This document shows, one piece after another, positions 1-64,000 of a stretch of DNA of 64,000 nt; within the stretch, counting starts at the first letter, position 1; each line of letters begins with the position of its first letter. This DNA is from a virus. Under the pieces are notes generated by a model. The model did not search any database. It had not been told where the DNA came from and was given only the letters and a program-made list of their open reading frames with translations. The position numbers and the translations under genes are program-made. The stretch lies in UHGV virus genome UHGV-1378516; one strand, written 5' to 3'.

Positions 1-430
1 CAAACTTACCAAATAGTTTCTTTGCAGCAGGCCATAAACCACCTTGTAGCTGTGTTGTATTTCGACGGAAATATACAGCATTATAATTAGGGTCTTCAAT
101 AAACCTTAAAGAATCCATTAACAATGCAGCAGTTTTACCAGCACCAGCAGCACCACCATAGAGAACCAAGTCAGCATTAGTATTTAAAAAGACCTCTTGA
201 GAACCCGGCTGAGGGGCTACATAATTCTTATCAGTCATCAATTTGAAGATAAGTCTAACTTGGTCTGGTGTGTATCTTAATAAAGTCAGAATTTGAGTTG
301 GAAGGAATTTAGAGGGGTCTTTACCGAATGATTTGATAATTTCTTTTACTTCATCAGAAAGCCCCAACTCTCCAGCTAGGACTTTCCTAACATCTTCCAC
401 TCTCTTCTGCTTAACAGCATTTAAGTCCAT
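1..430 (-). CDS. terminase large subunit, N-terminal ATPase part (CDS runs off the window at coordinate 1)
   Basis: Minus-strand ORF with ATG at 428-430 preceded by GGAGGTG RBS; translation MDLNAVKQKRVEDV... contains Walker-A-like LVLYGGAAGAGKT typical of TerL ATPase domains. Confidence 0.55.
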   Translation of the reverse strand, partial: MDLNAVKQKRVEDVRKVLAGELGLSDEVKEIIKSFGKDPSKFLPTQILTLLRYTPDQVRLIFKLMTDKNYVAPQPGSQEVFLNTNADLVLYGGAAGAGKTAALLMDSLRFIEDPNYNAVYFRRNTTQLQGGLWPAAKKLFGKF

Positions 431-451
431 TAAGCACCTCCGCAAATAGAA

Positions 452-652
452 TTATTCAGAGTCTGTAGCAGTCTCTTCTTTCTTAACTTCGAACTTTGCA
501 TCAACAGCATCAAGAAGTGCATCCATAGATGCTTCTTTAATATCAATACCTGTTGCTACAGACAATCTGTCTGCAATTGCCATGATAGTATTCTGCATAA
601 ATTCTAGCTTTTTATTAGCTTCATAAAGTTCTTTATAAACGGTCTCGCTCAT
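452..652 (-). CDS. hypothetical protein (66 aa)
   Basis: ORF track; tightly placed upstream of terL-like gene; no recognisable motif. Confidence 0.4.
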   Translation of the reverse strand: MSETVYKELYEANKKLEFMQNTIMAIADRLSVATGIDIKEASMDALLDAVDAKFEVKKEETATDSE

Positions 653-877
653 TATGTTTTCTCCAAATAGTTAACCATGTTTCCCCTTAAAAAAGACGGC
701 ACAGAGACCGTCAAGGAGAAACCACAATGTACGTCAGAGACATACTGTATAAGTCTTCCTATAAAGTATAACTCTGTAAAAAAGCCCTGTCTAAAAATAC
801 TCTTCGGTAGCGAAAGGAAGAATACTTATAGCAGGGCATTATTATTATTTTAATTGAGAGAGAGTAAAATAACTTGG

Positions 878-950
878 AGAATCCGAAGGGACTCGAACCC
901 TTATAAACCTGTTTTGCAGACAGGCACATAGCCATTTCTGTCACGGATTC
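878..950 (-). tRNA. tRNA-Cys (anticodon GCA)
   Basis: Perfect 7-bp acceptor stem GAATCCG/CGGATTC, T-arm GGGTTCGAGTCCC, anticodon loop CTGCAAA. Confidence 0.7.
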
Positions 951-954
951 AAAT

Positions 955-1047
955 TGGAGGAAGATACCAGACTTGAACTGGTACACCGATTTCTCAGCTA
1001 CTGGCAGTTTAGCAAACTGCTCCCTTACCTTTTAGGGTTAATCTTCC
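955..1047 (-). tRNA. tRNA-Ser (anticodon GCT), type II, CCA encoded
   Basis: Acceptor GGAAGAT/ATCTTCC, T-arm ACCAGTTCAAGTCTGGT, anticodon stem GCAGT/ACTGC with loop TTGCTAA, long variable arm. Confidence 0.6.
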
Positions 1048-1049
1048 AT

Positions 1050-1784
1050 TTATTTCTGTAATACGTTCTTCATTTCTGGTGTTGCAATAGTGTCAATTAC
1101 ACCAGTTTTACAAGCATCATCAAACCAGTCTGGTAAGATACCTGCTAAGAACCCATTGATATTCGTTTTAAGGTACTCTGCAATAAGAGCAGCTTCTTCT
1201 TCAATCATCTGCACAACTTCATCTGCATAAGCTGTAATTTTTGAAATACCTTCATTAATCTTACTAACAGCTTGGTTAGCTAAATCAGAAATAGTATCAA
1301 GACCTTTGTCAATAGCGTCTTGTAAGTCACTTAATACATCATTAACACCGTCTAGTGCACTGTTAATCGTATCAATAGCTTTTTGACCATACTCTGTAGC
1401 AACACCCATAATACCACTAAATGGTGTACAACCAACTTGTTCACCTGCTGCACCCATAACATTAGAATAGCCTTTTGCTACCTGCATACGTGATGAGAAC
1501 TCATCAATGGACTTTTGACCGTAATCTGTCAGTGTTTTGGTAGTTGATGTAGTGCTTGTCAGACTCGTGGTAAAGCTGTTAAGCAGAACTGTTGTGAGTC
1601 CAGCAGCAACAAGCTTATCCTTTACTGTAGGGTCTGATACAGAGCTAATAGAGCTTACAAGTGATGTAGAGGCAGCTACGGTTCCGCCGAGAACTGCTGC
1701 ACCAGTAATAAGGGGGTTAGAAAACCCTTTACCAGTTTTTAAGAGATTGAAAATCTCCTTACCTTGTTCTGTCATCTCTTTCAT
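1050..1784 (-). CDS. hypothetical Ala/Thr/Ser-rich protein (start moved to internal ATG so it does not overlap tRNA-Phe)
   Basis: ORF 1050-1847 in track; ATG at 1782-1784 with AAAGGTG RBS; upstream 20 codons overlap a tRNA. Confidence 0.5.
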   Translation of the reverse strand: MKEMTEQGKEIFNLLKTGKGFSNPLITGAAVLGGTVAASTSLVSSISSVSDPTVKDKLVAAGLTTVLLNSFTTSLTSTTSTTKTLTDYGQKSIDEFSSRMQVAKGYSNVMGAAGEQVGCTPFSGIMGVATEYGQKAIDTINSALDGVNDVLSDLQDAIDKGLDTISDLANQAVSKINEGISKITAYADEVVQMIEEEAALIAEYLKTNINGFLAGILPDWFDDACKTGVIDTIATPEMKNVLQK

Positions 1785-1802
1785 TAAGCACCTTTGAAAT
1801 TG

Positions 1803-1877
1803 GTAGTCCAGTGGGATTTGAACCCTCTTCTCATGTTTTTCAGACACGCGCTTTAACCATATAAGCTACTTGGACTA
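1803..1877 (-). tRNA. tRNA-Phe (anticodon GAA)
   Basis: Acceptor TAGTCCA/TGGACTA, T-loop TTCAAAT, anticodon loop CTGAAAA. Confidence 0.65.
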
Positions 1878-1885
1878 TAAATTGG

Positions 1886-1958
1886 GGTGACCTACGGGAT
1901 TTGAACCCGTATAGACCATGTTCACAGCATGGGTCATTACCATTTATGATAAGGCCAC
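1886..1958 (-). tRNA. tRNA-His (anticodon GTG)
   Basis: Acceptor GTGGCCT/AGGTCAC, T-arm ACGGGTTCAAATCCCGT, anticodon stem CCATG/CATGG loop CTGTGAA. Confidence 0.7.
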
Positions 1959-1992
1959 ATTTAAGGACTCTCGTAAGAATCCTTAGAAGTGG

Positions 1993-2065
1993 CAGCGGCA
2001 TAAGGATTTGAACCTTAATAGGACAGCTTCAGAGACTGTTGCATTGCCAGTTATGCTATACCGCT
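1993..2065 (-). tRNA. tRNA-Gln (anticodon CTG)
   Basis: Acceptor AGCGGTA/TGCCGCT, T-arm TAAGGTTCAAATCCTTA, anticodon loop CTCTGAA. Confidence 0.6.
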
Positions 2066-2072
2066 AAATTTG

Positions 2073-2142
2073 GTACTCCATATCGGATTCGAACCGATAC
2101 ATAACACAGATTTTAAGTCTGGCCTCTCTGCCAATTGGAGTA
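2073..2142 (-). tRNA. tRNA-like gene, short (about 68-70 nt), anticodon loop CTTAAAA (UAA, nominally Leu); non-canonical D-arm
   Basis: T-arm ATCGGTTCGAATCCGAT and acceptor pairing present; D-arm does not fold canonically. Confidence 0.4.
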
Positions 2143-2154
2143 ATGGAGCATTGG

Positions 2155-2227
2155 CGGGGGATGTTGGAATTGAACCAACTTCTTCGATTTCAAAGACCGA
2201 GGTTTTAACCTTGTAAACTAATCCCCT
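2155..2227 (-). tRNA. tRNA-Gln (anticodon TTG)
   Basis: T-arm GTTGGTTCAATTCCAAC, acceptor AGGGGAT/ATCCCCC (1-72 mismatch), anticodon loop CTTTGAA. Confidence 0.55.
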
Positions 2228-2235
2228 TTAAATCT

Positions 2236-2793
2236 TTACTTTCTTAGTGGATGAATAAAGAATGCCAACATAACTCTTTCCCTTGAGAATGCTCTTTCTT
2301 CTGGGACAACGCTTTTAAGTTTCCACCCAACATAAATTCTCCAGTAAAATTGTTTACCAAAGATTTTGATTGATGGCACAAAAGCGAATAACCCCCAAGC
2401 ATTACTGTTCCACATTAGGAGATAACCAGTTTGATTATCTTCAGGGTTAGAACTTACGTTGATATTACCTTTCCACTTAGTAACGTCTTTTACATCTCTT
2501 CCTAACACATGGTAAGAGAAGTTATAAGCTTTGTTTCTCCAGAGCCATCCAACTCTCTGCATGTAGACACCAAGCTTACCAATCTTTCTAATCTTAGCCC
2601 ATCGTTTGATATGACCTGCATCACCATCAATTGGGTTGTCATAAGTCTCCATCCATCTGAACCCGAAAGGCAAGTGTCCTTTCTTCTCACTGTAGAATGG
2701 AACTACAAAAGGTGCTAAGATAACTGCTAAGATTGCTGCAAATGGCTCTAACAAAGCTAAGAAAATCCATGAAGCATACTTTAAGTATCTCAT
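2236..2793 (-). CDS. hypothetical membrane protein embedded in tRNA cluster
   Basis: ORF track 185 aa; hydrophobic N-terminus IFLALLEPFAAILAVILAPFVVPF. Confidence 0.5.
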   Translation of the reverse strand: MRYLKYASWIFLALLEPFAAILAVILAPFVVPFYSEKKGHLPFGFRWMETYDNPIDGDAGHIKRWAKIRKIGKLGVYMQRVGWLWRNKAYNFSYHVLGRDVKDVTKWKGNINVSSNPEDNQTGYLLMWNSNAWGLFAFVPSIKIFGKQFYWRIYVGWKLKSVVPEERAFSRERVMLAFFIHPLRK

Positions 2794-3032
2794 TGTCTAA
2801 TCCTCGTAAGGAGGTAAATGTTATTATTAGTTTCTAAACCTTCTGGTAAAACTGTCTCAAAAATAACACTCTTCAGATGTCTACCACCAAAACAATCACG
2901 TATAAATCTTTCTACTCTAGCGGGGTCACATAAGTATCCCACTTTTAAGAAAATGTGGTGTTCAACACCAATGACCCTGACAAACTCAATACTCTCACAG
3001 TTTTCATGTTCAACTACTGTTAATGTTTGCAT
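2790..3032 (-). CDS. hypothetical protein (80 aa)
   Basis: ORF track; 4-nt overlap with downstream gene suggests translational coupling. Confidence 0.4.
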   Translation of the reverse strand: MQTLTVVEHENCESIEFVRVIGVEHHIFLKVGYLCDPARVERFIRDCFGGRHLKSVIFETVLPEGLETNNNIYLLTRIRQ

Positions 3033-3052
3033 AGTATCACCTTTTTATCTGG

Positions 3053-3125
3053 CGCAGGATAAGGGATTCGAACCCCTATTAACAGCTTCGTAGACTGTTG
3101 CTCTTTCCATTTGAACTAATCCTGC
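3053..3125 (-). tRNA. tRNA-Arg (anticodon ACG)
   Basis: Perfect acceptor GCAGGAT/ATCCTGC, T-loop TTCGAAT, anticodon loop CTACGAA. Confidence 0.7.
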
Positions 3126-3133
3126 AAAATTGG

Positions 3134-3208
3134 TGTTCCAAGACGGATTCGAACCGTCACTAATACAAGGTTTGAGCTTGCATCCTCTGCCAATTGGGAT
3201 ACTGGAAC
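3134..3208 (-). tRNA. tRNA with anticodon CAA (nominally Leu) but short type-I architecture
   Basis: Acceptor GTTCCAG/TTGGAAC, T-arm GACGGTTCGAATCCGTC, anticodon loop CTCAAAC, discriminator A; no long variable arm. Confidence 0.5.
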
Positions 3209-3212
3209 ATGG

Positions 3213-3284
3213 TACTCACTAAAGGACTTGAACCTTTTTCTTCATCTTGTAAGGGTGATGTTTTACCATATAAACTAAGCGAGT
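3213..3284 (-). tRNA. tRNA-Val (anticodon TAC)
   Basis: Acceptor ACTCGCT/AGTGAGT (one GU), T-arm AAAGGTTCAAGTCCTTT, anticodon loop CTTACAA. Confidence 0.55.
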
Positions 3285-3288
3285 ATGA

Positions 3289-3376
3289 AAGAGGTCTGGA
3301 GTTGTGCCGCTAACTCAACTCCGTGGAATTTGTTACGGTCTTCAGTTGACTCAAAGCGGTCTTTCACTTGACCTCT
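3289..3376 (-). ncRNA. tRNA-sized structured RNA candidate without canonical T-loop
   Basis: 7-bp terminal pairing AGAGGTC/GACCTCT spaced 88 nt apart, internal 7-bp hairpin GGAGTTG...CAACTCC; no TTCRANT T-loop. Confidence 0.25.
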
Positions 3377-3383
3377 GAATTGG

Positions 3384-3456
3384 TGCTCCCACAAGGACTC
3401 GAACCCTGATAAGTTGCTTACAAGGCAACCGTAATAACCAATTATACGATAGGAGC
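3384..3456 (-). tRNA. tRNA-Thr (anticodon TGT)
   Basis: Acceptor GCTCCTA/TGGGAGC, T-arm CAGGGTTCGAGTCCTTG, anticodon stem GTTGC/GCAAC loop CTTGTAA. Confidence 0.65.
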
Positions 3457-3466
3457 ATTAATTTGG

Positions 3467-3538
3467 AGCATCCAGAGGGAATCGAACCCTCAACCTCAGT
3501 TTGGAAGACTGTAATTTTCCCGTTTAAACTATGGATGC
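3467..3538 (-). tRNA. tRNA-Gly (anticodon TCC)
   Basis: Perfect acceptor GCATCCA/TGGATGC, T-arm GAGGGTTCGATTCCCTC, anticodon loop CTTCCAA. Confidence 0.65.
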
Positions 3539-3547
3539 ACTAATTGG

Positions 3548-3620
3548 TGGAGTCACCGAGAATTGAACTCGGTTCCCAAGTTTGCAAAACTCGAATTTTA
3601 ACCATATAAACTATGACCCC
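3548..3620 (-). tRNA. tRNA-Ala (anticodon TGC)
   Basis: Acceptor GGGGTCA/TGACTCC with G3-U70, T-arm CCGAGTTCAATTCTCGG, anticodon loop TTTGCAA. Confidence 0.7.
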
Positions 3621-3629
3621 AATGTCTGG

Positions 3630-3702
3630 TACAGGTGGAGGGAATTGAACCCATCGTCTTACTGATTAAGAGTCAGCCGCATAACCATTTTGCTACACCT
3701 GC
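3630..3702 (-). tRNA. tRNA-Lys (anticodon CTT)
   Basis: Acceptor GCAGGTG/CACCTGT, T-loop TTCAATT, anticodon stem GCTGA/TCAGT loop CTCTTAA. Confidence 0.55.
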
Positions 3703-3712
3703 ATTAATTTGG

Positions 3713-3788
3713 TAGGAGACAAGGGATTCGAACCCTCAAGCATCTCGTTCTAAGCGAGATAGGTCTACCAAGTTGCCGTCAATCTCCC
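3713..3788 (-). tRNA. tRNA with anticodon TAG (nominally Leu), type-I length
   Basis: Acceptor GGGAGAT/GTCTCCT (two GU), T-arm GAGGGTTCGAATCCCTT, perfectly palindromic anticodon arm ATCTCG-CTTAGAA-CGAGAT. Confidence 0.5.
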
Positions 3789-4044
3789 ATTAAATCTTTT
3801 TAGAGAACTTCTAAGAACCTGAGCAACAAGGTTCCACAACAAGCGACTAATAACCTTAGAAGCCCTCTAAAAAGACCTAAATAGGTCTTTGCATAGTCTT
3901 GTTTAATCCGGTGACTAGAACCTTTGGAGAGCTTGATATTATCTCTTCTCCGTGACACCTACTAGGTGCTTTGACAGTGTACGACAATACACGAGGGATA
4001 AACCGACAATGCGAACAAGCATGGACGGAGTAAATCTTATTAGG

Positions 4045-4132
4045 CGGTAAGTAAAGGAGTCGAACCCTCACCGTATCTCTACAGTGGCAACAGTTTTCAA
4101 GACTGTTTGGCTGCCATTAGCCGCTACCTACC
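4045..4132 (-). tRNA. tRNA-Ser (anticodon TGA), type II
   Basis: Acceptor GGTAGGT/ACTTACC, T-loop TTCGACT, anticodon stem ACAGT/ACTGT loop CTTGAAA, long variable arm. Confidence 0.6.
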
Positions 4133-4148
4133 CCTAATAAGACTTTGG

Positions 4149-4228
4149 CATGGGACGGAGGAGTTGAACCCCTTTGAAACGGTTTTGGAGGCCGTTGCTC
4201 ATGCCTTAGAGTCTTAACATCGTCCCAT
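4149..4228 (-). tRNA. tRNA-like gene (80 nt), anticodon undetermined (possible 9-nt loop containing CCA)
   Basis: Perfect acceptor ATGGGAC/GTCCCAT and T-arm AGGGGTTCAACTCCTCC; interior does not fold into canonical D/anticodon arms. Confidence 0.4.
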
Positions 4229-4373
4229 ATTATAATTCGAAGCTTACCCTGTTATCTCAACACTGTCAAGCTTCTTCTCAGATTATTTACATGTTCTGGA
4301 AAACATGAGATACAGACCACCTCCCTACAGGAAGACCCGCTAAGGCCGTCTAAGTAATCTGCTAACTATTTGG

Positions 4374-4447
4374 TACACCCTACAGGATTCGAACCTGTAA
4401 CTAACGATTTAGAAGACCGTTGCTCTATCCAATTGAACTAAGGGTGC
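4374..4447 (-). tRNA. tRNA-Arg (anticodon TCT)
   Basis: Acceptor GCACCCT/AGGGTGT, D-arm GTTCAATTGGATAGAGC, T-loop TTCGAAT, anticodon loop CTTCTAA. Confidence 0.65.
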
Positions 4448-4696
4448 ATTATCTTTAAAGACTCTCTTAGAAAGCCCTTAAAGATGCCCACCTTATTAAT
4501 CATACCGTGGGCGAGTACGCCAAATTCTTTGATGAGGGATTGGAAGACCTCACTGGTGTTTAGCCTATCAAGCTACTGCCAGAAAAACATTGTCGTTTGC
4601 ATTTATTTTAAATTTGCAAAATAGACGCTACGCAACGAAAACTAAGGTTACTATAAAGTAGTCACATCTCAATGTCAACAACTTTATTGAAATTGG

Positions 4697-4769
4697 TACT
4701 GGTAGGTGGAATCGAACCACCGATGTTCCCTTATCAGGGGAGTGTTATAACCTTCTTAACTATACCAGC
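4697..4769 (-). tRNA. tRNA-Ile (anticodon GAT)
   Basis: Acceptor GCTGGTA/TACCAGT, T-arm GGTGGTTCGATTCCACC, anticodon loop CTGATAA. Confidence 0.65.
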
Positions 4770-4773
4770 TTGG

Positions 4774-4847
4774 AGGTTCAGATGGGAATCGAACCCACAT
4801 TCATAGGGCTTATGAGACCCTTGCATTACCTTATCTGCGACTGAACC
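4774..4847 (-). tRNA. tRNA-Met (anticodon CAT; initiator-like GGG/CCC in anticodon stem)
   Basis: Perfect acceptor GGTTCAG/CTGAACC, T-loop TTCGATT, anticodon stem AGGGT/GCCCT loop CTCATAA. Confidence 0.6.
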
Positions 4848-4854
4848 ATATTGG

Positions 4855-4927
4855 TAGAAGTGGAGGGATTCGAACCCATCGCCTGTCAGATTAAAAGTCT
4901 GCCGCATCACCATTCTGCTACACTTCC
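4855..4927 (-). tRNA. tRNA-Lys (anticodon TTT)
   Basis: Acceptor GGAAGTG/CACTTCT, T-loop TTCGAAT, anticodon loop CTTTTAA. Confidence 0.6.
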
Positions 4928-5126
4928 ATTAAATTATCTTTGTAGATAAGCTACCCAGACTTGCTTAAGGTCTGTAGCGATGTGCCTTTTGGGTTTAAAT
5001 CTAGAATTTACCCATTCACCCTTTGTGGTCGCATACTCACAGGTAAGCTTAATAACTTATCTACAAAGATAATTACCAGACCGTTGTTTATCATCTTAAG
5101 TGCTACCATTACACCAACTCGACATC

Positions 5127-5172
5127 TGCCGAGTGAAGGAATCGAACCTTCGCCTTTTCTTTACCGGAGAAA
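5127..5172 (-). pseudogene. tRNA remnant: 3' half (T-arm + acceptor 3' strand) plus an anticodon-arm-like hairpin (loop CCGGTAA), no matching 5' acceptor strand
   Basis: T-arm GAAGGTTCGATTCCTTC present; no complementary 5' acceptor strand within 100 nt. Confidence 0.3.
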
Positions 5173-5358
5173 TAGATTGTTTAAGTTTTGCTGTAAACGG
5201 TCTTCTGTAAATTTGTTGAGCCAGACCAAGTTTTAAATTTTCAAAATTAAATTGGCTTGAAATTTCATACGTTCTTGCTGTATTTGGTCTTCTGCTCCTT
5301 TAAAGAATACTCGTAAGAACTCTTTAAGGGAGGGGCTAAATAGCCCTCTCAAAATTGG

Positions 5359-5433
5359 CGGTTACGAAGGGATTTGAACCCTCATCATCTCCCGTGACAG
5401 GGGAGTATTTTAACCAGATTAAACTACATAACC
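5359..5433 (-). tRNA. tRNA-Asp (anticodon GTC)
   Basis: Acceptor GGTTATG/CGTAACC, T-loop TTCAAAT, anticodon stem CTCCC/GGGAG loop CTGTCAC. Confidence 0.65.
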
Positions 5434-5441
5434 TTTATTGG

Positions 5442-5526
5442 TGTGCCGTGTAGGAGTCGAACCTACCGAGTCTCAATGACAAGGGATTTACAGTCCCCAC
5501 CGCTACCATCTACGGGATAACGACAC
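5442..5526 (-). tRNA. tRNA-Tyr (anticodon GTA), type II
   Basis: Acceptor GTGTCGT/ACGGCAC, T-arm GTAGGTTCGACTCCTAC, anticodon loop CTGTAAA, long variable arm. Confidence 0.6.
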
Positions 5527-5598
5527 ATTTAATTTCTATTCAGGCTAAGGACTTGCACCTTACAAATCGGTGAGCAATCGCTTCTCTCCTAAATTTGG

Positions 5599-5672
5599 CG
5601 GTTAGTCAGGGATTCGAACCCTGTGCCATTCGCTTAACAGGCGACCGCACATACCTTATGTGCTTCCTAACC
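5599..5672 (-). tRNA. tRNA-Asn (anticodon GTT)
   Basis: T-arm CAGGGTTCGAATCCCTG, acceptor GGTTAGG/ACTAACC, anticodon loop CTGTTAA. Confidence 0.6.
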
Positions 5673-5759
5673 ATGTTTAGTATTACCAGACCGTATCTTT
5701 CAATTTTTTCCGCTAAAAATTTAATAAATATTGCTGTAAACGGTCTTCTGTAAATTTGG

Positions 5760-5833
5760 AGGCGGGTGCAGGAGTCGAACCTGCCGATACCATGCTAATG
5801 AGACATGTGAGACGCCCTTTCTCTATACCCGCA
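5760..5833 (-). tRNA. tRNA-Met (anticodon CAT), 1-72 mismatch
   Basis: T-arm GCAGGTTCGACTCCTGC, acceptor TGCGGGT/ACCCGCC, anticodon stem CATGT/GCATG loop CTCATTA. Confidence 0.55.
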
Positions 5834-5927
5834 ATTCTTAATGACCAGACCAAATCTCTTCTTTGTCCGATTTACCTTCAGATGAATAAGATTAAGTTTG
5901 CTGTAATTGGTCTTCTGTCAAAACTGG

Positions 5928-6002
5928 CGTTCCAGAAGGGATTTGAACCCTCAAATATCCACTTTGAAAGAGTGGTGACTTTACCATTTTGTCTACTGGA
6001 AC
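5928..6002 (-). tRNA. tRNA-Glu (anticodon TTC)
   Basis: Perfect acceptor GTTCCAG/CTGGAAC, T-loop TTCAAAT, anticodon stem CCACT/AGTGG loop CTTTCAA. Confidence 0.65.
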
Positions 6003-6012
6003 ATTAATTTGG

Positions 6013-6086
6013 TCTCTGTTGGAGGACTTGAACCTCCGGCCTTACCGCCCCAAACGGAACGCTCTACCAAGCTGAGCTAAACAGAG
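6013..6086 (-). tRNA. tRNA-Pro (anticodon TGG)
   Basis: Perfect acceptor CTCTGTT/AACAGAG, canonical D-arm GCTCAGCTTGGTAGAGC, T-arm GGAGGTTCAAGTCCTCC, anticodon loop TTTGGGG. Confidence 0.65.
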
Positions 6087-6251
6087 ATAAACTTTTCAAA
6101 CTCTATGTAACCACTTTAACATTATTTTTTAGTGGTTGTCAAGAACTTTTTTAAAATATTCTTCAGTATCTTAGAAAAGCTCTCATTTCGTTTCTATGTA
6201 GAACATATTAAAGGGTATTAAACACATTGTCAATACCCTTTTTAAAACTTT

Positions 6252-7667
6252 TTACCAGATGTAACGGTCAATCATTACTGCTTTGAGCATTACGCTGATT
6301 GGGTCAAACTTCTCACCACCAAGCAGAGCTTTTAAAGTGGCTGGAGAGAAACCAGATACCATTGCTACACCGTTATCCTTAACGGACACTTCGCAAGTAC
6401 CATTACGGTTTGCTAAGTACCAGAATACCAGTTGTGGCATCTCATATCCAGCTTTTTTGTACTTGCTCTGAATTGCTTCAAAGTTTGTACGACCGTTAGC
6501 TCCATCAACCTGATTGAACTCCATATCAGAGAATATGATAAGCTTACTTGGCATATCTTTCTGAGTCAAGTTGTTTCTCTTACCTATTTCAAGAATGCGG
6601 TCAAAAGCTGCTTGTAAGTTAGTTGAACCATATTCAACATGACGCATTACCTGACGATGACGGTTTCGTAAATCACCACTCAGTTCGATGAAGTGAGGGT
6701 TTGTTGAATAAACCATCAACTCATTCTTAAAGCAACCTGTATTGCGTTCTGCTACATACAAGGCAAGTGATACACCAATATCAAGGGCGGTGATTGAACC
6801 AAGATTCACCCAAGACATTGAGCTTGAAACATCAGTCATACACAAGATGTTTTCACCTTCTGCCATCCAGTTTGGTAGTGCTTTCCACTGCTCATTGGCA
6901 ACATCTGCATTACCATGCTTGATAGACTTAATCACATCGTATGGGTAAACAGCACCAGCATTAATCTTAGCCTCACCCTTTGATAAGGACTCAATGTAAG
7001 CTTTGTAGCGTTCTCCATCTTTACGGTTAAACAGTTTTTGGTAACGTGCAGCAGCAAGTGAAGGAATCTTACTGTAGTCAATCTTACCAAACTCATTAGC
7101 AGAGATTTTTTGCTCAACTGTATCAGATAGTGCAGACAACAGTGTGCGGTACTCTTTCTCACTCAAGTTGGCAAACTTGCAGAAACGTTTTACAAACTGC
7201 TTATGACGTGGTTTGACTCGTGGTAACCACTTAGCTGCCAAACCTGCTGTTGCAGGGTCTAGTAATGCTGCTTCTAAATGTTTGAAGGCATCTGTCTCGA
7301 AACGAGTACCTACGAAGATTTTGAAGTCATCAAAACGGCCAAGTTCTGCAATCTTATCCATAATACGAAGAACCTGCGTAGACTCTAAAACTTTGTCTTC
7401 AATTGCTTGAAGCAAAACAGTTCTGAAGGCTTTACGCTCACCCATACCTTCTCGTACATCTCGCATATGAAGCAAAATACGAACTGCAACATCAACATCC
7501 TCACGCAAAGCTTTGTAGAACAGGTCTGGTAAGATTTCTACGTTGCTACGGCTTGAACCAGCAGCTTTGTAAAAGTCTACAAGAGCAGACATTGATGAAG
7601 TATGGTTTACAGCACCATTTTCAGTTCGACCTGCATGAAGGTGCGCATGTTTAAATAATTCGCTCAT
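6252..7667 (-). CDS. von Willebrand factor A (vWA) domain protein, DUF2828-like
   Basis: 471-aa ORF; MIDAS-type DxSxS motif (MTDVSSSM) followed by a vWA-like C-terminal region. Confidence 0.5.
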   Translation of the reverse strand: MSELFKHAHLHAGRTENGAVNHTSSMSALVDFYKAAGSSRSNVEILPDLFYKALREDVDVAVRILLHMRDVREGMGERKAFRTVLLQAIEDKVLESTQVLRIMDKIAELGRFDDFKIFVGTRFETDAFKHLEAALLDPATAGLAAKWLPRVKPRHKQFVKRFCKFANLSEKEYRTLLSALSDTVEQKISANEFGKIDYSKIPSLAAARYQKLFNRKDGERYKAYIESLSKGEAKINAGAVYPYDVIKSIKHGNADVANEQWKALPNWMAEGENILCMTDVSSSMSWVNLGSITALDIGVSLALYVAERNTGCFKNELMVYSTNPHFIELSGDLRNRHRQVMRHVEYGSTNLQAAFDRILEIGKRNNLTQKDMPSKLIIFSDMEFNQVDGANGRTNFEAIQSKYKKAGYEMPQLVFWYLANRNGTCEVSVKDNGVAMVSGFSPATLKALLGGEKFDPISVMLKAVMIDRYIW

Positions 7668-7748
7668 ATTTTACTCTCTTCTCTCATTTGTTGTTTGATG
7701 TGACAGACTTTAGAGCAACTTTGTAGAGCCTGTCAACACCTTTTAAAA

Positions 7749-8120
7749 TTATTTTTTAAGCGTTGCTACAGCAGAGAATGTTGGTTTGTTATCTGTCTGA
7801 GACTGACCAACATTATCAGGGGTCTTCTTAGTGTCTGCTGCAATTGCTTTCATCTCACCCGCTGAGTGGGTCATGATAGTTTTACCAGCTTCCATCATCG
7901 ACTTCAGGTTTACATCGTCAGTCGTCAAACCGAACTCTGCAAGCTTAGCAGCGTCCCTTGTAACAATCGCTTCAAACAACTTTGCAGCAAACTCAGCAGA
8001 ATTATCAATGGTCAGTTGAGCTTTTACAAGTGAACTTTTGTTACGAGAGCCTTTTGGTCTTCCAGATGGGTTTCCAGATTGGCCTTTTTTAAACTGGCCT
8101 TTGTTTGTTCTGTTTTTCAT
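7749..8120 (-). CDS. hypothetical protein with N-terminal basic Gly-rich motif (GNPSGRPKG)
   Basis: 123-aa ORF; motif KGQSGNPSGRPKGSRNK common in phage proteins of unknown function. Confidence 0.5.
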   Translation of the reverse strand: MKNRTNKGQFKKGQSGNPSGRPKGSRNKSSLVKAQLTIDNSAEFAAKLFEAIVTRDAAKLAEFGLTTDDVNLKSMMEAGKTIMTHSAGEMKAIAADTKKTPDNVGQSQTDNKPTFSAVATLKK

Positions 8121-8248
8121 TGGTATGCCTCTTATAAGACCTCTTAAAAGGCTTTTAAGATAAAAGATAGATATCCAGAAAGATATCTGTTTAAATAGCC
8201 TTTTTAGAGGAACCTTTTAAGTTATCTTCTAAGTATTTATAAGCCTAC

Positions 8249-8280
8249 ACCTTGTCAAGTACTTTGTCAACAACTTTTTT
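8249..8280 (+). promoter_or_regulatory. promoter/operator-like element CCTTGTCAAGTACTTTGTCAAC (direct TTGTCAA repeat 11 bp apart) at head of plus-strand block
   Basis: Near-identical copy at 52571-52592 upstream of DNA polymerase gene; lies in divergent intergenic region. Confidence 0.35.
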
Positions 8281-8369
8281 AACTTGCAATAGTTCTTGAC
8301 TTGTTGTATGGATTACTGTACCATCTTACTTAAAGCTGTAGGTCTGCCTTGTTCTACAAAGGAGACTTA

Positions 8370-8531
8370 ATGAGAAAATCAAATAAACCGAAGAAAGGTA
8401 AGAATACCAATCACTGTAAGGAATCAAAAAGGGTAGAGTTAATCTACTATTCATCCTCTGAAATTGGTCTGTACCTGTTCTTTCAAAATTACAGAAGACA
8501 AGAGGATTATCTATGTGTAGTTCCCAATTAG
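8370..8531 (+). CDS. hypothetical small basic protein
   Basis: ATG at 8370 preceded by AAGGAGA RBS; within track ORF 8349-8531. Confidence 0.35.
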   Translation: MRKSNKPKKGKNTNHCKESKRVELIYYSSSEIGLYLFFQNYRRQEDYLCVVPN

Positions 8532-8746
8532 AAATCGCAGATATTATAGATTTATATCAAACTGCAAAGAGTCATGGCTATATAACCTCAATTGGAAAGA
8601 ATAGTCACTATGATGCTTTGACTGGAATGTATTTCAGGGCAATGGCTCAATCTAGTGAACAACACTTAATGGTTTCTTCCAGTGAGTTTACTTCGTTTCT
8701 CTATTGCAGCAAAATTATAAATCGCAGGAGAACTGAAAAATGTTAA
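8513..8746 (+). CDS. hypothetical protein (77 aa)
   Basis: ORF track; compact spacing. Confidence 0.35.
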   Translation: MCSSQLEIADIIDLYQTAKSHGYITSIGKNSHYDALTGMYFRAMAQSSEQHLMVSSSEFTSFLYCSKIINRRRTEKC

Positions 8747-9330
8747 CAGTAAGTTTTAATTACAATAGTGATGGCTCTGTATCAATTAATTCACCATATG
8801 CAAATGACCTACTTAAAGAGCTAGTCAATCAGTGTGATAGAGGTCTTCACTATGTTCAAAATTCTTTTAAACAGAAGACTATTGCTAATAACTTGATGCG
8901 TGTAACAGTAACGGCATCAAATCCAAATTATGACTTTGATAGTGAAAGTCCGTACTCATTAGTTGCGCTTGGAGAGAGCAGCCAATTCAAACTTGTTTGC
9001 CACGACTCAGAAACATTTCTTAAGGTATTTTCCAACCTTATCCATAATAATAAGTACAGCTACGTTGATGGTAGTGTAAATTTCTATCCAGCAAACTATA
9101 CATGTTTGTTGGTTGATAATATGAGAAAAAGTAAGCAAGAGCCTACGGAAATTTCATTTGATGTGAACTCTAGTCCAGACGCAGAAACAAGTAAGAACTT
9201 TGATATGAGTTACGCATTGTCACTCAGTAAGAAATCCGAGTTCATTGATTATGTCAATGGATTTGGTTTTAAGTTTGATGAGAGTATGAATCTTAAAAAA
9301 CTTAAGAACCTACTTAAGACCAAAGCTTAA
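8740..9330 (+). CDS. hypothetical protein (196 aa)
   Basis: ORF track. Confidence 0.5.
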   Translation: MLTVSFNYNSDGSVSINSPYANDLLKELVNQCDRGLHYVQNSFKQKTIANNLMRVTVTASNPNYDFDSESPYSLVALGESSQFKLVCHDSETFLKVFSNLIHNNKYSYVDGSVNFYPANYTCLLVDNMRKSKQEPTEISFDVNSSPDAETSKNFDMSYALSLSKKSEFIDYVNGFGFKFDESMNLKKLKNLLKTKA

Positions 9331-9377
9331 GTGTGAATAGGGGCTGATGCCCCTTTAACTATTTATAAGGATATTTA

Positions 9378-9749
9378 ATGAAAGCTAAGAGTGCAAAAGA
9401 CTTTTATTGCTTCCTACAATCCTATATCAATTCCGTGCAAAATGGTGAAAGGTACAACCTTAATGATGTTATCCCAACACCTTTGACATGGAGACTCAGT
9501 AAATGGCCTGAAGAAGATATTACACCAACAATCGAACAATGCACCTACAAACCCGAAATAAATATTCCAGACTCTGAGAATCTATTATATCCAATGTTCC
9601 ATATTGTTGGTCTTGGAAGATTCCTTATGGATATCCAGTATGTAATTGGTAAAGGTTATAAGGTTAAAGGTATTGTTGTTGGTGATGTATCTCCGCATCA
9701 CAAAGGTTATTTTAGACTAAACGCACATTTAGAGGCTAAAAAGAAATGA
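9378..9749 (+). CDS. hypothetical protein, paralogue of the N-terminal domain of the following Ig-like protein
   Basis: Shares motifs with 9746-11131 N-terminus (...FxxxxxxNVxxGxRY..., WPEE/WPEAD, DxxYxIG...). Confidence 0.5.
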   Translation: MKAKSAKDFYCFLQSYINSVQNGERYNLNDVIPTPLTWRLSKWPEEDITPTIEQCTYKPEINIPDSENLLYPMFHIVGLGRFLMDIQYVIGKGYKVKGIVVGDVSPHHKGYFRLNAHLEAKKK

Positions 9750-11131
9750 TTAAAGCAAAGACTTACCCAGACTTCAAAGAGTTTGTGAAGGGCTTCATTG
9801 CAAATGTAAAGGCTGGTAAGAGATATGATTTTAGAACATATCAAGAGGCTATTTTACCACTCACCTATAGTTCATATTGGCCTGAAGCTGATATTGCAGA
9901 AGTTGAGGAGTTTGACTACAAACCAGACTACAAAGTCCCATTTAGCGATGAGTTGCTTTACAGCGTTGGTGCTCAAATGAGAACTTCTGACTTCTTCATG
10001 GACTTACAATATACAATTATCAATGGTAAAGACGTTGATACAGTTTATTGTGAATGGCTGGCAAGAGTTAAACCGTTCTCAATGTTGAATGCTAAGTTGA
10101 AGGATGCTATCAAGCCACCAGCAATCACTCAGCAACCAACCAATCAAACAGTAAATGAAGGTGGTACACTTAACCTAAGCGTTATTGCAACTAATGCCAC
10201 AGGATATCAATGGAAAAAAGATGGTGAGGATATCACTAGCGCCACATCTGCAACCTACACAAAACAGTCTGTAGTACCTTCTGATGCAGGTTCATACACT
10301 TGCGTTGTATCTGGAGAGGCTGGAACAAGCGTTACCTCAGATGCGGCAACAGTTACTGTTAACGCACTACCTGTGATTACACAGCAACCTTCTAGCCAGA
10401 CCATCAATGAGGGTGGAAACATCAGCTTGGAAGTGACTGCAACGGGTGCAACTGGTTACCAGTGGAAGAAAGATGGCTCTGACATTCCTTCGGCTACAGA
10501 GGCTACCTATAGCAAGTCTGGTGCTCTGCCAGCAGATGCAGGTTCATACACTTGCGTCGTAACAGGGGCAGGTGGTTCTGTTACTTCTAGCCCTGCAACT
10601 GTCACGGTAAATGCTTTACCAGTTATTACCAAGCAGCCAACCAATCAGGTAGTTAATGAGGGTAGCTCTTTGACACTGAGTGTTGAGGCGACAGGTGCGG
10701 AAGGTTACCAGTGGAAAAAGGACGATGTGAACATCCCTAGTGCAACTGGTGCAACTTACACGAAAGCTAACGCAGTTCCTGACGATGCTGGTTCATATAC
10801 CTGTGTAGTTACTGGTGCTGGTGGCACAACAGTCACATCTAATGCTGCAACGGTTACTGTGAATGCACTTCCTGTAATCACTCAACAGCCAATCAATCAA
10901 GAAATCACTGAAGGTGAGACCTTAACGCTGAATGTTGTGGCAACAGGTGCAACAGGCTATCAGTGGAAGAAGGGTGAGGAAAACATCCCAGACGCAACTA
11001 CTGCAACTTACACCAAAGAAGGTGCAACCACTGCTGATTCAGGAAGCTACACTTGTGTAGTGACTGGCGCAGGTGGCTCTGTAACATCTAATGCGGCAAC
11101 AGTTACAGTTAACCCAGCAGGGGAGGCATAA
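9746..11131 (+). CDS. Ig-like (I-set/Big-like) repeat protein, 4 tandem ~82-aa domains; Hoc-like decoration or adhesin candidate
   Basis: Repeated unit P(V/A)ITQQPxNQxxNEGxxLxLxVxATGATGYQWKKDGxDIxSATxATYTKxxxxxxDAGSYTCVVTGAGGxxTSxxATVTVN. Confidence 0.65.
   Translation: MIKAKTYPDFKEFVKGFIANVKAGKRYDFRTYQEAILPLTYSSYWPEADIAEVEEFDYKPDYKVPFSDELLYSVGAQMRTSDFFMDLQYTIINGKDVDTVYCEWLARVKPFSMLNAKLKDAIKPPAITQQPTNQTVNEGGTLNLSVIATNATGYQWKKDGEDITSATSATYTKQSVVPSDAGSYTCVVSGEAGTSVTSDAATVTVNALPVITQQPSSQTINEGGNISLEVTATGATGYQWKKDGSDIPSATEATYSKSGALPADAGSYTCVVTGAGGSVTSSPATVTVNALPVITKQPTNQVVNEGSSLTLSVEATGAEGYQWKKDDVNIPSATGATYTKANAVPDDAGSYTCVVTGAGGTTVTSNAATVTVNALPVITQQPINQEITEGETLTLNVVATGATGYQWKKGEENIPDATTATYTKEGATTADSGSYTCVVTGAGGSVTSNAATVTVNPAGEA
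10123..11106 (+). repeat. 4 tandem ~246-bp coding repeats (Ig-like domains)
   Basis: Units begin near 10123, 10369, 10615, 10861. Confidence 0.7.
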
Positions 11132-11595
11132 TGCAACTCTCACAGAAAGGTTTAGAAGCTATTAAGTTCTTTGAAGGTCTGAAGCTAGAGGCTTACGAAG
11201 ATTCTGCTGGAATCCCAACAATTGGGTATGGGACTATCCGTATTGCTGGTAAGCCTGTTAAGATGGGTATGAGGATTACCGCTGAACAAGCTGAACAGTA
11301 TCTTCTCGCAGATGTTGAAAAGTTCGTTGCAGCAGTGAACAAAGCCGTCAAGGTTCCAACTTCTCAGAATGAGTTTGACGCACTTGTAAGTGAAACATAC
11401 AACATTGGCATCACAGCCATGCAGGACTCTACATTTATCAAGCGCCACAACGATGGTAATAAGGTAGGTTGTGCAGAAGCTATGCAGTGGTGGAACAAGG
11501 TTACAGTCAAAGGTAAGAAGGTCACTTCAAACGGCCTGAAAAACAGACGTAGAATGGAAGCTGACATTTATCTTGACAGTGTATACCCAAAGTAA
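11131..11595 (+). CDS. endolysin, T4-lysozyme-like (GH24) muramidase
   Basis: N-terminal signature EGLKLEAYEDSAGIPTIGYGT matching catalytic Glu/Asp/Thr region of T4 lysozyme; 154 aa. Confidence 0.8.
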   Translation: MQLSQKGLEAIKFFEGLKLEAYEDSAGIPTIGYGTIRIAGKPVKMGMRITAEQAEQYLLADVEKFVAAVNKAVKVPTSQNEFDALVSETYNIGITAMQDSTFIKRHNDGNKVGCAEAMQWWNKVTVKGKKVTSNGLKNRRRMEADIYLDSVYPK

Positions 11596-11605
11596 TATCT
11601 TCATA

Positions 11606-11632
11606 GGCTCCTTCGGGAGCCTTTTTTATTTT
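11606..11632 (+). terminator. rho-independent terminator
   Basis: Hairpin GGCTCCTTCGGGAGCC followed by TTTTTTATTTT. Confidence 0.7.
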
Positions 11633-11646
11633 CTAAGGAGAAAACT

Positions 11647-12045
11647 ATGAAACTTTGGGCTAGTGACTTTGGAACTTTTAAGTACACTCGTAATGGCTCG
11701 CTTGTACGCATTGTCGGGAACAATGTGGTTTCAAGAGGTGACAAGGTATATACACGGTTTACTGTAGAGCTTGTTGAACTGTCACCTATTGAGTCTGTGA
11801 ACAATGGCCTGTTCAAGTTTGAGACTTACAATGTCAACGAACATGGACAATTCAACCCTCTTGGTGAAAGTGGACTTGATATTATTTCAGAGCACCCATT
11901 GACAAAAGAGCAACTTGCAGGTTACTATAAAACTGTTCTGGAAAGGCAGTTAGCAACACATGAACAAGAAGCTAACTACCATTTACAGCATTGCGAAACT
12001 TTAAGAGCAAAAATCGAACAAGCAGAGAGAGGTTTTTATGAATAA
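11647..12045 (+). CDS. hypothetical protein (132 aa)
   Basis: ORF track; RBS AAGGAG upstream. Confidence 0.5.
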   Translation: MKLWASDFGTFKYTRNGSLVRIVGNNVVSRGDKVYTRFTVELVELSPIESVNNGLFKFETYNVNEHGQFNPLGESGLDIISEHPLTKEQLAGYYKTVLERQLATHEQEANYHLQHCETLRAKIEQAERGFYE

Positions 12046-12427
12046 AGAGATTCAAGTAAAAGTTGACACTTTTGGACATGATGGTCGAGAAGATGCTGGA
12101 CTTGCCGACGCAGTGATTTTTGAGTGTAATGGTAATATCAGTCTTCGCTTTACAGGCTCAGGTAGCACCCTTCGCAGAATGCGAGATGATGCAGATGGTT
12201 GCCCTGTATTTGGTTGGTATGACATGGAGTTCCCACTTTATGCAATCCATTATCCAGATGGTGGGGAAGATTGGACGACTCAATCAATCCGTGATGAGCT
12301 TAACGGTATTCCAGTTGAGCAAGAAGAGCAAGAACCTGTTGAACTCACCTTCACTTTTATCAAAGAAGAGAAAGTTGGTGATTTGTCTGTAACTGAAGCA
12401 ATTCAAGTCTCACAGGTTATTCGTTAA
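12038..12427 (+). CDS. hypothetical protein (129 aa)
   Basis: ORF track; overlapping start/stop. Confidence 0.5.
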   Translation: MNKEIQVKVDTFGHDGREDAGLADAVIFECNGNISLRFTGSGSTLRRMRDDADGCPVFGWYDMEFPLYAIHYPDGGEDWTTQSIRDELNGIPVEQEEQEPVELTFTFIKEEKVGDLSVTEAIQVSQVIR

Positions 12428-12720
12428 TGAGTAAAGTACAGGTTGTTTTCCCTATTTGTGACTTCTCACTAGAGCGTGAACTTGACCTGTACGAAGAAAT
12501 TACTGACGAAATTATCTGGTCTGTTGTAGAAGAGGCTATCAAGAAGCTGTATGGTGGCCTCTTAAACCCATCAAGTAAGAAGTTAAGCACTAAGCAAGTA
12601 GCTGACTCATATGTTTCATATGATGCCTACAACAAACCTTTTGAGAATACCTGCTTTGACCTTATGGTAGGTAATAATAAAGTCAACTATTTCTTCGTCA
12701 GAGAGTTTAACGATGAGTAA
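12427..12720 (+). CDS. hypothetical protein (97 aa)
   Basis: ORF track. Confidence 0.45.
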   Translation: MSKVQVVFPICDFSLERELDLYEEITDEIIWSVVEEAIKKLYGGLLNPSSKKLSTKQVADSYVSYDAYNKPFENTCFDLMVGNNKVNYFFVREFNDE

Positions 12721-13057
12721 GCTCCATGTCACAGTGTACAAAAACTTCTCAGATATCAAAGAGTCTTTAACAAATAAGCTTGACTTACAACGTAAAAGAC
12801 TCTTTTTAATGTACGACATAGACAACTACAACCATCCTAAAGAGTTTAACTACAAAGATGGTACAAAGGTTGTTGAGTTTGAAGATTCTGTGACGGTATA
12901 TGTCAAGCATGACTTACCAGCAAAGTACATAGGGATGTTAGAGTACTACATATTCAAACATACTGGTATGCGTGGTGAATCTGTTAAGATATCTTCTATA
13001 GAAGTTTTTGAGAAACCTAACACACAACTTAAAAAGTATTTAATGAGGAAACTGTAA
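12713..13057 (+). CDS. hypothetical protein (114 aa)
   Basis: ORF track. Confidence 0.45.
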   Translation: MSKLHVTVYKNFSDIKESLTNKLDLQRKRLFLMYDIDNYNHPKEFNYKDGTKVVEFEDSVTVYVKHDLPAKYIGMLEYYIFKHTGMRGESVKISSIEVFEKPNTQLKKYLMRKL

Positions 13058-13638
13058 TGTCAGAAGAACATGAGCATATCCAACCAGAAGTTACATTAGT
13101 AAAACATTTCGGAAATGTAGAAGGCTGTGTAGCACTTTTTCAGACCAACATCAATTCTCCAGTCAAACTGTGCAAATTGACGATAAACACCAACAACATC
13201 AGTGTATGTGTGAATGAAGAAGTCCAATACTTCAAATTCAATGATAAAGAGGTTGATGCTGCACTGCTGAAATACAGAGCAAATCTTGAAAAAGATATTG
13301 ACCATAAAGAAGTTGTGAGTCTCTTTGCAGACCTCCATAAGCTTCTTGATAAGGTTGAAAAAAGAACATATTACATGAATAACGGCTCTATCATCACCAC
13401 TATGATTTCACCATGTATCTCTGAGCCAATCTTCACAGATGATGGTGCTTATTATATTGTAGCTTCAGCAGTGTCTGATTGGTGGTTAAAAAATAACGCC
13501 CTGAAAACAGTGATTGATGCTATCAGAGAGCACATCCCTACATTTAGCCCGTGGAAGGGTAAAGGTGATGAATTTATCGCACTGTTGAGTGAAGAGAGCA
13601 ATAAGCGTAGCGCATTACTGCCTAAAAAATACTCTTGA
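13057..13638 (+). CDS. hypothetical protein (193 aa)
   Basis: ORF track. Confidence 0.5.
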   Translation: MSEEHEHIQPEVTLVKHFGNVEGCVALFQTNINSPVKLCKLTINTNNISVCVNEEVQYFKFNDKEVDAALLKYRANLEKDIDHKEVVSLFADLHKLLDKVEKRTYYMNNGSIITTMISPCISEPIFTDDGAYYIVASAVSDWWLKNNALKTVIDAIREHIPTFSPWKGKGDEFIALLSEESNKRSALLPKKYS

Positions 13639-13710
13639 CCGAGTATACAATATTGATTATGATGGGAGCTATCGAGAGGTAGTTCCCTTTTTAGTTTCTG
13701 GAGAATAGAT

Positions 13711-14256
13711 ATGGCTAAAGTGAAAGAACACGATAAAATTATTTTGTATGTTAAACAGAATCCTTCAAAGAGTGTTGAGGCTGTTGTAACACACATCTCA
13801 CACAATGGGATAGTTTATTTTCGACCACTGAAGAACTTAGACTTTGACACAACACCAAACCATACATTTAGTACTTCTGCAAGACTGTGTGCTGGAACTG
13901 TATACTCGACTGCTGAGATTGAGTCCTTATCTTTCACAGGTGCTTACAAGAACTTTATAGGTATTGCTTTAAAGGACTCTGAGGAATCTTTTAAATTTTT
14001 CATGGAGACCAATAAAGGTTGCTATGCACATGTTATGCCAGTCTATAAGAAAGTTGACACAGAACTTACAAGCAAGTGCGAAGAGATTAGCAGCGACCTG
14101 AAGGAGCGTAAAACAGCTATTCAGAATGCCATTTACATCATTGAGAGGGACCACTTAGAAGTTCTTTTCAGAGATATGCTAAAAGCAGGGTTTACTCCAA
14201 ACGAAATTACAAGAGAAACACAACGCCAGTTCAGAAATGCTATGGTGAAAGAATGA
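13711..14256 (+). CDS. hypothetical protein (181 aa)
   Basis: ORF track; GGAG RBS. Confidence 0.5.
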   Translation: MAKVKEHDKIILYVKQNPSKSVEAVVTHISHNGIVYFRPLKNLDFDTTPNHTFSTSARLCAGTVYSTAEIESLSFTGAYKNFIGIALKDSEESFKFFMETNKGCYAHVMPVYKKVDTELTSKCEEISSDLKERKTAIQNAIYIIERDHLEVLFRDMLKAGFTPNEITRETQRQFRNAMVKE

Positions 14257-14471
14257 AAAAACTAACTACAGTTGAAGATTACTACAAACTGTCCTTGTTA
14301 GAACAGTATCGCAGAAGCCAGAATATAAGAAAATGCTATGGTAAGCACGCTGAAGGTGACTTTTACCATTGTTACGATGCAGATTTAAAAGGTGTAACAC
14401 CTAGAGGAAAAGTTCTGCAAAGATTTGTTGACCTTGAATGGAACAAACGATTGAGAGGGGTTGGGAAATGA
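14253..14471 (+). CDS. hypothetical protein (72 aa)
   Basis: ORF track. Confidence 0.4.
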   Translation: MKKLTTVEDYYKLSLLEQYRRSQNIRKCYGKHAEGDFYHCYDADLKGVTPRGKVLQRFVDLEWNKRLRGVGK

Positions 14472-14971
14472 TTTACGAAGAAAGATATAAGATAGACTAT
14501 CAGGATACTCGCCACCACACTTCTTTAAGAGTAACCAAACCAAATGGGGATACTGGTATCATAGCACATTTTGGTGGTGATTATTGGTACGGTACAGGTT
14601 GCTTTGAAGGCTACACTCAAGAATACTTGAAAGCTTTCTACAGAGACTTTACAAATGACTACAACAGGGTTGTTGAAGAGAAGAATAAGTGCATTAAGCA
14701 TGAATACCACGCCAGAGGTTGTCTGAATATTGTTATGATACTGGTTTTCTTCTTAGCAACATTACTAGCCGTATCATCAATCAGCTACATAGCTCAAGAC
14801 TTGACCATTACACAGATTACTGCAAAGGTACATGATGTTTGGTACTTGTATGCTGTTCCTTTAGCTGTTATCATCATCTCACTAATGAGGTTCAGAGTTC
14901 ATAAGAAACGACTTAAGGACTCTGAGGTTAAACTTGAAGAGGTAAGTAAAGAATGCAACCTACAATTATAG
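14468..14971 (+). CDS. hypothetical membrane protein
   Basis: ATGA overlap start; hydrophobic segment NIVMILVFFLATLLAVSSISYIA. Confidence 0.45.
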   Translation: MIYEERYKIDYQDTRHHTSLRVTKPNGDTGIIAHFGGDYWYGTGCFEGYTQEYLKAFYRDFTNDYNRVVEEKNKCIKHEYHARGCLNIVMILVFFLATLLAVSSISYIAQDLTITQITAKVHDVWYLYAVPLAVIIISLMRFRVHKKRLKDSEVKLEEVSKECNLQL

Positions 14972-15047
14972 CCGTATGTGTTCGTTTTGCAATCGCTGAA
15001 ATGATTAACAAGGCAATCTTGAAAGATGCCTATGGAGAGACTAAGTA

Positions 15048-15272
15048 ATGATTAAGACACCTGTACCAATTTTTGGATTTCCTTCTATAGAAGAGTTCAA
15101 AGTTTATCTTGACAAAAACTTCTACAATGAGCAGCCTGTTACTTTACTGAAGAGTGACTTATCAGAGCTTCTTGATATGGTTATCAAGGCAACTTCTGAG
15201 AAGGAACCTGAGCAGAAAGCTGAGAAGAAGACTAGCAAGAAATCCGATAAGAAGACTGAAAAGTCTGAGTAG
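15048..15272 (+). CDS. hypothetical protein with Lys-rich C-terminus
   Basis: ORF track; tail EQKAEKKTSKKSDKKTEKSE. Confidence 0.4.
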   Translation: MIKTPVPIFGFPSIEEFKVYLDKNFYNEQPVTLLKSDLSELLDMVIKATSEKEPEQKAEKKTSKKSDKKTEKSE

Positions 15273-15327
15273 TAACTTGAGGGGGTTACTTGATAGCCCC
15301 TTTGTAGAAACTTAGAAGGTAGCGAAT

Positions 15328-15756
15328 ATGCAAATCATTGCTGGTCAAGAGCTTGACATCATAGATGCAAAAACACAGAAGTATATCGCAACAGTGAAGG
15401 TTATAGGGGTTAGGGATTGGAATACTGAATACCCCATTCAATGCCTTGTGCTGGAAAAGTTTAAAGCTAATGGTGTACACTTTTATCATGGTGACTACAT
15501 CAGCTTTAACAAAGACGGCTATTGGCAAGGTAAGAACCATCCTCAAGCAAATGAGTTTGATATGCGTCTAGTGATACCACAAAAAGGTAATCCACAAAAC
15601 GTAAAAGATATCCTTGTGGAAGCCTATGCAGAAGGTATAATAGATGTTGTGCATGATGTTGAAGAAGCTTTAAAACTCATTATGCCACATTTAGAATCTG
15701 GAAAGCTGACTTTAGAGATGCTTAATAGGGTTATTCGGAGAGCTTATGAAAATTAA
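15328..15756 (+). CDS. hypothetical protein (142 aa)
   Basis: ORF track; GAAGGTAG RBS. Confidence 0.5.
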   Translation: MQIIAGQELDIIDAKTQKYIATVKVIGVRDWNTEYPIQCLVLEKFKANGVHFYHGDYISFNKDGYWQGKNHPQANEFDMRLVIPQKGNPQNVKDILVEAYAEGIIDVVHDVEEALKLIMPHLESGKLTLEMLNRVIRRAYEN

Positions 15757-16210
15757 AGAAGTAGTTCAAAAAGCAATGCTTAACAATTCAACTAAAGATA
15801 AAATGTACAAAGAGATTTGTGATAAGCTGAGTTGTTCAAGACATGCTGCTAAGGCTCTTGTGCATTGCTTTATCTTGGAATGCTCAGAAGCTTATATGAA
15901 ACATATAGCTTTTGAAAGTTCTAACTTACTAGGTGATGTAGAAGTTGGTGAGAAGCTAAAAGAACCTGAAGTGAAAACAGTTCCTAAAGTTGGTAATGTA
16001 TACCGACTTAAAGACTTCAAGACTGGAGAGGTTGTTGCAAAAGGTGTAGTAGAGTCTGTTTATCATGACGGTAAATACCTATTTAAGATATTTGAGTGTG
16101 ATAGCATCTATTTACATTTGTTTGGTCTTACATTCTTAGTAACAGAAGAAGACCTCATTAAGAACAACGGCAACAAGTTTGCAGTTCCAGCTTACCAAGT
16201 TTTACGATAA
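15746..16210 (+). CDS. hypothetical protein (154 aa)
   Basis: ORF track. Confidence 0.5.
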   Translation: MKIKEVVQKAMLNNSTKDKMYKEICDKLSCSRHAAKALVHCFILECSEAYMKHIAFESSNLLGDVEVGEKLKEPEVKTVPKVGNVYRLKDFKTGEVVAKGVVESVYHDGKYLFKIFECDSIYLHLFGLTFLVTEEDLIKNNGNKFAVPAYQVLR

Positions 16211-16223
16211 TGGTGTGATAGCT

Positions 16224-16772
16224 ATGGAAAAAGATAACTTAAAAGATGTTGAAGGTAACTATCTAGTCCTTGATTGGAGTGATGCTCAAGAAGCACTCTC
16301 TGAAGAAAGTCTTGACAGATTAAAACAGATTGTTTTTGCAGTACGGGGTTACAGAGAAGTTAAAAATGGTAAAGACCCACTTGAAGGAGTCTTTGTAGAG
16401 AAATCTTATCCGTTCTATGAAGACACTTTGCAGAAAGTTAAGATGTACTTTAGACAGAAGAACCGTAAAGTGGTCACTATGGTATCTCTTGGTGGACAGA
16501 ATATGTCTGTGATGGAAGATATTAATCCTAAGAGACCGAGTAAAGGTATCTGTATAAAAATCACAGGACATGAAGAGTATATCTCAGTGGATGACTTTAG
16601 TGCATTCTGTAATGGCTCTTGCGTCTTTAATGGTTTTCACTATGATATCCGAGTGTACCCAATTAAGGGTGATGATATCATGATGCAGGTATTCGATAAT
16701 AACAATGGATTTACTCATTTTTATCAGACAACCAAGTCATCATTGAAAACAGTTCTGGAAACACTGATTTAA
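16224..16772 (+). CDS. hypothetical protein (start moved to internal ATG after upstream stop)
   Basis: Track ORF 16179-16772 overlaps previous gene; ATG at 16224 is first after stop. Confidence 0.45.
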   Translation: MEKDNLKDVEGNYLVLDWSDAQEALSEESLDRLKQIVFAVRGYREVKNGKDPLEGVFVEKSYPFYEDTLQKVKMYFRQKNRKVVTMVSLGGQNMSVMEDINPKRPSKGICIKITGHEEYISVDDFSAFCNGSCVFNGFHYDIRVYPIKGDDIMMQVFDNNNGFTHFYQTTKSSLKTVLETLI

Positions 16773-16783
16773 AATATCTTAAG

Positions 16784-16810
16784 AGCCCCCTTAATTGGGG
16801 GCTTTTTAAT
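16784..16810 (+). terminator. rho-independent terminator
   Basis: Hairpin AGCCCCCTTAATTGGGGGCT followed by TTTTTAATTTTT. Confidence 0.7.
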
Positions 16811-16829
16811 TTTTATAAAATTTTATCGG

Positions 16830-17950
16830 TTGTTCCAACCTCTGGGTCACCATCATATGTGAATAAAATATCTATCCTTCTTAACAACCTTCTTAATCTT
16901 ACTCTCTATATAGTTATATAGTACTATATAGTATCTTAGTAACTATCTAGTGGTCTTAATAGCCCTCTGTATAACCCTTCTAAATAGCCCTCTAAACACT
17001 CTTCTAACAAGCCTTCTTAACAACCTATACAATCACCTTAACCATCTCTCTATACCCTCTTAGAAGCCCCTATACACCTCTTAATCTCTAGGTTAGCTAT
17101 GATACCCTCTATAGGTGTTCACTAGGTATTACTAAGCCTCTATATAGACTGTTTTAACAAACTTAACAGGAATATCTTCACAGACCTTATCTCACAAGGT
17201 CTAACACGGTACTAACAAGGTATCTTATAAGCCTGTTTCTACCTGTATTTTTAAAAGACTGTCTAGGTAATTATTCAGATTTTTAAAATTTTTATAAAAT
17301 AGGACTATCAAGTCATTTTTTAGGGTCTTTGAAGGAACTCAAAAATATCTGTAGGAGATGTATATCTGCTTGGTAGCCCTTAACAGCTCCCTTACAAGTA
17401 CTTTGCAAAATTTTAAAATATCCTTAACAATCTCTTAACAGTTCTCACATCTTCTTAACAACTCTTCAAAGGTCTTAACAGTTTCTTAACAGAACTAACA
17501 AGGGCTTAACAGTTTTCTAACAAGTGCTGAATAGGTTTTACAGAATCTTAACAGATGACTAACAAGAGCTAACAAGTTAATTTTAAAGAGTTATTTTGTT
17601 AGGGATTGGTAACAATACCAATTAGATAACTAACAAGTTCCTAATAAGTGTTTAATCTTTTTAACAAGCTATTAACATGGTCACTATCTCTTTTCTTATC
17701 GTTCCCTTTCTCTCTTAGTGATTCTCTAAACATACCTTTTAAAAACTCTCTATAGCTCCTTGTAAGCTCTTTTAAATCTCTTCCTAGTATCTACCCATCA
17801 ACTGTATGGATAGCTCTTTATAGGGCTTTACAGGAGCTTTTAAGGCTATGTCAAAGACTCTTACAAGGCTTTTACGTGGTCTTAACAGAGATTTAACAAG
17901 GGGCTAACAAGTCTCTAACAAGAATAACTATGTAGGGATTGTTAAGAAAT
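16830..17950. repeat. dense array of short YTAACAR motifs (CTTAACAA / CTTAACAG / CTAACAAG), more than 25 copies
   Basis: Read directly; densest at 17425-17580 with about 12 copies at 8-12 bp spacing; plus strand C+T-rich and G-poor. Confidence 0.6.
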
Positions 17951-18399
17951 TGTTAAGAAAATGTTAAGGGGGCTAGCATTTACGTAACTTTATAGCCTTT
18001 TTTACGTTACTTTGAAGTAACTTTATAGCCCCTATAACATGCTTTTTAGTGACTATCAAGGGGATTGTTTAGTTATTCACAAGATACTAGCCAGCCTATA
18101 AACTTTCACCCTTATAAGATTCTTTTAAGGCTCTGGGAAGCTCTATAAAGGGCTTTTTAGAGTGGGTTAATATGATTGCTTAAGTTAGGTTGATAAGGCT
18201 GTTATAGAGCTTTATAGAGCGTTTTAGTGGTTGCCCTTCCCTTTCGGATTATGGGCTTGTATTTAAGTTGATTTGATAAAAGGTTATAGAGTAGACTATA
18301 GAGTTATTGCTTTTAAGGTATGGGATAGATTCTATCGAATTAGTGGGATAGATTCTGGGAAGGAAAGGAAAGGGTTTTAATAGAGGCTATTACATAGAC

Positions 18400-18423
18400 G
18401 TAAAAAGCCCCATTTAAGGGGCT
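18400..18423 (-). terminator. rho-independent terminator ending the long minus-strand block
   Basis: Hairpin GCCCCTTAAATGGGGC followed by T-run on minus strand. Confidence 0.6.
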
Positions 18424-18461
18424 GTAAAGGTATCTGGGGCTATTTAGCCCCGTTGCGTCGA

Positions 18462-18710
18462 TTAGTTATGACCGTCTTTATCGTAATAAAGAGAAATAAT
18501 TTTATCGCCCCAATAGTGCCAATGTGTACCATCTTTCACCGCTTCTTGAATAGCTGCAATCCAAAAATCCGATTCAGGGTTATAATCCTTGACAATCTGG
18601 CTAACAAGGCTTTTCACCATGTCAAAAGCACTGTCAGTGCCTATAATGTCAAATTTAACGTCCAGAGAGTAGAAGCCAAATTCGTTAACAGTTGCGCGGA
18701 TAGTAGCCAT
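18462..18710 (-). CDS. hypothetical small protein (start trimmed to ATG after conserved RBS cassette)
   Basis: Track ORF read through the intergenic module; ATG at 18708-18710 follows AGGAG-ATTCTAAA spacer. Confidence 0.5.
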   Translation of the reverse strand: MATIRATVNEFGFYSLDVKFDIIGTDSAFDMVKSLVSQIVKDYNPESDFWIAAIQEAVKDGTHWHYWGDKIISLYYDKDGHN

Positions 18711-18780
18711 TTTAGAATCTCCTAGTTTAAGGGTTTTATTTAGTGGGGTGGGGGTTATCTCCTCCCCGTTGATTAGTAAT
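18711..18780 (-). repeat. intergenic cassette, variant A (GC-clamped hairpin + conserved RBS)
   Basis: TAGAATCTCCTAGTTTAAGG...TTTAGTGGGG...CTCCCCGTTGATTAGTAATTTA on plus strand. Confidence 0.6.
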
Positions 18781-19044
18781 TTACTGCATATTGGCGTATG
18801 TTGCAAGCCTTTTTTCGTTGTATTTTGTAAGAATCTCACAAGATAAAACATCGAACTTTGTAACCGCGTTGCCTTTGTCGAGGTCAAAAAAGCCAAACGC
18901 TTTACCATCTTTGAATCCGACAACTTCGTAAGACTCTTTGATGATTTCATCATTGAACAAATCGCTTTCGATACGGTGGAATAATGCTACATCTTCTTTG
19001 TCGGTTGCAATTTGTAAAAGTGTGGTTAATTCTACGTTTTCCAT
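18781..19044 (-). CDS. hypothetical small acidic protein (87 aa)
   Basis: ORF track; preceded by cassette copy. Confidence 0.5.
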   Translation of the reverse strand: MENVELTTLLQIATDKEDVALFHRIESDLFNDEIIKESYEVVGFKDGKAFGFFDLDKGNAVTKFDVLSCEILTKYNEKRLATYANMQ

Positions 19045-19110
19045 CTTGATAACTCCAGTTTAGGACTTTATTTAGTGGGGAAGGTCATTCCCTCCCCGTT
19101 GATTGACAAT
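19045..19110 (-). repeat. intergenic cassette, variant A
   Basis: GGACTTTATTTAGTGGGGAAGGTCATTCCCTCCCCGTTGATTGACAATTTAC. Confidence 0.6.
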
Positions 19111-19641
19111 TTACAGACTTTTGATTGTTTCGTCAATATCTTTTTCAATATCTTTTAAAGTTTTTTCTAAGTTCTTGATATTGAAAGATAAACCTTCACC
19201 GAGAGTCTTAGAGTAACCGCTAGGACGTAAATCATAAAGGCTAATTTGTTCTACATTAGAGAGGCTGACCATTTCACCGCTTACATCATAAGCTATTGAT
19301 ACAGTATTTTCAGGGGCTTTATAGAACTTGTTTAGTGACTTGATAGAACGTTCATAAGCCATTTTATAACCGTTTAAAAGGTTTTTAACATGGTTGTAAA
19401 CGTTTTTACACTCATCCAAGTAAATCCCTAAGAATAGCGGTAATAATTCTGCTACAGCTTGCATAAAGTGAGAGACTACAACGGTTGCAGCATTACGACG
19501 ATGAACGTAATAAGCTCCGTTTTCTGATTTAGTGATGGTTGCAAAGTGTACCCCATTGCAGCGAAATTCGTAGGTATCTTTGACAGGCTTTGACATTACA
19601 GCACTTGAGCGGATGTAATTGATGGCTTTGAACTTGTTCAT
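19111..19641 (-). CDS. hypothetical protein (176 aa; start trimmed)
   Basis: ATG at 19639-19641 directly after cassette RBS. Confidence 0.5.
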   Translation of the reverse strand: MNKFKAINYIRSSAVMSKPVKDTYEFRCNGVHFATITKSENGAYYVHRRNAATVVVSHFMQAVAELLPLFLGIYLDECKNVYNHVKNLLNGYKMAYERSIKSLNKFYKAPENTVSIAYDVSGEMVSLSNVEQISLYDLRPSGYSKTLGEGLSFNIKNLEKTLKDIEKDIDETIKSL

Positions 19642-19725
19642 TTTAGAGTCTCCTAGTTTAAGGATTTTGTTTAGTGGGAAGGTCATTCCCTCCCCGTTGA
19701 TTAGTAATTTACTTGCTTTGATAGC
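19642..19725 (-). repeat. intergenic cassette, variant A
   Basis: TTTAGAGTCTCCTAGTTTAAGGATTTTGTTTAGTGGGAAGGTCATTCCCTCCCCGTTGATTAGTAATTTAC. Confidence 0.6.
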
Positions 19726-19862
19726 TGATTGCAAGCAATTTTTTAAGCTTATCTATAAAGAATCTTTTAAGTGAATCCTTTTAGATAAACCCCCTCGAAC
19801 AAAGTTACCAATGTCAAGGGGTATTGTCAACACTTTTTTAAAAGTTTTTTGTAAGTTATTGA

Positions 19863-20204
19863 TTAACTGATGAATATTTTTTCAGGTTTTACATAGCTGA
19901 TACGCTGACTTTTTAGCAGGTCATCCCAGATTAACGCGGCGATATGGGCATAACCGGATTCACGTAAAAGTTTCATTGTTTTACTTCTCGTTTCAAAACG
20001 GCTTGCGTAGTACTCACTATTTAAAACCGTTTTATTCCCTTCGTTATCTACATGGATAACCTGCATCACTTGAAAGGGGCTTGTGTCCTCGCCTTTATTC
20101 CACTGTTCAAAGTATTTTAGGCACTGCATAGGTGACATCTTATCACTAACCTGAGTTGACCAAGATGAACCCTCTTTATCGGTAATTACGGTTACATAAG
20201 CCAT
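19863..20204 (-). CDS. hypothetical protein (113 aa)
   Basis: ORF track; ATG follows cassette. Confidence 0.5.
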   Translation of the reverse strand: MAYVTVITDKEGSSWSTQVSDKMSPMQCLKYFEQWNKGEDTSPFQVMQVIHVDNEGNKTVLNSEYYASRFETRSKTMKLLRESGYAHIAALIWDDLLKSQRISYVKPEKIFIS

Positions 20205-20285
20205 TTTTAGAATCTCCTAGTTTAAGGACTTTATTTAGTGGGGAAGGTCATTCCCTCCCCGTTGATGTGTAATTTAATCTATCTA
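20205..20285 (-). repeat. intergenic cassette, variant A
   Basis: Identical core to 21071-21160 copy including trailing TGTGTAATTTAATCTATCTAAAAAACAGTGTCAACA. Confidence 0.6.
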
Positions 20286-20308
20286 AAAAACAGTGTCAAC
20301 AAAATTTT

Positions 20309-20713
20309 TTAGAGTTCTGCATAAATTGCGTCGCAGATGTCACGAAAGTCATGATTTGCCAAATTACGTTGTAACCAAGTGGCAAAGAAATCAGCGATTG
20401 CAAAATTTGCGTCATACTCGACAGATAGCCACACTTTAACAGCAAATCTAAACATTTTCAAGTCTAACTCTTTATTCATTACCTTAGATTTGCCTAACAT
20501 GTCGGCCATTTCATATTGTGCGCCATCTAGTGTGATACCTGCTGCAACGTCAGCCAATGAACTTTTTACGTTTTCAACGTCTAAGATAACGCTTTGAATC
20601 TTTCCGATAATGTTGTGCAATGTTTCATCAGGCGCTGATGATGTCAGAACATTAATCCGGTTGACGGTCAAACGTGCTTTTAAGATTGATAATTCACGGT
20701 TATTAATGGTCAT
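20309..20713 (-). CDS. hypothetical protein (134 aa)
   Basis: ORF track; ATG 20711-20713 follows cassette. Confidence 0.5.
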   Translation of the reverse strand: MTINNRELSILKARLTVNRINVLTSSAPDETLHNIIGKIQSVILDVENVKSSLADVAAGITLDGAQYEMADMLGKSKVMNKELDLKMFRFAVKVWLSVEYDANFAIADFFATWLQRNLANHDFRDICDAIYAEL

Positions 20714-20797
20714 TTTAGAATCTCCAATTTAGGATTGAGTGGTAAAGCTCTTTATCTGGGGCTATCTTATCAGCTTGATAACCCCCTGTAAAGTACT
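20714..20797 (-). repeat. intergenic cassette, variant B (GGGGCT...CCCC hairpin + palindrome GTAAAGTACTTTAC)
   Basis: TTTAGAATCTCCAATTTAGGATTGAGTGGTAAAGCTCTTTATCTGGGGCT...CCCCCTGTAAAGTACTTTAC. Confidence 0.6.
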
Positions 20798-21070
20798 TTA
20801 CACTAAATGCAGTTTTTTACCTTTTACTATAATGTAACTCGATGCACTATTGCTTTGCACATCCTGATAAATTCTGCGCAAACGGCCTTCGTAGTGTACT
20901 TTCCAACTGGTTGGAATCTTTTTACCGTATCCCGTAGCAGTTTTTTGGAGTCCTGCGACTTGCCAATCTAAGATATGTTGTTCAGCTTGTAAGTCTTCAA
21001 AGTGCATGACACCATCTACATAGTGACGTAGTGTGACATTTAAAGTGCGACCGTTGTTAGTAGTATACAT
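20798..21070 (-). CDS. hypothetical protein (90 aa)
   Basis: ORF track. Confidence 0.5.
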   Translation of the reverse strand: MYTTNNGRTLNVTLRHYVDGVMHFEDLQAEQHILDWQVAGLQKTATGYGKKIPTSWKVHYEGRLRRIYQDVQSNSASSYIIVKGKKLHLV

Positions 21071-21160
21071 TTTAGAATCTCCTAGTTTAAGGATTTTATT
21101 TAGTGGGGAAGGTCATTCCCTCCCCGTTGATGTGTAATTTAATCTATCTAAAAAACAGTG
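21071..21160 (-). repeat. intergenic cassette, variant A
   Basis: Near-identical to 20205-20285 copy. Confidence 0.6.
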
Positions 21161-21493
21161 TCAACAGTTTTGTTTTCGTTTGCTCAATTCTTGAACAATT
21201 ACAGCGTAGTAGTCTTTTAAGTCACTGATATTTAAAGCATTTATTAGTGAATTATAATCATCGATTAACTGAAAATCATCTTTGAAAATGTCGCTAATCT
21301 GATACGTTCTCGCTTTAAATCTGAAGCTCATTTCTAACCGCTTTATTTGCTCATCACTGAGACGCCCTAGAAAGCTTTCTACAAGGTTATTGCTAACCTG
21401 CTGTGTGATTGCCTTATTTGCTAGATTATAGGCTTTATATGCCTTATATAGCGCGAAAATGGCAATGATTGCAGTGATACCAGTCATTAACAT
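21161..21493 (-). CDS. hypothetical membrane protein (N-terminal TM helix)
   Basis: MLMTGITAIIAIFALYKAYKAY hydrophobic start; overlaps upstream gene by 7 nt. Confidence 0.5.
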   Translation of the reverse strand: MLMTGITAIIAIFALYKAYKAYNLANKAITQQVSNNLVESFLGRLSDEQIKRLEMSFRFKARTYQISDIFKDDFQLIDDYNSLINALNISDLKDYYAVIVQELSKRKQNC

Positions 21494-21783
21494 GGTGTTT
21501 CCTCTTTACGTGATACTTTGCCATTTACAGTTATCTCATAGGATTCTAATAAATCGCTTTTAGACTTTACAGGGCTTTTAAAAGTATCATCATAGATATT
21601 GACTTGCAATACAGGTTTTTTATATTCCCTGCAACTATTCCATAAGCAAATCACTACACGACGGCCTTTGATTTTTCCGTGCAACCATTCCATAACATCA
21701 TGCCTATTCCTTGATGTTTCAATGAAATCAATTTTATTAAGTAACTTGCTTAGATTTTCACGGACTTTATTTGATAGTTTCAT
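21487..21783 (-). CDS. hypothetical protein (98 aa)
   Basis: ORF track; ATG follows cassette. Confidence 0.5.
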   Translation of the reverse strand: MKLSNKVRENLSKLLNKIDFIETSRNRHDVMEWLHGKIKGRRVVICLWNSCREYKKPVLQVNIYDDTFKSPVKSKSDLLESYEITVNGKVSRKEETPC

Positions 21784-21868
21784 TTTAGAATCTCCAGTTT
21801 AGGATTTAGTTGTAAAGCTCTTTATCTGGGGCTTAAGATATCAACTTTTAAACCCCCTGTAAAGTACT
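21784..21868 (-). repeat. intergenic cassette, variant B
   Basis: GGTAAAGCTCTTTATCTGGGGCTTAAG...CCCCCTGTAAAGTACTTTAT. Confidence 0.6.
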
Positions 21869-22162
21869 TTATTTGTTAATTTTCAGCTTTGCATAACCTC
21901 TCATTGTACGAATTGGAGATGTTAAGGCTACGCGTCTAATATATGCCTTTTTCGTGTATACATTTGTCTTCCCGATAGTGTTTACACATGTAAAAAGATT
22001 TATTGGTGAATTTTTTAACTTCAACTGTTTATCAGCCTTCACACCCCATCTTACAGCAGATTGTTTTCCGTTGTCAACCACTTTCCCGCCTAACTTTTTC
22101 GCCATGATGCGAGCGTCATCGCGAGTTTTTGCAGTAATTACAACGTTTTTAATAATAGCCAT
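21869..22162 (-). CDS. hypothetical basic protein (start trimmed to MAIIKN)
   Basis: ATG 22160-22162 after TGGAGAACTTAAAA cassette RBS. Confidence 0.5.
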   Translation of the reverse strand: MAIIKNVVITAKTRDDARIMAKKLGGKVVDNGKQSAVRWGVKADKQLKLKNSPINLFTCVNTIGKTNVYTKKAYIRRVALTSPIRTMRGYAKLKINK

Positions 22163-22248
22163 TTTTAAGTTCTCCAATTTAGGATTTAGTGGTAAAGCTC
22201 TTTATCTGGGGCTTACTTTATCGAACTATAAGCCCCCTGTAAAGTACT
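22163..22248 (-). repeat. intergenic cassette, variant B
   Basis: Hairpin GGGGCTTACTTTATCGAACTATAAGCCCC then CTGTAAAGTACTTTAT. Confidence 0.6.
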
Positions 22249-22629
22249 TTATTTAATTTTGAAGATTGTTACATAACCATCACTCCCGATGATTTGTGAT
22301 ACTCCAGCCTTTTCTACTTGATAGCCCATATTTTCAAGATGATAAATAGCATCATCATAACCATATGCGCCACCCTGATAACGTCTCTTATCACATCTTA
22401 TCAGGTTTTTTCCACGTCCAGCAAGTGCATGGAGAATGGTTTTTTCACTTGAAAGAGTGCCATCTAACATGGTTGCCGTGTAATGGTTGATTTTATTCCC
22501 GTTGATATCATACTTGAAATTGAACGAGTGAACAACAATCACATTACCTTTGAAATTTTCATCAAGTGACTTCTCCAGTACGCTACGAAAGTTGTCTTTG
22601 TTGATGAATTTAGGCGCACGATATTTCAT
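22249..22629 (-). CDS. hypothetical protein (126 aa), first gene of the cassette array
   Basis: ORF track. Confidence 0.5.
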   Translation of the reverse strand: MKYRAPKFINKDNFRSVLEKSLDENFKGNVIVVHSFNFKYDINGNKINHYTATMLDGTLSSEKTILHALAGRGKNLIRCDKRRYQGGAYGYDDAIYHLENMGYQVEKAGVSQIIGSDGYVTIFKIK

Positions 22630-22700
22630 TTTCTGAATCTCCTAGTTTAAGGACTTTATTTAGTGTGGAAGGTCATTCCCTCCCCGTTGATGCAAATACT
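22630..22700 (-). repeat. intergenic cassette, variant A (most upstream copy)
   Basis: TTCTGAATCTCCTAGTTTAAGGACTTTATTTAGTGTGGAAGGTCATTCCCTCCCCGTTGATG. Confidence 0.6.
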
Positions 22701-22897
22701 AGATAACCACGTTCAAAGAGTCAAGAAAAATTTTAAAAATATTTTTGACAAAACTGTAATGAAACGGGCGCACACGACTACCACAAAACAGAACACAAAT
22801 CAAGAATTATTTTTCAATCCGCTACAAATTTTTCCCTTGACTTTTGGGGAGAGGGGGAGTAAGAGGGGGAGAGGGGTTGGTCTGGCTCTCTATAAAA

Positions 22898-23110
22898 ACC
22901 TACCTGCACGATTCTAAAATGATTTTTCTTGCCCGACCTGAGCGGGGTCTGCACGTTTTGAAAATGAAAAATCTCTTTGGAGATTACCTGCACAGTTTGA
23001 AAATGAATTTCCTCTTTGGAGTTCAAAATTTCCTCTACAGATTTCTCTATAGAAATATACCTGCACAATTCTGAAATGAAAAAGCCCTCCTTACCTGAAA
23101 AATTTACCAG
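22898..23110. repeat. four direct repeats CCTGCACNNTTYTRAAATGA(W) with CTCTTTGGAG-like spacers, preceded by a G-rich tract (22850-22890)
   Basis: Copies at about 22898, 22946, 22988, 23061. Confidence 0.5.
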
Positions 23111-23152
23111 ATAAGAAAGGCTTAGTCTATTGTGAATATCCTACGAAGTTTC

Positions 23153-23938
23153 TTAGTTCTTTGCGTCTAAGAAGGTAACTTCTGGCGAAGAGAAAACTGT
23201 CTCAATATCCTCATCAGTTCTTGCATAGATGTAAGTGTCTGCATCACTGCCAAATGTTACTGCAATCCTGTGATTGCTCTTCGACAGGTGGGTAACTAGA
23301 GCGTTACTTAGAGACATCTTTTCAACCGGAGGGTTACTTTGATGTATCTTACCTTTTCTTCGTCTGAAGAGGGTAACTGCATTATCCGTGAACACAACTA
23401 CACCTGCGAAGTATTCTGGTTCACAGTAGTTCTTCCAACCTGAGCGTAACTTGTGGTACATCTCTCCTTCATAGACATATAGATAAACATCTACACTCTT
23501 CATTGCCTGATTGATGATAACTGTGACGGCTTGAGGGTCCAACCCACCGATACCTGCACCAATCATAGGTAAACCAACTTTCTTCAACTGATTAACTTCA
23601 CAGTATCTGTTAAGCTGTTTCAAAGATGACTCTAAAGCACTGTATCGGGCATCTTTACCAGTCTTAAGCTGAGTGTAAAGGTTAGCTATACGGCCTTGTT
23701 TTACACGTGCTACAGAGAAATTACCCAGTAAATTTTCACAGGGTTTGTGTCCTATACCACCTGCATATAGATAAACTTCTGTATCGGTCTCATATGCTTT
23801 TGGGTAAAGTTTAGAAATCTTGTCAGCGATACCTGCACCCATTAAATTCATACAGTTGCAACCGTGACCGATGATGTCAAACTTACCTTTATCAAATGCG
23901 GAAAAGATATCACCGTTGATAATTTTTACAATACCCAT
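23153..23938 (-). CDS. macro-domain-like protein (putative ADP-ribose binding/processing) with C-terminal extension
   Basis: N-terminal GDIF...DIIGHGCNCMNLMGAGIA and later VGLPMIGAGIGGLD resemble the GDIT...VNAAN...GGGV and ...FPAISTGVYGYP elements of macro domains (by-eye alignment to E. coli YmdB). Confidence 0.45.
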   Translation of the reverse strand: MGIVKIINGDIFSAFDKGKFDIIGHGCNCMNLMGAGIADKISKLYPKAYETDTEVYLYAGGIGHKPCENLLGNFSVARVKQGRIANLYTQLKTGKDARYSALESSLKQLNRYCEVNQLKKVGLPMIGAGIGGLDPQAVTVIINQAMKSVDVYLYVYEGEMYHKLRSGWKNYCEPEYFAGVVVFTDNAVTLFRRRKGKIHQSNPPVEKMSLSNALVTHLSKSNHRIAVTFGSDADTYIYARTDEDIETVFSSPEVTFLDAKN

Positions 23939-23939
23939 A

Positions 23940-24140
23940 CTAATAATGCTCCCAACGTTGCATGTCTTCGGATGGTTTTACACGGTTACCCTCATGGTCT
24001 ACATAACCTGCACCACAACCTTCACAGATAACTGGCATAGCTGAACCAGCTTCAAACTCTTCTTTGGTGAAGAGACCTTTCAAGTCCCCTGTATCAACAC
24101 CAAAATGTTCTATTGCACACTTCTTGCAGAAATCAGCCAT
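23940..24140 (-). CDS. small zinc-ribbon protein
   Basis: CKKC ... CEGC Cys pairs in 66 aa. Confidence 0.45.
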   Translation of the reverse strand: MADFCKKCAIEHFGVDTGDLKGLFTKEEFEAGSAMPVICEGCGAGYVDHEGNRVKPSEDMQRWEHY

Positions 24141-24360
24141 GAATAATTACCTCTTGAATGATGATACCTTTACCACAACGGCTTTTAAAGTCTTCCAATG
24201 GTTGGGAGATGAAGCCACGCAAGCAATCACTAAATACTAAGTTTTTCCTGTAGGCTATCACATCGTTTGCTGTAAACGGGATGACTTCATTTCTTCCAAT
24301 GAATACTGCTGACCGGATGAGTTTCCGTGTCTTTTTATCTCTGGCTAGAATTACTCTCAT
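24133..24360 (-). CDS. hypothetical protein (75 aa)
   Basis: ORF track; overlapping neighbours. Confidence 0.4.
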   Translation of the reverse strand: MRVILARDKKTRKLIRSAVFIGRNEVIPFTANDVIAYRKNLVFSDCLRGFISQPLEDFKSRCGKGIIIQEVIIHG

Positions 24361-24661
24361 AATTTACCTTCTCAGTTAGCTCATATAAATCAACATGCTC
24401 AATACTATCAATGTTGATATCAATCTTTTTGAAGCGTTCTATCACTTCGTTGTCAGTCATCCATATCAGACACCAATGATTCTGAATGGATTCTTCAAGA
24501 AGGTCAACACAATCTTTAAAAGTTTTTGTATCACTTCTCGTTCCAACTACTGCGATTGTTCCATATAGCCACCCACCATTGCCATAAGATACTTGCGCTA
24601 CGCCAACTTCTTTATCTTTCTCGTAGTAAACGGCTACAAAGTCTCTTCCATTAATCTGCAT
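24335..24661 (-). CDS. hypothetical protein (108 aa)
   Basis: ORF track. Confidence 0.45.
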   Translation of the reverse strand: MQINGRDFVAVYYEKDKEVGVAQVSYGNGGWLYGTIAVVGTRSDTKTFKDCVDLLEESIQNHWCLIWMTDNEVIERFKKIDINIDSIEHVDLYELTEKVNYESNSSQR

Positions 24662-24663
24662 AG

Positions 24664-24933
24664 TTACTTCCTCGTTTTAAGAACTGCTAAGATTTCTTTA
24701 GAGTCTGGTAAGAACCATGTGTAGTGATTCTCTTTGATTTCTGGATGAGTGTCAACCTTTATTTTGCACTCTTTACCAACATGCTTAAGCTGTGCTGTGA
24801 CACCCTGCATAAAGATATGACACATCACATTATCCATAATGGTTGGTATAAAGTCAATTCGCATATAAGTTTCTTTTGGTCGCGGTAACAGTAAGTACCC
24901 TTCTACGTAAAAAGTATCTTCATTCTCTGTCAT
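24664..24933 (-). CDS. hypothetical protein (89 aa)
   Basis: ORF track. Confidence 0.45.
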   Translation of the reverse strand: MTENEDTFYVEGYLLLPRPKETYMRIDFIPTIMDNVMCHIFMQGVTAQLKHVGKECKIKVDTHPEIKENHYTWFLPDSKEILAVLKTRK

Positions 24934-25199
24934 TGCTGTTTATTTCCTAATAAAATCATATCAATAAGGTTATTAGCTTTGATTGTGCACTGGTAAAATC
25001 CATCACGATAGAACTCAAGGGCTGCTGCCACATCACTACCAGTATTGCCTTTGATAGTGAATCTTGAATCTTCTTGAGTGTACTTATCACTCTCACTTAC
25101 TTGGGAGTTTTTGAATGTACTGCTCACTTTGTTCGTTGAACACCCTGACATAATTATCAGTAACACAAACATTATAAAACTCTGGCTTAGTTTTTTCAT
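24930..25199 (-). CDS. o-spanin-like outer-membrane lipoprotein (Rz1-like), overlapping the i-spanin gene
   Basis: Signal peptide with lipobox LIIMSGC; gene starts inside the 3' end of 25093-25440 in another frame. Confidence 0.5.
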   Translation of the reverse strand: MKKLSQSFIMFVLLIIMSGCSTNKVSSTFKNSQVSESDKYTQEDSRFTIKGNTGSDVAAALEFYRDGFYQCTIKANNLIDMILLGNKQQ

Positions 25200-25440
25200 A
25201 TGTTAGTACCTCTTTTGTGTGCTTATTCTTAGCAAGCACATCTTTCAAATCATTTTTGTAATTGGTGCTCAGTGTAGCTAATCCTTCCTGATAAGCGTCT
25301 TTAGCTACACTTATCAGCTTCTCATTGTTTAGCTCAGTTTCAGCAACTTGGTAGTCTCTGTAAGAGTATCCTCCCCAGACACCTGCCCCAACTAAGAAAA
25401 CAATTATGAAAGTAGCTTGACAGAACTCTTTAAATGTCAT
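25093..25440 (-). CDS. i-spanin-like protein (Rz-like): N-terminal TM helix + periplasmic domain
   Basis: TM segment FIIVFLVGAGVWGGY followed by charged helical region; overlapped architecture with lipoprotein gene. Confidence 0.55.
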   Translation of the reverse strand: MTFKEFCQATFIIVFLVGAGVWGGYSYRDYQVAETELNNEKLISVAKDAYQEGLATLSTNYKNDLKDVLAKNKHTKEVLTYEKTKPEFYNVCVTDNYVRVFNEQSEQYIQKLPSK

Positions 25441-25457
25441 TTAACAATCTCCTGAAA

Positions 25458-25480
25458 TGAAAAAGGCTCCCGAAGGAGCC
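25458..25480 (-). terminator. rho-independent terminator
   Basis: Hairpin GGCTCCTTCGGGAGCC followed by T-run on minus strand. Confidence 0.65.
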
Positions 25481-25492
25481 TGTATCTTAACC

Positions 25493-25972
25493 TTAACCGA
25501 GGACTTTAGCAAGGATATTTGCAGCCATCGAAGAAGCTTTTGCAGCAGCAACTACGCCAGCTTTGACAGTGCTATCCTTAATAGCAGATACCGTTGCAGC
25601 ATCAGTAAAGAGATAAGTGATTGTTTTGGAACCACTTGTAAAGGAAAGCATAAGAGTAGTTTCCAGATTGAAAGAGCGATACGGAGCACCTTCTTTAACG
25701 ATACCTTCAGCACCTAACTCTGAAGCCTTACCCATATCATAGATAGTCATCAGGTTTTCTTTGTGTGCAGTCGTTGAACCAACACCTTTTACGTGCTTCT
25801 TAACGTTCAACAATGCACGATATTCACGAATGCTGCCATCAGCTTTTACATTAACAGCACGGAAAATTTTACCTTCAAAGTTACCTTGAATCATTTTACG
25901 AACTACTTCAGATTTGTTTGCCGTATCATCCAGTGCTACCGTAATGATATTGTTCATAAGTTTTTCTCTCAA
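25493..25972 (-). CDS. hypothetical protein (159 aa)
   Basis: ORF track. Confidence 0.45.
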   Translation of the reverse strand: MREKLMNNIITVALDDTANKSEVVRKMIQGNFEGKIFRAVNVKADGSIREYRALLNVKKHVKGVGSTTAHKENLMTIYDMGKASELGAEGIVKEGAPYRSFNLETTLMLSFTSGSKTITYLFTDAATVSAIKDSTVKAGVVAAAKASSMAANILAKVLG

Positions 25973-26664
25973 TGTTTAACTAACATGGTTTTAATGTGTG
26001 GAAGGATTCTGTTTACCTTCTGAACATTCTTCTCTGTATCTTCTATAAAGCATACTATATTAAAGTAAGGAAGAATGCAAGACTGAATCATCCTCACTTT
26101 CAAACTTTCTGCACTTATAGAGTTAGTTCCAAAACCACGCATAAAAAGCAAGTAATCATGCTCTATATTGTGCCTTAAAAACATCTCAGTAGGTATTCTC
26201 TGAGATTCACCTCTTGCTGTCAAGAGTCCAACTGCTGCATGATTTGCAATTGCATCAATAATGTTGAAAACATATGTTGGTTTTGCTCTTACAGAATCAA
26301 GAAGATTAGTGTACTGTGAGAATGACCCATCAGTCAATTCCGTTGAGCAATCTTCGTGATTAAAATTTGTAAGAACACCATCAATATCTGCTAAGATGAG
26401 GTTACCTTTTTCTACAAGGTCTTTATTGACTATCACTAAACTATCACGCCTTACACCTATAGCTTGTCCAGTCTCTTTGTCCACAACGTTCACAATGGGT
26501 TCTGATGTGTGGAACTCTTCAAGTGAACATACAACCTCTCTTGCAGTGTCTTCAAAATCTCTGCACTGTTCTGGAGTCCATACACAGGAATCAAGACCTA
26601 ACTCATGAGGATGCAAGTCATAAGCGTGGCACAGGACTTCATCAGACTTTCTTAATTTTTTCAT
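25969..26664 (-). CDS. HAD-superfamily phosphatase-like protein (possible nucleotidase)
   Basis: Motif I-like LILADIDGVLT and downstream GLLTAR / IEDTEKN elements. Confidence 0.4.
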   Translation of the reverse strand: MKKLRKSDEVLCHAYDLHPHELGLDSCVWTPEQCRDFEDTAREVVCSLEEFHTSEPIVNVVDKETGQAIGVRRDSLVIVNKDLVEKGNLILADIDGVLTNFNHEDCSTELTDGSFSQYTNLLDSVRAKPTYVFNIIDAIANHAAVGLLTARGESQRIPTEMFLRHNIEHDYLLFMRGFGTNSISAESLKVRMIQSCILPYFNIVCFIEDTEKNVQKVNRILPHIKTMLVKH

Positions 26665-27190
26665 GATTTACCTTAGAAATGTTTGTTGCAAATTCACATT
26701 GAGCGATAACTTTCATATTGTTATAGACATCTTGAGAGTATTTCTTAGCTTTAGGGATTTTGTACGAATACCCAGCATTATATGATGCTAAAACTTTTTG
26801 TAAAGTCTTCTTTGACTTTGGGTGACCATGTACCTTCGTCCAAAACTCAAGCTCTTTATGTGTTTCTTTTGCGGCATAGTCAAAATCTTTTAAGAGTTTC
26901 TTTTTAGCAACATTAGGACTAATTTTGTTACGCTTTACAACAGTCTTCAAGTGATTCTGGAAGATACCGTAGTCATGGGTCTTTTTATTTTCTACCTTCA
27001 GACCTAACTCTGACTCTTGTAAGGCTATAGCTGCTAGAGTGATACCCCAACCTTTACCCATGTTATTCTCACCATACTGGTAAGCTTTTAACATGTTCAC
27101 TTTTTGGCTAATTGATAGCTCTGGGCAGTCAACTGCATAAGATAAGTGTGCTGTAAACATTAAGCACAAACCTAGAATCAATTTCTTCAT
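26642..27190 (-). CDS. secreted lytic-transglycosylase-like (SLT domain) protein
   Basis: Cleavable-looking signal peptide MKKLILGLCLMFTAHLSYA; AIALQESELG...YGIFQ resembles SLT catalytic region. Confidence 0.45.
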   Translation of the reverse strand: MKKLILGLCLMFTAHLSYAVDCPELSISQKVNMLKAYQYGENNMGKGWGITLAAIALQESELGLKVENKKTHDYGIFQNHLKTVVKRNKISPNVAKKKLLKDFDYAAKETHKELEFWTKVHGHPKSKKTLQKVLASYNAGYSYKIPKAKKYSQDVYNNMKVIAQCEFATNISKVNHEKIKKV

Positions 27191-27246
27191 TGGTTCTCCT
27201 GTTTAGTTTATCGTGACAACAATTATACAGCACTCTGCACAAAATA

Positions 27247-27274
27247 CAAATAAAAAAGGCCGCCGAAGCAGCCT
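27247..27274 (-). terminator. rho-independent terminator
   Basis: Hairpin GGCTGCTTCGGCGGCC followed by TTTTTTATTT on minus strand. Confidence 0.6.
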
Positions 27275-27290
27275 TTTAAGAAATTACTTA

Positions 27291-28400
27291 TTAGATTTCA
27301 CGTTTACGTTGAGAGATAAGTTCACCAGCAGTGCCAACGATGACATGCAAAGCTTCAGTCTTACCGTCCCATGCTTCCAGCACTTTACGTTGATTATCAA
27401 CGATTGCTGCAACTTCATAACGAGAGGAACGCATCTTCATATCGTTGTAATCAGTTGGAACAGATACAACATCTCGTGGGTGGACACGAACTTTCAGGAT
27501 TGTATCACCTGAGAAGCTGCGAACATAATCCCAAGCACCAACATGAAGACCTTGAGAGCAAGTCACGTTACGGTTATTATCAACCATCCAACGTGGCATC
27601 TCTACAATGTTACCCAAATCGTTAGGAACTTTGTAGGTGTGGGAGTCAACCAGCTTACCTTCACGAGTAGAGACTTTCTTCCAACCAATGATGTAGCCTT
27701 CTTCATCAATCTCAACATCGAGATGAGATACGAATCCCCAAAGCTGTTCTACAGAGTCTTTTGATGGGTTTTCCATCAGTTTTTCGAAGAACATTACAAG
27801 TCGTTCAAAACCTTTATCACCAGTCTTCATCATGTGAAGAATACGGTCAACCAGAGTAGAACGCATCTCAACAGCACCGTAGAAGAGCTTGTCACCTTTG
27901 ATTGTGATAGCACCCTGAGTGAAGTTTTCGATAGACTTACGAATGTTCATCAGTTCAAATGCTTTCTTGAACTCACCTTTCACAACATGAACTACAATCT
28001 CTTGATAGTTTGGATGAGTAGACTCAACAATTTCAGATTCTGAACCATAAGTCATAATTACAGAATCACCAGTAATCATGTACTCAATCTTGTCATCTTT
28101 CTGCATAGCTTCGTGCAGTTTATTTACTGGAGCTTTCTGTACAGTGTCTTTAACGACCTTTTCAACTGGTTTGCCAGCTTTCTTTTTAAAAGTCTTAGCA
28201 ACTTGTTTCAAAGTCTTCGTAGCTGGTGTAGAAGTTACCTTTTTATTCCCTTTTAGGGTTGCTTCATGACGCTCTACAGCACGACCAACTGAACGGGTTG
28301 AAGTGTTAAATTTCTGTGCAATAGCTGTTTTGGTCAGCTTACCTTCTTTAACCAGTTTGTAAATTTCTGCGTCAATCTGTGCTTTAGTTTTAGTAGTCAT
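27291..28400 (-). CDS. rIIB: rIIB-like protein (assignment by position next to rIIA-like gene; N-terminal HTH-like segment)
   Basis: 369-aa ORF immediately downstream of rIIA-like gene. Confidence 0.35.
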   Translation of the reverse strand: MTTKTKAQIDAEIYKLVKEGKLTKTAIAQKFNTSTRSVGRAVERHEATLKGNKKVTSTPATKTLKQVAKTFKKKAGKPVEKVVKDTVQKAPVNKLHEAMQKDDKIEYMITGDSVIMTYGSESEIVESTHPNYQEIVVHVVKGEFKKAFELMNIRKSIENFTQGAITIKGDKLFYGAVEMRSTLVDRILHMMKTGDKGFERLVMFFEKLMENPSKDSVEQLWGFVSHLDVEIDEEGYIIGWKKVSTREGKLVDSHTYKVPNDLGNIVEMPRWMVDNNRNVTCSQGLHVGAWDYVRSFSGDTILKVRVHPRDVVSVPTDYNDMKMRSSRYEVAAIVDNQRKVLEAWDGKTEALHVIVGTAGELISQRKREI

Positions 28401-28479
28401 CTTATTACTCTCTCTTGTTAGTTAATCAATCAATTTGTGAGGCTATTTTAAGGGGCTTTGAAGCCCCTTGTCAAACACT

Positions 28480-30846
28480 TTAATCGTAAATTGTAGTCCC
28501 TTCTGGAACACACTTCACATCAAAGCCTAAAAACTTACTCACTTCGATAGGTGATACTTTATTCCAATCTAAGTGTGAAAGCAAGAAGTTTTCTTGTTTT
28601 CTTTTTGAAAGATAGTTTGTCAGCTTAATAACCATGCGGTCACCAGCTTTCTTAATCTTTTTGTACAGTTTTGTGTCATTATCAAGGCATGACTTCAAAT
28701 CCTGAAGAACACTGATAGTGTAAGTGTATGCAAACGGTGCAGCCACATACTGAATCTTACCGAACATTGCCTCAACAGCATCTTCATTCCCTTCTAAGAA
28801 GATTGTCTTAATAGTATCCCTTGAATAACAATACCCACGAGAAATCTTCCTGTTATTAAACGTAAAGTTTCTGGCAATAATCCAACTGCTTGTAAGGTCA
28901 AGGACACCATTCATATAGATACGTGTCATATATCTGTTATGGTTAATCCAGTGAACATCAGTTAAGCTGTCATTCAAGAGTTTCTCATCTACTTCAATCC
29001 AATCTTCTGGTATCTTTTTCCAATTTGCTTTTCGGAAAACATAGACTGTCTTACCTGTAACATTAGCAACTGACTTAGCTACATCTTCTGGAGATGAGCA
29101 AAAACATCTACCATCAACTGTGTCACCAACTGCCTTAATGTAAAGTTGAGGTTCTTCAATTGTGTCTAAGTCTTCTGACACCTCTTTGTATGAAGCTACA
29201 GATTCTGCTGGAACAGCTTTCCATAGTTTTACAACACCTCTCACAGCCTCTTTACGCTGATAATGATGCTCCTTATCAGACATTTTCACAATCTTTAACA
29301 AGCTTTTATCAAGTTTGTGTAGATTGATTAAATCATCTAACTCTTTTTCAGTCGAGAATACAAACACAATACCATTGTATCTGTGGAACAGGCCTGACTC
29401 GTTAGCGTAGTCTCGACATGCACCACGCAAGATTTGATTTCGTCCTACAGTCTTCTCAGTACCGTTTTTATTGCGACGGTCATTAATCACGAACAAAAAC
29501 TGTTCAATTTGGCTTTTACGCATTGCACCAAAGATATTGAACATGCTTGCCTCTTGAGTGTAGGAAAGTGCTGTTGCACGAATCTTACTCTCTAAAGAGT
29601 TGAACTTGACATAAGCAACTGGGTCATAAAGATAATCTACTTTAGGGATATTGTTCCCGTTCCTATCAACCTTAATATTGCCTTTACCGTCACGTTCATA
29701 AATGACTGAGCCGTCTTCTGCGTAGATAATTCCACGACGAATGTTTAACAATTCTTCTTCCAGAGAATCAAGCTTAACGCCTCCCCACTCTAGCTTTGGA
29801 CACACAGCATTAAACATCTCTCGTGAGTTCAAACGTAACTCTGCATAAGCCTGTGCAGCATCCATGAGTGTAGGTTGGCTATTAACTTTCTTGATAACAT
29901 CCTTTGTAATTGCTTCAGTTATCTTTTTGGTAGCCTCGATGATAACATTTTTTGTCGTATCATTCATCTGCAATGCTTCACGAGAAGCTGCTATAGCAAC
30001 TGAACCAATAGGCATGTAGATGTTTACAAGGTCTACGCTCCTACGGAAAAACTCTGGCAAGACTTTGAAGAAATCATCACCAAGTAACGCTTCCATGTTC
30101 ACTGGATAGGCAATATTACCCATCACCACATTAAACTCTGTCCTGTTACCACTAGAACGCCAGCTTTGCTTATGAATCATGGCATCATAAACACCTTCTT
30201 CACGGGCAATGACGTTCATATCTGCTAATACATCGTCGTACTCAATATTACTTTCTGGTTTTACAGTGAAGTATGAGTACACATTCCCAGCTTCTTCAAA
30301 GAACTTTGAGATACGGTGGTCAGCAACTGCCACACGTACAGCTAAACCATTAGGCTCTTTTGTTGGGTTAGTTGTCAGCTTAGTTACTTGAGGGATGCCA
30401 TTCTCAAGATAAACAGAGTACTTATTAACAACACCGTCAACATAGCTAGACACTGTGAATGACTGAGCAATTGCAAATGGGGATTTTGAGCCGATACCCA
30501 TTGCACCAATGTAGTCATTAGAGTCATTCTTCGTAGAAGCCCCGTAGTTTAGGTACAAACTCATAACTTTATCATGAGTCAATCCAGTTCCAAAATCACG
30601 AACTTCAAAGTAAGGCTCAAAACGAGTAGGTAAATGCACATGGAACGGAATGTTCTCTTTTCCAGCTTCTTTCTGAGCATCTACTGCGTTACATGACAGT
30701 TCACGAATCACTGCCCTTTCTTTAAAGGTATATACACCAGAACTCAAAAGGCTGAACATCTCAGGTGTCATTGTAATCTGTGCTTGAGACGTCTCTAAAG
30801 AAGTTGAACTCTTAATCACTTCTGCGTGGTCATTTACCATGCGCAT
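28480..30846 (-). CDS. rIIA: rIIA-like protein with N-terminal GHKL (histidine-kinase-like) ATPase domain
   Basis: GHKL N-box RELSCNAVDA, G1 box VRDFGTGL, G2 box GAMGIGSKS; 788 aa. Confidence 0.55.
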   Translation of the reverse strand: MRMVNDHAEVIKSSTSLETSQAQITMTPEMFSLLSSGVYTFKERAVIRELSCNAVDAQKEAGKENIPFHVHLPTRFEPYFEVRDFGTGLTHDKVMSLYLNYGASTKNDSNDYIGAMGIGSKSPFAIAQSFTVSSYVDGVVNKYSVYLENGIPQVTKLTTNPTKEPNGLAVRVAVADHRISKFFEEAGNVYSYFTVKPESNIEYDDVLADMNVIAREEGVYDAMIHKQSWRSSGNRTEFNVVMGNIAYPVNMEALLGDDFFKVLPEFFRRSVDLVNIYMPIGSVAIAASREALQMNDTTKNVIIEATKKITEAITKDVIKKVNSQPTLMDAAQAYAELRLNSREMFNAVCPKLEWGGVKLDSLEEELLNIRRGIIYAEDGSVIYERDGKGNIKVDRNGNNIPKVDYLYDPVAYVKFNSLESKIRATALSYTQEASMFNIFGAMRKSQIEQFLFVINDRRNKNGTEKTVGRNQILRGACRDYANESGLFHRYNGIVFVFSTEKELDDLINLHKLDKSLLKIVKMSDKEHHYQRKEAVRGVVKLWKAVPAESVASYKEVSEDLDTIEEPQLYIKAVGDTVDGRCFCSSPEDVAKSVANVTGKTVYVFRKANWKKIPEDWIEVDEKLLNDSLTDVHWINHNRYMTRIYMNGVLDLTSSWIIARNFTFNNRKISRGYCYSRDTIKTIFLEGNEDAVEAMFGKIQYVAAPFAYTYTISVLQDLKSCLDNDTKLYKKIKKAGDRMVIKLTNYLSKRKQENFLLSHLDWNKVSPIEVSKFLGFDVKCVPEGTTIYD

Positions 30847-30874
30847 AATACTTTCCTCTTAGTTTACTGTTAAA

Positions 30875-31051
30875 TTACTTATTAAACATTTTACCAGAAC
30901 CGCCACACATAGGGCAACAACCTGCTCTTGTATAGCCTTCTCCATTACAGTAGTCACATTTTTTGTGCTCTGCATAGTACTTGCAAAGAAGGTAAACAAA
31001 CACTGCTACACTACCAAGTGACAGTAAAATTTCTATCCAATATGCTTGCAT
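30875..31051 (-). CDS. small membrane zinc-ribbon protein (58 aa), not in ORF track
   Basis: ATG with GAGGTGAG RBS; translation MQAYWIEILLSLGSVAVFVYLLCKYYAEHKKCDYCNGEGYTRAGCCPMCGGSGKMFNK. Confidence 0.4.
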   Translation of the reverse strand: MQAYWIEILLSLGSVAVFVYLLCKYYAEHKKCDYCNGEGYTRAGCCPMCGGSGKMFNK

Positions 31052-31368
31052 GACTCACCTCTCATATTCTTGTAAAGGATAAAGCTTCTGTCATGGACGA
31101 TACTTGTAGATACTGCAAAGTTACTTTCAAGCATCTGTTTGTTTGGATTGTAGAAGCTTTCTTTAAACTCGTCAAGTGCAAATTGGTGATTGTCTGGAAG
31201 ACCTTTTACACACACCTTTATTGTGATTGCTGCTGCAATCTTGCCAGTCAGTTCTTCTTTAGCTGCTACTAAGATTTTATTGAGGAACTTATGACCATTT
31301 TCAGGTTTCTTGATGTTCTCCCAACGCTCTTCTAAGACAATGTTGATGTTCATCTCTTTGATTTTCAT
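31033..31368 (-). CDS. hypothetical protein (111 aa)
   Basis: ORF track. Confidence 0.5.
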   Translation of the reverse strand: MKIKEMNINIVLEERWENIKKPENGHKFLNKILVAAKEELTGKIAAAITIKVCVKGLPDNHQFALDEFKESFYNPNKQMLESNFAVSTSIVHDRSFILYKNMRGESCKHIG

Positions 31369-31383
31369 AATTTTCTCCAGAAA

Positions 31384-31406
31384 TTAAAAAGGCTCCCGTA
31401 GGAGCC
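31384..31406 (-). terminator. rho-independent terminator downstream of NAMPT-family gene
   Basis: Hairpin GGCTCCTACGGGAGCC + T-run on minus strand. Confidence 0.65.
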
Positions 31407-31421
31407 TCTTATCATATACTT

Positions 31422-33203
31422 TTAAAGTTGCTTGTCAATATTATTTCGAATATCACCAAGAGTTGTGTAGCCGAACTGCTCAGAGTCGCTAAAGACTAAA
31501 CGTAAAGCACAAGCTGGATGCTCAAGTGCATCTGCAAAACTCTGGAATCCATAGCCATCTACAGCTTTCAGGTTCTCACCATCCCACATAGGGGCTACAC
31601 CACCAAAAGCAGACTTCTTAATACCACTGTCTGTTTTAGGGTCTTTTGCAAGCATAATCTCTTTACCACCAATACTTGCAAGAGTTGCTTTGACAGCAAA
31701 TGCAAAGGTGTCACGAGTCATGTACTGGTAAGTGTAAGAACCTACACCAAACACTACGTTAGAGCTTGCAAAACCCATTTCATACAAACGCTTCAGGATT
31801 TCGTTTGCACGTTCCAACGTGATAGAGTCACCATAGATAAGGCCAATGTGCTCATCCAGTACCTTAAACCCTTTAGAGTTGATAGTTCCTCCAAAGATGT
31901 TATACAGTGTCTTGATAGCTCCATCAATCTCCGCTACAGGACGTGTTACAACGTTTGCAGAACCAACCATATAAGCATTTTTCAACATCACTGTATCAGC
32001 AACTTCAAAGTCTTCTCTGTCAACAACCATTTCGTAACCTTCTGACAGTAGCCATCCAGCAATACCATAATTGATGTTTTCAAGCTTCATGTTCAGAACA
32101 GCATTCAGCATTGTGTCGCTGGCTTCCAGCTTACTTAGGTGTTCGTAATAAGCCTTTTTAGCACACTCTAAATGGATTGCTTTGTATCCTGTGACAATAT
32201 GTACAGGGTCTCCAGAATCAGGACGAATTACCAGTTTGCCATCACGTTCCATAATCTCTTTACGGAGTTCTGGCAATATGACTGATACAGTTCTCCAGAA
32301 GTTATAAGTATCTGAAACAACACTTGCAATACCAGTTGGGTAAGTTTCTGTTAAGAAACGACGGAAGGTTTGTAACTCACCTTTAAAGCGTCTTTCTTCT
32401 TCAATCAACTCGTTACCACCTTCCCAAGCAATGTTTGCACACATTACAGAATGTTCAGTGGCTGGTACAGAACTACCAATATCAGAGATTTGGTAGGACT
32501 GTCCATAGATGCGTTTAGCTGTATACACAGCAGGGAAGCTATCAGTCCCTTTAAAGCTTGTTAAGTGACCTACAGCGTTAAATGCGTCATCAGTAAAGCC
32601 GGACATACCACGCATAGCAAAATCATGGCACTGATAAGGTAAATGTAAGTCATTGTCACAAGTAAGGTCAGCCCACTTCTTACAGATGCGTTTGTAATGC
32701 AATGCAATAGTTGCAATGGTGCAAGCCTTCCAAATTTCAGCAGAGAAAGCATCTTCCAGATAACCTGCTACCCAATGAAAACCTGAAACAGTGTTCTGAA
32801 AGACAATCATCGGGACACGCATTGGAACAACTGTGCCTTCTTCTACAGCGTATACTTCAACTGGTAGATAACCTAAGTCGTGAAGTGCTTCCCAATGCTC
32901 TCGACCGATAGCATCTTTACCCAGAACACCATTCATGACTTCTAAGATTTCATCAATGGCTTCTTTTTTATCACGTTCAAAGAAAGTGGCATTCCAGTGG
33001 TCTATCAAGTAATCTTTAACAAAACGTTGAATACCAAAAGCCACTACACCGTCAATTGCTAAAGGGCTGTTAAACCATTTATCACTACGTGGTGTTAGGT
33101 TGAACATCAAGTACTCTGTTGCGCTAGGATACTGGTAAACATGACCAGATTTGTAAGCATCTGCATTTAAACCTGCTGGTACTGCATAAAGTGATTTAGT
33201 CAT
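31422..33203 (-). CDS. NAMPT-family phosphoribosyltransferase; best interpreted as Namat (nicotinamide ADP-ribose transferase) of NARP1
   Basis: 593-aa ORF; N-terminus MTKSLYAVPAGLNADAYKSGHVYQYP typical of NAMPT/NadV family; adjacent Prs-family gene. Confidence 0.7.
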   Translation of the reverse strand: MTKSLYAVPAGLNADAYKSGHVYQYPSATEYLMFNLTPRSDKWFNSPLAIDGVVAFGIQRFVKDYLIDHWNATFFERDKKEAIDEILEVMNGVLGKDAIGREHWEALHDLGYLPVEVYAVEEGTVVPMRVPMIVFQNTVSGFHWVAGYLEDAFSAEIWKACTIATIALHYKRICKKWADLTCDNDLHLPYQCHDFAMRGMSGFTDDAFNAVGHLTSFKGTDSFPAVYTAKRIYGQSYQISDIGSSVPATEHSVMCANIAWEGGNELIEEERRFKGELQTFRRFLTETYPTGIASVVSDTYNFWRTVSVILPELRKEIMERDGKLVIRPDSGDPVHIVTGYKAIHLECAKKAYYEHLSKLEASDTMLNAVLNMKLENINYGIAGWLLSEGYEMVVDREDFEVADTVMLKNAYMVGSANVVTRPVAEIDGAIKTLYNIFGGTINSKGFKVLDEHIGLIYGDSITLERANEILKRLYEMGFASSNVVFGVGSYTYQYMTRDTFAFAVKATLASIGGKEIMLAKDPKTDSGIKKSAFGGVAPMWDGENLKAVDGYGFQSFADALEHPACALRLVFSDSEQFGYTTLGDIRNNIDKQL

Positions 33204-33248
33204 CTTTTAATCTCTCTCAAAATGGGGCTTGGAAGCCCCTATAAAGTT

Positions 33249-34145
33249 TTAATCAAGGTTTGCTACAGTAACTTGGCTATAATGTGTTAAGCCACGGTCT
33301 TTAGCTTCCCCTAAAGAGTTTGTAGTGTAGATATGGTCAATGCCATTGTCAAGCAAGTTTTCAACATCTTTAGAGAAGATACCATGTGTTACATAGAGTT
33401 CCACACGTTTTGCACCTGCTTCACGAAGATGCTTAGCTGCTTCTATGAAGGTTCGACCACCATCACAGATATCATCCAGAATCATGACGGTTTTATCTGT
33501 CAAATCAACATCATCAAGGATTCGCATACCAGTAATTTCACCAGTCTTAAGGTTACGCACCTTAGACATTGTGATATATGGTTTATCCACCTCTTTAGCG
33601 GTCTCTGCAACCTTCTTAGCAGCACCTGCATCTGGGGCTACTAAGTAATCAACCAGTGGGTCATTTGCATAGTGGACTGCAATTTCCTTTTGAGGAATAC
33701 TCTGGAAGCAGTTAAACAGGTTATCTGGAACGTAACTGTGAGGGTCAACTGCACAGACTGCACCAAATCCCATTGCATTTACCTGTTTAGCAAAAACCTT
33801 CAAAGCTGCTGCGTCGCCTTTAAACATGTGACGGTCATAACGTGCATTTGGTAAGTAGTAAAAGATGACAGTCTTTAAAGCATAATCATGAGGAATTAAA
33901 TCATCAATTGCTTCTTTAGCAAGTGCCACAGCAAACAATGTATCCTTATCATAACCTTTTACAATCATAATCACATTGTTTATGGATGATGCTGCATAAG
34001 CAGTGAAATCAACAAACTCTGGCGAAAAGTGTCCACCAATCTCACCAGAAGGAAATTGGATGATGTTAAACTCCTCTTCATGAGTTCCTTTAGTTGGTGA
34101 ATGAACTGTAACACGGATAGATGTTTTCATAGTTTTCTCTCTCAA
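33249..34145 (-). CDS. Prs-family (ribose-phosphate pyrophosphokinase-like) enzyme; best interpreted as Adps (ADP-ribose pyrophosphate synthetase) of NARP1
   Basis: PRPP-synthetase signatures YYLPNARYDRHMF and VMILDDICDGGRTF...VTHGIFS; no HxGH nucleotidyltransferase motif (so not NMNAT). Confidence 0.7.
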   Translation of the reverse strand: MREKTMKTSIRVTVHSPTKGTHEEEFNIIQFPSGEIGGHFSPEFVDFTAYAASSINNVIMIVKGYDKDTLFAVALAKEAIDDLIPHDYALKTVIFYYLPNARYDRHMFKGDAAALKVFAKQVNAMGFGAVCAVDPHSYVPDNLFNCFQSIPQKEIAVHYANDPLVDYLVAPDAGAAKKVAETAKEVDKPYITMSKVRNLKTGEITGMRILDDVDLTDKTVMILDDICDGGRTFIEAAKHLREAGAKRVELYVTHGIFSKDVENLLDNGIDHIYTTNSLGEAKDRGLTHYSQVTVANLD

Positions 34146-34420
34146 TCAAAAGTTACGTTTGTTACTGCCATTGCAGATTTGCATTTTGCAGGGTCTACAA
34201 CGTGATAAAGTACACTACAGTTACCTGTGCTGTCTGGTACAGGTTTAACCCATTGTTGCTTGACAGTTGGTTCGCCTAAGTCTTTGTAAGAACCATCTGT
34301 AAAGTTGTTTACCATCTCAAGTGCGATTGGCTCTGGAACATGACCACGTATCATGTACATTTCACAACCATTGCCTCCTTCACTGACTAATGGTAAAATC
34401 TCCCACTTTTCTTTAGCCAT
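34142..34420 (-). CDS. hypothetical protein (92 aa) co-transcribed downstream of Prs-family gene
   Basis: ORF track; 4-nt overlap with upstream gene. Confidence 0.45.
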   Translation of the reverse strand: MAKEKWEILPLVSEGGNGCEMYMIRGHVPEPIALEMVNNFTDGSYKDLGEPTVKQQWVKPVPDSTGNCSVLYHVVDPAKCKSAMAVTNVTFD

Positions 34421-34928
34421 TATAAGTTGCCCTATAAACTATCTCGAACTTCAACAGGAGAGATATTGCCAAATCTGTATAGTTGTTGTCAAGCACATCT
34501 GGCATATTATTTTTGATATATCTCTCTTGCTCTTCATAGGTCATCTTAGGGGCACTTAAAAGGCTATCTCCTTGCTTCTGGTTATCAGCTTTAGTCTGAA
34601 TAAACCAGTTTGCACAGTGATGTTCACCACCTTTTGTAACAGGTTTGTGGTGGCCTAATGTGAAGGATTGACTGCCTGTGTATCTGCAAAGTTTATTGAG
34701 TACTGTAATGGTGTTCTTCACAACAAAACATTCATACAGGTTGTCTATGGTGTAGTGTGGATAATATCGAAATAATGCTCTTTCACGAGTACTCTCACGA
34801 TTCCAGAGAATCATGTGATTGGAGTTGGAAGGGTCGTATTGGTGGGAGTCAATGAACTCTTGACGTTCCTCAAAACTGAGTCTTAACACTGACATTGCAG
34901 CAGAACGTTTCAGATTTGACAGATACAT
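34413..34928 (-). CDS. HNH homing-endonuclease-like protein
   Basis: HNH-type motif LGHHKPVTKGGEHHCANW. Confidence 0.5.
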   Translation of the reverse strand: MYLSNLKRSAAMSVLRLSFEERQEFIDSHQYDPSNSNHMILWNRESTRERALFRYYPHYTIDNLYECFVVKNTITVLNKLCRYTGSQSFTLGHHKPVTKGGEHHCANWFIQTKADNQKQGDSLLSAPKMTYEEQERYIKNNMPDVLDNNYTDLAISLLLKFEIVYRATYNG

Positions 34929-34979
34929 ATTATCTCCAAAATAAAAAGGGAACCTTTACAGTTCCCTTATAGTATCTGC

Positions 34980-35300
34980 TTACTGAGCTACTTTCAAGAT
35001 TCTTGTGAATGGAATTTCACTTTCTTCCATTAACTCTTTAGTTTCTTTGGTAACTTTCACAAAGTTATCTAGGCAGATAATCTTCTTATCTTTCTTACTA
35101 TAGGTTAATTTAACCTTTTCAATATCTTTCTCAGAGCTTTTCTCTTCATTGAAGAGTTTTACAGCCTCTTTGAATGGGAGATATGAGCCATCATTATCAC
35201 TAATGAATCCTGTACCACAATAGTAGGAGTTATGCTCTCTAGCCATAAACTGGCACAGTAAGAAAATCTGTAATTTACGAGTGTTATAAACTTTGCTCAT
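34980..35300 (-). CDS. hypothetical protein (106 aa)
   Basis: ORF track. Confidence 0.45.
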   Translation of the reverse strand: MSKVYNTRKLQIFLLCQFMAREHNSYYCGTGFISDNDGSYLPFKEAVKLFNEEKSSEKDIEKVKLTYSKKDKKIICLDNFVKVTKETKELMEESEIPFTRILKVAQ

Positions 35301-35302
35301 GA

Positions 35303-35569
35303 TTATTTAGCCTTCTTATTACGTTTACGGTTACGAGCTTTCTTAGCTGCTCGTTTAATAGCTGCTGCACCAGACGGACGATGGGCTTGTTTCTTACCAC
35401 CTTTGCCACGGCCTACATAGATGTAAGGCTGCTGTTCAATTTGGCTTGTAAGAACCTGTGCAACCGCTGAAGCATCTACACCGACCTGCTTTCCAGTCAT
35501 AGAAACAATTGCTGCTGCTTTTGCCAGTGCCTTCAAGAATCCAGCTTTCATATTACCTAAAATTCCCAT
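35303..35569 (-). CDS. hypothetical protein with highly basic C-terminus
   Basis: C-terminal KRAAKKARNRKRNKKAK. Confidence 0.45.
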   Translation of the reverse strand: MGILGNMKAGFLKALAKAAAIVSMTGKQVGVDASAVAQVLTSQIEQQPYIYVGRGKGGKKQAHRPSGAAAIKRAAKKARNRKRNKKAK

Positions 35570-35665
35570 TTTTAGTCTCTCTCATTAAAGTTTAATACAG
35601 AACTTATGAAGTTCTTCTTCAGTGATACCAATTGGAGTTATACCTTAGCCCATTTGCCAGAATAA

Positions 35666-36166
35666 TCACTCTGCTCTCCACTGACAATCACCTTGCCACC
35701 CATACTCTTTTCTCCAGAGGTTTTGGTTATCAGAACCACGATATGGTTTAACTGTTGGTTTAGATGAATCATACTTACCATCAATCACCACGTCAACATA
35801 TTTCATCACATCAAGGTGAATTTTTTCATGTAACTGAAAACCTGTCCAGAGCCAGATAGATTTCTCTGGATAGATTGATTTAACCTTCTGACAAATCTTA
35901 GTGACTTCTCCAATGTTACGGTCATCCAATGGTTCTCCACCGAGGATAGACAGCCCACTTAAAGAGTCATCTTCCAAAAGTCTTAGAATGCCATAAAGGT
36001 TTGCATAAGTGAACTCTTTACCAGCATTAAACTTCCAAGACTCCCTGTTAAAGCAACCTTCACAGTGATGTTTGCAGCCAGCTACGAAGAGACTTACACG
36101 GACCCCTTCACCATTAGCTGTGTCAAATGGCCTAATCTCCATGTAATTCATTAGTTTAACCTCCAA
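35666..36166 (-). CDS. nrdG: anaerobic ribonucleotide reductase activating protein (radical SAM)
   Basis: CxxxCxxC cluster GCKHHCEGCFN; size 166 aa; adjacent to nrdD. Confidence 0.8.
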   Translation of the reverse strand: MEVKLMNYMEIRPFDTANGEGVRVSLFVAGCKHHCEGCFNRESWKFNAGKEFTYANLYGILRLLEDDSLSGLSILGGEPLDDRNIGEVTKICQKVKSIYPEKSIWLWTGFQLHEKIHLDVMKYVDVVIDGKYDSSKPTVKPYRGSDNQNLWRKEYGWQGDCQWRAE

Positions 36167-36273
36167 ATCAAAGGGTTTGGTAATCCAATTACTGACGCTA
36201 CTAATGTATATACAAATGCCACCATTAAGAAAATGACAAACGCACCTATAACCCTATACATTCACAAATTACC

Positions 36274-36573
36274 TCACCAATACATATAGACGTTCTTTGC
36301 AGCTTTCTTTGGAGACTTGCTATCAATGTCAAAGTCTTCATCTAAGAAGGATGTCTTAGAAAGCTGTCTTATTTGTGTTCTTGTAATACGTTTAGTAGCC
36401 TTCTTAATCTCTCTACAAGGTTGACTTGTAAAGTCATAAGAGCCACCTTTTCTGGACATCATATCAGAATGGAAGTAGATATCTGAAGCGTTCTCTCTGT
36501 TACGCGCTTCATTTCTCCACTCATAGAATCCGTGAACGTTCTTTAAACCTTTTCTTCGAATTGTTTTACTCAT
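36274..36573 (-). CDS. hypothetical protein (99 aa)
   Basis: ORF track. Confidence 0.45.
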   Translation of the reverse strand: MSKTIRRKGLKNVHGFYEWRNEARNRENASDIYFHSDMMSRKGGSYDFTSQPCREIKKATKRITRTQIRQLSKTSFLDEDFDIDSKSPKKAAKNVYMYW

Positions 36574-36965
36574 TCAAATACCACCTGACAAGGTACATGC
36601 TTAGTAATAAACTCTTCGCAGTGTTTCTTGATGAAATCCTGCAAGATTACACAGTCTTGTGCACAGGTCATTAGTGCAATATACTCTGGGTTCATAATAT
36701 TTTCAAGACTATAGAAGACAACATTGTTAGATAGTTCATGACCGTCTTCTTCAGACCAAGTTCCAGTGACTACAGCTAATTTGTCAAGCAATCCATTAGG
36801 CAATGCTACACCATCTTCTACAGAATCACTTAGAACGTTGTCGCTGATGTACAATGTGAAGGTCGTATGGAATGTTGAATATCTTACGTGATTCTTTTCG
36901 CAAGAGCCACACTCTGAGGCATAATCTTTAATCCACTCTAACTGTTTTTTGTTCAACTTAATCAT
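36570..36965 (-). CDS. hypothetical protein (131 aa)
   Basis: ORF track. Confidence 0.45.
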   Translation of the reverse strand: MIKLNKKQLEWIKDYASECGSCEKNHVRYSTFHTTFTLYISDNVLSDSVEDGVALPNGLLDKLAVVTGTWSEEDGHELSNNVVFYSLENIMNPEYIALMTCAQDCVILQDFIKKHCEEFITKHVPCQVVFE

Positions 36966-37162
36966 AATTTCACCTTAGTTGGTAATGCACTGAATGCTAT
37001 GACTAACCCTAAAAATGGTTTGAAGCATGACCATAAATCCATCTGACCCTGATATGCGAAACTCCATTGTGGGTCTGAAAAACCCCATACCATAACACTA
37101 ACCCCAAAGAAGAAGATTAGAATGTGGAGAATGTATATCAATGCTTTTGATATTTTAAACAT
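36962..37162 (-). CDS. small membrane protein
   Basis: Hydrophobic ALIYILHILIFFFGVSVMVWGF. Confidence 0.4.
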   Translation of the reverse strand: MFKISKALIYILHILIFFFGVSVMVWGFSDPQWSFAYQGQMDLWSCFKPFLGLVIAFSALPTKVKL

Positions 37163-37315
37163 TTTAACTTGCCTCTTAATTCACAATAAGAGAGTCCTAA
37201 AAAGAACCCTAGTAAGACAGAACCTATGAACAACCCAATAATACTCTCTGCCATATCTAACATCCAATAAAAAGGTGATGTAAGCCTATCAAGACTCACA
37301 CCACCATGTCAAGTT

Positions 37316-39460
37316 TTACATAGAAACTCTGTCACGAATCTCAGCGATTTTTGCATCGTTCATTCGGGATTCACCTTTAATCTTAGTCCATCCAAGATAC
37401 CCACACACTCTGTTAATCACAGAGATATCATGTGAGTGACAAACTTCACACTCTTCAACATCTGATTTTGGTCTGTTACCACAATGCTCACAGATTGCTA
37501 AGTCAAAGTTAAGTCCCTGATAGAAACCTTTCAACATACCTCTGGTAATACAACTTTTAAGTGCTGATAAGTTTTCTGGGTTAGCTACTCTTACATACTG
37601 GATTCTACCGCCTCTACAGATATGGAAGTATGGCTCTTCTAAGTCCTGCTTCTCAAATGGCGAGATGTCTGCTGCAACATTCATATGGAAACTGTTTGTA
37701 AAGTATTCCTTATCGGAAACACCTTTGATAACCCCAAACATATCTCTGAACTGTTTTAGCTGAGTCCCACATAGTGATTCTGCTGGAGTACCATAGACGG
37801 CATATAAGAAGCCATCTTCATTTTTAAACTCTTCGGTTTTCATGTTGATGTATGCCAGAACATCATATGCAAAACTATAGCTTCCAACTTCATGAAGTCG
37901 TTTACCTTCAGCAAGAACAGACAACTCATCAAGCGCAGTAACACCAAAAGAAGCTGTGAAGGACTTCACAATATCCCAACCAACCTTGTCAGTAGGTTTC
38001 TTAGTTCCTTTGTACAGACCACCTTGTGTGAATGCAAGAGGGTTAGAACTTGCTGGCATATTAGCAATCATTTCGTAGCGTTTCTTATGGAAACTACGAA
38101 TCATCTCTAGGTACTTATCAAGCTCTTTCCAGAAATCTAAACCATTCTCTTTAGAATACTGGTAAATCATTGGTAAGTTCAAAGATACAGCACCAATGTT
38201 AGCACGACCAACGTAGAACTCTTCTCCACCCTCATTAAGATATGGAGATAAGAAAGCTCTACAACCCATCGGTGAAATTACCTTACCAGAACGCTCAAAA
38301 GCCTCTGCTACAGCACCATGACCAGACACACTTAAGAAATCTGGGTACATTGCTTTAGAGCAACACTCAATAGCTTTACTGTACAGGTGACCTTGACAGA
38401 TATTTTCATCATGTCTCTTCTGGTCATAAATATAAACCAGTTTAGGGAATACAACAGGTTTTTTGCTCTTGCCTTGTCCATTCATACGAACATCTAGGAG
38501 AGTACTTGCAATCATGTATTGTAGTCGATTATCCTCATTAGACATATCTGAGTCAAGTAAACCAAATGTTAAAGTTGTGAATGCAAAATCACCACGGCTA
38601 CAAGGTACGGTATTTAGTTTCATCTCAAGTGACTGAAAACCTTGAGTCAGTTCAATTTGTAACTGCTCCATTACATAATTGTGGTAATGCTCTTTAGGAA
38701 TACCATAAGATGATGCTTTCTCAGCATGATAGCGTAGAGACTTCTTAGCATACGGTACAAGTACCTTATCAATCTCTGCTAAAGTAAAACCACCAAATTG
38801 CTGTGCAGTTGCTGAAAGTACTACGTCACCAATAACCTGCAACGCTGACAGTACAGATTTAGGTTCACAGTACTCAATGCCGGACATTTCAAAGCCACCT
38901 TTTAGTACTTTACCAATGTCAAACAGGCAACAGTTAATACCACCAAAAATCAGGTCTCTCAAATCGTGGATATAGATAAAGCCTTTCTCAATGGCTTCAA
39001 GTTCCTCTGGTGTTAGATGATACTGTTTAAAGATTTCTTTAGTCAGGTAACCACGGATAATTGAACCTTTCGTAGAAATTAAACTGCTGTCAAAGTTAGC
39101 ATTTTCACGGTCACCTAAGAAGAGTGTGTCTCTAGTCTTTTGGTAAAGTTCATCCCAATTTTGAGCAACCTCTTTACGGTAATTTCTGTATGTTGAGTAA
39201 GACTCGTAAATCTCGTGATTAACTTCTGCCAAAGCACCCTCAACAATACTGTGAATATCATTTACTGAAATGAGCAAATTATTCTGCTTAGTGGACTTTA
39301 CCAGAATCCTCATGAATGCTGACTCAAGAGCTTGGGTAACATCTGGTGGCAGTTCTTTATATCCAACCCTGTTAGCTGACTTTGTTACTGCCGCTAAAAC
39401 TTTTTTGATATCAGGTTCTTCAAGTGAGCCATTCTTTTTAATAATCTGTACTTTGTTCAT
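37316..39460 (-). CDS. nrdD: anaerobic ribonucleoside-triphosphate reductase (class III)
   Basis: 714 aa; C-terminal glycyl-radical region RVCGYLGWTKIKGESRMNDAKIAEIRDR and Cys-rich zinc ribbon CEHCGNRPKSDVEECEVCHS. Confidence 0.85.
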   Translation of the reverse strand: MNKVQIIKKNGSLEEPDIKKVLAAVTKSANRVGYKELPPDVTQALESAFMRILVKSTKQNNLLISVNDIHSIVEGALAEVNHEIYESYSTYRNYRKEVAQNWDELYQKTRDTLFLGDRENANFDSSLISTKGSIIRGYLTKEIFKQYHLTPEELEAIEKGFIYIHDLRDLIFGGINCCLFDIGKVLKGGFEMSGIEYCEPKSVLSALQVIGDVVLSATAQQFGGFTLAEIDKVLVPYAKKSLRYHAEKASSYGIPKEHYHNYVMEQLQIELTQGFQSLEMKLNTVPCSRGDFAFTTLTFGLLDSDMSNEDNRLQYMIASTLLDVRMNGQGKSKKPVVFPKLVYIYDQKRHDENICQGHLYSKAIECCSKAMYPDFLSVSGHGAVAEAFERSGKVISPMGCRAFLSPYLNEGGEEFYVGRANIGAVSLNLPMIYQYSKENGLDFWKELDKYLEMIRSFHKKRYEMIANMPASSNPLAFTQGGLYKGTKKPTDKVGWDIVKSFTASFGVTALDELSVLAEGKRLHEVGSYSFAYDVLAYINMKTEEFKNEDGFLYAVYGTPAESLCGTQLKQFRDMFGVIKGVSDKEYFTNSFHMNVAADISPFEKQDLEEPYFHICRGGRIQYVRVANPENLSALKSCITRGMLKGFYQGLNFDLAICEHCGNRPKSDVEECEVCHSHDISVINRVCGYLGWTKIKGESRMNDAKIAEIRDRVSM

Positions 39461-39478
39461 TATTGCCCCTTTACATGC

Positions 39479-39500
39479 TAAAAAGGTCTCCGAAGAGACC
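39479..39500 (-). terminator. terminator/attenuator hairpin between upstream small gene and nrdD
   Basis: Hairpin GGTCTCTTCGGAGACC followed by T-run on minus strand. Confidence 0.55.
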
Positions 39501-39508
39501 CTTTCATT

Positions 39509-39715
39509 TTAAATCTTTTTAGAAAACTTCGAAACGAGTTTTCTTAGTTTTTCAGTGATGCCTAACTGTATCTCTAATATTTCAAAGATAACCCATAGTA
39601 ACATGGCCCCAAACAATGAACCTTGTTCAAAATCAGTAAATAGGTTAACAATCAGCATACCAATCACAATAGCTGGTGCATCAACAACCAAACCTTCCCA
39701 AATGCGTTTAAGCAT
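39509..39715 (-). CDS. small membrane protein
   Basis: Hydrophobic stretches in 68 aa. Confidence 0.4.
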   Translation of the reverse strand: MLKRIWEGLVVDAPAIVIGMLIVNLFTDFEQGSLFGAMLLWVIFEILEIQLGITEKLRKLVSKFSKKI

Positions 39716-39950
39716 TATTCACCTCTGCCATAAAATTCTGTAGCGTCCCAACAGGCTTTAGGTTTTGTCCATCAGTTTTCATGATGAATGGCATCTGACG
39801 AACTGGCATCTGTGCAATATCCATCAGGTCTGACAGTTCATAATCCTGCCCTAACATTCTCACAACATGGTCAATACCACGAGCTTTTGCAAAATTCTTT
39901 GCAGTCTCACACTGAGGGCATCCAGTTTTGGAGTAAATCACATAAGTCAT
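39708..39950 (-). CDS. glutaredoxin/NrdH-like redoxin
   Basis: CPQC active site in MTYVIYSKTGCPQCETAK; 80 aa; adjacent to nrdB. Confidence 0.65.
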   Translation of the reverse strand: MTYVIYSKTGCPQCETAKNFAKARGIDHVVRMLGQDYELSDLMDIAQMPVRQMPFIMKTDGQNLKPVGTLQNFMAEVNNA

Positions 39951-41023
39951 TAAGGAACCTCTAAAAATCCACTATTCAAATCATCTACAACAGTATTCAA
40001 CAGGTACGCACCGTTCTGTTGCTCCTGATTAGCATTCTGCTCTTTATCAATTTCCATCTTCTTAATCATATACTTCAAAGGTGGTTCTTTAGGAGCTACA
40101 AAATCTCTGGGAATGCCAAACATATCATACAGTGGGGCAGCATTATAGTAAACCCACTCATGAAGAAGTTTTGTATTTAAGCCAACTACAGCACGTCCTT
40201 CGGAGAAGATATAATACGACCATTTCTCTTCACTTTCAACTACTTCATCTAAGATTACTTTAATCTCTGGAAGAATTTGTTGAAAAGCTTTCTGCCACTC
40301 ATCATCTCTTAAAGTTTCTTTTAAAACTTCAATATCAATTTTGGTGTGAAGGATTTCATCAAGCATAATCTTCTGGACAGCTTGAGCAATACCCTGAAAT
40401 TTATCCTGAGCATCAAGTGCAAAGGTACATGCAAAAGATGCCATGAAGGAAATACCTTCAAGTGCAGTCACTGCAAACAGCCCTTTCAGAATCACTTTAT
40501 GGAAGTGTAAAGGGTCTTTGTCCAGAAGTGAATCACGGACATAACTCAGGCGATAGTTTATACCTTCATCCAGTAATTCTTCAAGAACACGATTCACAGT
40601 TTTTAATCGGTCTTGTACAGCAACATTCTGGTTAATCTCATCTAAGATTGTTTCAGGGTTTTTAATACATTGCCTTACAATCTCTGAGTAAGTAAGAGCA
40701 TGTAGGTTTTCAATCTCAGACTGCTTCATAATTGCAGTTGCATAGATGTCATCAGAGATGAATGGTGCAAAGGCGAATGCCAAGCTCTTAGCAACTTGGG
40801 TATCTGCTTCCCACTGCCACTTAAGAATCTCAAGCATTACACCTGACATTGATGCTGGCACACTCTCAAAATCAAGACGTGATTGTTCAAAAGGAAACTC
40901 ATCTTCTGACCAGTCTTGCGCTTTTTGTTGTTTATATAGCTCAAAGATTTTTGGGTAGTGTTTATTAAGTGAGTCAAATGTCTTTCTCTCACCACCTAAA
41001 AAGATTGGGTGTTGGTTAATCAT
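39950..41023 (-). CDS. nrdB: ribonucleotide reductase class Ia beta subunit
   Basis: Ferritin-like di-iron helices; start set at MINQHPIF with AAGGAGA RBS. Confidence 0.8.
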   Translation of the reverse strand: MINQHPIFLGGERKTFDSLNKHYPKIFELYKQQKAQDWSEDEFPFEQSRLDFESVPASMSGVMLEILKWQWEADTQVAKSLAFAFAPFISDDIYATAIMKQSEIENLHALTYSEIVRQCIKNPETILDEINQNVAVQDRLKTVNRVLEELLDEGINYRLSYVRDSLLDKDPLHFHKVILKGLFAVTALEGISFMASFACTFALDAQDKFQGIAQAVQKIMLDEILHTKIDIEVLKETLRDDEWQKAFQQILPEIKVILDEVVESEEKWSYYIFSEGRAVVGLNTKLLHEWVYYNAAPLYDMFGIPRDFVAPKEPPLKYMIKKMEIDKEQNANQEQQNGAYLLNTVVDDLNSGFLEVP

Positions 41024-41277
41024 AGTGTGATTTCTCCTTTCTTTATCATCTCTAAGGCTTGTTTTCTGTCTAAAACTTCCCAATTTTCTTTGTTAAACAT
41101 GTCATAAGGTCTTGCATATATTTTACCATCTGCTGTAGAGATGTAAGAGACACCAGCGACCCATGAGTCATCATTCTGTTTTATCATCATATATGTGCTA
41201 CTCACATAGTACAGCGTTTTCCGAGGTTTGTGGAGCAAGTATATAGGCCACTCGTGATTTGCTATTAAATCTTTCAT
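41020..41277 (-). CDS. hypothetical protein between nrdA and nrdB (start trimmed to MKDLIANHEW)
   Basis: Track ORF 41020-41361; upstream part overlaps nrdA 3' end. Confidence 0.4.
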   Translation of the reverse strand: MKDLIANHEWPIYLLHKPRKTLYYVSSTYMMIKQNDDSWVAGVSYISTADGKIYARPYDMFNKENWEVLDRKQALEMIKKGEITL

Positions 41278-41332
41278 AGTCTCTCCAAAGTTAATTTTAG
41301 AGGGTCTTTTACGACCCTCATAGTTATTAAAA

Positions 41333-43567
41333 CTAAACACCACAACCCTCGCAATAAGCATCTTGCAGTGCAGATTTACCTACACCAATGCGACTGTTAA
41401 GGTAGTACATGGTTTTCATACCTACCGAGTTGGCATAAATCATGTACTTCAAAGCTTGAGCCAATGATACCTTCTTAGCTTTTGCGTAGTCAACATAGAA
41501 ATCTGAAGAGATAGCTTGACCAGTGAACTTTTGAACAATTGCATAACAATCAATCAGGTCAAAGGTGTCAATACCCCAAGCAATTTCATATACATACTTC
41601 AACTCTTCATAATCTGGAACAATAAACAGCACGTTACCAGTTGCAGACTTTTTAGTTAAAATAAAGTCACGAATTGGGTACAAGCCATTTGTCGTATTAG
41701 TTGCTAGTGAAGAACTCTCATTAGGCATGTAAGCTTCTAATACAGAGTTTCGGATTCCACCATTCTCTTTGATACGTTGTGCTAAGTCATCCCAATCATA
41801 TCGTAGTTTCGCATCATGCTTTTCATCAATCTTCTTGTTAGCTGTCTTTGGAGGAACCCACCCTTCAGGATACTTAGTGAACTGCATATACTCAGGTACA
41901 CCACGTTCTTTAGCAAGTCTCAAAGAAGCTTCGTGTAAGTAGTAAGAGTGCATTTCAGCAAGCTCATGAAGCTTCGTTTTACCTGCTCTTGAAGAATAGT
42001 TCACGTAGTTCTTCGCAAGGTAATGAGCCACATTTGTAAGGCCAATCCCAACAGAACGACGCTTCTGAACATGGTTACGCATCGACGGATACGGATAATC
42101 CATAAGGTCAATAACGGAGTCAACCATTGCAAGAGCATAATAAGCAACGTCAGCGTATTCATCTTCTGAAATTCTCCCTGCAACCAAACTAGCTAGGAAG
42201 CAAAGAGCCACCTCACCATCCTCTTTCACAGCATCGTCTCTGTAAAGGTCTGTCTCTTTCTCAAAACCATACACTGGCAATACAATTTCCATACAAAGAT
42301 TTGACATCTTCAATGGTTCTTTAAATGGTGTATGTGTGTTTGCATTGTTAGTGAAGAATGGATACACACGGCCTGTAGCATAACGCTGTTGAATAAACAG
42401 CTTAGCAATTTCACGAGCCTTGACTCGTCTGTGTTTAACACCTGAATGTACTGCATGACCAACTGCCATAGCAAACTCATCAGCAGATGCTGTGTAGAAC
42501 ATGTCATAGAGTTTTGGTGCATCTTTGTAAGAGAATAGCAACCAATCTGTATCATACTGAACACACTGCCAGAAATAATCGTTTGTGCCGAATGAGTAGT
42601 CCATCTCATTAATACGTTTAGAAGGAACCGTTGTAGGGTGCTTCAAACGCAGTAAATCTTCAATCTGCGGGTCTAGAGCAGTGTAGAAGTTATTAGCTGA
42701 ACCACCACGACTCTTCTGTTTGTTTGCCTCTACAGATGAACGTACAAGCTTGTAATAAGGTAGCTTACCCATGTGCTCAATAGTATTTTGACGAATACCA
42801 TCACCAATAGTGCGAGTCTCCATCAGCATACCAATACCAGCTTGCTTTGTAGTCATATCATAAGCAACCTTTGCAGCAATACCAAGTGATTCAGCGGTAT
42901 CATTCGCCTTAATCAAACAGCATGACGCATAACCTGATTTAGTAGCCCTTAAACCATTCAGATAAGGCGTAGGAGCATTAATCTTAAGGTCAGATAGGTA
43001 AGTGTACAGTTTGATAACATCTTGCAGTCTACGGTGCTTTGGTTGCTTCTCAAAGGCTTTCATAGCCATACCCATAAACATAAATTGTGGTGACTCAAAA
43101 AGTCTTCCCGTTTTAATATCACGGATACCATACTTGTCTCTGAACTGTTTCAAGACTGCATAACCGTAAGAGATATCTTTTGAGTGCACAATGTACCCTT
43201 GCAGATATTCAAGCTCTTCCTGAGAATAGTCCATCTTCTCCCAAAGTCCTGCTCTCTCCATATTTTTAACGAAGGTAACCAGCGTAGGAACCTTAGTAAA
43301 GCCTCCAAAGGCTTCTTTGTAGATAATCCCTAGAAGTAGCCGTCCAGCCATGTCTGAGTACTCTTGAGTTTGTTTATCAACACAAACATCAATCATGGCT
43401 TGGTGCATCTCTTTTGTGGTGCAACCCTCGTAGACACGCTTCATGGCTTCCATAGTGACTTCTGACCAGATAATTCCACGCTTGTCTGCCCATGATGCCC
43501 ACTTATTCAGTCTTTCTGGGTCAAAGCTTACTACTGTACCGTTTGATTTTTTAATTGTCTTAATCAT
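41333..43567 (-). CDS. nrdA: ribonucleotide reductase class Ia alpha subunit
   Basis: 744 aa; N-terminal ATP-cone-like MIKTIKKSNGTVVSFDPERLNKW; C-terminal redox Cys pair region. Confidence 0.85.
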   Translation of the reverse strand: MIKTIKKSNGTVVSFDPERLNKWASWADKRGIIWSEVTMEAMKRVYEGCTTKEMHQAMIDVCVDKQTQEYSDMAGRLLLGIIYKEAFGGFTKVPTLVTFVKNMERAGLWEKMDYSQEELEYLQGYIVHSKDISYGYAVLKQFRDKYGIRDIKTGRLFESPQFMFMGMAMKAFEKQPKHRRLQDVIKLYTYLSDLKINAPTPYLNGLRATKSGYASCCLIKANDTAESLGIAAKVAYDMTTKQAGIGMLMETRTIGDGIRQNTIEHMGKLPYYKLVRSSVEANKQKSRGGSANNFYTALDPQIEDLLRLKHPTTVPSKRINEMDYSFGTNDYFWQCVQYDTDWLLFSYKDAPKLYDMFYTASADEFAMAVGHAVHSGVKHRRVKAREIAKLFIQQRYATGRVYPFFTNNANTHTPFKEPLKMSNLCMEIVLPVYGFEKETDLYRDDAVKEDGEVALCFLASLVAGRISEDEYADVAYYALAMVDSVIDLMDYPYPSMRNHVQKRRSVGIGLTNVAHYLAKNYVNYSSRAGKTKLHELAEMHSYYLHEASLRLAKERGVPEYMQFTKYPEGWVPPKTANKKIDEKHDAKLRYDWDDLAQRIKENGGIRNSVLEAYMPNESSSLATNTTNGLYPIRDFILTKKSATGNVLFIVPDYEELKYVYEIAWGIDTFDLIDCYAIVQKFTGQAISSDFYVDYAKAKKVSLAQALKYMIYANSVGMKTMYYLNSRIGVGKSALQDAYCEGCGV

Positions 43568-43583
43568 TTTTAAATCCTACAGA

Positions 43584-43606
43584 TGAAAAGAGCCTCCAAA
43601 GAGGCT
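43584..43606 (-). terminator. rho-independent terminator
   Basis: Hairpin GAGCCTCTTTGGAGGCTC + T-run on minus strand. Confidence 0.6.
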
Positions 43607-43613
43607 CCCTAGT

Positions 43614-43946
43614 TTAAATCTTGAAAATTTGCTCATTCTGCCACATATCGTAAAACTTATCACTTACTTTTGTGACTGATGAAGTGTGCATACAGTTGAC
43701 GAACCATGATATATTATTATTCATAATTATTTCAAGCTGTTTTGTGACATCCACATTCATGTCTTCAACAACGTAATTACCTCGCATCTTGCAAACAATT
43801 CTCCCAAACAAGATTGCACTTCTGCCTCTTCGGTCATCACAGTACATAACTGTGTCCCCGTGCTTAACATCTTGTCCGATACTATCAACACCTAATTTAG
43901 CACCTGAGATAATGTCATCATAAGATAGCTTTTTTGCTTTAGACAC
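43614..43946 (-). CDS. hypothetical protein (110 aa)
   Basis: ORF track. Confidence 0.45.
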   Translation of the reverse strand: MSKAKKLSYDDIISGAKLGVDSIGQDVKHGDTVMYCDDRRGRSAILFGRIVCKMRGNYVVEDMNVDVTKQLEIIMNNNISWFVNCMHTSSVTKVSDKFYDMWQNEQIFKI

Positions 43947-44271
43947 GGTATTTCTCCAAGTTTCTTTTTAGATATAACCAACCATAGTCAGTCCTTTCTA
44001 CACCCATGAAGAGTGGAGCCATTACAACTTTACCAAAAGTATTCCTGTGTTGACAGATTTCAAAAGAATACTCTTTCTCAATATCAATCCCGTATTTGTA
44101 CAGAACTGCTTTTAAAACTTGTTCATTGTCCAGAAGTGTATCTGGAGTCTCACCATACTTCTCAAGTAACGGGTCATTCATAAACACCGTCATAGAAATA
44201 TTATAGTTTGAGAAGTGGCTCTTCTGAGCCACACCTTCTTTATTAATGTTCTGTGAATCCATTATAACCAA
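43939..44271 (-). CDS. hypothetical protein (110 aa)
   Basis: ORF track. Confidence 0.45.
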   Translation of the reverse strand: MVIMDSQNINKEGVAQKSHFSNYNISMTVFMNDPLLEKYGETPDTLLDNEQVLKAVLYKYGIDIEKEYSFEICQHRNTFGKVVMAPLFMGVERTDYGWLYLKRNLEKYRV

Positions 44272-44998
44272 CCCCTTTTAACCAGCACTTCAGGTTATTA
44301 GCATCATAATTCAGTTTCGGGTATGAGGTTACATGGAACTGCTCACCATCATAGTAGACAATATCTGCAATCCATAGTCCGTTCTCTTTACAGAAATCTT
44401 TATCTGCTTTAGAGGTAATTGGATTAACTTCTACAAAACCATCTACACCCAAATCCTTTAAGCTACCTACAATACCTTTGCAGATAACGCATGTCTCAGA
44501 TACTACCACAAAAAGTTCTTGGCTTTCAAGTTCTACAATGTATTCACCAAGCTGTACTTTTGGGAGATTCGATTGCTTCATAATCTTCCCATCGGCTACA
44601 CGAACAATTGCATACCATTCTTTACCATCAACAACTGACATTCTGATAATACACTCTTGACCAGTGCGCTTTTCAATGTCTGCAAGACGTTTTAAAGCTT
44701 CTTCATAATTGTCTGTGTATTTCAGGTCATTATTATGGCAAACAGCTTTCATAGCACCGTTATGGTCATGCTGTGACAGATAAATCAAGCCGTCAAGGAC
44801 ATATTGCAAATCTGCCTGAGCATCCAGTGTCTCAATGGGGTCTTTCTCTTCAATTGCTTTTACAAGCTCTTTTGCTTCTTCAAGCATACACAGAGATTGA
44901 GATTTCAAAGACTCCCAATACTCATTACTGTAGGGTTGTTTTTGAGTATTTCCGCAACGAAGATTCCAGTTTTTTACTGATTCTCTTGAGTTAAACAT
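44243..44998 (-). CDS. hypothetical protein (251 aa)
   Basis: ORF track. Confidence 0.5.
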   Translation of the reverse strand: MFNSRESVKNWNLRCGNTQKQPYSNEYWESLKSQSLCMLEEAKELVKAIEEKDPIETLDAQADLQYVLDGLIYLSQHDHNGAMKAVCHNNDLKYTDNYEEALKRLADIEKRTGQECIIRMSVVDGKEWYAIVRVADGKIMKQSNLPKVQLGEYIVELESQELFVVVSETCVICKGIVGSLKDLGVDGFVEVNPITSKADKDFCKENGLWIADIVYYDGEQFHVTSYPKLNYDANNLKCWLKGVGYNGFTEH

Positions 44999-45236
44999 TC
45001 GGACTCCTTAAAAATCTGTTAACTTTTAGCTCTCGTGTTTCAATATATTCTAGATGCTCACGTAGCTCTTGGCGTTTAAGCATTAGGTGCTGCATTTGTG
45101 ATTCAACAGCTTCAACTTCTTTAATTATTGACTCTCTGGCATTTGCAAGGATGCGCTCAAGTTCTTCAATCTTGCTGTCAACTTTTGCTACATGGCTCAC
45201 AGCTTTACTTTTGTTAAACATTTTATTCTCTCTCAA
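44991..45236 (-). CDS. hypothetical coiled-coil protein (81 aa)
   Basis: ORF track. Confidence 0.4.
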   Translation of the reverse strand: MRENKMFNKSKAVSHVAKVDSKIEELERILANARESIIKEVEAVESQMQHLMLKRQELREHLEYIETRELKVNRFLRSPNV

Positions 45237-45242
45237 TAGTTA

Positions 45243-45740
45243 TCAAGCACAGTTTGCTTTCATTACCTTATGGATTCTTTTTTCAGCATCTTCATAAGTT
45301 TCTTTAGTAATAAACTTAATTGCTGCAATATTGGCATTGTAGAAGAGTCTGAGCTTAGAGTCAATCCTTTTTGTCATTACATCGAATTTATGTTGAAGGT
45401 TTGCTTCACCATAGACTAGGCCACCTTTCGTGTAGTAGGTCTGAATAATGTAAAAGTCAAAAAATTCTTTTCCAAAGCTCTCAATATCTTTTTTAATATA
45501 CTCAGAAGAAGTTTCATAAGTCATCCAATCACTCTCCTTAGTGACTACCTTCTTCCGAGTCTTGCCAGCAACTTTTCTTTTAGTCACACTATTAAGCTGT
45601 TTCTTTCCGATATAATATTGTCCGGTTTTCTTACAGTGTACTAAATAGACAAAACCAAAATGTTTAGTGGGGTCAACTTCCCCACATAAAGATACCCAAT
45701 GACCATAGGTGGGGCAATTGCCAAATCCTTTAATCTTCAT
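45243..45740 (-). CDS. GIY-YIG homing-endonuclease-like protein
   Basis: GIY-YIG-type N-terminus FGFVYLVHCKKTGQYYIGK. Confidence 0.5.
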   Translation of the reverse strand: MKIKGFGNCPTYGHWVSLCGEVDPTKHFGFVYLVHCKKTGQYYIGKKQLNSVTKRKVAGKTRKKVVTKESDWMTYETSSEYIKKDIESFGKEFFDFYIIQTYYTKGGLVYGEANLQHKFDVMTKRIDSKLRLFYNANIAAIKFITKETYEDAEKRIHKVMKANCA

Positions 45741-46770
45741 TCATACGTGGCTCCCAATTATATTTCTTAAAAGAGAAATTATCTTTTGGATTTCTTTCTT
45801 GATAAGCTATCCAGAAATGCTGTTCCATTAACTCTAACGGTGTCTTTGTAACTGTCTGTCCATCCCATGATACATAGGTGTAAGAGTCTTTTTTAGCATA
45901 GAGTTCATAGATAGCATCAAGACACTCTTTGTATGTCTCTTTGCCATCTAAAGCATTCATCACAGCTACTTTACCAGCACCTTTAAGGCCAAAGTAGTTG
46001 TCTGCATTATCTCCAGCAACAGCCTGATAGCACAAGAATTTAAAACCTACACCAACTGTTTTTGCAGCTTTTGGTTTTGATTTGATAGGACAATCCCAGA
46101 TATCACCAACATTATTATCAGCAATAAAGATTAGTGGTGATTTTTCATAAGTCATATCAATACAATAAGTTCCTTCAGCTTGTCGAAGGTCTTTGTCAAT
46201 ACTCATAAGAGCAGCCTTCTTACCCATCTTTTCAGCTTTAGCAATTACGATTGAATCGGCTTCGAAGCCTCCCTTTAAGAGCTTGAACTCTGGTCTGGAT
46301 AAAAGGTATTCACGACAAGCGACTAAGTGTGTTGGTGTGACAGCATCTTTACGGTTACCTTGATATTGGTGCTCAAGACCTTTAATGTCTTTATGTTTAT
46401 GCACACCTTTCTCTGTTAAATAACCCACCCAAGTTCTTTCTTTACCAACAACCTTAAGCCATTCCTGAAGAACCTGTTGAGTAGCCATGATAGCTTCTTT
46501 TTCACTCTTAGCTTCTTTCCAAGTTTGTCTTTCCCATTCATCTTCATCAAATGTCAGGCCAAGCTCTTCCACAAGGATTCTCTGGTCTGCTAACCATCTT
46601 GCAGCATCTTTCGCATTATCAAATGGTTCAGATTCTTCTGCTGTGAGTTTATTAACGTATTTATACTTTGCTTTCTCAACTACACAAGCACCTTTATAGG
46701 CAATGCTGTCAGAGTCAATAAAGACATGTGTAACTGAATCGGGAAGCTTTGTTAATGTGTACTTCTCCAT
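45730..46770 (-). CDS. 5'-3' exonuclease / flap endonuclease (FEN-like)
   Basis: Asp clusters FIDSDSIAY, MSIDKDL and H3TH-like AGDNADNYFGLKGAGKV. Confidence 0.6.
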   Translation of the reverse strand: MEKYTLTKLPDSVTHVFIDSDSIAYKGACVVEKAKYKYVNKLTAEESEPFDNAKDAARWLADQRILVEELGLTFDEDEWERQTWKEAKSEKEAIMATQQVLQEWLKVVGKERTWVGYLTEKGVHKHKDIKGLEHQYQGNRKDAVTPTHLVACREYLLSRPEFKLLKGGFEADSIVIAKAEKMGKKAALMSIDKDLRQAEGTYCIDMTYEKSPLIFIADNNVGDIWDCPIKSKPKAAKTVGVGFKFLCYQAVAGDNADNYFGLKGAGKVAVMNALDGKETYKECLDAIYELYAKKDSYTYVSWDGQTVTKTPLELMEQHFWIAYQERNPKDNFSFKKYNWEPRMNED

Positions 46771-46783
46771 TATGGCTCTCCAT

Positions 46784-46816
46784 ATGAAAAAGCCCCATAC
46801 TAAGTACAGGGCTTTA
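46784..46816 (-). terminator. rho-independent terminator
   Basis: 7-bp stem AAAGCCC/GGGCTTT + T-run on minus strand. Confidence 0.5.
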
Positions 46817-46832
46817 AAGTAACTTTTAGAGA

Positions 46833-47690
46833 TTAGTCTTCTGTATCGAAGTCTTCCTCTTCTTCGTCATCTGGGTCCGGCAAGTCTTCGTCATCACCAT
46901 CATCAGAGTCATTCGAAGGTTTGTGGTCTGTTGCATCTTCTTCAGTGATTTCACCGTTATCTTCAACGCCATCAAGACCAAGCATAGCCAGTTCATCTTC
47001 ATCCAGTTCAGGTTCACCGTTAGCACCGTTACCCCCAGTGTAAGGTACAAGAGTATCAATGATAAACTGTTCCTGAATAGGTTTTGTCAGAACGTTATTC
47101 TCAAAAGTGTAGAAGTGAGTAGAGAGAATCACACTACCAAAAGAACCGTTACCAACTGCAATATCTGGATGAATTACATCATAGTTCTTATCATCTTCAT
47201 GTTTGTCAGATGCTTGAGCTTTGATTTTCTTCATCGGCTGTTTAACAGCTACACGCTTACCATTTACTTCTTCAATCAGCATTACAGGGAATGACTGTTT
47301 AGCTGTCCACACAGCACCATCTTTATAAGCTGCTGCACGACTTACTTTCAAGATGTAGTAAGTATCTGCTTCAAATGGTGGTTTGCAACCAAACTTCTCT
47401 TCGAAGTCATCTGCATCAACTGCTTCAGTAGTAACTTTATCCCAACCTTCTGGGTTTTTCTTAGACTTAGTAAACTCTTTAAACAGCTTGTTACCATCTT
47501 CTGCCAGAATTGAAACGCTGTAGTTACAGTCTTTGCCTGGGAATTTCTTATCAATGGACTTACCTTTTCCCGGACGTGGTGAAGTGTTCAGGTAATAAAA
47601 CCAGACATCTTTCAGAAGGTAACGCAGAGTTTGACGTTCAGTACCGTTGTACTTCTCTACCGGAGCTTTCATTTTAACAACTTTAGACAT
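46833..47690 (-). CDS. single-stranded DNA-binding protein candidate (T7 gp2.5-like acidic C-terminal tail)
   Basis: Very acidic C-terminus ...DDGDDEDLPDPDDEEEEDFDTED; genomic context among replication genes. Confidence 0.4.
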   Translation of the reverse strand: MSKVVKMKAPVEKYNGTERQTLRYLLKDVWFYYLNTSPRPGKGKSIDKKFPGKDCNYSVSILAEDGNKLFKEFTKSKKNPEGWDKVTTEAVDADDFEEKFGCKPPFEADTYYILKVSRAAAYKDGAVWTAKQSFPVMLIEEVNGKRVAVKQPMKKIKAQASDKHEDDKNYDVIHPDIAVGNGSFGSVILSTHFYTFENNVLTKPIQEQFIIDTLVPYTGGNGANGEPELDEDELAMLGLDGVEDNGEITEEDATDHKPSNDSDDGDDEDLPDPDDEEEEDFDTED

Positions 47691-47762
47691 TATTTAAACC
47701 TCTATCTCAATTTATGAAGAGTACCAATTCTAATTTGTTGATACTCTATTGTCAAACATTAA

Positions 47763-47912
47763 TTACTGGAAGTTGTGCTTATCTTTAGAAGCTGCTTTAC
47801 GTGCAGTTTTTCCAGTTCTTACACGCTTCTCTTCATAGTATTTTGCTGGTTTTCCAGCAGTGGCTTTTAAGGAATCCCCAAAAACTTTTTCAAATGCTTT
47901 AGAGTGTTTCAT
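47763..47912 (-). CDS. small basic protein (49 aa), not in ORF track
   Basis: ATG coupled (ATGA) to stop of upstream gene, GGAGAA RBS. Confidence 0.35.
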   Translation of the reverse strand: MKHSKAFEKVFGDSLKATAGKPAKYYEEKRVRTGKTARKAASKDKHNFQ

Positions 47913-48202
47913 GATATTCTCCGATATACTTGATATTCAAACACATTTTCTTTTATTACAAACAGCCAACCAATATTATGTTCAGGCATAGTGATGATGA
48001 CTGTGACAGTATTGTGATAGGACTTTTTCTCTACTTCGACACCACCATCACATTTCATGTAGAGCATTCTATAGAACCTATCAACCTTTGTCAAACACTC
48101 TTCCTGAAATTTATTTAAACTTTTTTCTTCAAAGAAGGGTATGAACCCCTCTCTTTTATAGCTATCACTCAGTTTCGAACGGGCAGTCATCTGCATCCTC
48201 AC
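47909..48202 (-). CDS. hypothetical protein (97 aa)
   Basis: ORF track. Confidence 0.45.
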   Translation of the reverse strand: MRMQMTARSKLSDSYKREGFIPFFEEKSLNKFQEECLTKVDRFYRMLYMKCDGGVEVEKKSYHNTVTVIITMPEHNIGWLFVIKENVFEYQVYRRIS

Positions 48203-50156
48203 TTAATACAGGTGGAATCGTTGAGCTTTGACGCTGCTCATCAGTATAGACTTCACCAGTCTCACGGTCAAACACTTCATCCTCATAATGTGGCAAAGAG
48301 TCATCGTAATGGTCTTCAGCCTCACCAATACCAAACTGTTGACGGATATTTTCTGCTGCACCATCAATGTCAACTCCACAACCAGATGCTTTAATGAGAC
48401 GCCCTGTATCTGGATTGTACCAAGTATGACCAGCAATACCCGTTGACTTACCGTGACGACGACATTTAGTTAACTTGATTTTTGTCAAGTTTTTCTTAAC
48501 AGGGTCTGGGTCAACCTTGTTGCGCATTAACAGAATGTTGTTCATAGAAATCTGGAAATACGCACCAGAGCCTTTAATATCCTCTTCAGAGATATCTCCA
48601 CCTTCAGAGTTAGCTTTCTGACCACCTGCACTCTTACGAACGTGACAGACGTTTACCTGTGCATACTGGTAGCGTTTACAACGACGCAATAGCTCAGACA
48701 AAACTTCCTCTTCATCCGTATCGGAACGTGACAGAGCCAATGTAATAGGGTCAAGAATGATAATCTTGCAATCTAAACTGTTAACAAGATAGTCAACAAA
48801 TTCCAGCAGGTTATCTTGGTCAATTGCCCCTTGATGGTCAACGATATGTATACGACGGCCTTTAGACAGTTCTGCGTGTGCTTCCTTCAATTCATCCCAA
48901 TCACGTTCGTCATAAGGAATCTCAGAAATCTGCTTGCTCAGGTGGATTGCACAGAGCATTTCCATAAGTTCTTCGTAAGTATCTTCTACAGGAATTACAC
49001 CGATATTGTAATCAGTTTCTTTCCAAGCTGAATAAATCATCTCACGAGTGTAAGCTGACTTACCTACTGAAGATGGTGCTGCAATAGTCGTAATCTCACC
49101 CAAACCATAACCACCGTAAGTCAGTCTGTTCAAATCCCCGAAAGATTCTGGGAAAGGAATCAATGGAATCTGACCACGATTCTTCATTGCCTCAAAACCA
49201 TCTGCAAAGTTCTTGATACCAGCAGGACAGTAACGAGGTGCGTTGTAGATACGCTGCTTAAATCCTTCCAGAACTGTGTCTTTCTCTTTATAGAACTTTG
49301 TCCACCATTCGTTAAGGTCTTTTACACCCTCTGGATACTGGAATAAACGAACCTTCTCAATAGGTAAGATACCAGCAGCCTCTTTGGTAGCTTTAGCACC
49401 TGCTTCATCGTTATCAAAGCACAAGTAGATTTCATCAAATGATGTGATGTACTGATAGTTATCTTTGATAGACTTGATGTTTGCACCTGACGGAACAGAT
49501 ACATGACAGTAATTCTTACGACGAGACTTGTCTTTAATCGCAAGAGAGGTCATATAGATTGCTGTCGCACATTCCATCTCACCTTCCCAGATGAATAGAC
49601 GGTTACCACCTTCTGGAGCAATCCATGAACCGAACATTGCCAGTTCACCTTTAATGTCTCCAACACCACCTGAAAAGTCTTTTAGCTTACCACGTAGGTG
49701 CTCTTTTGGATGGTCTTCTGGGTAACGGTGACGAACACGGTAGCCAACATGTTCTAGCTTACCATCTTCATTACGTTTGTAAGTTGGATAGAAGTGCGCA
49801 TCAATTTCACCGTCACTGTCAATGTCAACCTTGATACCTAAGCGTTCAAGGACTTTTGCAGGAATCTTCCTATCTTTCAAGTCCATTGCTTCTAGGTTTT
49901 CTTTTACATCGTCTAAATCCATTCCACGGAAAGTACGGTTTTTATTGTCTGAACCAGTAGAATAAGTGCTCACGATTTGTCCTTTATCAAAATCCCATTC
50001 TGGGAAACCTTTGTTACAACTAAAGCAAGTCATTGAATAAGAATCATCGTCATGATGATAGATTGAACCAGCATCTGATGAACCACAACGTGGACATGCG
50101 CAATGACCAACAAACTGACCAGCCTCTTTCAATTTACGACCTTTAGACATTAGCAC
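48165..50156 (-). CDS. bifunctional DNA primase-helicase (T7 gp4-like)
   Basis: N-terminal Cys4 zinc finger CPRCGSSD...CFSCNKG, central TOPRIM-like region, C-terminal Walker A APSSVGKSAYTRE. Confidence 0.8.
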   Translation of the reverse strand: MLMSKGRKLKEAGQFVGHCACPRCGSSDAGSIYHHDDDSYSMTCFSCNKGFPEWDFDKGQIVSTYSTGSDNKNRTFRGMDLDDVKENLEAMDLKDRKIPAKVLERLGIKVDIDSDGEIDAHFYPTYKRNEDGKLEHVGYRVRHRYPEDHPKEHLRGKLKDFSGGVGDIKGELAMFGSWIAPEGGNRLFIWEGEMECATAIYMTSLAIKDKSRRKNYCHVSVPSGANIKSIKDNYQYITSFDEIYLCFDNDEAGAKATKEAAGILPIEKVRLFQYPEGVKDLNEWWTKFYKEKDTVLEGFKQRIYNAPRYCPAGIKNFADGFEAMKNRGQIPLIPFPESFGDLNRLTYGGYGLGEITTIAAPSSVGKSAYTREMIYSAWKETDYNIGVIPVEDTYEELMEMLCAIHLSKQISEIPYDERDWDELKEAHAELSKGRRIHIVDHQGAIDQDNLLEFVDYLVNSLDCKIIILDPITLALSRSDTDEEEVLSELLRRCKRYQYAQVNVCHVRKSAGGQKANSEGGDISEEDIKGSGAYFQISMNNILLMRNKVDPDPVKKNLTKIKLTKCRRHGKSTGIAGHTWYNPDTGRLIKASGCGVDIDGAAENIRQQFGIGEAEDHYDDSLPHYEDEVFDRETGEVYTDEQRQSSTIPPVLSEDADDCPFETE

Positions 50157-50343
50157 CTCTTCGTTGTAGTTCTGCCCTCAATCCATTTTCAATCTTGTCC
50201 AGTTCATGAATTTCATCTGCAATCTCTTTCCTTCGTGATTCAACTCTCTTAAGACGTTCAATCATTACCTCATTGGAAAGAGATGAGAGTTCCACTAAAC
50301 GGTGGTCAATAACTTTAAAATTGTCTTTTACTCTCATCTTCAT
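50143..50343 (-). CDS. hypothetical coiled-coil protein (66 aa)
   Basis: ORF track. Confidence 0.4.
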   Translation of the reverse strand: MKMRVKDNFKVIDHRLVELSSLSNEVMIERLKRVESRRKEIADEIHELDKIENGLRAELQRRGANV

Positions 50344-50351
50344 TCTCTCTT

Positions 50352-51095
50352 TTAAACTTTAATGATGGCTCTTAGCTTGTTCTCAAGGTCTGCAAGAGTA
50401 CCATTATTATGAATAATGTCACGCTCATATTTTGTAGAAATACCATTTTCTGAAACATGTGATGAAACTTTGTCCACATTGTCTCTTTTTACTTCAATAG
50501 TTTGGTGTGCAAATCTACTCAGCCATTCAGCTTCAGAGTCAAATCTTAAATCACTGATTAAGACAAAACCATATTGATTTCTAAGTGAGCACATTTCATG
50601 GAATCTAACCATTCTTTTTTCAAGGTCTTTAGACCAGAACTTGTCGCCCATTACTTTACGGACAACTTCAGTACCCCAAATCTGTTGAATTTGTCTTGAT
50701 GAGAATTTATACTTTTTACTAAACCCCAGACGTGTCAATAGAGTCGGTTTAGCAACCTTCTTAAGCTCCATGATTAATCGTCCGGTTAACTCTGACATAA
50801 GCTTGAAGTCCATATGGTAACGTTCATCTCTGAAGGTGAACTCCATAGCTTCCGTAACTTTAAACATCAGTTCAGGATATGATAAGTCAAAAACCTGTGG
50901 AGTCTCTTTAGTTTCACCGTACAGGTCATTCCAAGTCAAGTCAAATATCTTTGATGCAGATAGTTTAAGGTTGTCTGCAAAGGCCATTACTTCAACATTG
51001 TAGCCATACTCATCCTCTAAGATGTTCTTCACAATAGAACATGAGGTGTCTTTTCCAGAACGTGCCTTTCCAGTAAATGCGATAATATTACTCAT
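50352..51095 (-). CDS. deoxynucleoside monophosphate kinase (T4 gp1-like)
   Basis: P-loop FTGKARSGKDT closely matching T4 gp1 N-terminus; 247 aa. Confidence 0.7.
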   Translation of the reverse strand: MSNIIAFTGKARSGKDTSCSIVKNILEDEYGYNVEVMAFADNLKLSASKIFDLTWNDLYGETKETPQVFDLSYPELMFKVTEAMEFTFRDERYHMDFKLMSELTGRLIMELKKVAKPTLLTRLGFSKKYKFSSRQIQQIWGTEVVRKVMGDKFWSKDLEKRMVRFHEMCSLRNQYGFVLISDLRFDSEAEWLSRFAHQTIEVKRDNVDKVSSHVSENGISTKYERDIIHNNGTLADLENKLRAIIKV

Positions 51096-51113
51096 TTTAT
51101 CTCCATTAATTAC

Positions 51114-51140
51114 TAAAAAGCCCCCAACTAAGGAGGCTTG
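51114..51140 (-). terminator. terminator-like hairpin
   Basis: AGCCTCC...GGGGGCT stem + T-run on minus strand. Confidence 0.45.
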
Positions 51141-51156
51141 TAAGATTTATAAAGAC

Positions 51157-51957
51157 TTAGTGCAGTTGCTCAGCAGACTCTTTTTCAGCCATAGCTGAGA
51201 GTTGCTTCACAAAATCATCACCGAAGTTAATGCGTAGTTTCTCTTCAATGATGGAAGCACCAATGTTCACCAAAACATCATTGATTGCTTGCATACTGAC
51301 GCCACCAGTCATCTCTTCAATGAACTCAATACTCACACCCATCATCTGTGAAAGTTGTATTAGTGCAACGATATTCATCATCGTAGAGATAGCTGGAATC
51401 ATCAGTGCAACTTTCACCTGAAGAGGTTCTATATCAGCTACAGAGTCATTTTCAATAGCTTCTTCCAAAGACTCTTTAGTTTGCTGGATAATTTCTTTGA
51501 TTCGTGGGCTTAATTCTTCTACGCCCCAATCAAGTTTTTCATATCGTGAAAGTTTCTCTTCCATACGCTTCTCAAGAACAGCCATAACAGCACTTGTTGA
51601 TGAGATAAGCGTATCAATAATGAAATCAGTGTCCTTAGTCAGCAACAGCTCCTTATCTTCGTCTGACATCCTGATATAGTCATTTCTCTGCATCTCATAA
51701 AAAATGAACTCTGCAAGAGCATCAACACCAACCGCAATAGATGCCAGAGCAAGTGTTTTGTCGCAAAGCATCATGTTAACCTGTTCTGCAAAAGCATCGT
51801 TATCAGACTTGTCTTTAGGCAGATTGTAGCTTGCAGGCATAAACTGTTCTGTATAGTTGTTACCACGAAGAATCATAGCCATGCTTTCTACGGCATTGAT
51901 TAAAAATGCTTCGTCAATACCTTTTTCTTCAAGCATCTTTTCTACATCGATATTCAT
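51157..51957 (-). CDS. hypothetical acidic protein (266 aa)
   Basis: ORF track. Confidence 0.5.
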   Translation of the reverse strand: MNIDVEKMLEEKGIDEAFLINAVESMAMILRGNNYTEQFMPASYNLPKDKSDNDAFAEQVNMMLCDKTLALASIAVGVDALAEFIFYEMQRNDYIRMSDEDKELLLTKDTDFIIDTLISSTSAVMAVLEKRMEEKLSRYEKLDWGVEELSPRIKEIIQQTKESLEEAIENDSVADIEPLQVKVALMIPAISTMMNIVALIQLSQMMGVSIEFIEEMTGGVSMQAINDVLVNIGASIIEEKLRINFGDDFVKQLSAMAEKESAEQLH

Positions 51958-51958
51958 A

Positions 51959-52381
51959 TTATTTCTCTCTCAGTTGGTTAAGTTTCTTTCTAGAACATTT
52001 TAAGTTTTCAGATGAAGAAAAGTCAAGTGTCTTTTCAGAACGTGGATAGTAATGCCTATCCCAAGAAGTTTCAACATCGTTAATCAGTGATGCTAGATTA
52101 CACAGGTCTGTACCACTTTGCAACCTCTTTTTAAGAGAATCTAGTAAAGCAACTGTGTCTTTAGCTTTACGTCTCGCTGTAGCAACATCTTTCATATGCT
52201 CAAATACAGAGCATTTTAAGTCATCTTCATAGTCTTCTGATAACTCTATCTCATGTTGTATATCAACCATTCTCCTGTGATGGTGAGCATATTCCCGTTG
52301 AGCAGCAATGTCAAGTTCTTCCAACTTCTGCAAAGCTCTAACAAAGTCAGCTATGTCTGGGTGAACAAACATTTTCTGCAT
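51959..52381 (-). CDS. hypothetical protein (140 aa), first gene of long minus block
   Basis: ORF track. Confidence 0.5.
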   Translation of the reverse strand: MQKMFVHPDIADFVRALQKLEELDIAAQREYAHHHRRMVDIQHEIELSEDYEDDLKCSVFEHMKDVATARRKAKDTVALLDSLKKRLQSGTDLCNLASLINDVETSWDRHYYPRSEKTLDFSSSENLKCSRKKLNQLREK

Positions 52382-52570
52382 GTAAGCCTCTTTTAAGTAA
52401 CTATTAAGTTTTAATCTTTTATCTTAACGTATTCTATACGTTATACTTTAAAGCTTTTTAAAAGCTATTAAATAATCTTTTAAGAGTTTTAAAGTATCTG
52501 TATAGTTAAACTGTTAAGTAACCTTTTAAGTAAAAACCCACTTCGCAAAGATTAACACCTTGTCAAGTAC

Positions 52571-52600
52571 ATTGTCAACTTGCTTTTTATAATTTTTTGC
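52571..52600 (+). promoter_or_regulatory. promoter/operator-like element CCTTGTCAAGTACATTGTCAAC + TTATAAT upstream of DNA polymerase
   Basis: Direct TTGTCAA repeat; TATAAT-like hexamer 52590-52596; copy of 8249-8270 element. Confidence 0.4.
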
Positions 52601-52638
52601 AGTAATGTATGAGGTTAATGCTTTTAGAGGGAGTAAAA

Positions 52639-55338
52639 ATGGAAAACGTAGATTTTAAAAACTTACATTTAGTTGGTGATACAGAAACTGATGGTTTACT
52701 CCTTGAGTTCACTAAAGTTCACGTAATGGCTTTCGCAGACTACAAATCTGACGACGAAGAACCACCAGTATGGGTTTTTACTGATGAGCCTATTCTCGGT
52801 CACAAGTACACTAAGTACATCAAGGGTGGATTACGTGAAGGTATTGAGTTTGCGTTGAAGGCAAAACGACTTTGTATCCATAATGGTCTCGGTTATGACT
52901 GGTGGGTTTTCAATCACATTGCGCCGGATTTATGGAACTTTGATAATCCAAAATGTAAGCCGTGGAGTAATTTCTTTCAGGACTCTCTTATCCAGTCTCG
53001 TGTTCAGTGGATGGATAGACCAACTCCAAAGGGTTATAAAGGTGCTCATGGTTTGGCTGCATGGGGTGCTCGTGTTGGTGTTCGTAAACCAGAGATTGAA
53101 CATTGGGGTGTGTGGAATGCAGAAATCTTCACTCGTGTTGTAGAAGATATCCGTATTAACGCCAAAACTAAACGGGCACTTGATAACGAGTATCTCAAGC
53201 TTAAGAAGTGTGGTATAGACACTTATGAAACTTACATGCGAGCTAAAGAGACATCTTTCTGGATGAGCCAACAAGCTATCAATGGTTGGAAAGCTGATAA
53301 GGAGCTTATGGAGTTCCATGTAAAGGAACTTGACAAGTTGACTAATGAGCTTGCTTCAGAGGTTGAACCACACCTTCCTCCAACTATTAAGACCAAAGGT
53401 AAAGTCACTGGAGAAGAGTTTGCAAAAGCTTGGAATGAGTATGTTGAAACATTTGGTCATGCAGATGGACTGAAGAGAATTACCAAGTATCCTAAGACAA
53501 AGTATCGTCAACAGGTGCGTAACGGTGAGATGCAGACATACGAAATCAAGCCATTTGGTAAGCCAACTACAAAGATTTTTAACATTGAAAAGAGGAATTG
53601 CTATACACCAACCAACTCTGTAACTGGCGAAGAGTACAAGGAAGGATTTGTAGCAATGAAGGATGCTCGTGCAATTTGCAATGAGTTGAACGCAAAGATT
53701 GGTAAGAAATGCAAAGACTGGAAGCCAGTAAAAACAGTCAAAACTGTGAAGTACTATAACAGCCACGTTGTTAATCACTTTGAACTTGAGTCAAGTCGCT
53801 ACACAGGTTTGATTGATGCACCATATACACCAATTGAGTTTGAAGTTTCTCGTATGACTCAGGTAGCAGTTGTTAAAGACTACTTGAAATCAGTTGGTTG
53901 GATTCCAGATGACTGGAATTACAAAAAAGACTCAGATGGTCGCCCTGTCAAAGTTTGTCGTTTCAAAGACAATAAAAAGATGATTACAAAGCATCCTAAG
54001 TGGCAGGAAATGGTTGAGCGGTGTGGTTTGAGTTATGTTGAACATGAAGGTGTACAGTACATCGAGCATAACTGGTCTGTGAAGAAATACACAGATTTGC
54101 TTGAACCTTGCTTAATCCGTACTTCACCAAAACTTACTGAATCATCTTATGATACGATTGAAGGTGAGCTTGGACAGAAGATTGCTAAGTACTATACTTT
54201 GATGCACCGACGCAGAACTATTGAGAACTCAAAGGATGATGAAAAAGGTTGGTTGAACCAGATTCGTCCTGATGGTCGCCTTAGTGCTGGTGCAATGGTG
54301 TTTGGCACTTCAACTGGACGTATGACACAATATGGTATTGTAAACGTACCGTCTGGTGCTGCTGTCTATGGGGAACCAATGAGGGCAGTGTGGATTTGTG
54401 AAGAAGGTACTAACGTTGTCTCTGTAGACATGAACTCAGCCCAGCTAGTTCTCCTTTGTAACTTTATGGGTGACAAAGACTTCACCAAAGCGGTAACGCA
54501 AGGTAAAGAAGAGATTGAGTTTATTCGTCAAGAAGATGGACGCTATTACTGCAAACACTTTGATGAGTACCTCAACCCAGAGATTGATAAGTACCTTCGT
54601 TATGACTCTGAGAATGACCTGTACGTTGTCTATTCAGGGACTGATGCACATACACTGAACAGTATTTACTTTAGCTTGAATGATGAGCAGGATATTTTGA
54701 CTTGTCGAGCTACTCAGGATGAGAACCTTCTCCATGAGATTAGTAAGGGTCGTAAGAAAGCTAAGAATGGTATCTATGCACTGCTGTTCGGTGCAGGTGA
54801 TGAGAAGTTTGCTAAGACGATTAAAGCTGCAACTACTCAGGAAGGCGCACTAACTAAACAGACTTACTTTATTCGTTTGCCTAAAATTAAGAAGCTGCTA
54901 GATGACTTGGAAGCTGACTACAAAGCAACTAAAAAGGCACTTGAAGAGGTGTTTGGTAAGACTGCTGCAATCTCTAAAGGGGGTTTTGTAAAGGTTGCTG
55001 GAGCTTGGTTGTGGTGTAAATCTCCACACAAACTGTTGAACTATCTTTTGATGGGTTCAGAGGCTCAGATTCAAAATGAGGCAATTAACCTTGCTTGTCG
55101 TCGTATGATTGACGAAGGTTTGATGAAGTTGAATGGTCGTCAACCAGCTATTGGTGCTCGTTTGCTCTGCGCATATCACGATGAAACAAGTTGGGAATGT
55201 CCAGAAAGTATGACGGCAGAAGTGAAAGCAGTTACTGACTGGTATTATGGACAAGCTTCTAAAAACTTAGGTCTTAAGAAAGAAACACTTGTTACAGGTA
55301 CTGGTAAGGTTGGTAAAAGCTGGCTTGAGGTTCACTAA
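52639..55338 (+). CDS. DNA polymerase, family A, with 3'-5' exonuclease domain
   Basis: Start at ATG 52639 with GAGGGAG RBS; Exo I DTETDGL; motif A-like VSVDMNSAQLVLL; motif B-like KGRKKAKNGIYALLFGAG; motif C YHDE. Confidence 0.85.
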   Translation: MENVDFKNLHLVGDTETDGLLLEFTKVHVMAFADYKSDDEEPPVWVFTDEPILGHKYTKYIKGGLREGIEFALKAKRLCIHNGLGYDWWVFNHIAPDLWNFDNPKCKPWSNFFQDSLIQSRVQWMDRPTPKGYKGAHGLAAWGARVGVRKPEIEHWGVWNAEIFTRVVEDIRINAKTKRALDNEYLKLKKCGIDTYETYMRAKETSFWMSQQAINGWKADKELMEFHVKELDKLTNELASEVEPHLPPTIKTKGKVTGEEFAKAWNEYVETFGHADGLKRITKYPKTKYRQQVRNGEMQTYEIKPFGKPTTKIFNIEKRNCYTPTNSVTGEEYKEGFVAMKDARAICNELNAKIGKKCKDWKPVKTVKTVKYYNSHVVNHFELESSRYTGLIDAPYTPIEFEVSRMTQVAVVKDYLKSVGWIPDDWNYKKDSDGRPVKVCRFKDNKKMITKHPKWQEMVERCGLSYVEHEGVQYIEHNWSVKKYTDLLEPCLIRTSPKLTESSYDTIEGELGQKIAKYYTLMHRRRTIENSKDDEKGWLNQIRPDGRLSAGAMVFGTSTGRMTQYGIVNVPSGAAVYGEPMRAVWICEEGTNVVSVDMNSAQLVLLCNFMGDKDFTKAVTQGKEEIEFIRQEDGRYYCKHFDEYLNPEIDKYLRYDSENDLYVVYSGTDAHTLNSIYFSLNDEQDILTCRATQDENLLHEISKGRKKAKNGIYALLFGAGDEKFAKTIKAATTQEGALTKQTYFIRLPKIKKLLDDLEADYKATKKALEEVFGKTAAISKGGFVKVAGAWLWCKSPHKLLNYLLMGSEAQIQNEAINLACRRMIDEGLMKLNGRQPAIGARLLCAYHDETSWECPESMTAEVKAVTDWYYGQASKNLGLKKETLVTGTGKVGKSWLEVH

Positions 55339-55399
55339 TTAGTATTGACAAGGTGCTCATGGAAGAGTACCTTATACTGTATCTTATATAGGAGTGATT

Positions 55400-55609
55400 A
55401 TGAGCCACCGTGGAAGAACCCATGCAGCAATGATGAAAGGTGCTTCAAAGGAAACCATCAAGAATCGTAAGCAGAAGTTGTTTGAGAGAATGAACAGGCT
55501 AATTGATAATTCATCTCTTTCAGGTTCTGAGAAGGTTTTCTTGAAAGGTAATCTGAAAAGCATTGCACAAGAGCTTATTGACATTGAATATTGGAGACAT
55601 CAAAAATGA
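55400..55609 (+). CDS. hypothetical protein (69 aa)
   Basis: ATG with GGAGTG RBS. Confidence 0.4.
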   Translation: MSHRGRTHAAMMKGASKETIKNRKQKLFERMNRLIDNSSLSGSEKVFLKGNLKSIAQELIDIEYWRHQK

Positions 55610-55824
55610 CACTTGCAGACGTTATTCAGCAACTTCATGATAACTGCTACACTCCAGAGTTAATTCAGGAGATGTCCATTGTAGTCATGCCTAGCAAGTT
55701 CGTAAAAACCTTTAACAACGACGCTTTAAGGTCTACACACATCCTTATCGTTGACGGTAAGATTGCAAAAGACCATACTGGAGTACTCAAAGGTGAACGT
55801 ATTGATATTCTGGAGTTGCTATGA
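55606..55824 (+). CDS. hypothetical protein (72 aa)
   Basis: ATGA overlap; GGAGA RBS. Confidence 0.4.
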   Translation: MTLADVIQQLHDNCYTPELIQEMSIVVMPSKFVKTFNNDALRSTHILIVDGKIAKDHTGVLKGERIDILELL

Positions 55825-55956
55825 AGAAGATGTACAGTCTCTGGGGAAGGGTTGGTAAAGGTTTTGACTGGACACTTCTTCGTTCAAACGTTAAACGTAG
55901 TGAATTACCAGAACTCATCACTCACTATTTAAAAACATACAGAGAGGTAGACTATC

Positions 55957-56214
55957 GTGAACAATAAGGTTAAGAGTTGTGTGAAAGCAATGGTTGCACT
56001 TGGAGTAATTTTTCTGGCTGGCTGCAACCCATCTTATGAAAACAAAGATGCTTCTTACAGCCTCCCTCCAGAGATGCAAGACTGCAAAATCTACAAACTC
56101 AATGGTGATGCTATAAGCAGAGATATTGTTGTTGTCAGATGCCCAAACTCTCAAACAACAACATCTTATAGCTATGGTAAAAATGGTCAATCACATACCA
56201 CGGTTATTGAGTGA
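55957..56214 (+). CDS. small lipoprotein (GTG start)
   Basis: Signal peptide with lipobox FLAGC (MNNKVKSCVKAMVALGVIFLAGCNPS). Confidence 0.5.
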   Translation: MNNKVKSCVKAMVALGVIFLAGCNPSYENKDASYSLPPEMQDCKIYKLNGDAISRDIVVVRCPNSQTTTSYSYGKNGQSHTTVIE

Positions 56215-56224
56215 GGTTTTTACG

Positions 56225-56431
56225 ATGGAAGTATTAGTAAACTATATCTATCGTTATGATGTTGTTCACTCCACTACAACTGTAGCTCAACGCAATCCAA
56301 TAGTTCCACGAGAAGGTGAGCTTGTTCGCATTGATGGTTGGACTTACACTGTGGAAAGCATCATTCATAAGTTTGATGTTGTTGGTGATGTTCAAGTTAT
56401 CGACGTGGAAATTGGTGGTAAGAGAAAATGA
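56225..56431 (+). CDS. hypothetical protein (68 aa)
   Basis: ATG after GAGG RBS. Confidence 0.4.
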   Translation: MEVLVNYIYRYDVVHSTTTVAQRNPIVPREGELVRIDGWTYTVESIIHKFDVVGDVQVIDVEIGGKRK

Positions 56432-56587
56432 AATCTAAGCAAACAATGACAGATGCAATCTTCACAGTACACAGTTTCGAAAGGTTGCACATTAAAGATG
56501 TAAAAAATACACCAAAATGCGTTGTACATTTCATTAAAAGACGTAGTGAGAGGTCTTATATAAAATCTGACACAGGCGAGAGTACAA

Positions 56588-56806
56588 ATGGGTAAAGATA
56601 ATAAATTTCAGAACGCAGTTCTTACAGAAGATGGTGAGCTTGAAACATTCATTCTTCGTGTTGATGGTAAGTTATTCCGGTGTCGTTGTGGGTCAAACTG
56701 TTTCCATAAACCAGATAAAAACGACTTAGAGCTTTACGCATGTAATGCTTGCAACACTTGGTATCACTCAGAGGTTAAAAATGACAATTCTGTACAAACA
56801 AAATAA
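56588..56806 (+). CDS. small zinc-ribbon protein
   Basis: CRCGSNC ... CNACN Cys pairs. Confidence 0.45.
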   Translation: MGKDNKFQNAVLTEDGELETFILRVDGKLFRCRCGSNCFHKPDKNDLELYACNACNTWYHSEVKNDNSVQTK

Positions 56807-57884
56807 AGATGGTTCCTTCAACGTCTGGTCATGTGTTGCTGTAGGTGACAAAGTTATCACAACCTATGGTAAAGAAAATGGCAAGATGATGTTTGAAGAG
56901 TACACAGCAGAGCCTAAGAACATCGGTAAAAAGAATGAGCGTAATGCTGAACAGCAAGCTCTCTTTGAAGTTGCTGCTAAGTATAAAAAGCAAGTTGACC
57001 GTAAAGGTTATGCTTACACAAAAGAGTCTGCACAGAATACTGAGAAGGTAGGTGTACAGCTTGCTCATGATGCTGCAAAGGTTAGTCATGCAAAGTATCT
57101 GAAGTTCCCTGCTGATGCTCAACCAAAACTTGATGGTGTCCGTTGTAGAATTTCAAGACACTTGAGTATTGGCAGTGTATTTACAGCATATTCTCGTGAG
57201 AATACTGTTTACAAAATCCCTACTGAGCTAATACCTGACATTATGGCAATGTTAAGGCTCCACAAAGATGTTGATGAATTTGATGGAGAGATTTATGCTC
57301 ATGGGTGGGACTTAGAAGATATCGTCTCCATGATTAAAAATGAAGACAATCCTGACAGACACTTACTCAAGTTTTACTGGTATGATATCTGTGACAGTAC
57401 TAAGACGTGGCCTGAGCGTAGAGATATTATTGAGACTTCACCATTGAATGACTTCAGAGACGGCTGTAAAGTTGTTCCTGTTAAGTCTCGTCGTGTGAAC
57501 TCTTGGGAAGAGTTTGATGAAGCTCATGATAAGTGGGTTGAAGCTAAGTTTGAAGGTGCAATGTACCGTTCAATCTCTGAAGAATCTTTCTATGAGTGTG
57601 GTCACCGTTCATACTTCTTGATTAAGCACAAGAAGATGCACACTGAAGAGTTTAAAGTGACTGGTGTCAAGACTGATAAACGTGGCCACGGTAAGTTCGT
57701 TGTAGAGACTCTTCCTAACGTCTTTGTAGATGTCTCATGGAAGACTACTCATGAGAAGAAACAGTATCTTGCTGAGCATCCTGAAGAGTTTATCGGGAAG
57801 CCTTTAACGGTTCAGTTCCAGAAGATGACTCGTAAGGGTTCTTTACAGTTCCCTGTTGGTCTCGTTATACGAGATTATGAATAA
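56781..57884 (+). CDS. ATP-dependent DNA ligase
   Basis: Adenylation motif I KLDGVR (QPKLDGVRCRI); size and C-terminal OB-like region typical of T7-type ligases. Confidence 0.75.
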   Translation: MTILYKQNKDGSFNVWSCVAVGDKVITTYGKENGKMMFEEYTAEPKNIGKKNERNAEQQALFEVAAKYKKQVDRKGYAYTKESAQNTEKVGVQLAHDAAKVSHAKYLKFPADAQPKLDGVRCRISRHLSIGSVFTAYSRENTVYKIPTELIPDIMAMLRLHKDVDEFDGEIYAHGWDLEDIVSMIKNEDNPDRHLLKFYWYDICDSTKTWPERRDIIETSPLNDFRDGCKVVPVKSRRVNSWEEFDEAHDKWVEAKFEGAMYRSISEESFYECGHRSYFLIKHKKMHTEEFKVTGVKTDKRGHGKFVVETLPNVFVDVSWKTTHEKKQYLAEHPEEFIGKPLTVQFQKMTRKGSLQFPVGLVIRDYE

Positions 57885-57939
57885 AAGTTGTTGACATAGA
57901 AAATTTGGTGAGTATACTGAGCAGCATAAACCAACGGGT

Positions 57940-58260
57940 ACTCACCAGCATCACTTAAGAGTCTTTTAAAAGGGTTTTTAAGTGATGTTTGGTTAGGTAT
58001 GGTTGGGTGGTGTGAGGTCAGGTTTAGTTTGGTCTGGTAAGGTATGGGTAGTTAGTCTCAGCTACATTAAAATGAGACTTACCTTTTTAAAAGGTCTTTA
58101 GAGAGGGTCTTTTAATAAGGTCTGGTCGTGTCCGGTTCGGTAGTGTTGGGCTTGGCTTGGTCTGGTCTGGTAAGGGTGGATGGTAGTAGCCACGTTAAAA
58201 ATCTACCAAGTTTCTAAAGAGTCTTCTGTTGAGGGTTCTTTACAAACAACTTAACAATCA
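57940..58260. repeat. composite non-coding module A: palindrome CACTTAAGAG...TTAAGTGATG, GGT-rich tract, AAAAGGTCTTTAGAGAGGGTCTTTTAAT box
   Basis: Second copy at 59320-59640. Confidence 0.55.
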
Positions 58261-58265
58261 ACTAA

Positions 58266-58871
<606 letters not shown>

Positions 58872-58873
58872 TT

Positions 58874-59314
58874 ATGAATACAAAAGCATTAGCAGCAAAG
58901 TTCAGTTACGGTGACACTGTATCACATTCTGAGATGGACACCTTCTTAGGTATTGTGAAGCCAACTTATCAAGGTGACATTGTTAAGTACGAAGATGAAA
59001 TGAAGGCTTATGCACTTACACGACTAAACCGACTTGAGAAGTTTATTGAAAAGCTTCTTAAAGAAGAGAAGATTTATCTGGTTGCTTCAATGGGTGTTGG
59101 CTATCGTGTGGTTGAACCTAAACATCAAGCAACTATTGCAAAACGTAAAATGTCTGGTAAGATTGGTCGTGCTTTAAAGCAAGCCACTCAAGCGATTGAG
59201 AATGTGAACACTATGGCACTTAGCCATCAAGAACGCTCACGACTGATTGAACAGCAAAACCATTTAGCTGCTATGAAAGCTAACATTAACAAGCAACGTA
59301 GAAAACCTTTCTAA
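58874..59314 (+). CDS. hypothetical protein (146 aa)
   Basis: ORF track. Confidence 0.5.
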   Translation: MNTKALAAKFSYGDTVSHSEMDTFLGIVKPTYQGDIVKYEDEMKAYALTRLNRLEKFIEKLLKEEKIYLVASMGVGYRVVEPKHQATIAKRKMSGKIGRALKQATQAIENVNTMALSHQERSRLIEQQNHLAAMKANINKQRRKPF

Positions 59315-59325
59315 GTTGACTAGGT

Positions 59326-59349
59326 AGCCTCTTCGGAGGCTCCTTTTTA
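59326..59349 (+). terminator. rho-independent terminator
   Basis: Hairpin AGCCTCTTCGGAGGCT followed by CCTTTTTAAAA. Confidence 0.65.
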
Positions 59350-59640
59350 AAAGGTCTTTAAGAGGGTCTTTTAATGAGGTACGGCGCGGTTAGGTAAGGT
59401 CTGGTAGGGTAGGGTGAGGTTTGGTAAAGTGCGGGTAGTTAATCGGAGCTACATAAAAATTCGATTACATCACTTAAGAGTCTTCTAAGAGGATTTTTAA
59501 GTGATGCTCGGTCGGGTTTGGTAGGGTTTGGTAGGGTGTGGTTCGGTATGGTGTGGTTTGGTGTGGTATGGTATGGAAGGATGGCAGTAGCCTTATAAAA
59601 AATCTGCCAAATAAGCTATAAAATCTGTTGACAAGTCAGG
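59350..59640. repeat. composite non-coding module B (second copy of 57940-58260 module)
   Basis: GGT-rich tract GGTTTGGTAGGGTTTGGTAGGGTGTGGTTCGGTATGGTGTGG; palindrome CATCACTTAAGAG...TTAAGTGATG. Confidence 0.55.
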
Positions 59641-59672
59641 TGTTATAGCTTATTTTTATACTCAACGTAATA
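59636..59672 (+). promoter_or_regulatory. sigma70-like promoter candidate (TTGACA ... TATACT)
   Basis: TTGACA at 59636 with AT-rich -10-like hexamers downstream, upstream of secreted-protein gene. Confidence 0.4.
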
Positions 59673-59700
59673 CAAAATTTAATATAACTTTGAGGTCATT

Positions 59701-60084
59701 ATGAAAAAGATTTTATTAGCTGCTGCAATGGTTATGGCAATGAATTTACCAGTCAATGCAACAGAACTTCCAAATGTGGACTTATCAGGTGTTCCAGAAG
59801 ACACTTGCCAGATTGTAAAAGGTATTGCTCTAGCTAATGGTGAGTTACTTAAACCAATCTCTGAAGAGTCTTTGACAGAGATGACTGATAAGGTAACTGA
59901 CTATCAATATCGTGTTCTTGCAGAGTATTTCCTGCAATCTGCAAACATTAAAGAGAAACACCATGATGATATTGATGTACAGGCGATGCTCAACCACCGT
60001 ATCCAGTTTAAAGAAGATTTGATGCAAAAAGCTATGTATGGTGTTGAGTATTTCTTAGAAAACAGAAGCTGCACAGGTATTTGA
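59701..60084 (+). CDS. secreted/periplasmic hypothetical protein
   Basis: Signal peptide MKKILLAAAMVMAMNLPVNA; GAGG RBS. Confidence 0.5.
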   Translation: MKKILLAAAMVMAMNLPVNATELPNVDLSGVPEDTCQIVKGIALANGELLKPISEESLTEMTDKVTDYQYRVLAEYFLQSANIKEKHHDDIDVQAMLNHRIQFKEDLMQKAMYGVEYFLENRSCTGI

Positions 60085-60085
60085 T

Positions 60086-60298
60086 ATGGCTCTTAAAAAG
60101 TTACATCCCAGAAGCGGTTATGGTAAGATAATTGACGATACAGACGGCTTTACAGTTTTTACAGTTATCTGTCAAGATGATTCACAGATTGAAAAGGTTC
60201 TTGACGATTATCTTAACGATGAACGTGAAAAGGTTAGGGCTACAAACATAGATTCATTGATTGACACTTCACGCAAACGGAAGAAGAAAGATGAATGA
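60086..60298 (+). CDS. hypothetical protein (70 aa)
   Basis: ORF track. Confidence 0.4.
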   Translation: MALKKLHPRSGYGKIIDDTDGFTVFTVICQDDSQIEKVLDDYLNDEREKVRATNIDSLIDTSRKRKKKDE

Positions 60299-60590
60299 GG
60301 TTTTTGACCCTTATGCCCCACAAGATGATTGGGAGGCTGATAGAGAGGCTGAAATGGAGAGTTATATTTGTCCAATGGATGTAGACGAAATGAGAGACTT
60401 CGTTGCACATCGTTTTAAGAGAGAGATTAAATCAAGAGGTCTTTCTCAAGAGCAAGTTGCTAAAATTTGTGGTATCTCTCAGGCTCGTGTATCCAACATA
60501 ATCCACCTCACTGGGAATGTTTCCCTTGAGTATATGTTGGAAGTATGTGAAAAATTTGGTGTTAATTTTAATTTAAGGTTGGCAGATTAA
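60291..60590 (+). CDS. HTH (XRE-like) DNA-binding protein
   Basis: Helix-turn-helix-like segment QEQVAKICGISQARVSNII. Confidence 0.45.
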   Translation: MNEVFDPYAPQDDWEADREAEMESYICPMDVDEMRDFVAHRFKREIKSRGLSQEQVAKICGISQARVSNIIHLTGNVSLEYMLEVCEKFGVNFNLRLAD

Positions 60591-60591
60591 T

Positions 60592-60951
60592 ATGAAACGT
60601 GAAAACATTATCCACTCTGAAAACTTCGCATTAGGCTTTTATGGTGTACCTACTCACCTTGAAAAGTATTATGGTGTAAAAATTCTTTCCAATCTCATTA
60701 TGGCTTACAAAGATGGTAAGATTAAGCACACTGAGAAGAAACGTGTCATGGGCTATATGGCGGTAGGTTCAGCAATCTCGAACATTAAGCTGGAAACAAC
60801 TAGCAGTCAGATTGTGAAAGACCACTTCATCAAAGAGCTTTACCACAATCTTGATGGTGTAGATGTTCAGGCTGTTTGGCTGGATGTTGACGGTCATAAC
60901 TACACAAGTTTCGTTTTCAAAAACGATGACATTAAGTGTTTATTCCCTTAA
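60592..60951 (+). CDS. hypothetical protein (119 aa)
   Basis: ORF track. Confidence 0.45.
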   Translation: MKRENIIHSENFALGFYGVPTHLEKYYGVKILSNLIMAYKDGKIKHTEKKRVMGYMAVGSAISNIKLETTSSQIVKDHFIKELYHNLDGVDVQAVWLDVDGHNYTSFVFKNDDIKCLFP

Positions 60952-60964
60952 TAGGTGATTAACT

Positions 60965-61480
60965 ATGATTGATATCTACTTACAAGATGCTCATGCAGAC
61001 TTCCTTAAAGTGATGCTTAAAAAGTTTATGGCTTCACAGGGTGAGAATGAAGCATCTTTTAAAATAGTTACATGTGGCGACGAAGCTGGTTTTGTTGAGG
61101 TTGAACATGAAGGTACTGGAAAGACTGTTTGTAAGTTACCTGATAGTATGTTCTCTAGCACGTTCTTAACAAAGACTAGTATAAATGTTAAGCTTGTACC
61201 TCAGATTGAAACATACTCTGGTACAGATTACCCTAAAGGTTTCAAGTCACTGATGAAGTACTTCTTAGATGACTTTGTGAGTAATCTTCTTCGGGAGGTA
61301 AAAGAAAGTCGTACAGTGTTAACTGTAGAGAATATAGGAGGCACTATAAGGGTCACTTCTGACTGTTTTGTTATGAGCCTCTTTGACTTCGTTCCTAAGA
61401 ATTTTGACGGTATTCTGGATGAAGAAGACGACTGTGTAGATTTTATATTGGTTCTTGAACCAGTTTTTGAGGTTAAATAA
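60965..61480 (+). CDS. hypothetical protein (171 aa)
   Basis: ORF track. Confidence 0.45.
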   Translation: MIDIYLQDAHADFLKVMLKKFMASQGENEASFKIVTCGDEAGFVEVEHEGTGKTVCKLPDSMFSSTFLTKTSINVKLVPQIETYSGTDYPKGFKSLMKYFLDDFVSNLLREVKESRTVLTVENIGGTIRVTSDCFVMSLFDFVPKNFDGILDEEDDCVDFILVLEPVFEVK

Positions 61481-61741
61481 ATGAAAATTGAACACTGCTA
61501 TGAGTCTGATGGAACACCTATCCGATGCCCACATTGTGGATGTACAGACTTGCAAGGTGAAGTTCATGTGATTGTTAATGGTCATATAGCTGAAGAGAGT
61601 ACGACATGTGTTGGTTGTGGTGAGCATCTATCATTCTGGGCCTATGGTTCATACCAACCTACACCACACTTAATCTACCACAGCAATAAAGCTGTGAAGA
61701 ATGTCATCAACTGGTTCATTAAGAAAGGATTTACAAAATGA
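61481..61741 (+). CDS. small zinc-ribbon protein
   Basis: CPHCGC ... CVGCGEH. Confidence 0.45.
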   Translation: MKIEHCYESDGTPIRCPHCGCTDLQGEVHVIVNGHIAEESTTCVGCGEHLSFWAYGSYQPTPHLIYHSNKAVKNVINWFIKKGFTK

Positions 61742-62283
61742 TTAAACTAATCTTTGCAAGTGGCGAAAATGGTGAATTTGGTACACCGACTGGTATGCCG
61801 TGGCCTAGACATAAACAGGACATGCAAGAGTTTAAGAGACTCACTAAAAATAACTTAGTAGTCATGGGTAATGAGACTTTTAAGACTCTGGGTAGTAAAC
61901 CTTTACCAGAACGTGCAAACCTCATCTTAACAAATTCTGTACCATACTTAGGCATAGACTTTGGCAAAGATGATGTAATGTATGCTAAAGCCAGTAAAGA
62001 GTCATTTGGAGCATTTTTGAAGTATCTTGATAGCTCTATTGATGAAGATGTCTTTGTAATTGGTGGTGCAGGTATCCTTGTCAATGCTTTACCGTATGCT
62101 AGTGTGGTGTTCCATACTGTTTTCCATAAAGTTACTGAAGAGGCCACTGTGCATTTACCTTTTGAAAACTTCTTTGAGAAGCTGTATGATAACCGTGTGT
62201 TTACAAAGGTACAGTCAAAACCATCAGAGGATGGTAAAGCAACTTTTGAAATTTATGTTCCACAAGTAAAAGGACACTTTTGA
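61738..62283 (+). CDS. folA: dihydrofolate reductase
   Basis: N-terminal MIKLIFASGENGEFG...MPW and LVVMGNETFKTLG motifs typical of DHFR; 181 aa; directly upstream of thyA. Confidence 0.8.
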   Translation: MIKLIFASGENGEFGTPTGMPWPRHKQDMQEFKRLTKNNLVVMGNETFKTLGSKPLPERANLILTNSVPYLGIDFGKDDVMYAKASKESFGAFLKYLDSSIDEDVFVIGGAGILVNALPYASVVFHTVFHKVTEEATVHLPFENFFEKLYDNRVFTKVQSKPSEDGKATFEIYVPQVKGHF

Positions 62284-62284
62284 T

Positions 62285-63184
62285 ATGTCACAAGCAGATA
62301 CAAGTTACAAAAATATCCTGAACCATGTTTTATCCGTTGGTGAACTGCGTACTACACGAACTGGAGATGTTATCTCTGCTTTTGCTCCACCTCAGTTTCG
62401 TTTTGATATGCGTACTGGTTTCCCGCTCTTAACATCTAAACAGGTGTTTACACGGCAAGTTATTGGGGAGGCTTTATGGTTCCTGAATGGTGAGAATAAG
62501 CTTGGTGAACTTCGTTACCGTACTTGGGATGAAAATGACGGAGAACGCTGGACTATCTGGTCAGATGATTTTAAACGTTGGTTAAGCTCTAATTATTCTT
62601 CTGAACAAGACTGGTTAGATGACGCAGGTGGGAGAATCTACGGGGTTCAGTGGAGAAACTTTGAAGGTCATAATGGTTGTGTTGTAGACCAGTTAGAGAC
62701 CTTAGTAACGAAGATGAAGGGTGATATTACAGACCGCTACATGCTTGTTAATGCTTGGAATGCAGCAGATATTGCATCCAACTCGATGGCTTTAGCACCT
62801 TGTCATGTTCTGTTTCAGATTTATATCACTAATGAGGGTGAAGTTGACTTACAGTGGTATCAACGTTCAGTAGACACCTTTTTAGGACTTCCGTTTAATA
62901 TTGCATCTTACGGTTTTATTCTGGAAGTTCTTTGTAAGATGACTGGATACACTCCACGGTACTTGATAGGTGTCTTTGGAGATACTCAGATTTATCAGAA
63001 CCATATGAAACAGGTTTATGAACTGATGAACAATGAAGAGTTCCATGCACCTACTTTTGAGATTGGTGTACCACTTAACACACTAAGTGACCTAAAACAC
63101 CTTACTGCAAGTGATTTTATTGGTGGCATTTACAACTACCAACATGCAGGAAAGATTGAAGCACCTTTGTCAGTAGGTAAGTAG
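62285..63184 (+). CDS. thyA: thymidylate synthase
   Basis: Signatures RTGxG (RTGDVIS), LAPCH active-site Cys (ALAPCHVLFQ), 299 aa. Confidence 0.9.
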   Translation: MSQADTSYKNILNHVLSVGELRTTRTGDVISAFAPPQFRFDMRTGFPLLTSKQVFTRQVIGEALWFLNGENKLGELRYRTWDENDGERWTIWSDDFKRWLSSNYSSEQDWLDDAGGRIYGVQWRNFEGHNGCVVDQLETLVTKMKGDITDRYMLVNAWNAADIASNSMALAPCHVLFQIYITNEGEVDLQWYQRSVDTFLGLPFNIASYGFILEVLCKMTGYTPRYLIGVFGDTQIYQNHMKQVYELMNNEEFHAPTFEIGVPLNTLSDLKHLTASDFIGGIYNYQHAGKIEAPLSVGK

Positions 63185-63194
63185 AAACAAAAAA

Positions 63195-63222
63195 GGCTCC
63201 TTTTTACGGGAGCCTTAAACTT
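63195..63222. terminator. bidirectional rho-independent terminator between convergent genes
   Basis: Hairpin GGCTCCTTTTTACGGGAGCC flanked by A-run upstream and T-run downstream. Confidence 0.65.
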
Positions 63223-63593
63223 TATTTTTCAGTACTTTTTGTGTTCTTCTCAGTAATAGCTTGGAGGGCTGATACTGATTGAGCCAGATTATTTACACTG
63301 TCAGAGAACTTATCAAGAGTTTTGGTAAGTTTTGCATTCTCACCCTTAACATTCTCTAACTGAACTTTCTGATTCTCCATCCCTAACTGAATAAGTCTCA
63401 TGTCAGACTGTAAATCACGAATAGCTGAATAGTTACTTTTGGTGTAATTATCTAGCTGCTGTAACTTCGTTGTGACAGACACTTCTTGCTTACCACTTGA
63501 AACTTGCATCGTGGTATACATCCCAATAACACTAAAAATACCAACTACAATTGCACCAATATTATTTTTAAAAGCATCCTCTAGCCACTTCAT
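63222..63593 (-). CDS. hypothetical membrane-anchored coiled-coil protein
   Basis: N-terminal TM IGAIVVGIFSVIGMYT then heptad-rich region. Confidence 0.45.
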   Translation of the reverse strand: MKWLEDAFKNNIGAIVVGIFSVIGMYTTMQVSSGKQEVSVTTKLQQLDNYTKSNYSAIRDLQSDMRLIQLGMENQKVQLENVKGENAKLTKTLDKFSDSVNNLAQSVSALQAITEKNTKSTEK

Positions 63594-63787
63594 TTATTCT
63601 CCCCCTTAAAAGCTTTTTCTAAGTTATCTACGAACTCATCATCAATAGGTGTGTCTGTTTTACTCGCAAGGTATCTTGCAAGCTTAAAGAACACTTTCTC
63701 AATCATGTATTCACTTAGAAGGGATAAAATGAGTTTCCAGAAGAAGCTACCTAGATTTTTTAGAAGAATTGCTAGGATTGTAGGCAT
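63590..63787 (-). CDS. small membrane protein
   Basis: Hydrophobic N-terminus MPTILAILLKNLGSFFWKLILSLL. Confidence 0.4.
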   Translation of the reverse strand: MPTILAILLKNLGSFFWKLILSLLSEYMIEKVFFKLARYLASKTDTPIDDEFVDNLEKAFKGENK

Positions 63788-63862
63788 TTAATCACCTCAT
63801 CAGCCAAGATGGTGAGAATACCCATAAAGAATATTAACACCATCTTAACAATCAGTCAACAA

Positions 63863-64000
63863 GGGATTAAGCAGTTCTTACCCAAGCCATTAACTTATAG
63901 AACTGGTTAGTAACACTAAATGCTGAACCAGAACCAGTACCACCTGTGTTACCACTAACTGTGTGGCTGTGAGCACCAATACCAACAGTGTGGCTGTGGT
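63863..64000 (-). CDS. C-terminal end of a probable tail fibre protein (CDS starts beyond window end)
   Basis: Open frame to window edge ending ...HSHTVGIGAHSHTVSGNTGGTGSGSAFSVTNQFYKLMAWVRTA; His-box-like HSHTV repeats. Confidence 0.35.

Follow-up and report, generated by a model that had tools for sequence, protein, structure and literature searches.

A two-domain Poa1p-like macro protein of a Felix O1-like phage as a candidate ADP-ribose-1''-phosphate phosphatase that may feed NARP1

The T4 protein Tk.4 has been described as AdfM, an 'anti-DarT factor macrodomain', and knockout of tk.4 sensitises T4 to DarTG2 (HIDEN-SEQ study, 10.1101/2025.11.20.689424, preprint). A second phage macro protein, Adpp of Vibrio phage Gary (KNV71_gp137), turns ADPR-1''-P into ADPR in vitro and is required for NARP1 to overcome aRES; an H24A mutant of it is listed in the primer table of the same study (10.64898/2026.01.28.702374, preprint). 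Genes 79-80 of phage Bas63 (JohannRWettstein), the phage of its discovery, served to define NARP1. For the AdfM of PhiKZ, gp104, the N23A substitution lowers activity (PMC13309987). By analogy with these systems, the 261-aa protein described below could be a two-domain counter-defence enzyme whose main reaction would be the conversion of ADPR-1''-P into ADPR and Pi, feeding NARP1, a reading to which a probability of about 40% was assigned.

The window, the whole stretch of 64,000 nt that was analysed, comes from the genome of a Felixounavirus (Felix O1-like phage). The 261-aa ORF claimed in the sequence-only reading of this DNA is present (Table 1) and lies on the minus strand, a detail absent from that reading. 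It was confirmed as a real, conserved phage gene by Pfam, PHROG and phage-copy evidence far beyond chance: the PHROG 335 profile matches aa 1-260 (E=7e-113), the full-length protein was found in 258 records of a phage collection, and a protein of phage vB_EcoM_IME338 is 98.9% identical. A 66-aa ORF (23940-24140) precedes the macro gene, with its stop one base before the macro-gene ATG. The hairpin that follows the stop codon of the macro gene (23123-23082) has a calculated RNA folding energy of -26.3 kcal/mol (z -4.86), and the same terminator is annotated at the equivalent place in the record of phage KhF2. Because of this strong hairpin, the macro gene is the last one in a minus-strand unit and therefore lies immediately upstream of the block of small ORFs and not at its head; its earlier placement at the 'head of the early/anti-host region' was transcriptionally wrong.

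Table 1. Features of the macro gene and of the NARP1 genes in the window
Feature	Position	Strand	Basis
Complete CDS, macro domain plus lineage-specific C-terminal domain	23153-23938	minus	ATG-to-stop ORF, 261 aa plus stop
Macro domain, aa 1-157, Poa1p-like / TARG1-DarG structural class	23468-23938	minus	Pfam, family profile, AF2, Foldseek
Loop-1 / phosphate-binding motif H25-G-C-N28-C-M-N-L-M-G-A-G-I-A38	23825-23866	minus	Family conservation and alignment
Strand end N86-L-Y-T-Q90	23669-23683	minus	HMMER profile alignment to TARG1, MAFFT, family invariance
Loop-2 glycine-rich motif P124-M-I-G-A-G-I-G-G-L-D134	23537-23569	minus	Conservation and alignment
C-terminal domain, aa 158-261	23156-23467	minus	Found fused only to this macro domain
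Rho-independent terminator hairpin, directly after the stop codon	23082-23123	minus	Pattern scan: 17-pair stem and T-run
Namat (nicotinamide ADPR transferase, Nampt-like), second NARP1 enzyme	31422-33203	minus	Pfam NAPRTase and NAMPT_N; phrog_448 E=5e-202
Adps (ADPR-pyrophosphate synthetase, PRPP-synthetase-like), first NARP1 enzyme	33249-34145	minus	Pfam Pribosyltran and Pribosyl_synth; phrog_619 E=9e-97

The macro-domain claim of the sequence-only reading was borne out by both profile and fold. Pfam PF01661 (Macro) matched aa 25-141 over positions 2-117 of the 118-position model, with a score of 32 bits (gathering cut-off 22, E=1.3e-7), and a family profile searched against the PDB recovered TARG1 (4.7e-11), M. 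tuberculosis DarG (3.5e-9), T. aquaticus DarG (1.4e-7) and Poa1p (6e-5). A non-macro fold had been named beforehand as refuting; structure prediction returned a macro fold (AF2, pLDDT 86, pTM 0.85). A Foldseek search with this model gave 223 PDB matches at E<=0.001, and among the matches listed all 50 were macro domains or macro-derived designs, the best being TARG1 (TM 0.81), with DarG at 0.77 and Poa1p at 0.73. As modelled, residues 1-157 are a genuine macro domain with a three-layer alpha/beta/alpha fold.

All motifs quoted earlier were found in the protein, namely GDIF (aa 9-12), DIIGHGCNC (aa 21-29), MGAGIA (aa 33-38) and VGLPMIGAGIGGLD (aa 121-134). The loop-1 motif from H25 to A38 is unchanged in 19 full-length relatives, in which both glycine-rich loops, M33-G-A-G-I-A38 and I126-G-A-G-I-G-G132, are invariant. 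Loop 2 of macro domains binds the diphosphate and the distal ribose; its invariant residues in the 19 relatives are P124, G127-I130 and G132-D134. In a MAFFT alignment with characterised macro domains, H25 aligns with H24 of Adpp, and N28 with N23 of PhiKZ AdfM and the Asn of DarG, while loop 2 aligns with PRIGCGL of TARG1, PLIGCGLAGGDW of Adpp and PPLGAGNGGL of DarG. Q90 falls in the column where TARG1 has its catalytic Lys (K84, 'LITK') and DarG the Lys of 'PTK'; a Gln is also found there in Tk.4 and Adpp, and the NLYTQ motif is identical in T4 Tk.4. Residues H25, N28, C29, T89 and Q90, which align with Tk.4 and Adpp, are invariant across the 19 relatives, with identities down to 32%; the Kolesnikvirus orthologue carries Gln in place of H25.

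The sequence GHGCNC had been considered divergent from VNAAN and thus indicative of an unusual activity; it is instead the loop-1 signature usual in the Poa1p/TARG1-like class, represented by AHGCNC in T4 Tk.4, AHQCNC in Adpp and IHSCNC in Poa1p. Such motifs typify the Poa1p-like/ALC1-like class, and the MacroD type (VNAAN) is the wrong yardstick. A MacroD-type identity was rejected, the N-x(6)-GGG-V / NAAN loop 1 being absent and the motif here being HGCNCMNLMGAGIA; MacroD-like and viral Mac1 chains were matched in sequence only at E of about 1e-3 and had TM scores below those of TARG1 and DarG.

The catalytic dyad of TARG1, reportedly Lys84/Asp125 (Sharifi et al. 2013), corresponds to Q90 and G131 here, and TARG1/OARD1-type Lys/Asp catalysis was therefore rejected. 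The loss of this dyad, the existence of macro domains that only bind and the presence of an extra domain are compatible with a non-catalytic ADP-ribose binder, acting as a sponge or sensor for ADPR-derived molecules, or docking on ADP-ribosylated targets and leaving the real work to the C-terminal domain. Such a role seems most improbable given the invariance, in 19 relatives down to 32% identity, of H25 and N28, which are mutation-sensitive in active relatives, and of the Gln shared with Adpp.

Judged by its sequence, the protein is a member of PHROG 335 ('phosphatase'), the Poa1p-like phage macro family. Both the H-x-x-N-C motif of loop 1 and the [GT]-Q ending the central strand are present, and the PHROG 335 profile also matches T4 Tk.4 (5e-65) and AG74 gp177 (5e-51); the latter protein, encoded in an Adps-macro-Namat operon, is near-identical to the tested Adpp of Vibrio phage Gary. 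A comparison with the NADAR family, proposed in the sequence-only reading, revealed no relationship, as profile scans of the protein against Pfam (E<=10) and NCBIfam (E<=1) gave no NADAR match. The best NCBIfam match was antitoxin_DarG (NF048014, E=4.7e-13), which scored 49 bits where the equivalog cut-off is 250. DarG equivalence was rejected, since the alignment covers positions 4-153 of the 338-position model and leaves the C-terminal part (154-338) unmatched. Identity with DarG or PhiKZ-type AdfM was also rejected on account of Q90, which stands where DarG and PhiKZ gp104 have TK; the catalytic Lys in the FPTK motif of T. aquaticus DarG is reportedly K80 (Jankevicius et al. 2016).

The same comparisons bear on a different function, that of an AdfM-like DNA de-ADP-ribosylase, the role proposed for T4 Tk.4; it would free the thymidines of phage ssDNA from ADP-ribose put there by DarT2-type toxins. 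In that case the C-terminal domain might bind either the toxin or components of replication, in analogy to DarG, whose second domain binds DarT, and its fast evolution and non-basic character fit protein binding. T4 Tk.4, whose knockout makes T4 DarTG2-sensitive, is the closest characterised homologue (34-35% identity, with shared motifs), and N28 corresponds to an Asn at which mutation lowers the activity of PhiKZ AdfM; however, Gln stands in place of the Lys that is catalytic in DarG, TARG1 and PhiKZ AdfM, and the evidence for Tk.4 is genetic only. Antitoxin_DarG is the best NCBIfam match and DarG macrodomains rank high in the fold search, but the DarG model scores far below its cut-off with the macro part alone aligned, and the C-terminal domain has no significant fold match. 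A de-ADP-ribosylase appears possible, though somewhat less probable than the phosphatase. Assignment to Adpp or to AdfM from BLAST scores was rejected, as the values for Tk.4 (82 bits) and for NARP1-neighbour macros (52-75 bits) are too close, and T4 Tk.4 itself scores 78 bits to Adpp, about as near as to the 261-aa protein. That the best-scoring characterised homologue is T4 Tk.4 and not Adpp of phage Gary (52 bits) counts against the phosphatase reading, as do the missing post-Gln insertion, common to NARP1-associated macros, and the Gln at H25 in Kolesnikvirus.

The 'ADPR-salvaging pair' that the sequence-only reading had noted in this genome is real and consists of a NAPRTase/NAMPT-like and a PRPP-synthetase-like ORF. 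In the phage collection, this NARP1 pair was found in 257 records, compared with 258 carrying the full-length macro protein. The NARP1 genes are located 7.5-10 kb upstream of the macro gene on the same strand, with rIIA, rIIB and about ten other ORFs in between. The position of the macro gene outside the Adps-Namat operon, with a separate terminator, is unfavourable to the phosphatase reading. Kolesnikvirus keeps the order Adps-Namat-rIIA-rIIB-...-HAD-...-macro+CTD, and the 10-kb flank of a metagenomic relative with a 33% identical macro protein contains Namat-rIIA-rIIB-...-macro+CTD, the position of Adps being outside that flank. The arrangement of NARP1 and macro genes was seen in every Ounavirinae lineage examined; their co-occurrence may be mere vertical inheritance of core genes. 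We take Bas63 to be a Felixounavirus; the supplementary tables of the aRES work do not mention this phage, and the HIDEN-SEQ main text names neither Bas63 nor Felixounavirus. The published list of NARP1-associated macros (Table S1, 10.64898/2026.01.28.702374) contains no Escherichia or Salmonella phage, which is a further point against the phosphatase reading.

If the protein is an ADPR-1''-P phosphatase, the macro domain would hold the ADP-ribose moiety between the MGAGIA and IGAGIGG loops and hydrolyse the substituent at C1'' of the distal ribose. The family-invariant H25, N28 and Q90 align with positions that are catalytic or mutation-sensitive in Adpp, PhiKZ AdfM/DarG and TARG1. The ADPR released would become a substrate for the phage's own Adps and Namat, with Namat as its probable downstream user, and NAD+ could be rebuilt even when the RES-type defence (aRES) phosphorolyses it. 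The same chemistry could strip DNA of DarT2-type ADP-ribose, the activity inferred for T4 Tk.4, and the two roles would not be exclusive. The phosphatase reading is consistent with the PHROG shared with the Adpp-like AG74 gp177, the alignment of H25 with H24, the presence of Adps and Namat in the window and the kept synteny. Systems of the aRES type are present in E. coli, Klebsiella and Enterobacter, and selective pressure therefore exists in these bacteria. The earlier suggestion that the protein could reverse host ADP-ribosylation or process ADPR derivatives agrees, by analogy, with the published homologues T4 Tk.4 (DarTG2) and Adpp (ADPR-1''-P). Adpp is a single-domain protein, and a small-molecule phosphatase role thus leaves the C-terminal domain without an obvious task. 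The Adpp and Tk.4 reports are both recent preprints, which also tells against the phosphatase reading.

The macro superfamily acts on many 1''/2''-linked ADPR derivatives, and the protein could, as the earlier reading suggested, be an immune-signal or other hydrolase that cleaves 1''-linked ones (the 2'cADPR/3'cADPR Thoeris signals, O-acetyl-ADPR) or strips RNA or protein of ADP-ribose, thereby disarming signalling or modifying defences and possibly supplying NARP1 with ADPR. The unrelated phage enzyme RyDEP, inserted in a NARP1 operon, turns cADPR isomers into ADPR for NARP1, and 'feeder' enzymes of NARP1 are therefore an established theme. Such an activity is nevertheless unlikely: no member of this macro subfamily is known to cleave cADPR isomers, the known degraders of Thoeris signals have other folds, and the window showed no contextual link to Thoeris countermeasures. 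Degradation of the gcADPR signal by the 261-aa protein is a minority possibility. The similarity to Poa1p behind the 'phosphatase' annotation could also indicate housekeeping clean-up, in which the protein would, like Poa1p, dephosphorylate the ADPR-1''-P left by Tpt1/KptA-type 2'-phosphate removal in tRNA repair. The phage carries 26 tRNA genes, and an HAD phosphatase annotated as 'polynucleotide kinase' is encoded 2 kb upstream; however, this HAD protein had no kinase-domain hit, and a scan of 30 larger window ORFs gave no Tpt1/KptA, 2H phosphoesterase or RNA ligase domain (the scan did not extend to eight further large ORFs in the 50-63 kb stretch or to the genome beyond the window, about 23 kb as estimated from relatives of 85-90 kb). 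A clean-up function is accordingly regarded as very improbable.

The C-terminal extension of about 100 aa and unknown fold mentioned in the sequence-only reading corresponds to about 104 residues following the macro domain, and the searches gave no known fold for it. The domain is beta-rich, with an N-terminal helix, six strands and a C-terminal helix. A structure search revealed no significant fold match, a search of BFVD structures returned only its own family, and an exhaustive comparison of the domain profile with 1.84 billion representatives gave 11 hits and no credible relative outside the family. Two of these hits, P0033 and P0038, are fragments of the same gene, and the only five outside the family (P0034, P0035, P0037, P0039 and P0040) were treated as noise because they are multi-repeat proteins; P0039, the one read, is a PQQ-type beta-propeller. 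The domain is fast-evolving, with a net charge from -5 to +4 across relatives. A nucleic-acid-binding role was rejected, as the domain is not consistently basic. In view of the fast evolution and the lack of a consistent charge, a binding module is likely, and we infer that the domain has a non-catalytic binding or targeting function. One could hypothesise, as an improbable variant, that it is a new fold with a second, stoichiometric activity, blocking a host defence protein (e.g., a DarT2- or RES-type NAD+-using enzyme) or docking the macro domain on some macromolecular target. Such a protein would act against host defence in two ways and would parallel, by independent evolution, the two-domain antitoxin DarG; together with the unlinked NARP1 genes it would let Felix O1-type phages resist both canonical and RES-type NAD+ depletion. 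The family is already linked to counter-defence in other phages; the only part without precedent is the C-terminal domain, which at about 100 aa is a compact target for structural work.

Felix O1-like phages are widely used in Salmonella and E. coli typing, biocontrol and therapy. If the missing ADPR-1''-P phosphatase is this macro protein, the NARP1-AP pathway would already be complete, though dispersed, in Felix O1-like phages, and operon-based surveys would under-count such pathways. If it is Tk.4-like instead, anti-DarTG2 protection would extend to a second large phage group.

T4 Tk.4 also belongs to PHROG 335, is similar across the whole macro domain (E=3e-24) and is likewise the product of an early or non-structural phage gene. 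It has HGCNC, NLYTQ and P.IGAGIG in common with the 261-aa protein, as well as the Gln at the catalytic-Lys position and the lack of a post-Gln insertion. Unlike the 261-aa protein, it is a single domain of 155 aa without the C-terminal domain; its anti-DarTG2 role is known from T4 only, a phage that is not known to carry NARP1. Adpp is a Poa1p-like macro of the same PHROG, with the conserved His (H24/H25), Asn and Gln, from a genome that also has Adps and Namat. The protein is 27% identical to Adpp of phage Gary, and the macro of Pseudomonas phage PaP1, a NARP1 neighbour, scores 75 bits. However, Adpp is encoded inside the Adps-Adpp-Namat operon, whereas the macro gene here lies 7.5 kb away in another transcription unit, and proteins of the Adpp type carry the motif YGQ...GCGLAGGDW and, following the Gln, an insertion of 5-7 residues that is absent from the 261-aa protein.

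Yeast Poa1p (ADP-ribose 1''-phosphate phosphatase, PDB 6LFQ-6LFU), the origin of the 'phosphatase' annotation, shares the macro fold and the N-terminal IHSCNC...GGGIA pattern; unlike the phage protein, it is a cellular tRNA-splicing enzyme, its significant sequence alignment is limited to the first 60 residues, and it has FTS where the family has YTQ. Human TARG1/OARD1 (PDB 4J5R) is the best PDB match by both profile and fold and belongs to the same loop-motif class (H..., MGAGIA, PRIGCG), but is only 23% identical and differs at K84/D125. The DarG macrodomain and PhiKZ gp104 AdfM (PDB 5M31, 5M3E, 5M3I; PMC13309987) resemble the protein in fold (TM 0.72-0.77) and in the loop-1 Asn (N28), at 24-27% identity and without the DarG-type signatures NTVN, FPTK(K)HWR and PPLGxGNGGL being found here; a counter-defence logic similar to theirs is plausible for the Felix O1-like phage protein.

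The macro gene, a 261-codon ORF with an ATG start in the ORF list of the window, begins one base past the stop codon of an upstream 66-codon ORF, and thus belongs to a compact unit of closely spaced minus-strand genes. Around it, the DNA matches many Felixounavirus (Felix O1-like) genomes at 92–94% identity (e.g., KhF2, heid, and JK55), and the counterpart in phage vB_EcoM_IME338 is 98.9% identical at the protein level. The product is named 'putative phosphatase', 'phosphatase', or 'macro domain protein' in GenBank, and the KhF2 record note already cites the T4 '17.5 kDa protein'. This is a genuine gene that looks expressed and whose domain has already been annotated. A strong terminator hairpin (dG -26.3 kcal/mol, z -4.9), annotated in KhF2 as well, lies directly 3' of the gene, which therefore ends its transcription unit and does not stand at the head of the early region, as the sequence-only reading had it.

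The 520-bp intergenic gap that follows contains four copies of the 19-nt motif TCATTTYMRAAHYGTGCAG, 39–73 nt apart; no further copy occurs in the 64-kb window (expected by chance: 0.06). At the equivalent place, KhF2 has four copies and Pr103Blw three, and a metagenomic relative with an only 33% identical macro protein has one exact copy 3' of its macro gene; the copies may be regulator sites or tandem phage promoters. Downstream of them is an unusual C-rich tract, ccaacccctctccccctcttactccccctctcccc.

Pfam Macro (PF01661) covers residues 25–141 of the protein with 32 bits versus a cut-off of 22, and the Pfam scan gave no other match. Searched against the PDB, a family profile of 19 full-length relatives (identity from 96% down to 32%) matched human TARG1/OARD1 (4.7e-11), Mycobacterium tuberculosis DarG (3.5e-9), Thermus aquaticus DarG (1.4e-7), and yeast Poa1p (6e-5). 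AlphaFold2 gave a high-confidence model (pLDDT 86, pTM 0.85), and TARG1 (TM 0.81), DarG (0.77), and Poa1p (0.73) are at or near the top of its Foldseek matches. The best NCBIfam match, antitoxin_DarG, aligned only with the macro part and reached 49 bits, where the equivalog cut-off is 250. These comparisons bear out the macro-domain call of the sequence-only reading, and place the N-terminal domain in the Poa1p/TARG1/DarG class of macro domains; the call is correct and was already known from the GenBank annotation, the KhF2 note, and the two counter-defence roles published for the family.

The motifs cited in that reading are all present (GDIF, residues 9–12; DIIGHGCNC, 21–29; MGAGIA, 33–38; VGLPMIGAGIGGLD, 121–134). 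The macro domain was aligned with T4 Tk.4, the NARP1-associated phosphatase Adpp of Vibrio phage Gary, other NARP1-neighbour macros, BT1257, TARG1, two DarG macrodomains, and PhiKZ gp104. H-x-x-N-C followed by MG.GIA is common to the macro-gene protein, Tk.4 (AHGCNC), and Adpp (AHQCNC), and a separate comparison found IHSCNC in Poa1p. GHGCNC, which had been called divergent, is a signature of this class; the VNAAN yardstick is that of MacroD-type proteins. H25 shares an alignment column with Adpp H24, and H24A appears in the primer table of the preprint in which anti-aRES activity was lost on inactivating any of three genes (10.64898/2026.01.28.702374). N28 aligns with the PhiKZ AdfM asparagine whose mutation reduces activity (PMC13309987). 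The only real departure from TARG1 and DarG is Q90 in the column of their K84/'PTK' lysine; the TARG1 D125 column holds G131. Since Q90 is invariant across the family and shared with Tk.4 and the biochemically active Adpp, it marks the subfamily and is no sign of inactivity; that the protein merely binds ADP-ribose is very improbable. The orthologous 260-aa 'phosphatase' of Erwinia phage vEam_W_25 (Kolesnikvirus; L007 11998-12780) reads GQGCNC instead of GHGCNC, so not every member of the subfamily has the histidine equivalent to Adpp H24; the C-terminal domain of this orthologue is too diverged for tblastn to detect.

The C-terminal extension, which indeed spans about 104 residues beyond the motifs, forms a helix, six beta-strands, and a C-terminal helix (residues 158–261), both in the full-length model and modelled alone (pLDDT 80). 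Its earlier description as a domain of unknown fold stands: a 15-sequence profile run exhaustively with HMMER against 1.84 billion representative proteins gave only 11 matches, the real ones being the same macro-plus-domain proteins or their fragments, a BFVD search found nothing beyond the family itself, and Pfam and NCBIfam gave no significant match. The remaining profile matches were repeat proteins, and the one inspected was a PQQ-type propeller. Only three positions are conserved (P174 and G179 invariant, Y236 nearly), the rate of evolution is about double that of the macro part (53% vs 80% identity in a close relative; 13–20% vs 40–47% in distant ones), and net charges among relatives range between -5 and +4. 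From these sequence properties, it is probably a non-catalytic module that would bind a protein or ligand more likely than nucleic acid; the high full-length pTM suggests a fixed packing of this module onto the macro domain. No description of this lineage-specific domain was found in the literature searched. The metagenomic protein P0027 (339 aa) carries a distantly homologous macro domain (35% identity) fused to a different domain, PF20274; this macro subfamily therefore has at least two two-domain architectures.

Features of the macro gene locus and of other parts of the window
Feature	Coordinates	Strand	Remarks
tRNA array	875-6086	-	26 genes, most amino acids covered; broken by the two ORFs below
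DUF7217 ORF	1050-1847		
DUF7338 ORF	2236-2793		
471-aa protein	6252-7667	-	beside tRNA array; DUF2828, DUF7788, weak vWA-like match
461-aa protein	9746-11131	+	four immunoglobulin-like domains; directly upstream of lysozyme gene
Phage lysozyme gene	11131-11595	+	
PHROG 4495 gene	22249-22629	-	unknown function
Intergenic gap	22630-23152		
Sigma70-like promoter	22724->22696		TTGACT-17-TAGTAT; past C-rich tract, before PHROG 4495 gene
C-rich tract	within 22696-22895	-	
19-nt repeats	22904-23079	-	
Terminator hairpin	23123-23082		
Macro gene	23153-23938	-	
'Polynucleotide kinase' gene	25969-26664	-	PHROG 3970
Namat (Nampt-like)	31422-33203	-	NARP1; same strand as macro gene
Adps (PRPP-synthetase-like)	33249-34145	-	NARP1; same strand as macro gene

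The ADPR-salvaging pair noted from the sequence proved to be NARP1, the NAD+ rebuilding pathway defined from genes 79-80 of phage Bas63, which we take to be a Felixounavirus. NARP1 is separated from the macro gene by rIIA, rIIB, an SLT-like gene, a HAD-type 'polynucleotide kinase', spanins, and small ORFs. Kolesnikvirus keeps this gene order, Adps and Namat included. Metagenomic relatives with macro proteins only 32–35% identical keep the order too (Namat-rIIA-rIIB was seen in the one locus covered with a 10-kb flank). In the phage collection, the full-length macro-gene protein occurs in 258 records and the NARP1 pair in 257. The match to the Adps/Namat region is split in two in many Felixounavirus relatives (H80, H83, H85, H87, and others), where an HNH homing endonuclease is annotated; the window has no such insertion. 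The gene labelled 'polynucleotide kinase' in relatives shares conserved synteny with the macro gene in the Ounavirinae examined. Its product contains ILADIDGVLT, a DxDG motif, and lacks a kinase-domain match, with no Pfam match at E<=0.001 in the window and only a weak HAD_PNKP match in distant relatives; it may be a phosphatase only.

The macro-gene protein is a conserved macro-fold, enzyme-like member of the Tk.4/Adpp family in a NARP1-bearing genome. ADP-ribose would be bound between the two glycine-rich loops, and the C1'' substituent would then be hydrolysed. Conversion of ADPR-1''-P to ADPR, supplying NARP1, is our tentative main reading (probability about 0.4), preferred because NARP1 is present, the arrangement is conserved, and aRES, a RES-type defence, occurs in enterobacterial hosts. 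A Poa1p-like clean-up after RNA repair is highly unlikely, since a scan of 30 larger ORFs of the window revealed neither Tpt1/KptA nor an RNA ligase. A dispersed NARP1-plus-phosphatase pathway in Felix O1-type phages is a possibility, of which no description was found in the literature searched; if true, it would escape operon-based surveys. The published list of NARP1-associated macros includes no Escherichia or Salmonella phages, and Bas63 is absent from the supplementary tables of that aRES study (10.64898/2026.01.28.702374) and from the main text of the paper on the DarTG2 screen (10.1101/2025.11.20.689424).

PHROG 335 ('phosphatase') holds the macro-gene protein, T4 Tk.4, and AG74 gp177; the last is almost the same protein as Gary Adpp, and its gene belongs to an Adps-macro-Namat operon. 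Two recent preprints each support one role of the family by experiment. Adpp is Poa1p-like, and 15% of NARP1 phages have it in their NARP1 operon; this macro protein converts ADPR-1''-P, the product of NAD+ phosphorolysis by aRES, into ADPR, from which Adps and Namat can rebuild NAD+ (10.64898/2026.01.28.702374). By macro-domain BLAST, the macro-gene protein scores 82 bits with Tk.4, 75 with the PaP1 NARP1-neighbour macro, and 52 with Gary Adpp, while Tk.4 and Adpp score 78 with each other; the three lineages thus lie at about equal distances from one another, and the substrate is not assignable by sequence alone. Cleavage of other 1''-linked ADPR derivatives (cADPR isomers, OAADPR, RNA or protein adducts) is unlikely. 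NARP1-associated macros share a 5–7-residue insertion past the glutamine, whereas the macro-gene protein and Tk.4 have none; as TARG1 and DarG also lack it, its absence is probably ancestral and would only place the protein outside the insertion-bearing group. A transposon screen on DarTG2 yielded T4 tk.4 as its sole hit, and clean deletion of the gene makes T4 DarTG2-sensitive, hence the name AdfM, with DNA de-ADP-ribosylation as the inferred activity (10.1101/2025.11.20.689424). The same activity ranks second for the macro-gene protein, as a possibility somewhat less likely than a role on ADPR-1''-P, with which it is compatible. PhiKZ gp104, also called AdfM, strips DarT2 ADP-ribose off DNA in vitro (PMC13309987), but it is a different, truly DarG-like protein that retains the lysine and is only 24% identical to the macro-gene protein.

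Follow-up and report, generated by a model that had tools for sequence, protein, structure and literature searches.

The window analysed here, a 64,000-nt stretch of viral DNA (UHGV-1378516), comes from a Felix O1/wV8-like myophage (Felixounavirus) with 98.5% nucleotide identity to phage ECML-1; 258 related records were found. An earlier sequence-only reading had drawn attention to a spanin pair and a secreted SLT-domain protein encoded far from the endolysin gene. The spanin genes and the SLT-like gene all lie on the minus strand and the GH24 endolysin gene on the plus strand. The features concerned, in coordinates counted from the first letter of the window, are the following:

2236–2793, minus strand: holin candidate of 185 aa with one transmembrane segment at the N-terminus; DUF7338; located in the tRNA cluster
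11131–11595, plus strand: soluble GH24 endolysin (154 aa); Pfam Phage_lysozyme, E=1e-40; phrog_7 endolysin
24930–25199, minus strand: o-spanin gene (89 aa), predicted outer-membrane lipoprotein precursor with a lipobox; phrog_4180, E=4e-50; phrog_456 "Rz-like spanin", E=8e-5
25093–25199, minus strand: dual-coding overlap of 107 nt (i-spanin C-terminus and o-spanin signal peptide), from geometry and substitution pattern
25093–25440, minus strand: i-spanin gene (115 aa); phrog_1152 "Rz-like spanin", E=8e-42; AGGAG ribosome-binding site
25464–25481, minus strand: terminator-like hairpin with a GC-rich stem of 7 bp, a TTCG loop and a T-run, separating the hypothetical and i-spanin genes
25493–25972, minus strand: hypothetical protein (154–159 aa), phrog_2267, marked as a lysis gene by none of the tests
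25969–26664, minus strand: HAD-type phosphatase (231 aa), labelled "polynucleotide kinase"; phrog_3970, E=1e-134; DxDG motif
26642–27190, minus strand: putative exported GH23 (SLT/goose-lysozyme-like) peptidoglycan glycosidase (182 aa); phrog_600, E=1.3e-57
27222–27227, minus strand: perfect TATAAT hexamer, read directly, 31 nt upstream of the ATG of the SLT-like gene
27254–27277, minus strand: terminator-like hairpin with a stem of 10 bp, a TTCG loop and a T-run, separating rIIB from the SLT-like gene

The i-spanin has a single hydrophobic segment, at its N-terminus (aa 6–24; Kyte-Doolittle 19-mer mean 1.75), and a periplasmic domain with one conserved cysteine, C92; in four genera of Ounavirinae neither this residue nor the F-x-N-x-C motif varies. 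A single-sequence AF2 model of the protein is all-helical (H3–36, H40–71, H75–84 and H86–110), at low confidence (mean pLDDT 48.7). The o-spanin, preceded by an AGAGG ribosome-binding site, begins with a signal sequence and, on inspection, a lipobox I-M-S-G-C20 with Ser at +2. Its mature form of 70 aa contains no proline and one conserved periplasmic cysteine (C71). Both the lipobox cysteine and C71 are kept in Mordin, Zyzzx and vEam_PM_21, and the lipobox reads LMSGC-S, ITSGC-S or TASC-S in three other genera. The combination of conserved cysteines and lipobox extends across Felixounavirus, Mooglevirus, a Hafnia phage and Kolesnikvirus. The public records of phages fjerdesal and Zyzzx start the o-spanin too far downstream, so that the signal peptide is lost.

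The o-spanin gene begins in the +1 frame within the i-spanin gene, and its last 163 nt lie beyond the i-spanin stop codon. In comparison with Citrobacter phage Mordin, 30 of the 54 substitutions in the part coding only for the i-spanin fall at the third codon position of that frame, as do 28 of 44 in the o-spanin frame of the part coding only for the o-spanin. The overlap itself differs at 12% of positions against 22–27% elsewhere, roughly half the rate, and shows no codon-position bias, which is the signature of two coding frames. A scan for lipoprotein signals in all six frames of the whole 64 kb, which recovered T4 PseT.2 as its positive control, returned just two loci. With lipoprotein signals this rare and a dual-frame substitution pattern, the predicted spanin pair is more than chance.

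The Rz/Rz1-like pair proposed earlier thus stands on its phrog_1152 match, transmembrane segment, lipobox and dual-frame signature. Its architecture had been described both as overlapped and as embedded; because the o-spanin extends beyond the i-spanin stop, the first term is correct, and the second, lambda-type, arrangement is ruled out, as the o-spanin frame is not wholly inside the i-spanin gene. The window pair shares with lambda Rz/Rz1 the association of a type II inner-membrane protein with an outer-membrane lipoprotein encoded in another frame of the same DNA; in lambda, however, Rz1 lies wholly inside Rz, and its mature form is a proline-rich 40 aa. T4 PseT.3 and PseT.2 are of similar size (117 and 99 aa), and in T4 as in the window the pair has early genes around it and a pseT-type phosphatase gene close by. 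The T4 genes, however, are "separated" and upstream of pseT, whereas those of the window overlap and are downstream of the phosphatase, and we detected no sequence similarity between the window spanins and PseT.3 or PseT.2.

Neither the pair nor its layout is new. GenBank records already carry both spanins, the counterpart of 25093–25440 being labelled i-spanin, and SpaninDB, the catalogue of Kongari et al. (2018; PMC6139136), places Felix01, WV8, Mushroom and Moogle in the JH2 i-/o-spanin families of the overlapped class. At least one periplasmic cysteine suited to intermolecular disulfides is present in 507 of the 528 spanin systems catalogued there (PMC6139136), and the window spanins have theirs in C92 and C71. 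With the same phage group, overlapped layout, sizes of 115 and 89 aa and one periplasmic cysteine each, the pair is another member of the JH2/Felix O1 family, at ~95–98% identity and with no substantive difference.

The endolysin was likewise where it had been reported, about 14 kb away on the plus strand. This T4-lysozyme-like protein has neither a signal nor a transmembrane segment (maximum hydrophobicity 0.79), its ATG and the stop codon of the Ig-domain protein gene upstream have one base in common, and its start is 14.3 kb from that of the i-spanin. No holin had been confidently identified, and none of the window proteins received a family-level holin call here either. The candidate at 2236–2793 matches only DUF7338 in Pfam; it is the counterpart of a gene named "holin" in phage Mushroom, and a one-TMD holin has been proposed for Felix O1-like phages from topology alone (PMC4392139). 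It is unrelated to T4 T (BLASTP E=1.4), and a T4 T-type identity was rejected. Endolysin, holin and spanins are scattered in T4 as well, with rIIA/rIIB also present (PMC4392139). The dispersal of lysis genes noted earlier is therefore correct and was already on record for this phage group (PMC4319497, PMC4392139, PMC6139136), for which a scattered, T4-like organization has been described (PMC4319497, PMC4392139).

The SLT-like protein begins with a predicted signal peptide (aa 1–19, nt 27134–27190) composed of an MKK n-region, a hydrophobic core at L4–L15 and an A-x-A motif (S-Y-A|V-D) that is conserved among Ounavirinae homologues. An N-terminal hydrophobic segment is present in 133 of 144 full-length representatives of the family. 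The sequence resembles a cleavable signal more than the anchor of a SAR endolysin, a candidate that inspection led us to reject: the core is a 12-residue Leu/Ile/Phe-rich stretch with ~31% Gly/Ala/Ser/Thr, followed by the conserved cleavage motif. The window protein scores 18.8 bits against Pfam SLT (PF01464), below the cutoff of 21.3, and 14 of 15 homologues match that model (best E=8e-12). An AF2 model with a pLDDT of 84.6 matched PDB structures at probability >0.5 that are all lysozyme-like glycosidases, mostly GH23, with TM ~0.35–0.53 and E of at least 6e-3; among them are g-type lysozyme, GH23 chitinase, EtgA, Cj0843, MltE, MltF and phiKZ gp144. Slt is a further fold hit. Viral and phage SLT proteins match the model at TM 0.7–0.8. 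The predicted catalytic residues are E59-S60, D73, G75-x-x-Q78 and S136-Y137-N138-x-G140. In two alignments E59, Q78, Y137, N138, G140 and Y151 are invariant, and the E-S, G-x-x-Q and S-Y-N-x-G motifs are invariant or nearly so. Of 10 diverse members, 7 have Cys22 together with Cys165 and the remaining 3 have neither; in no case does one of the two occur alone. Signal and predicted fold together identify the protein as an exported GH23 peptidoglycan glycosidase-like protein, in line with the signal-bearing SLT-like protein first described.

Among solved proteins, the closest in sequence is EtgA, an enzyme of type III secretion whose similarity is weak (E=7e-4; TM ~0.45–0.53) and whose E42, D60, Q65, Y116, N117 and G119 align to E59, D73, Q78, Y137, N138 and G140. 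Like EtgA, IagB and IpgF, the window protein combines a length within ~150–190 aa, a Sec signal and a GH23 fold with a "hybrid" Glu and Asp active site, Q and Y-N-x-G. However, EtgA-type enzymes serve type III secretion, whereas the glycosidase is encoded by a phage, in the early-gene arm, and has no known partner like EscI. Membership in the EtgA/IagB family was rejected, as the NCBIfam IagB model finds just 2 of 15 homologues (best E=1.5e-4) and misses the window protein, and as no secretion-system genes surround it. Cleavage of the MurNAc-GlcNAc bond yields anhydro-MurNAc with a transglycosylase and a reducing end with a muramidase; for EtgA the choice between the two is still undecided (PMC10880428).

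A closer relative is Vs.1 of T4, a conserved uncharacterised ORF of T4-like phages for which marginal SLT similarity was noted by Nolan et al. (2006; PMC1524935). The two proteins align with BLASTP E=2e-16 (32% identity over 174 residues) and an hhalign probability of 99.7%, and both fall into phrog_600 (E=1.3e-57 for the window glycosidase, E=2.1e-68 for Vs.1). T4 Vs.1 itself reaches 25.1 bits against Pfam SLT, above the 21.3 cutoff. They are nearly equal in length (181 and 182 aa) and share the N-terminal signal and the E-S, G-x-F-Q-N and S-Y-N-x-G motifs. In contrast to the Ounavirinae proteins, T4 Vs.1 has neither the Cys22/Cys165 pair nor an Asp at the position of EtgA D60 (D73 in the window). 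The neighbours also differ, being regB and vs for T4 vs.1 and rIIB and the HAD phosphatase for the window gene. On these comparisons the window glycosidase is an orthologue of T4 Vs.1, an assignment unlikely to be overturned. Vs.1-type homologues occur in ~2,100 of 50,697 phage records (T4-like, Vi1-like, Felix O1-like and Vibrio phages), and a profile search at E<=1e-10 found 604 clusters at 50% identity. In the literature, of which our coverage was limited, we found no report of activity or export for members of the family. Several GenBank records name the glycosidase "putative lysin".

Two non-lysis genes, the HAD phosphatase and the hypothetical gene, separate the SLT-like gene from the spanins. 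The phosphatase aligns weakly to T4 PseT, in the phosphatase half only; it has no Pfam match, and direct reading of its sequence shows no P-loop (G-x4-GK[ST]). The two terminator-like hairpins bound this group of genes, and phage Mordin has annotated terminators at positions matching both. The TATAAT hexamer in front of the glycosidase gene is possibly a -10 element of the sigma-70 type, accompanied by a weak -35: matches there cover fewer than 4 of 6 positions, and a consensus promoter scan made no call at this site. The hairpin at 25464–25481 ends 24 nt before the i-spanin ATG, too close for a promoter to fit between, so that the spanins may after all be co-transcribed with the glycosidase unit, by read-through.

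The order rIIA-rIIB-glycosidase-phosphatase-...-spanins is kept in four Ounavirinae lineages; besides shared ancestry, a functional tie to lysis could lie behind this. In a 38%-identical relative (L006), the glycosidase is again directly downstream of rIIA-rIIB, the glycosidase-phosphatase pair is kept and a homologue of the phrog_2267 protein is present, and no lipoprotein gene was found inside the locus. An unrelated phage contig (L007) encodes a glycosidase homologue 6 kb from a cassette of lysozyme and u-spanin-like lipoprotein, on the opposite strand. In T4, vs.1 is ~73 kb from the spanin genes and is not adjacent to rII; it gives an early RNA and a middle protein.

The sequence-only reading holds for the spanins; its grouping of the SLT-like protein with them as lysis-related is weakened. 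Proximity is what joins them; the glycosidase sits in a separate unit bounded by terminator-like hairpins, its T4 orthologue is distant from the spanins and transcribed early, and the L007 homologue stands apart from the lysis cassette. The two are probably separate things whose proximity is incidental.

We consider it likely that the locus holds a genuine two-component overlapped spanin and, separately, an exported Vs.1-type GH23 glycosidase that acts as a wall-remodelling accessory and not as a lytic endolysin. The N-terminal helix of the i-spanin would anchor it in the inner membrane, while the o-spanin would be lipidated at Cys20 and, given the Ser at +2, sorted to the outer membrane. Together they would span the periplasm, with the conserved cysteine of each probably forming intermolecular disulfides. 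Once a holin releases the soluble GH24 endolysin (11131–11595) and the peptidoglycan is degraded, the freed spanin complex would fuse inner and outer membranes as the last step of lysis, in what would be the T4-style dispersed system of this phage group. The glycosidase, ~1.2 kb upstream of the spanins in what would be its own hairpin-bounded unit with the HAD phosphatase, would leave by the Sec pathway, be cut after Ala19 and probably be stabilised by a Cys22-Cys165 disulfide. It may act in the periplasm well before lysis, in low-activity or local remodelling of the wall.

Could the SLT-like protein instead be a second endolysin, Sec-exported or of the SAR type, working independently of the holin or restrained until the membrane depolarises? 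Both kinds are established, and the predicted export signal and intact GH23 active site, the proximity to the spanins in four Ounavirinae lineages and the "putative lysin" name would all suit such a role. We nevertheless regard it as unlikely: the N-terminus has little resemblance to a SAR anchor, a canonical soluble endolysin is already encoded in the window, the T4 orthologue is transcribed early and the L007 homologue is encoded outside the lysozyme cassette. Moreover, having vs.1 does not enable T4 e mutants to lyse. The glycosidase is thus probably not a second lysis enzyme, and of the two roles first offered for it, that of a cell-wall remodelling factor would fit better than that of a second Sec-exported endolysin.

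We give little credence to a dedicated "gap-maker" in the manner of EtgA, IagB or VirB1, which would locally open the peptidoglycan for an envelope-spanning phage structure, the spanin bridges encoded next door being the most obvious one. The active-site residues shared with EtgA, the two family members that match the IagB model, and the size and signal peptide typical of specialised enzymes point that way, as do the conserved spanin neighbourhood in Ounavirinae and the early production of both Vs.1 and spanins in T4. The likeness to EtgA is weak, however, the genes are far apart in T4, and L006 keeps the glycosidase-phosphatase pair with no lipoprotein gene in the locus; to our knowledge, no such enzyme takes part in spanin assembly in lambda and many other phages.

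A part in phage-phage or phage-host conflict, by hindering superinfecting phages or affecting lysis inhibition with rIIA/rIIB, appears highly improbable. The gene directly follows rIIA-rIIB in all Ounavirinae examined, L006 included, the T4 orthologue is expressed early, and the early exported T4 proteins Imm, Sp and RI have such roles; yet T4 vs.1 is not beside rII, and the conserved catalytic residues suggest wall cleavage, which nothing ties to exclusion.

The records of phages Mushroom, Mordin, mistaenkt, allotria and JLBYU31 call the 182-aa protein an endoribonuclease like RegB of T4. This reading has virtually no chance of being right and is refuted at the level of sequence and fold: the protein shows no similarity to T4 RegB (BLASTP E=19), belongs to phrog_600 where RegB belongs to phrog_1323, has no RegB Pfam match and is predicted to adopt a GH23 fold. 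The adjacency of vs.1 and regB in T4 probably explains how the label was transferred.

Since the spanins, their overlapped arrangement and the scatter of lysis genes were already published and annotated, the finding as first stated matters little. What is added here is the Vs.1 orthology, the predicted GH23 fold and EtgA-like active site of the SLT-like protein, and its dissimilarity to RegB. Two annotations call for correction: the 182-aa protein is to be described as a Vs.1-type exported GH23 glycosidase and not as a RegB-like RNase, and some records cut the start of the o-spanin and with it the signal peptide. Tentatively, and with more doubt than confidence, we suggest that the Vs.1 family may carry out a dedicated pre-lysis step, either opening the wall for spanin-type complexes or conditioning it for fast lysis or phage exclusion, with no one role singled out. 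Thousands of large virulent phages, T4 among them, conserve this secreted, putatively wall-cutting enzyme, which T4 makes early; its role can be addressed in T4 and in Felix O1-like phages, both of them tractable.

The 2.8 kb surrounding the spanin/SLT region is 98.5% identical to the Escherichia phage ECML-1 and matches 258 phage records, nearly all of them Felix O1/wV8-like myophages of the genus Felixounavirus. The following genes are found in and around it.

Genes of the spanin/SLT region
28480-30846, minus strand: rIIA
27291-28400, minus strand: rIIB
26642-27190, minus strand: SLT-like protein, 182 aa
25969-26664, minus strand: protein labelled 'polynucleotide kinase', 231 aa
25493-25972, minus strand: hypothetical protein, about 155 aa
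25093-25440, minus strand: i-spanin (membrane protein), 115 aa, phrog_1152
24930-25199, minus strand: o-spanin (lipoprotein), 89 aa, with a lipobox

Plus-strand genes were rejected for this region, the ORFs on that strand being all short and opposite well-supported minus-strand genes; GC skew is negative throughout. Rfam and repeat scans of positions 23000-29000 returned nothing besides two hairpins and one sub-threshold sRNA match at a hairpin. We also rejected the 'polynucleotide kinase' identity of 25969-26664, which carries a DIDGVL HAD phosphatase motif without a P-loop and whose only alignment to T4 PseT, a weak one, covers the phosphatase half; 'kinase' seems to be an over-annotation.

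The i-spanin has a single, N-terminal hydrophobic segment (aa 6-24) and matches phrog_1152, 'Rz-like spanin', with E=8e-42; its single-sequence structure model was rejected for its low confidence. In the o-spanin, which begins with MKKLSQSFIMFVLLIIMSG/C, a basic n-region leads into a hydrophobic core and then a lipobox, and the Ser at +2 predicts sorting to the outer membrane. Its ATG, preceded by an AGAGG ribosome-binding site, is in the +1 frame relative to the i-spanin gene, 241 nt into it. The overlap measures 107 nt and the o-spanin continues for 163 nt past the i-spanin stop, so that the architecture, described as 'embedded' in the sequence-only reading, is 'overlapped' in standard vocabulary. 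When all six frames of the window were scanned for lipoprotein signals, only two loci came up, the o-spanin and 55957-56214 on the plus strand; T4 PseT.2, the positive control, was detected by the same scan.

Comparison with the Citrobacter phage Mordin indicates that both reading frames are under selection. In the segment coding only for the i-spanin, 54 of 241 nt differ (22%), 30 of them at i-frame third positions; in the o-spanin-only segment the difference is 44 of 163 nt (27%), with 28 at o-frame third positions. The overlap differs at just 13 of 107 nt (12%), and neither frame shows a codon-position bias there. We regard this comparison as the most direct evidence against a chance ORF in the spanin pair. 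The lipobox Cys, C71 and a C-terminal L-I-D-x-I-L motif of the o-spanin are conserved in Mooglevirus, a Hafnia phage and Kolesnikvirus (26-78% identity), as are C92 and an F-x-N-x-C motif of the i-spanin. Transmembrane segment, phrog_1152 match, lipobox and dual-frame substitution pattern together bear out the overlapping spanin pair that had been proposed from sequence.

Both the literature and existing annotations already contain this pair. Kongari et al. 2018 (PMC6139136) place Felix01, WV8, Mushroom and Moogle in the JH2 i-spanin and JH2 o-spanin families and class this spanin group as 'Overlapped'; GenBank records of fjerdesal, JLBYU32, Mushroom, Mordin and others carry i-/o-spanin annotations at this position. 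Some annotated o-spanin starts are too short and lose the signal peptide and lipobox (3629-3850 in the fjerdesal locus L001; 1493-1672 in the Zyzzx locus L012), and the full ORFs regain them (270 nt in fjerdesal; 1493-1789 in L012). In the overlap region, window positions 25133-25200 share about 80% nucleotide identity with the phiEco32-like podophages 172-1, PGN6866 and myPSH1131. This suggests exchange of the spanin module between Felix O1-like myophages and phiEco32-like podophages, and fits the span of the JH2 i-spanin family, which also includes phiEco32-like podophages (Kongari et al. 2018, PMC6139136). Similarity of T4 PseT.3/PseT.2 to the window spanins is limited to the lipoprotein signal; the resemblance to T4 thus lies in organisation rather than in homology.

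Two further small proteins were observed in the window. The second lipoprotein ORF, 55957-56214 on the plus strand, lies among replication genes on that strand; its 85-aa product, a phrog_902 member of unknown function, begins with MNNKVKSCVKAMVALGVIFLAG/C, has Asn at +2 and could be an exclusion-type lipoprotein. At 63222-63593 on the minus strand, a 123-aa protein (phrog_4038, unknown) has a transmembrane segment at its N-terminus and a coiled-coil-like stretch after it, with weak DivIC and filament-type matches and a topology like that of an i-spanin, holin or antiholin; we saw no lipoprotein gene that could be its partner.

The T4-lysozyme-like endolysin that had been reported on the plus strand at 11131 is confirmed: 11131-11595 encodes a Phage_lysozyme/GH24 domain (E=1e-40) without a hydrophobic segment. 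Directly upstream, the plus-strand gene 9746-11131 encodes 461 aa with four Ig-like domains in tandem, annotated as a tail protein in some records. The stop of this gene and the endolysin ATG have one base in common, which implies co-expression of the endolysin with a structural gene. The sequence-only reading had found no confident holin, and PHROG and Pfam likewise assigned no small membrane protein in the window to a holin family. The counterpart of the Mushroom 'holin', 2236-2793 on the minus strand, is a 185-aa DUF7338 protein with one N-terminal transmembrane segment; it shows no similarity to T4 T, so that a T-type identity was rejected, and it is a holin candidate by topology only. It is one of two protein-coding ORFs (with 1050-1847) among the 26 tRNA genes of 875-6086 on the minus strand. 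In phage Mushroom the tRNAs are annotated on the strand opposite to our ARAGORN calls.

Taken alone, the SLT-like protein reaches only 18.8 bits against Pfam SLT (cutoff 21.3). A database search gave 21 relatives, down to 31% identity and several with precomputed SLT domains, and SLT was matched by 14 of the 15 aligned members when scanned one by one. Seven residues (E59, G63, Q78, Y137, N138, G140 and Y151) are invariant in the alignment, and remain so after addition of T4-like, Vi1-like, Vibrio-phage and Acinetobacter-phage members. The AlphaFold model built from the alignment is confident (pLDDT 84.6); its PDB matches of note are modest (TM about 0.35-0.53) and are lysozyme-like glycosidase folds, nearly all GH23, including goose-type lysozyme, a GH23 chitinase, EtgA, Campylobacter Slt, MltE, MltF and phiKZ gp144. 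Among viral models, phage 'SLT domain' proteins match it with TM 0.7-0.8. An NCBIfam scan of the family gave marginal IagB matches only. The best solved relative by sequence profile is EtgA, a type III secretion glycosidase (E=7e-4), whose active-site residues E42, D60, Q65, Y116, N117 and G119 (PMC10880428) align to E59, D73, Q78, Y137, N138 and G140. For the SLT-like protein as for EtgA, sequence cannot tell a lytic transglycosylase from a muramidase.

The N-terminus has a 12-residue hydrophobic core followed by S-Y-A/V-D, with an A-x-A motif conserved among Ounavirinae homologues; together with the GH23-type fold matches, this upholds the signal-peptide-bearing SLT-like protein described earlier on the minus strand. 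We rejected a SAR endolysin from the composition of the signal. Homologues occur in 2,129 of 50,697 phage records (tblastn), and a profile search of the wider family gave 604 clusters at 50% identity (E<=1e-10); the N-terminus carries a hydrophobic segment in 133 of the 144 full-length representatives. In a diverse alignment Cys22 and Cys165 are both present in 7 of 10 members, both absent in 3 and never single, a pattern that would fit a disulfide formed only in the periplasm.

The protein is 32% identical to T4 Vs.1 over 174 residues (BLASTP, E=2e-16), profile comparison gives 99.7% probability, and both belong to phrog_600, 'unknown function'; on these similarities we identify it as an orthologue of Vs.1. 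A RegB identity was rejected (BLASTP against T4 RegB, E=19; RegB is phrog_1323; no RegB Pfam match). Vs.1-type homologues are nevertheless labelled 'endoribonuclease' or RegB-like in KP143762, NC_041977, MN850587, MT074471 and OK272473, and such labels occur in Felixounavirus, Mooglevirus, Ackermannviridae and T4-like records. T4 vs.1 adjoins regB, which is probably the origin of the mislabel. What our literature search returned on Vs.1 was a comparative-genomics remark of 2006 (Nolan et al., PMC1524935), which concerns a conserved ORF of T4-like phages with marginal SLT similarity, and a timing table from an omics study; it found no functional study.

Is this glycosidase part of the lysis machinery? 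Its neighbourhood with the spanins is conserved in four Ounavirinae lineages, which counts for a link. Against a link, the unit of glycosidase, phosphatase and hypothetical gene is bracketed by two terminator-like hairpins (27254-27277 and 25464-25481), each with a TTCG loop and a T-run and annotated as a terminator in Mordin records, and the glycosidase ATG is preceded, at 31 nt, by a perfect TATAAT. Just 24 nt separate the end of the hairpin at 25464-25481 from the i-spanin ATG, so that the spanins may be expressed by read-through from the glycosidase unit, a further point for a link. On the opposing side, in a relative locus of 38% identity the order rIIA-rIIB-...-glycosidase-phosphatase is maintained, with no lipoprotein gene within 5 kb. 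Also against a link, the SLT homologue of an unrelated phage contig (L007) lies 6 kb from the lysozyme gene on the opposite strand, and a u-spanin-like lipoprotein with a C-terminal transmembrane segment (in 13776-15400) is found near the Phage_lysozyme gene. In the same contig (8001-8878) the SLT homologue overlaps by 4 nt with the gene after it, which encodes a 100-aa lipoprotein of beta-rich look and aromatic-rich C-terminus, possibly its partner or inhibitor. T4 counts against a link as well, with vs.1 about 73 kb from pseT.2/pseT.3. T4 e mutants do not lyse, and therefore Vs.1 is no substitute for the endolysin in that phage. T4 vs.1 is of the early RNA, middle protein class, as are the spanin genes (PMC9697503 supplements).

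We consider it likely that the phage combines a canonical spanin/endolysin/holin pathway with a Vs.1-type wall-remodelling enzyme. As homology and topology suggest, the inner membrane would first be permeabilised by a holin (perhaps the DUF7338 protein), the soluble GH24 endolysin would next degrade the wall, and the spanin complex, with the wall cage gone, would fuse inner and outer membranes. The Vs.1-type enzyme would be exported by Sec soon after infection for low-level or local wall remodelling. That it is a second endolysin with a direct lytic role, for which the conserved spanin neighbourhood could speak, seems improbable given the T4 e phenotype. We give still less weight to an EtgA-like 'gap-maker' for envelope-spanning complexes, and similarly little to a role in phage-phage conflict. 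The observations of the sequence-only reading are thus confirmed apart from one slip of terminology, and its interpretation is supported in part.

Follow-up and report, generated by a model that had tools for sequence, protein, structure and literature searches.

Many antiphage defences, among them SIR2-HerA/Nezha, type I Thoeris, DSR1/2 and SEFIR, break NAD+ down into ADP-ribose (ADPR) plus nicotinamide. The phage pathway NARP1 became known through a 2024 publication, and 859 phage genomes have been listed as carrying it (Osterman et al. 2024, bioRxiv 10.1101/2024.02.11.579819). In the proposed mechanism Adps, a diverged ribose-phosphate pyrophosphokinase, would transfer pyrophosphate from ATP to the free ribose C1'' in ADP-ribose, yielding ADPR-PP. 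Namat, a diverged Nampt in which a narrowed pocket entrance would clamp the adenine, would then join ADPR-PP and nicotinamide directly to NAD+ without the host NMN adenylyltransferase, and with its NAD+ pool restored the infected cell would allow the phage to escape abortive infection. With the SPbetaL1 enzymes, the conversion of ADPR and ATP to ADPR-PP and that of ADPR-PP and nicotinamide to NAD+ were demonstrated, and in a control with the Prs substrate (ribose-5-phosphate according to the legend, PRPP according to the running text) product was not detected (bioRxiv 10.1101/2024.02.11.579819). The pathway was discovered in phage Bas63 by deleting exactly genes 79-80. The deletion sensitised the phage about 20-fold to SIR2-HerA, lowered NAD+ and abolished ADPR-PP, which was detected in Bas63-infected cells; the effect was independent of host pncC and nadR (bioRxiv 10.1101/2024.02.11.579819). 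In the papers cited here, the counter-defence phenotype was shown in Bas63, in FADO and in heterologous hosts. Crystal structures of SPbetaL1 Namat are available (9W5X and 9W5W; NAR 2026, PMC12774641).

The stretch of DNA analysed here (the window) covers 64 kb out of a total genome length of about 88 kb, with about 24 kb lying outside. Judged by its collinearity with phage Bas63 (JohannRWettstein) at about 90-97% nucleotide identity, it belongs to a Felixounavirus (Felix O1-type). The four open reading frames of the locus (31422-33203, 33249-34145, 34142-34420 and 34413-34928) were found at the coordinates given by the first-pass annotation, all on the minus strand, so the order of transcription is 171-aa gene, 92-aa gene, Adps, Namat. 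The Adps stop codon and the start of the co-oriented Namat gene are 45 nt apart. In the published catalogue 97% of the Adps-clade genes have a Namat neighbour, the criterion being a distance within 10 genes (Osterman et al. 2024, bioRxiv 10.1101/2024.02.11.579819). The window shares genus and synteny (171-aa, 92-aa, Adps, Namat ... rIIA) with Bas63, in which bas63_0079 is Adps and bas63_0080 is Namat. Identity to Bas63 is 98% for Namat, 99% for the 92-aa protein and 96% for the 171-aa protein; an additional 345-nt gene after Namat is present in Bas63 and absent from the window. Coordinates of the features are collected in Table 1.

Table 1. Features of the NARP1 locus and of the distal Macro-domain gene (positions in the window)
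Feature	Position	Strand	Remarks
Intrinsic-terminator-like hairpin and T-run	34946..34968	-	closes preceding gene; 5' boundary of the 171aa-92aa-adps-namat block
171-aa protein, PHROG 3500, weak HNH-like motif	34413..34928	-	first gene past the terminator-like hairpin
92-aa ORFan directly upstream of adps	34142..34420	-	8-nt overlap (ATGGCTAA) with the 171-aa gene
adps, probable ADP-ribose pyrophosphokinase (Prs-family), 293 aa	33249..34130	-	ATG 34130; 298 aa with TTG 34145
GC-rich hairpin in the 45-nt Adps-Namat spacer	33224..33239	-	GGGGCUUCCAAGCCCC, then AUUUUG
namat, probable nicotinamide ADP-ribose transferase (NAMPT-family), 593 aa	31422..33203	-	profiles, Bas63 orthology, AF2/Foldseek
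Inserted alpha/beta subdomain of Namat, residues ~340-427 (~88 aa)	31923..32186	-
Promoter-like site TTGACA-16-TATGAT, 11/12	31438-31411		overlaps namat 3' end
Intrinsic-terminator-like hairpin	31387..31410	-	12 nt past the namat stop codon
Macro-domain protein, 261 aa, orthologue of Bas63_0095 'putative phosphatase'	23153..23938	-	PF01661 32 bits, cut-off 22

The first-pass annotation had read the pair of a NAMPT-family (593 aa) and a Prs-family (298 aa from TTG) gene as NARP1. The open reading frames and family assignments were confirmed by profile searches, and the comparison with the NAMPT, Namat, Prs and Adps families by profile, sequence and, for Namat, predicted structure, which that annotation had proposed as a check, supported Namat and Adps. 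We conclude, with a probability of about 0.9, that the pair is a NARP1 operon. The assignment is based on orthology to Bas63, on the conservation of all the determinants of catalysis and specificity that have been published, and on the similarity of a predicted structure to the Namat crystal. The locus is a Felix O1-type copy of the published two-enzyme pathway, and as such NARP1 is already known here.

The NARYDR, DDICDGGRTF and THGIFS motifs were all found in the 298-aa protein, as was DPHS, and the HxGH motif is absent from both proteins. The probable start of Adps is ATG 34130, which is preceded by GAGAGAGAAAACT, the same string (GAGAGAGA) that precedes the Namat ATG; the Bas63 annotation puts the start at the equivalent ATG. 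With this start Adps has 293 aa and is separated from the 92-aa gene by an 11-nt gap with zero overlap, the 4-nt overlap of the two genes being obtained with the TTG start only. The protein matched Pfam Pribosyltran (8e-12) and Pribosyl_synth (4.3e-10), PHROG 619 (8.7e-97) and Prs chains in the PDB (E down to 2.9e-18), and it passed TIGR01251 (124.5 bits, cut-off 113), but it stayed under every NCBIfam Prs equivalog cut-off by about 190 bits or more. The best of these equivalogs was PRK00934 (104.8 bits versus a cut-off of 296), and further ones gave e.g. 92 bits versus 297 and 40.9-64.4 bits versus 438-536.

Fold and core catalytic residues are common to the window Adps and E. coli Prs (b1207, 29% identical over 195 aa), whereas the ribose-5-phosphate loop reads CDGGRT instead of DTGGT and the KRR region of the E. 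coli enzyme is altered to K-V-R-N...TGEI. The window protein is nearer to SPbetaL1 Adps (100 bits, 36%) than to E. coli Prs (62 bits, 29%). K162 of SPbetaL1 Adps, the equivalent of the catalytic lysine K197 of B. subtilis Prs (bioRxiv 10.1101/2024.02.11.579819), aligns with K190 of the window protein (293-aa numbering). Identity, scores and synteny together place the latter, as far as can be judged from sequence, in the phage Adps clade, apart from cellular Prs.

The N-terminal region of Adps occurs as two discrete alleles. Of the 293 residues, 229 (78%) are identical with Bas63_0079, the C-terminal ~113 aa being about 97% identical. Over the first ~180 residues Bas63 carries a different allele with ~65% protein identity, corresponding to 64-76% nucleotide identity over window positions 34100-33640. 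Thus, the closest tested orthologue is unlike the window protein in half of its length. Bas63 Adps "did not purify well" (bioRxiv 10.1101/2024.02.11.579819).

For Namat the Pfam matches were NAPRTase (2.2e-34) and NAMPT_N; it also exceeded the cut-off of NCBIfam PRK09198 (468.5 bits against 405) and matched PHROG 448 (5e-202), and 580 of its 593 residues (98%) are identical with Bas63_0080. Referred to D13, Y15, F189, R192, D215, the catalytic His, R306 and D308 of SPbetaL1 Namat, the catalytic core is completely kept (D15, Y17, F195, R198, D221, H251, R327 and D329). The published residues contacting nicotinamide or NAD+ are identical at 16 of 20 positions, and the catalytic His (H251) is identical as well. 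At the remaining four contact positions the changes are S190A, A362S, F392Y and the replacement of R40 by K42-W43, an arrangement also described for Bas63 (NAR 2026, PMC12774641). The SCH signature GSxPhixPhixPhiTRD appears as G488-SYTYQYMTRD-498, with the aromatic residues Y490 and Y494 at positions 3 and 7, and with Met as Phi3, where Asn or Val is usual; Bas63 is identical. Such aromatic residues were reported to be absent from Nampt (NAR 2026, PMC12774641). The selectivity-clamp loop (SCL) is S40-D41-K42-W43, again identical in Bas63. In this loop the stacking residue was described as Arg at position 3, or as a residue that follows Lys/Tyr, and in Bas63 Namat the fourth residue takes over stacking (NAR 2026, PMC12774641).

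The AF2 model of the window Namat (pLDDT 93.5) gave the crystals 9w5x/9w5w as top Foldseek matches (E 3e-53 to 6e-50, target-normalised TM 0.93-0.95), ranking above HdNadV and mammalian NAMPT; with human NAMPT and Haemophilus ducreyi NadV it shares the fold and the core catalytic residues. The two-gene order, the Adps catalytic Lys, the Namat core and the SCH motif are common to the window and SPbetaL1 NARP1, at identities of 47% for Namat and 33-36% for Adps. Differences from SPbetaL1 Namat are a longer SCL loop with K-W replacing R40, about 14 additional residues at 258-279, and a folded insert of ~88 residues (340-427) which neither SPbetaL1 Namat nor Nampt has. This insert is confined to long forms of the Ounavirinae type, its evolution is faster than that of the remaining protein, and zero structural relatives were found among known structures. 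It may serve a separate function, e.g. evading a host inhibitor, or binding Adps so that the labile ADPR-PP is passed on.

The same families could also be read as classical salvage, in which the Prs-like enzyme would make PRPP from ribose-5-phosphate, the NAMPT-like enzyme would combine it with nicotinamide to NMN, and host NadR or PncC would complete NAD+. The public names of the proteins ('ribose-phosphate pyrophosphokinase' and 'nicotinamide phosphoribosyltransferase') and the passing of the TIGR01251 and PRK09198 cut-offs agree with this, and SPbetaL1 Namat turns PRPP into NMN in vitro at about half the rate of human Nampt (PMC12774641), so some salvage of this kind might take place. However, Bas63 overcame SIR2-HerA even in a pncC nadR double-deletion host, no product of SPbetaL1 Adps was detected with the Prs substrate, and Namat offered both substrates made NAD+ only (bioRxiv 10.1101/2024.02.11.579819). 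The adenine clamp of the window Namat, which Nampt is without, and the shortfall of Adps at all Prs equivalog cut-offs (see above) point in the same direction, and we regard classical salvage as extremely unlikely. A NAMPT-family protein by itself would fit equally a NARP2-type pathway, in which a phage Nampt and a phage NMN adenylyltransferase (Nmnat) would make NAD+ from PRPP independently of ADPR, and the window represents 64 kb of the ~88-kb genome. Yet zero PF01467 or Nudix matches were obtained among the scanned open reading frames (66 of the 75 of at least 90 aa, and one of 88 aa), HxGH is in neither protein, and zero Nmnat genes are annotated in the 47 kb of Bas63 examined. Moreover, the window Namat has Adps as its partner and differs very little from the Namat of Bas63, which also goes with Adps; NARP2 Nampts form a separate clade (bioRxiv 10.1101/2024.02.11.579819). 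As far as the scanned reading frames of the 64-kb window show, the NARP2 reading is effectively refuted. For the NARP1 reading, orthology suggests that the window Adps allele and Namat would have the same activities as the tested homologues, and that the window phage would be protected against NAD+-depleting systems.

The 92-aa gene had been described as lying downstream of the pair, translationally coupled to it and a possible accessory component. Given transcription of the minus strand, it sits upstream of Adps, and coupling to Adps is improbable, since the overlap needs the TTG start and ATG 34130 leaves the 11-nt gap. The neighbouring HNH endonuclease gene of the first-pass annotation does adjoin this group, but on the upstream side, and the HNH label is itself weak: the 171-aa protein gave zero Pfam HNH matches even at E<=1, the evidence consisting of a PHROG HNH match at 1.4e-4 and a string that resembles HNH (HHKPVTKGGEHHCANW). 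Matches of this protein in the PDB were rejected as repeat artefacts.

A three- or four-gene NARP1, with the 92-aa protein and perhaps the 171-aa protein as accessory components, would be in keeping with the position of the four genes between two terminator-like hairpins, with the 99% identity of the 92-aa protein to Bas63_0078, and with published NARP1 operons that sometimes hold extra genes (for the Macro-domain Adpp or the RyR-domain RyDEP). We consider it very unlikely. The 92-aa gene occurs in Ounavirinae only (231 phage records; 13 clusters among 5.8 billion proteins, with truncated forms of 58-80 aa occurring beside intact Adps and Namat), and its product has zero Macro, RyR, other family or PDB matches. 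In phage JH2 it is precisely deleted while the 171-aa gene, Adps and Namat are kept, in phage Mordin it lies ~1 kb from Adps, and the deletion by which the NARP1 phenotype was defined in Bas63 did not include it (bioRxiv 10.1101/2024.02.11.579819). Its loss from relatives keeping NARP1 makes a role as NARP1 component improbable, and SPbetaL1 NARP1 functions as two genes.

The number of terminators in the region does not exceed that in shuffled sequences (3 found, 3.3 expected). In the relative ASO1B a terminator was independently annotated at the position corresponding to 34946..34968, and a promoter at the place of the promoter-like site. The hairpin in the Adps-Namat spacer has a dG of -13.7 kcal/mol (z -2.0). 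Relatives such as ASO1B have an HNH_3 homing-endonuclease gene (PF13392, 8.7e-20) between Adps and Namat.

An extended form, NARP1-AP, consists of Adps, Namat and Adpp, a Macro-domain, NARP1-associated ADPR-1''-phosphate phosphatase, and was described in the Vibrio phages Gary and Wyman (Osterman et al. 2026, bioRxiv 10.64898/2026.01.28.702374). No Macro domain was found within two genes of NARP1, nor in the nine neighbouring genes scanned, and the scanned open reading frames had zero RyR matches that would indicate the RyR/R12-domain glycosidase of RyDEP-extended NARP1. The only Macro gene (23153-23938) is 7.5 kb downstream of the pair, with 14 genes (Bas63 numbering) between it and namat, whereas in Gary and Wyman Adpp is inside the operon. 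Its product might turn the aRES product ADPR-1''-phosphate into ADPR for Adps and Namat, which would amount to a dispersed NARP1-AP. The Macro protein and the operon-embedded Wyman gp178 are both members of PHROG 335 (29% identity, E 4e-14), and the former aligns end-to-end with the validated Gary Adpp (30% identity) with the macro motifs conserved and the catalytic H24 kept as H25. aRES was found in E. coli, Klebsiella and Enterobacter, including hosts of these phages. The published survey took in the two genes flanking NARP1 on each side, and its list contains zero Escherichia, Salmonella or other enterobacterial phages (bioRxiv 10.64898/2026.01.28.702374), and a dispersed arrangement would have been missed by a search of this width.

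Other features of the Macro protein speak against this role. Its family, as Tk.4, is widespread in T-even phages beside vs and tk and not beside a Prs-like gene, hence PHROG 335 membership does not imply a role in NARP1, and its identity to Tk.4 (36%) slightly exceeds that to Adpp (30%). Among solved structures the best matches of the protein are de-ADP-ribosylases of the OARD1/TARG1 type, the match to Poa1p being marginal, and neither the 14 intervening genes nor the unexplained C-terminal extension of ~100 aa, an addition relative to Gary and Wyman, favours a link. Co-occurrence inside one phage subfamily is not independent evidence. A connection of the Macro protein with NARP1, suggested by sequence comparison, is therefore possible but doubtful, and the combined proposal of a dispersed NARP1-AP in Felix O1-type phages and a Namat insert with its own function is to be taken as unlikely.

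These results show that NARP1 is recognisable from raw sequence, and more than 250 records of Felix O1-like phages still label these genes misleadingly, as 'ribose-phosphate pyrophosphokinase' and as 'nicotinamide phosphoribosyltransferase'. The Namat insert and the two N-terminal alleles of Adps, an enzyme whose structure is still unsolved, offer concrete openings for work on structure and function. In phage therapy and in predicting host range, it is of use that the window phage probably resists NAD+-depleting defences such as SIR2-HerA, DSR and type I Thoeris. Should the Macro protein act together with NARP1, the resistance of Felix O1-like phages would extend to aRES, and the share of NARP1 phages countering aRES, reported as 15% (bioRxiv 10.64898/2026.01.28.702374), would be an underestimate.

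The two adjacent genes had been read in the first-pass annotation as NARP1, the NAD+ rebuilding pathway formed by the Prs-family enzyme Adps and the NAMPT-family enzyme Namat, and this reading proved correct by orthology with Escherichia phage JohannRWettstein (Bas63), by conserved determinants and by a fold match to the Namat crystals. The pathway was first found in Bas63, a BASEL phage (Osterman et al. 2024, 10.1101/2024.02.11.579819) and a Felixounavirus (MZ501086). Gene order in Bas63 is that of the window: bas63_0077 (171 aa), 0078 (92 aa), 0079 (Adps), 0080 (Namat, 593 aa) and, later, rIIA. The two sequences are collinear with approximately 90-97% nucleotide identity, and the proteins share 580 of 593 (Namat), 229 of 293 (Adps), 91 of 92 (92-aa protein) and 164 of 171 residues (171-aa protein). 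Synteny and protein identity therefore identify the window pair as the orthologue of the founding NARP1 example. The system is thus not new: it was published in 2024, has been recorded in 859 phage genomes and was defined genetically in a phage with a 98%-identical Namat.

All ORFs claimed in the first-pass annotation were found at their coordinates (see the table), but the 92-aa gene and the gene labeled HNH, which had been placed downstream of and beyond the pair, lie upstream of it, given their minus-strand orientation. The 4-nt overlap between the 92-aa gene and adps exists only if translation of adps begins at the TTG codon. With the ATG at position 34130, 15 nt past the TTG, it disappears, leaving a 293-aa Adps and an 11-nt gap, and the hint of translational coupling is lost. 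This ATG is preceded by GAGAGAGAAAACT, the string GAGAGAGA precedes both it and the ATG of namat, and the annotated start of Bas63 Adps is its counterpart. A terminator scan of the region found 3 candidates compared to 3.3 expected from shuffled sequences; since this count is not above that of the shuffles, the limits of the operon are taken from position and from the independent annotation of Escherichia phage ASO1B. The spacer between adps and namat contains a GC-rich hairpin of modest stability (z -2.0), which was not called in the terminator scan.

Coordinates of the features discussed in the text (window positions unless a record is named)
Feature	Position	Strand	Remark
171-aa gene	34928-34413	minus	ORF
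92-aa gene	34420-34142	minus	ORF
adps, 298 aa from TTG	34145-33249	minus	ORF
namat, 593 aa	33203-31422	minus	ORF
26-tRNA-gene cluster	875-6086	minus	typical of Felix O1-like phages
Macro-domain protein, 261 aa	23153-23938	minus	PF01661, 32 bits (cut-off 22)
Homing-endonuclease gene of Escherichia phage ASO1B	L007 (ASO1B record) 2450-2941		corresponds to window spacer 33204-33248

The 593-aa protein belongs to the NAMPT family (Pfam NAPRTase, 2.2e-34, and NAMPT_N; NCBIfam PRK09198, 468.5 bits with a cut-off of 405; PHROG 448, 5e-202). The 298-aa protein is of the Prs family (Pfam Pribosyltran and Pribosyl_synth; TIGR01251, 124.5 bits with a cut-off of 113; PHROG 619, 9e-97), and it scored below all NCBIfam Prs equivalog models by about 190 bits or more. 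The PRPP-synthetase motifs quoted in the first reading are present, and HxGH is absent from both proteins. For the sequence and structure DETERMINANTS, the operon of the Bacillus phage SPbetaL1 was retrieved and aligned with the window proteins, yielding identities of 47% for Namat and 33% for Adps. Sixteen of the 20 published nicotinamide- and NAD+-contacting residues of Namat are identical in the window protein, the four differences being S190A, A362S, F392Y and R40 to K42-W43, and the catalytic His is conserved as H251. The Namat-specific helix motif GS-x-Phi-x-Phi-x-Phi-TRD appears as GSYTYQYMTRD with both adenine-stacking aromatic residues kept. In the variable loop the window protein has S-D-K-W, like Bas63; when Lys occupies position 3 of this loop, the next residue takes over stacking (NAR 2026, PMC12774641). 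An AlphaFold2 model of the window Namat (51 homologues; pLDDT 93.5, pTM 0.91) had as its best Foldseek matches the Namat crystals (target TM 0.95), followed by H. ducreyi NadV and mammalian NAMPT; the crystal structures, 9W5X and 9W5W, are of the SPbetaL1 enzyme (PMC12774641). In Adps the catalytic Lys is K190, corresponding to K162 of SPbetaL1 Adps and K197 of B. subtilis Prs. The window protein aligns with SPbetaL1 Adps at 100 bits and 36% identity versus 62 bits and 29% with E. coli Prs, shares the strings PDAGAAK and K-x-RN-x-x-TGEI with SPbetaL1 Adps, and has an altered ribose-5-phosphate loop. According to the NAR paper (PMC12774641) the structure of Adps is unsolved, and a search of the available literature for an Adps structure or for NARP1 features specific to Felixounaviruses found none.

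The chemistry of NARP1 was established with the SPbetaL1 enzymes (10.1101/2024.02.11.579819). By orthology, defence systems attacking the phage would split NAD+ into ADPR and nicotinamide, Adps would use ATP to convert ADPR to ADPR-PP, and Namat would join ADPR-PP with nicotinamide to give NAD+. NARP1 defeats type I Thoeris, DSR1, DSR2, SIR2-HerA and SEFIR, and does not overcome type II Thoeris, which acts without NAD+ depletion (10.1101/2024.02.11.579819). Classical salvage, in which the pair would act as Prs and Nampt, is contradicted by the genetics of Bas63, the biochemistry of the SPbetaL1 enzymes, the clamp motif of Namat and the scores of Adps below the Prs cut-offs. Bas63 lacking genes 79-80 was approximately 20-fold more sensitive to SIR2-HerA and suffered deeper NAD+ depletion, ADPR-pyrophosphate, a new metabolite, was lost in the deletion, and host pncC and nadR were dispensable for the effect (10.1101/2024.02.11.579819). 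NARP2, which consists of Nampt and Nmnat, is likewise contradicted: no NMNAT or Nudix protein turned up when 66 of the 75 ORFs with at least 90 aa and one 88-aa ORF were scanned.

A third suggestion, made in the first-pass annotation, was that NARP1 might include the 92-aa protein as an accessory component. This is unlikely. The gene is confined to Ounavirinae (231 records), and the protein had 13 homologous clusters among 5.8 billion proteins, some of them truncated; shortened versions of 58-80 aa occur in metagenomic contigs. In Escherichia phage JH2 it is precisely deleted (L006, the JH2 record, 5210-5760, corresponding to window 34142-34420), whereas Adps, Namat and the 171-aa gene (95% identical) are retained, the latter lengthened to 177 aa and abutting Adps. 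The phenotype-defining Bas63 deletion did not include the 92-aa gene, and the protein matched nothing in Pfam, NCBIfam or PDB. HNH proved a weak label for the 171-aa protein: Pfam HNH gave no match even at E<=1, and the support consists of a PHROG HNH match (1.4e-4) and an HNH-like string. PDB matches of this protein to protein A were rejected as summed repeat artefacts.

The flanks of Adps are variable slots. In ASO1B a free-standing HNH_3 homing-endonuclease gene (163 aa; PF13392, 8.7e-20) splits the Adps/Namat pair, and going by annotation an HNH_3 gene lies between Adps and Namat in Felix O1 as well; the window, unlike ASO1B, has only the GC-rich hairpin in this spacer. Megablast with the 3-kb region retrieved 257 phage records, nearly all of them Felix O1-like phages of Escherichia, Salmonella, Shigella and Citrobacter, the closest being Escherichia phage fjerdesal (97.6%), whose adps allele is that of the window. 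The surrounding rIIA, NrdD/NrdG, NrdA/B, thymidylate synthase, DHFR and 26 tRNA genes fit the Felix O1-like assignment. Two records named as Campylobacter phages A132 and A126 (MG065664, MG065668) and one Staphylococcus record have NARP1 regions 93-98% identical to those of E. coli and Salmonella Felixounaviruses, and are probably mislabelled or contaminated entries. Homologues of about 496 aa with 40-48% identity to Namat of the window are common on the chromosomes of Klebsiella, Cronobacter, Kosakonia, Phytobacter and Kluyvera, one cluster having 1,229 members; they may be NARP1-like bacterial Namat or ordinary NadV.

Nucleotide identity to Bas63 falls to 64-76% over the initial ~450 nt of adps (window positions 34100-33640), whereas the genes on either side and the C-terminal half of Adps are 94-99% identical. 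When the N-terminal 180 residues of Adps were used in tblastn, 156 records matched at 90% or more and 97 at 60-80%, with nothing in between at 80-90%. Ounavirinae thus carry one or the other of two discrete alleles of the N-terminal half of Adps, with catalytic motifs common to both; the window has the majority allele, whereas the experimentally tested Bas63 has the other. Further differences from Bas63 are a ~740-nt insertion in Bas63 nrdD (at window 38264; a two-piece CDS with a homing endonuclease, probably an intron), an additional 345-nt gene, bas63_0081, just past Namat (at window 31375), and a local patch of divergence in the nrdG region (window 35885-36330).

Alignment with SPbetaL1 Namat shows two inserts in the window protein, one of ~14 residues at 258-279 and one of ~88 residues at 340-427 (window 31923-32186). 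Neither the crystallised SPbetaL1 Namat nor Nampt has the latter, which occurs only in long Namat forms of the Ounavirinae type (254 phage records, homologues down to ~42% identity); the NARP1 papers do not mention it. No stable complex with Adps is seen for SPbetaL1 Namat. It is predicted to form a compact alpha/beta domain (pLDDT 93-97 in the full model; pLDDT 85 and pTM 0.75 when modelled alone), had no structural relatives in PDB or BFVD, and evolves at about twice the rate of the remaining protein. An intein or mobile origin was rejected because the insert is found only in Namat, co-diverges with its host protein and occupies a site whose length ranges between 16 and 94 residues within the family.

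A Macro-domain protein is encoded on the same strand as the pair, 14 genes from Namat. Its orthologue in Bas63 is Bas63_0095, which carries the annotation of a putative phosphatase, and PHROG 335 ("phosphatase") takes in both the window protein and gp178 of Vibrio phage Wyman. In Wyman the gp178 gene lies between those of Adps and Namat, the layout published for NARP1-AP of Vibrio phage Gary. Adpp of Gary is a validated NARP1-associated ADPR-1''-phosphate phosphatase, and aRES, which leaves a 1''-phosphate on ADPR, is not overcome by NARP1 (Osterman et al. 2026, 10.64898/2026.01.28.702374). The window protein aligns with Gary Adpp from end to end at 30% identity; H24 of Adpp, the one catalytic residue mutated, corresponds to H25, and the macro-domain motifs are kept. 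The published NARP1-AP survey covered two genes on each side of NARP1, and its table holds no Escherichia or Salmonella phage (10.64898/2026.01.28.702374). The family is also widely distributed among T-even phages under the name Tk.4; there its gene adjoins vs and tk and not a Prs-like gene, and the window protein is about equally or slightly more closely related to Tk.4 (36%) than to Adpp (30%). Its best solved relatives are OARD1/TARG1-type enzymes, not Poa1p, and it carries an unexplained additional C-terminal region of ~100 aa. Taking into account these cautions, we therefore regard a functional link of the Macro protein to NARP1 as a testable hypothesis. That Felix O1-like phages possess a dispersed NARP1-AP, that the Namat insert domain has a functional role, or both, appears rather unlikely at present, at roughly one chance in five.
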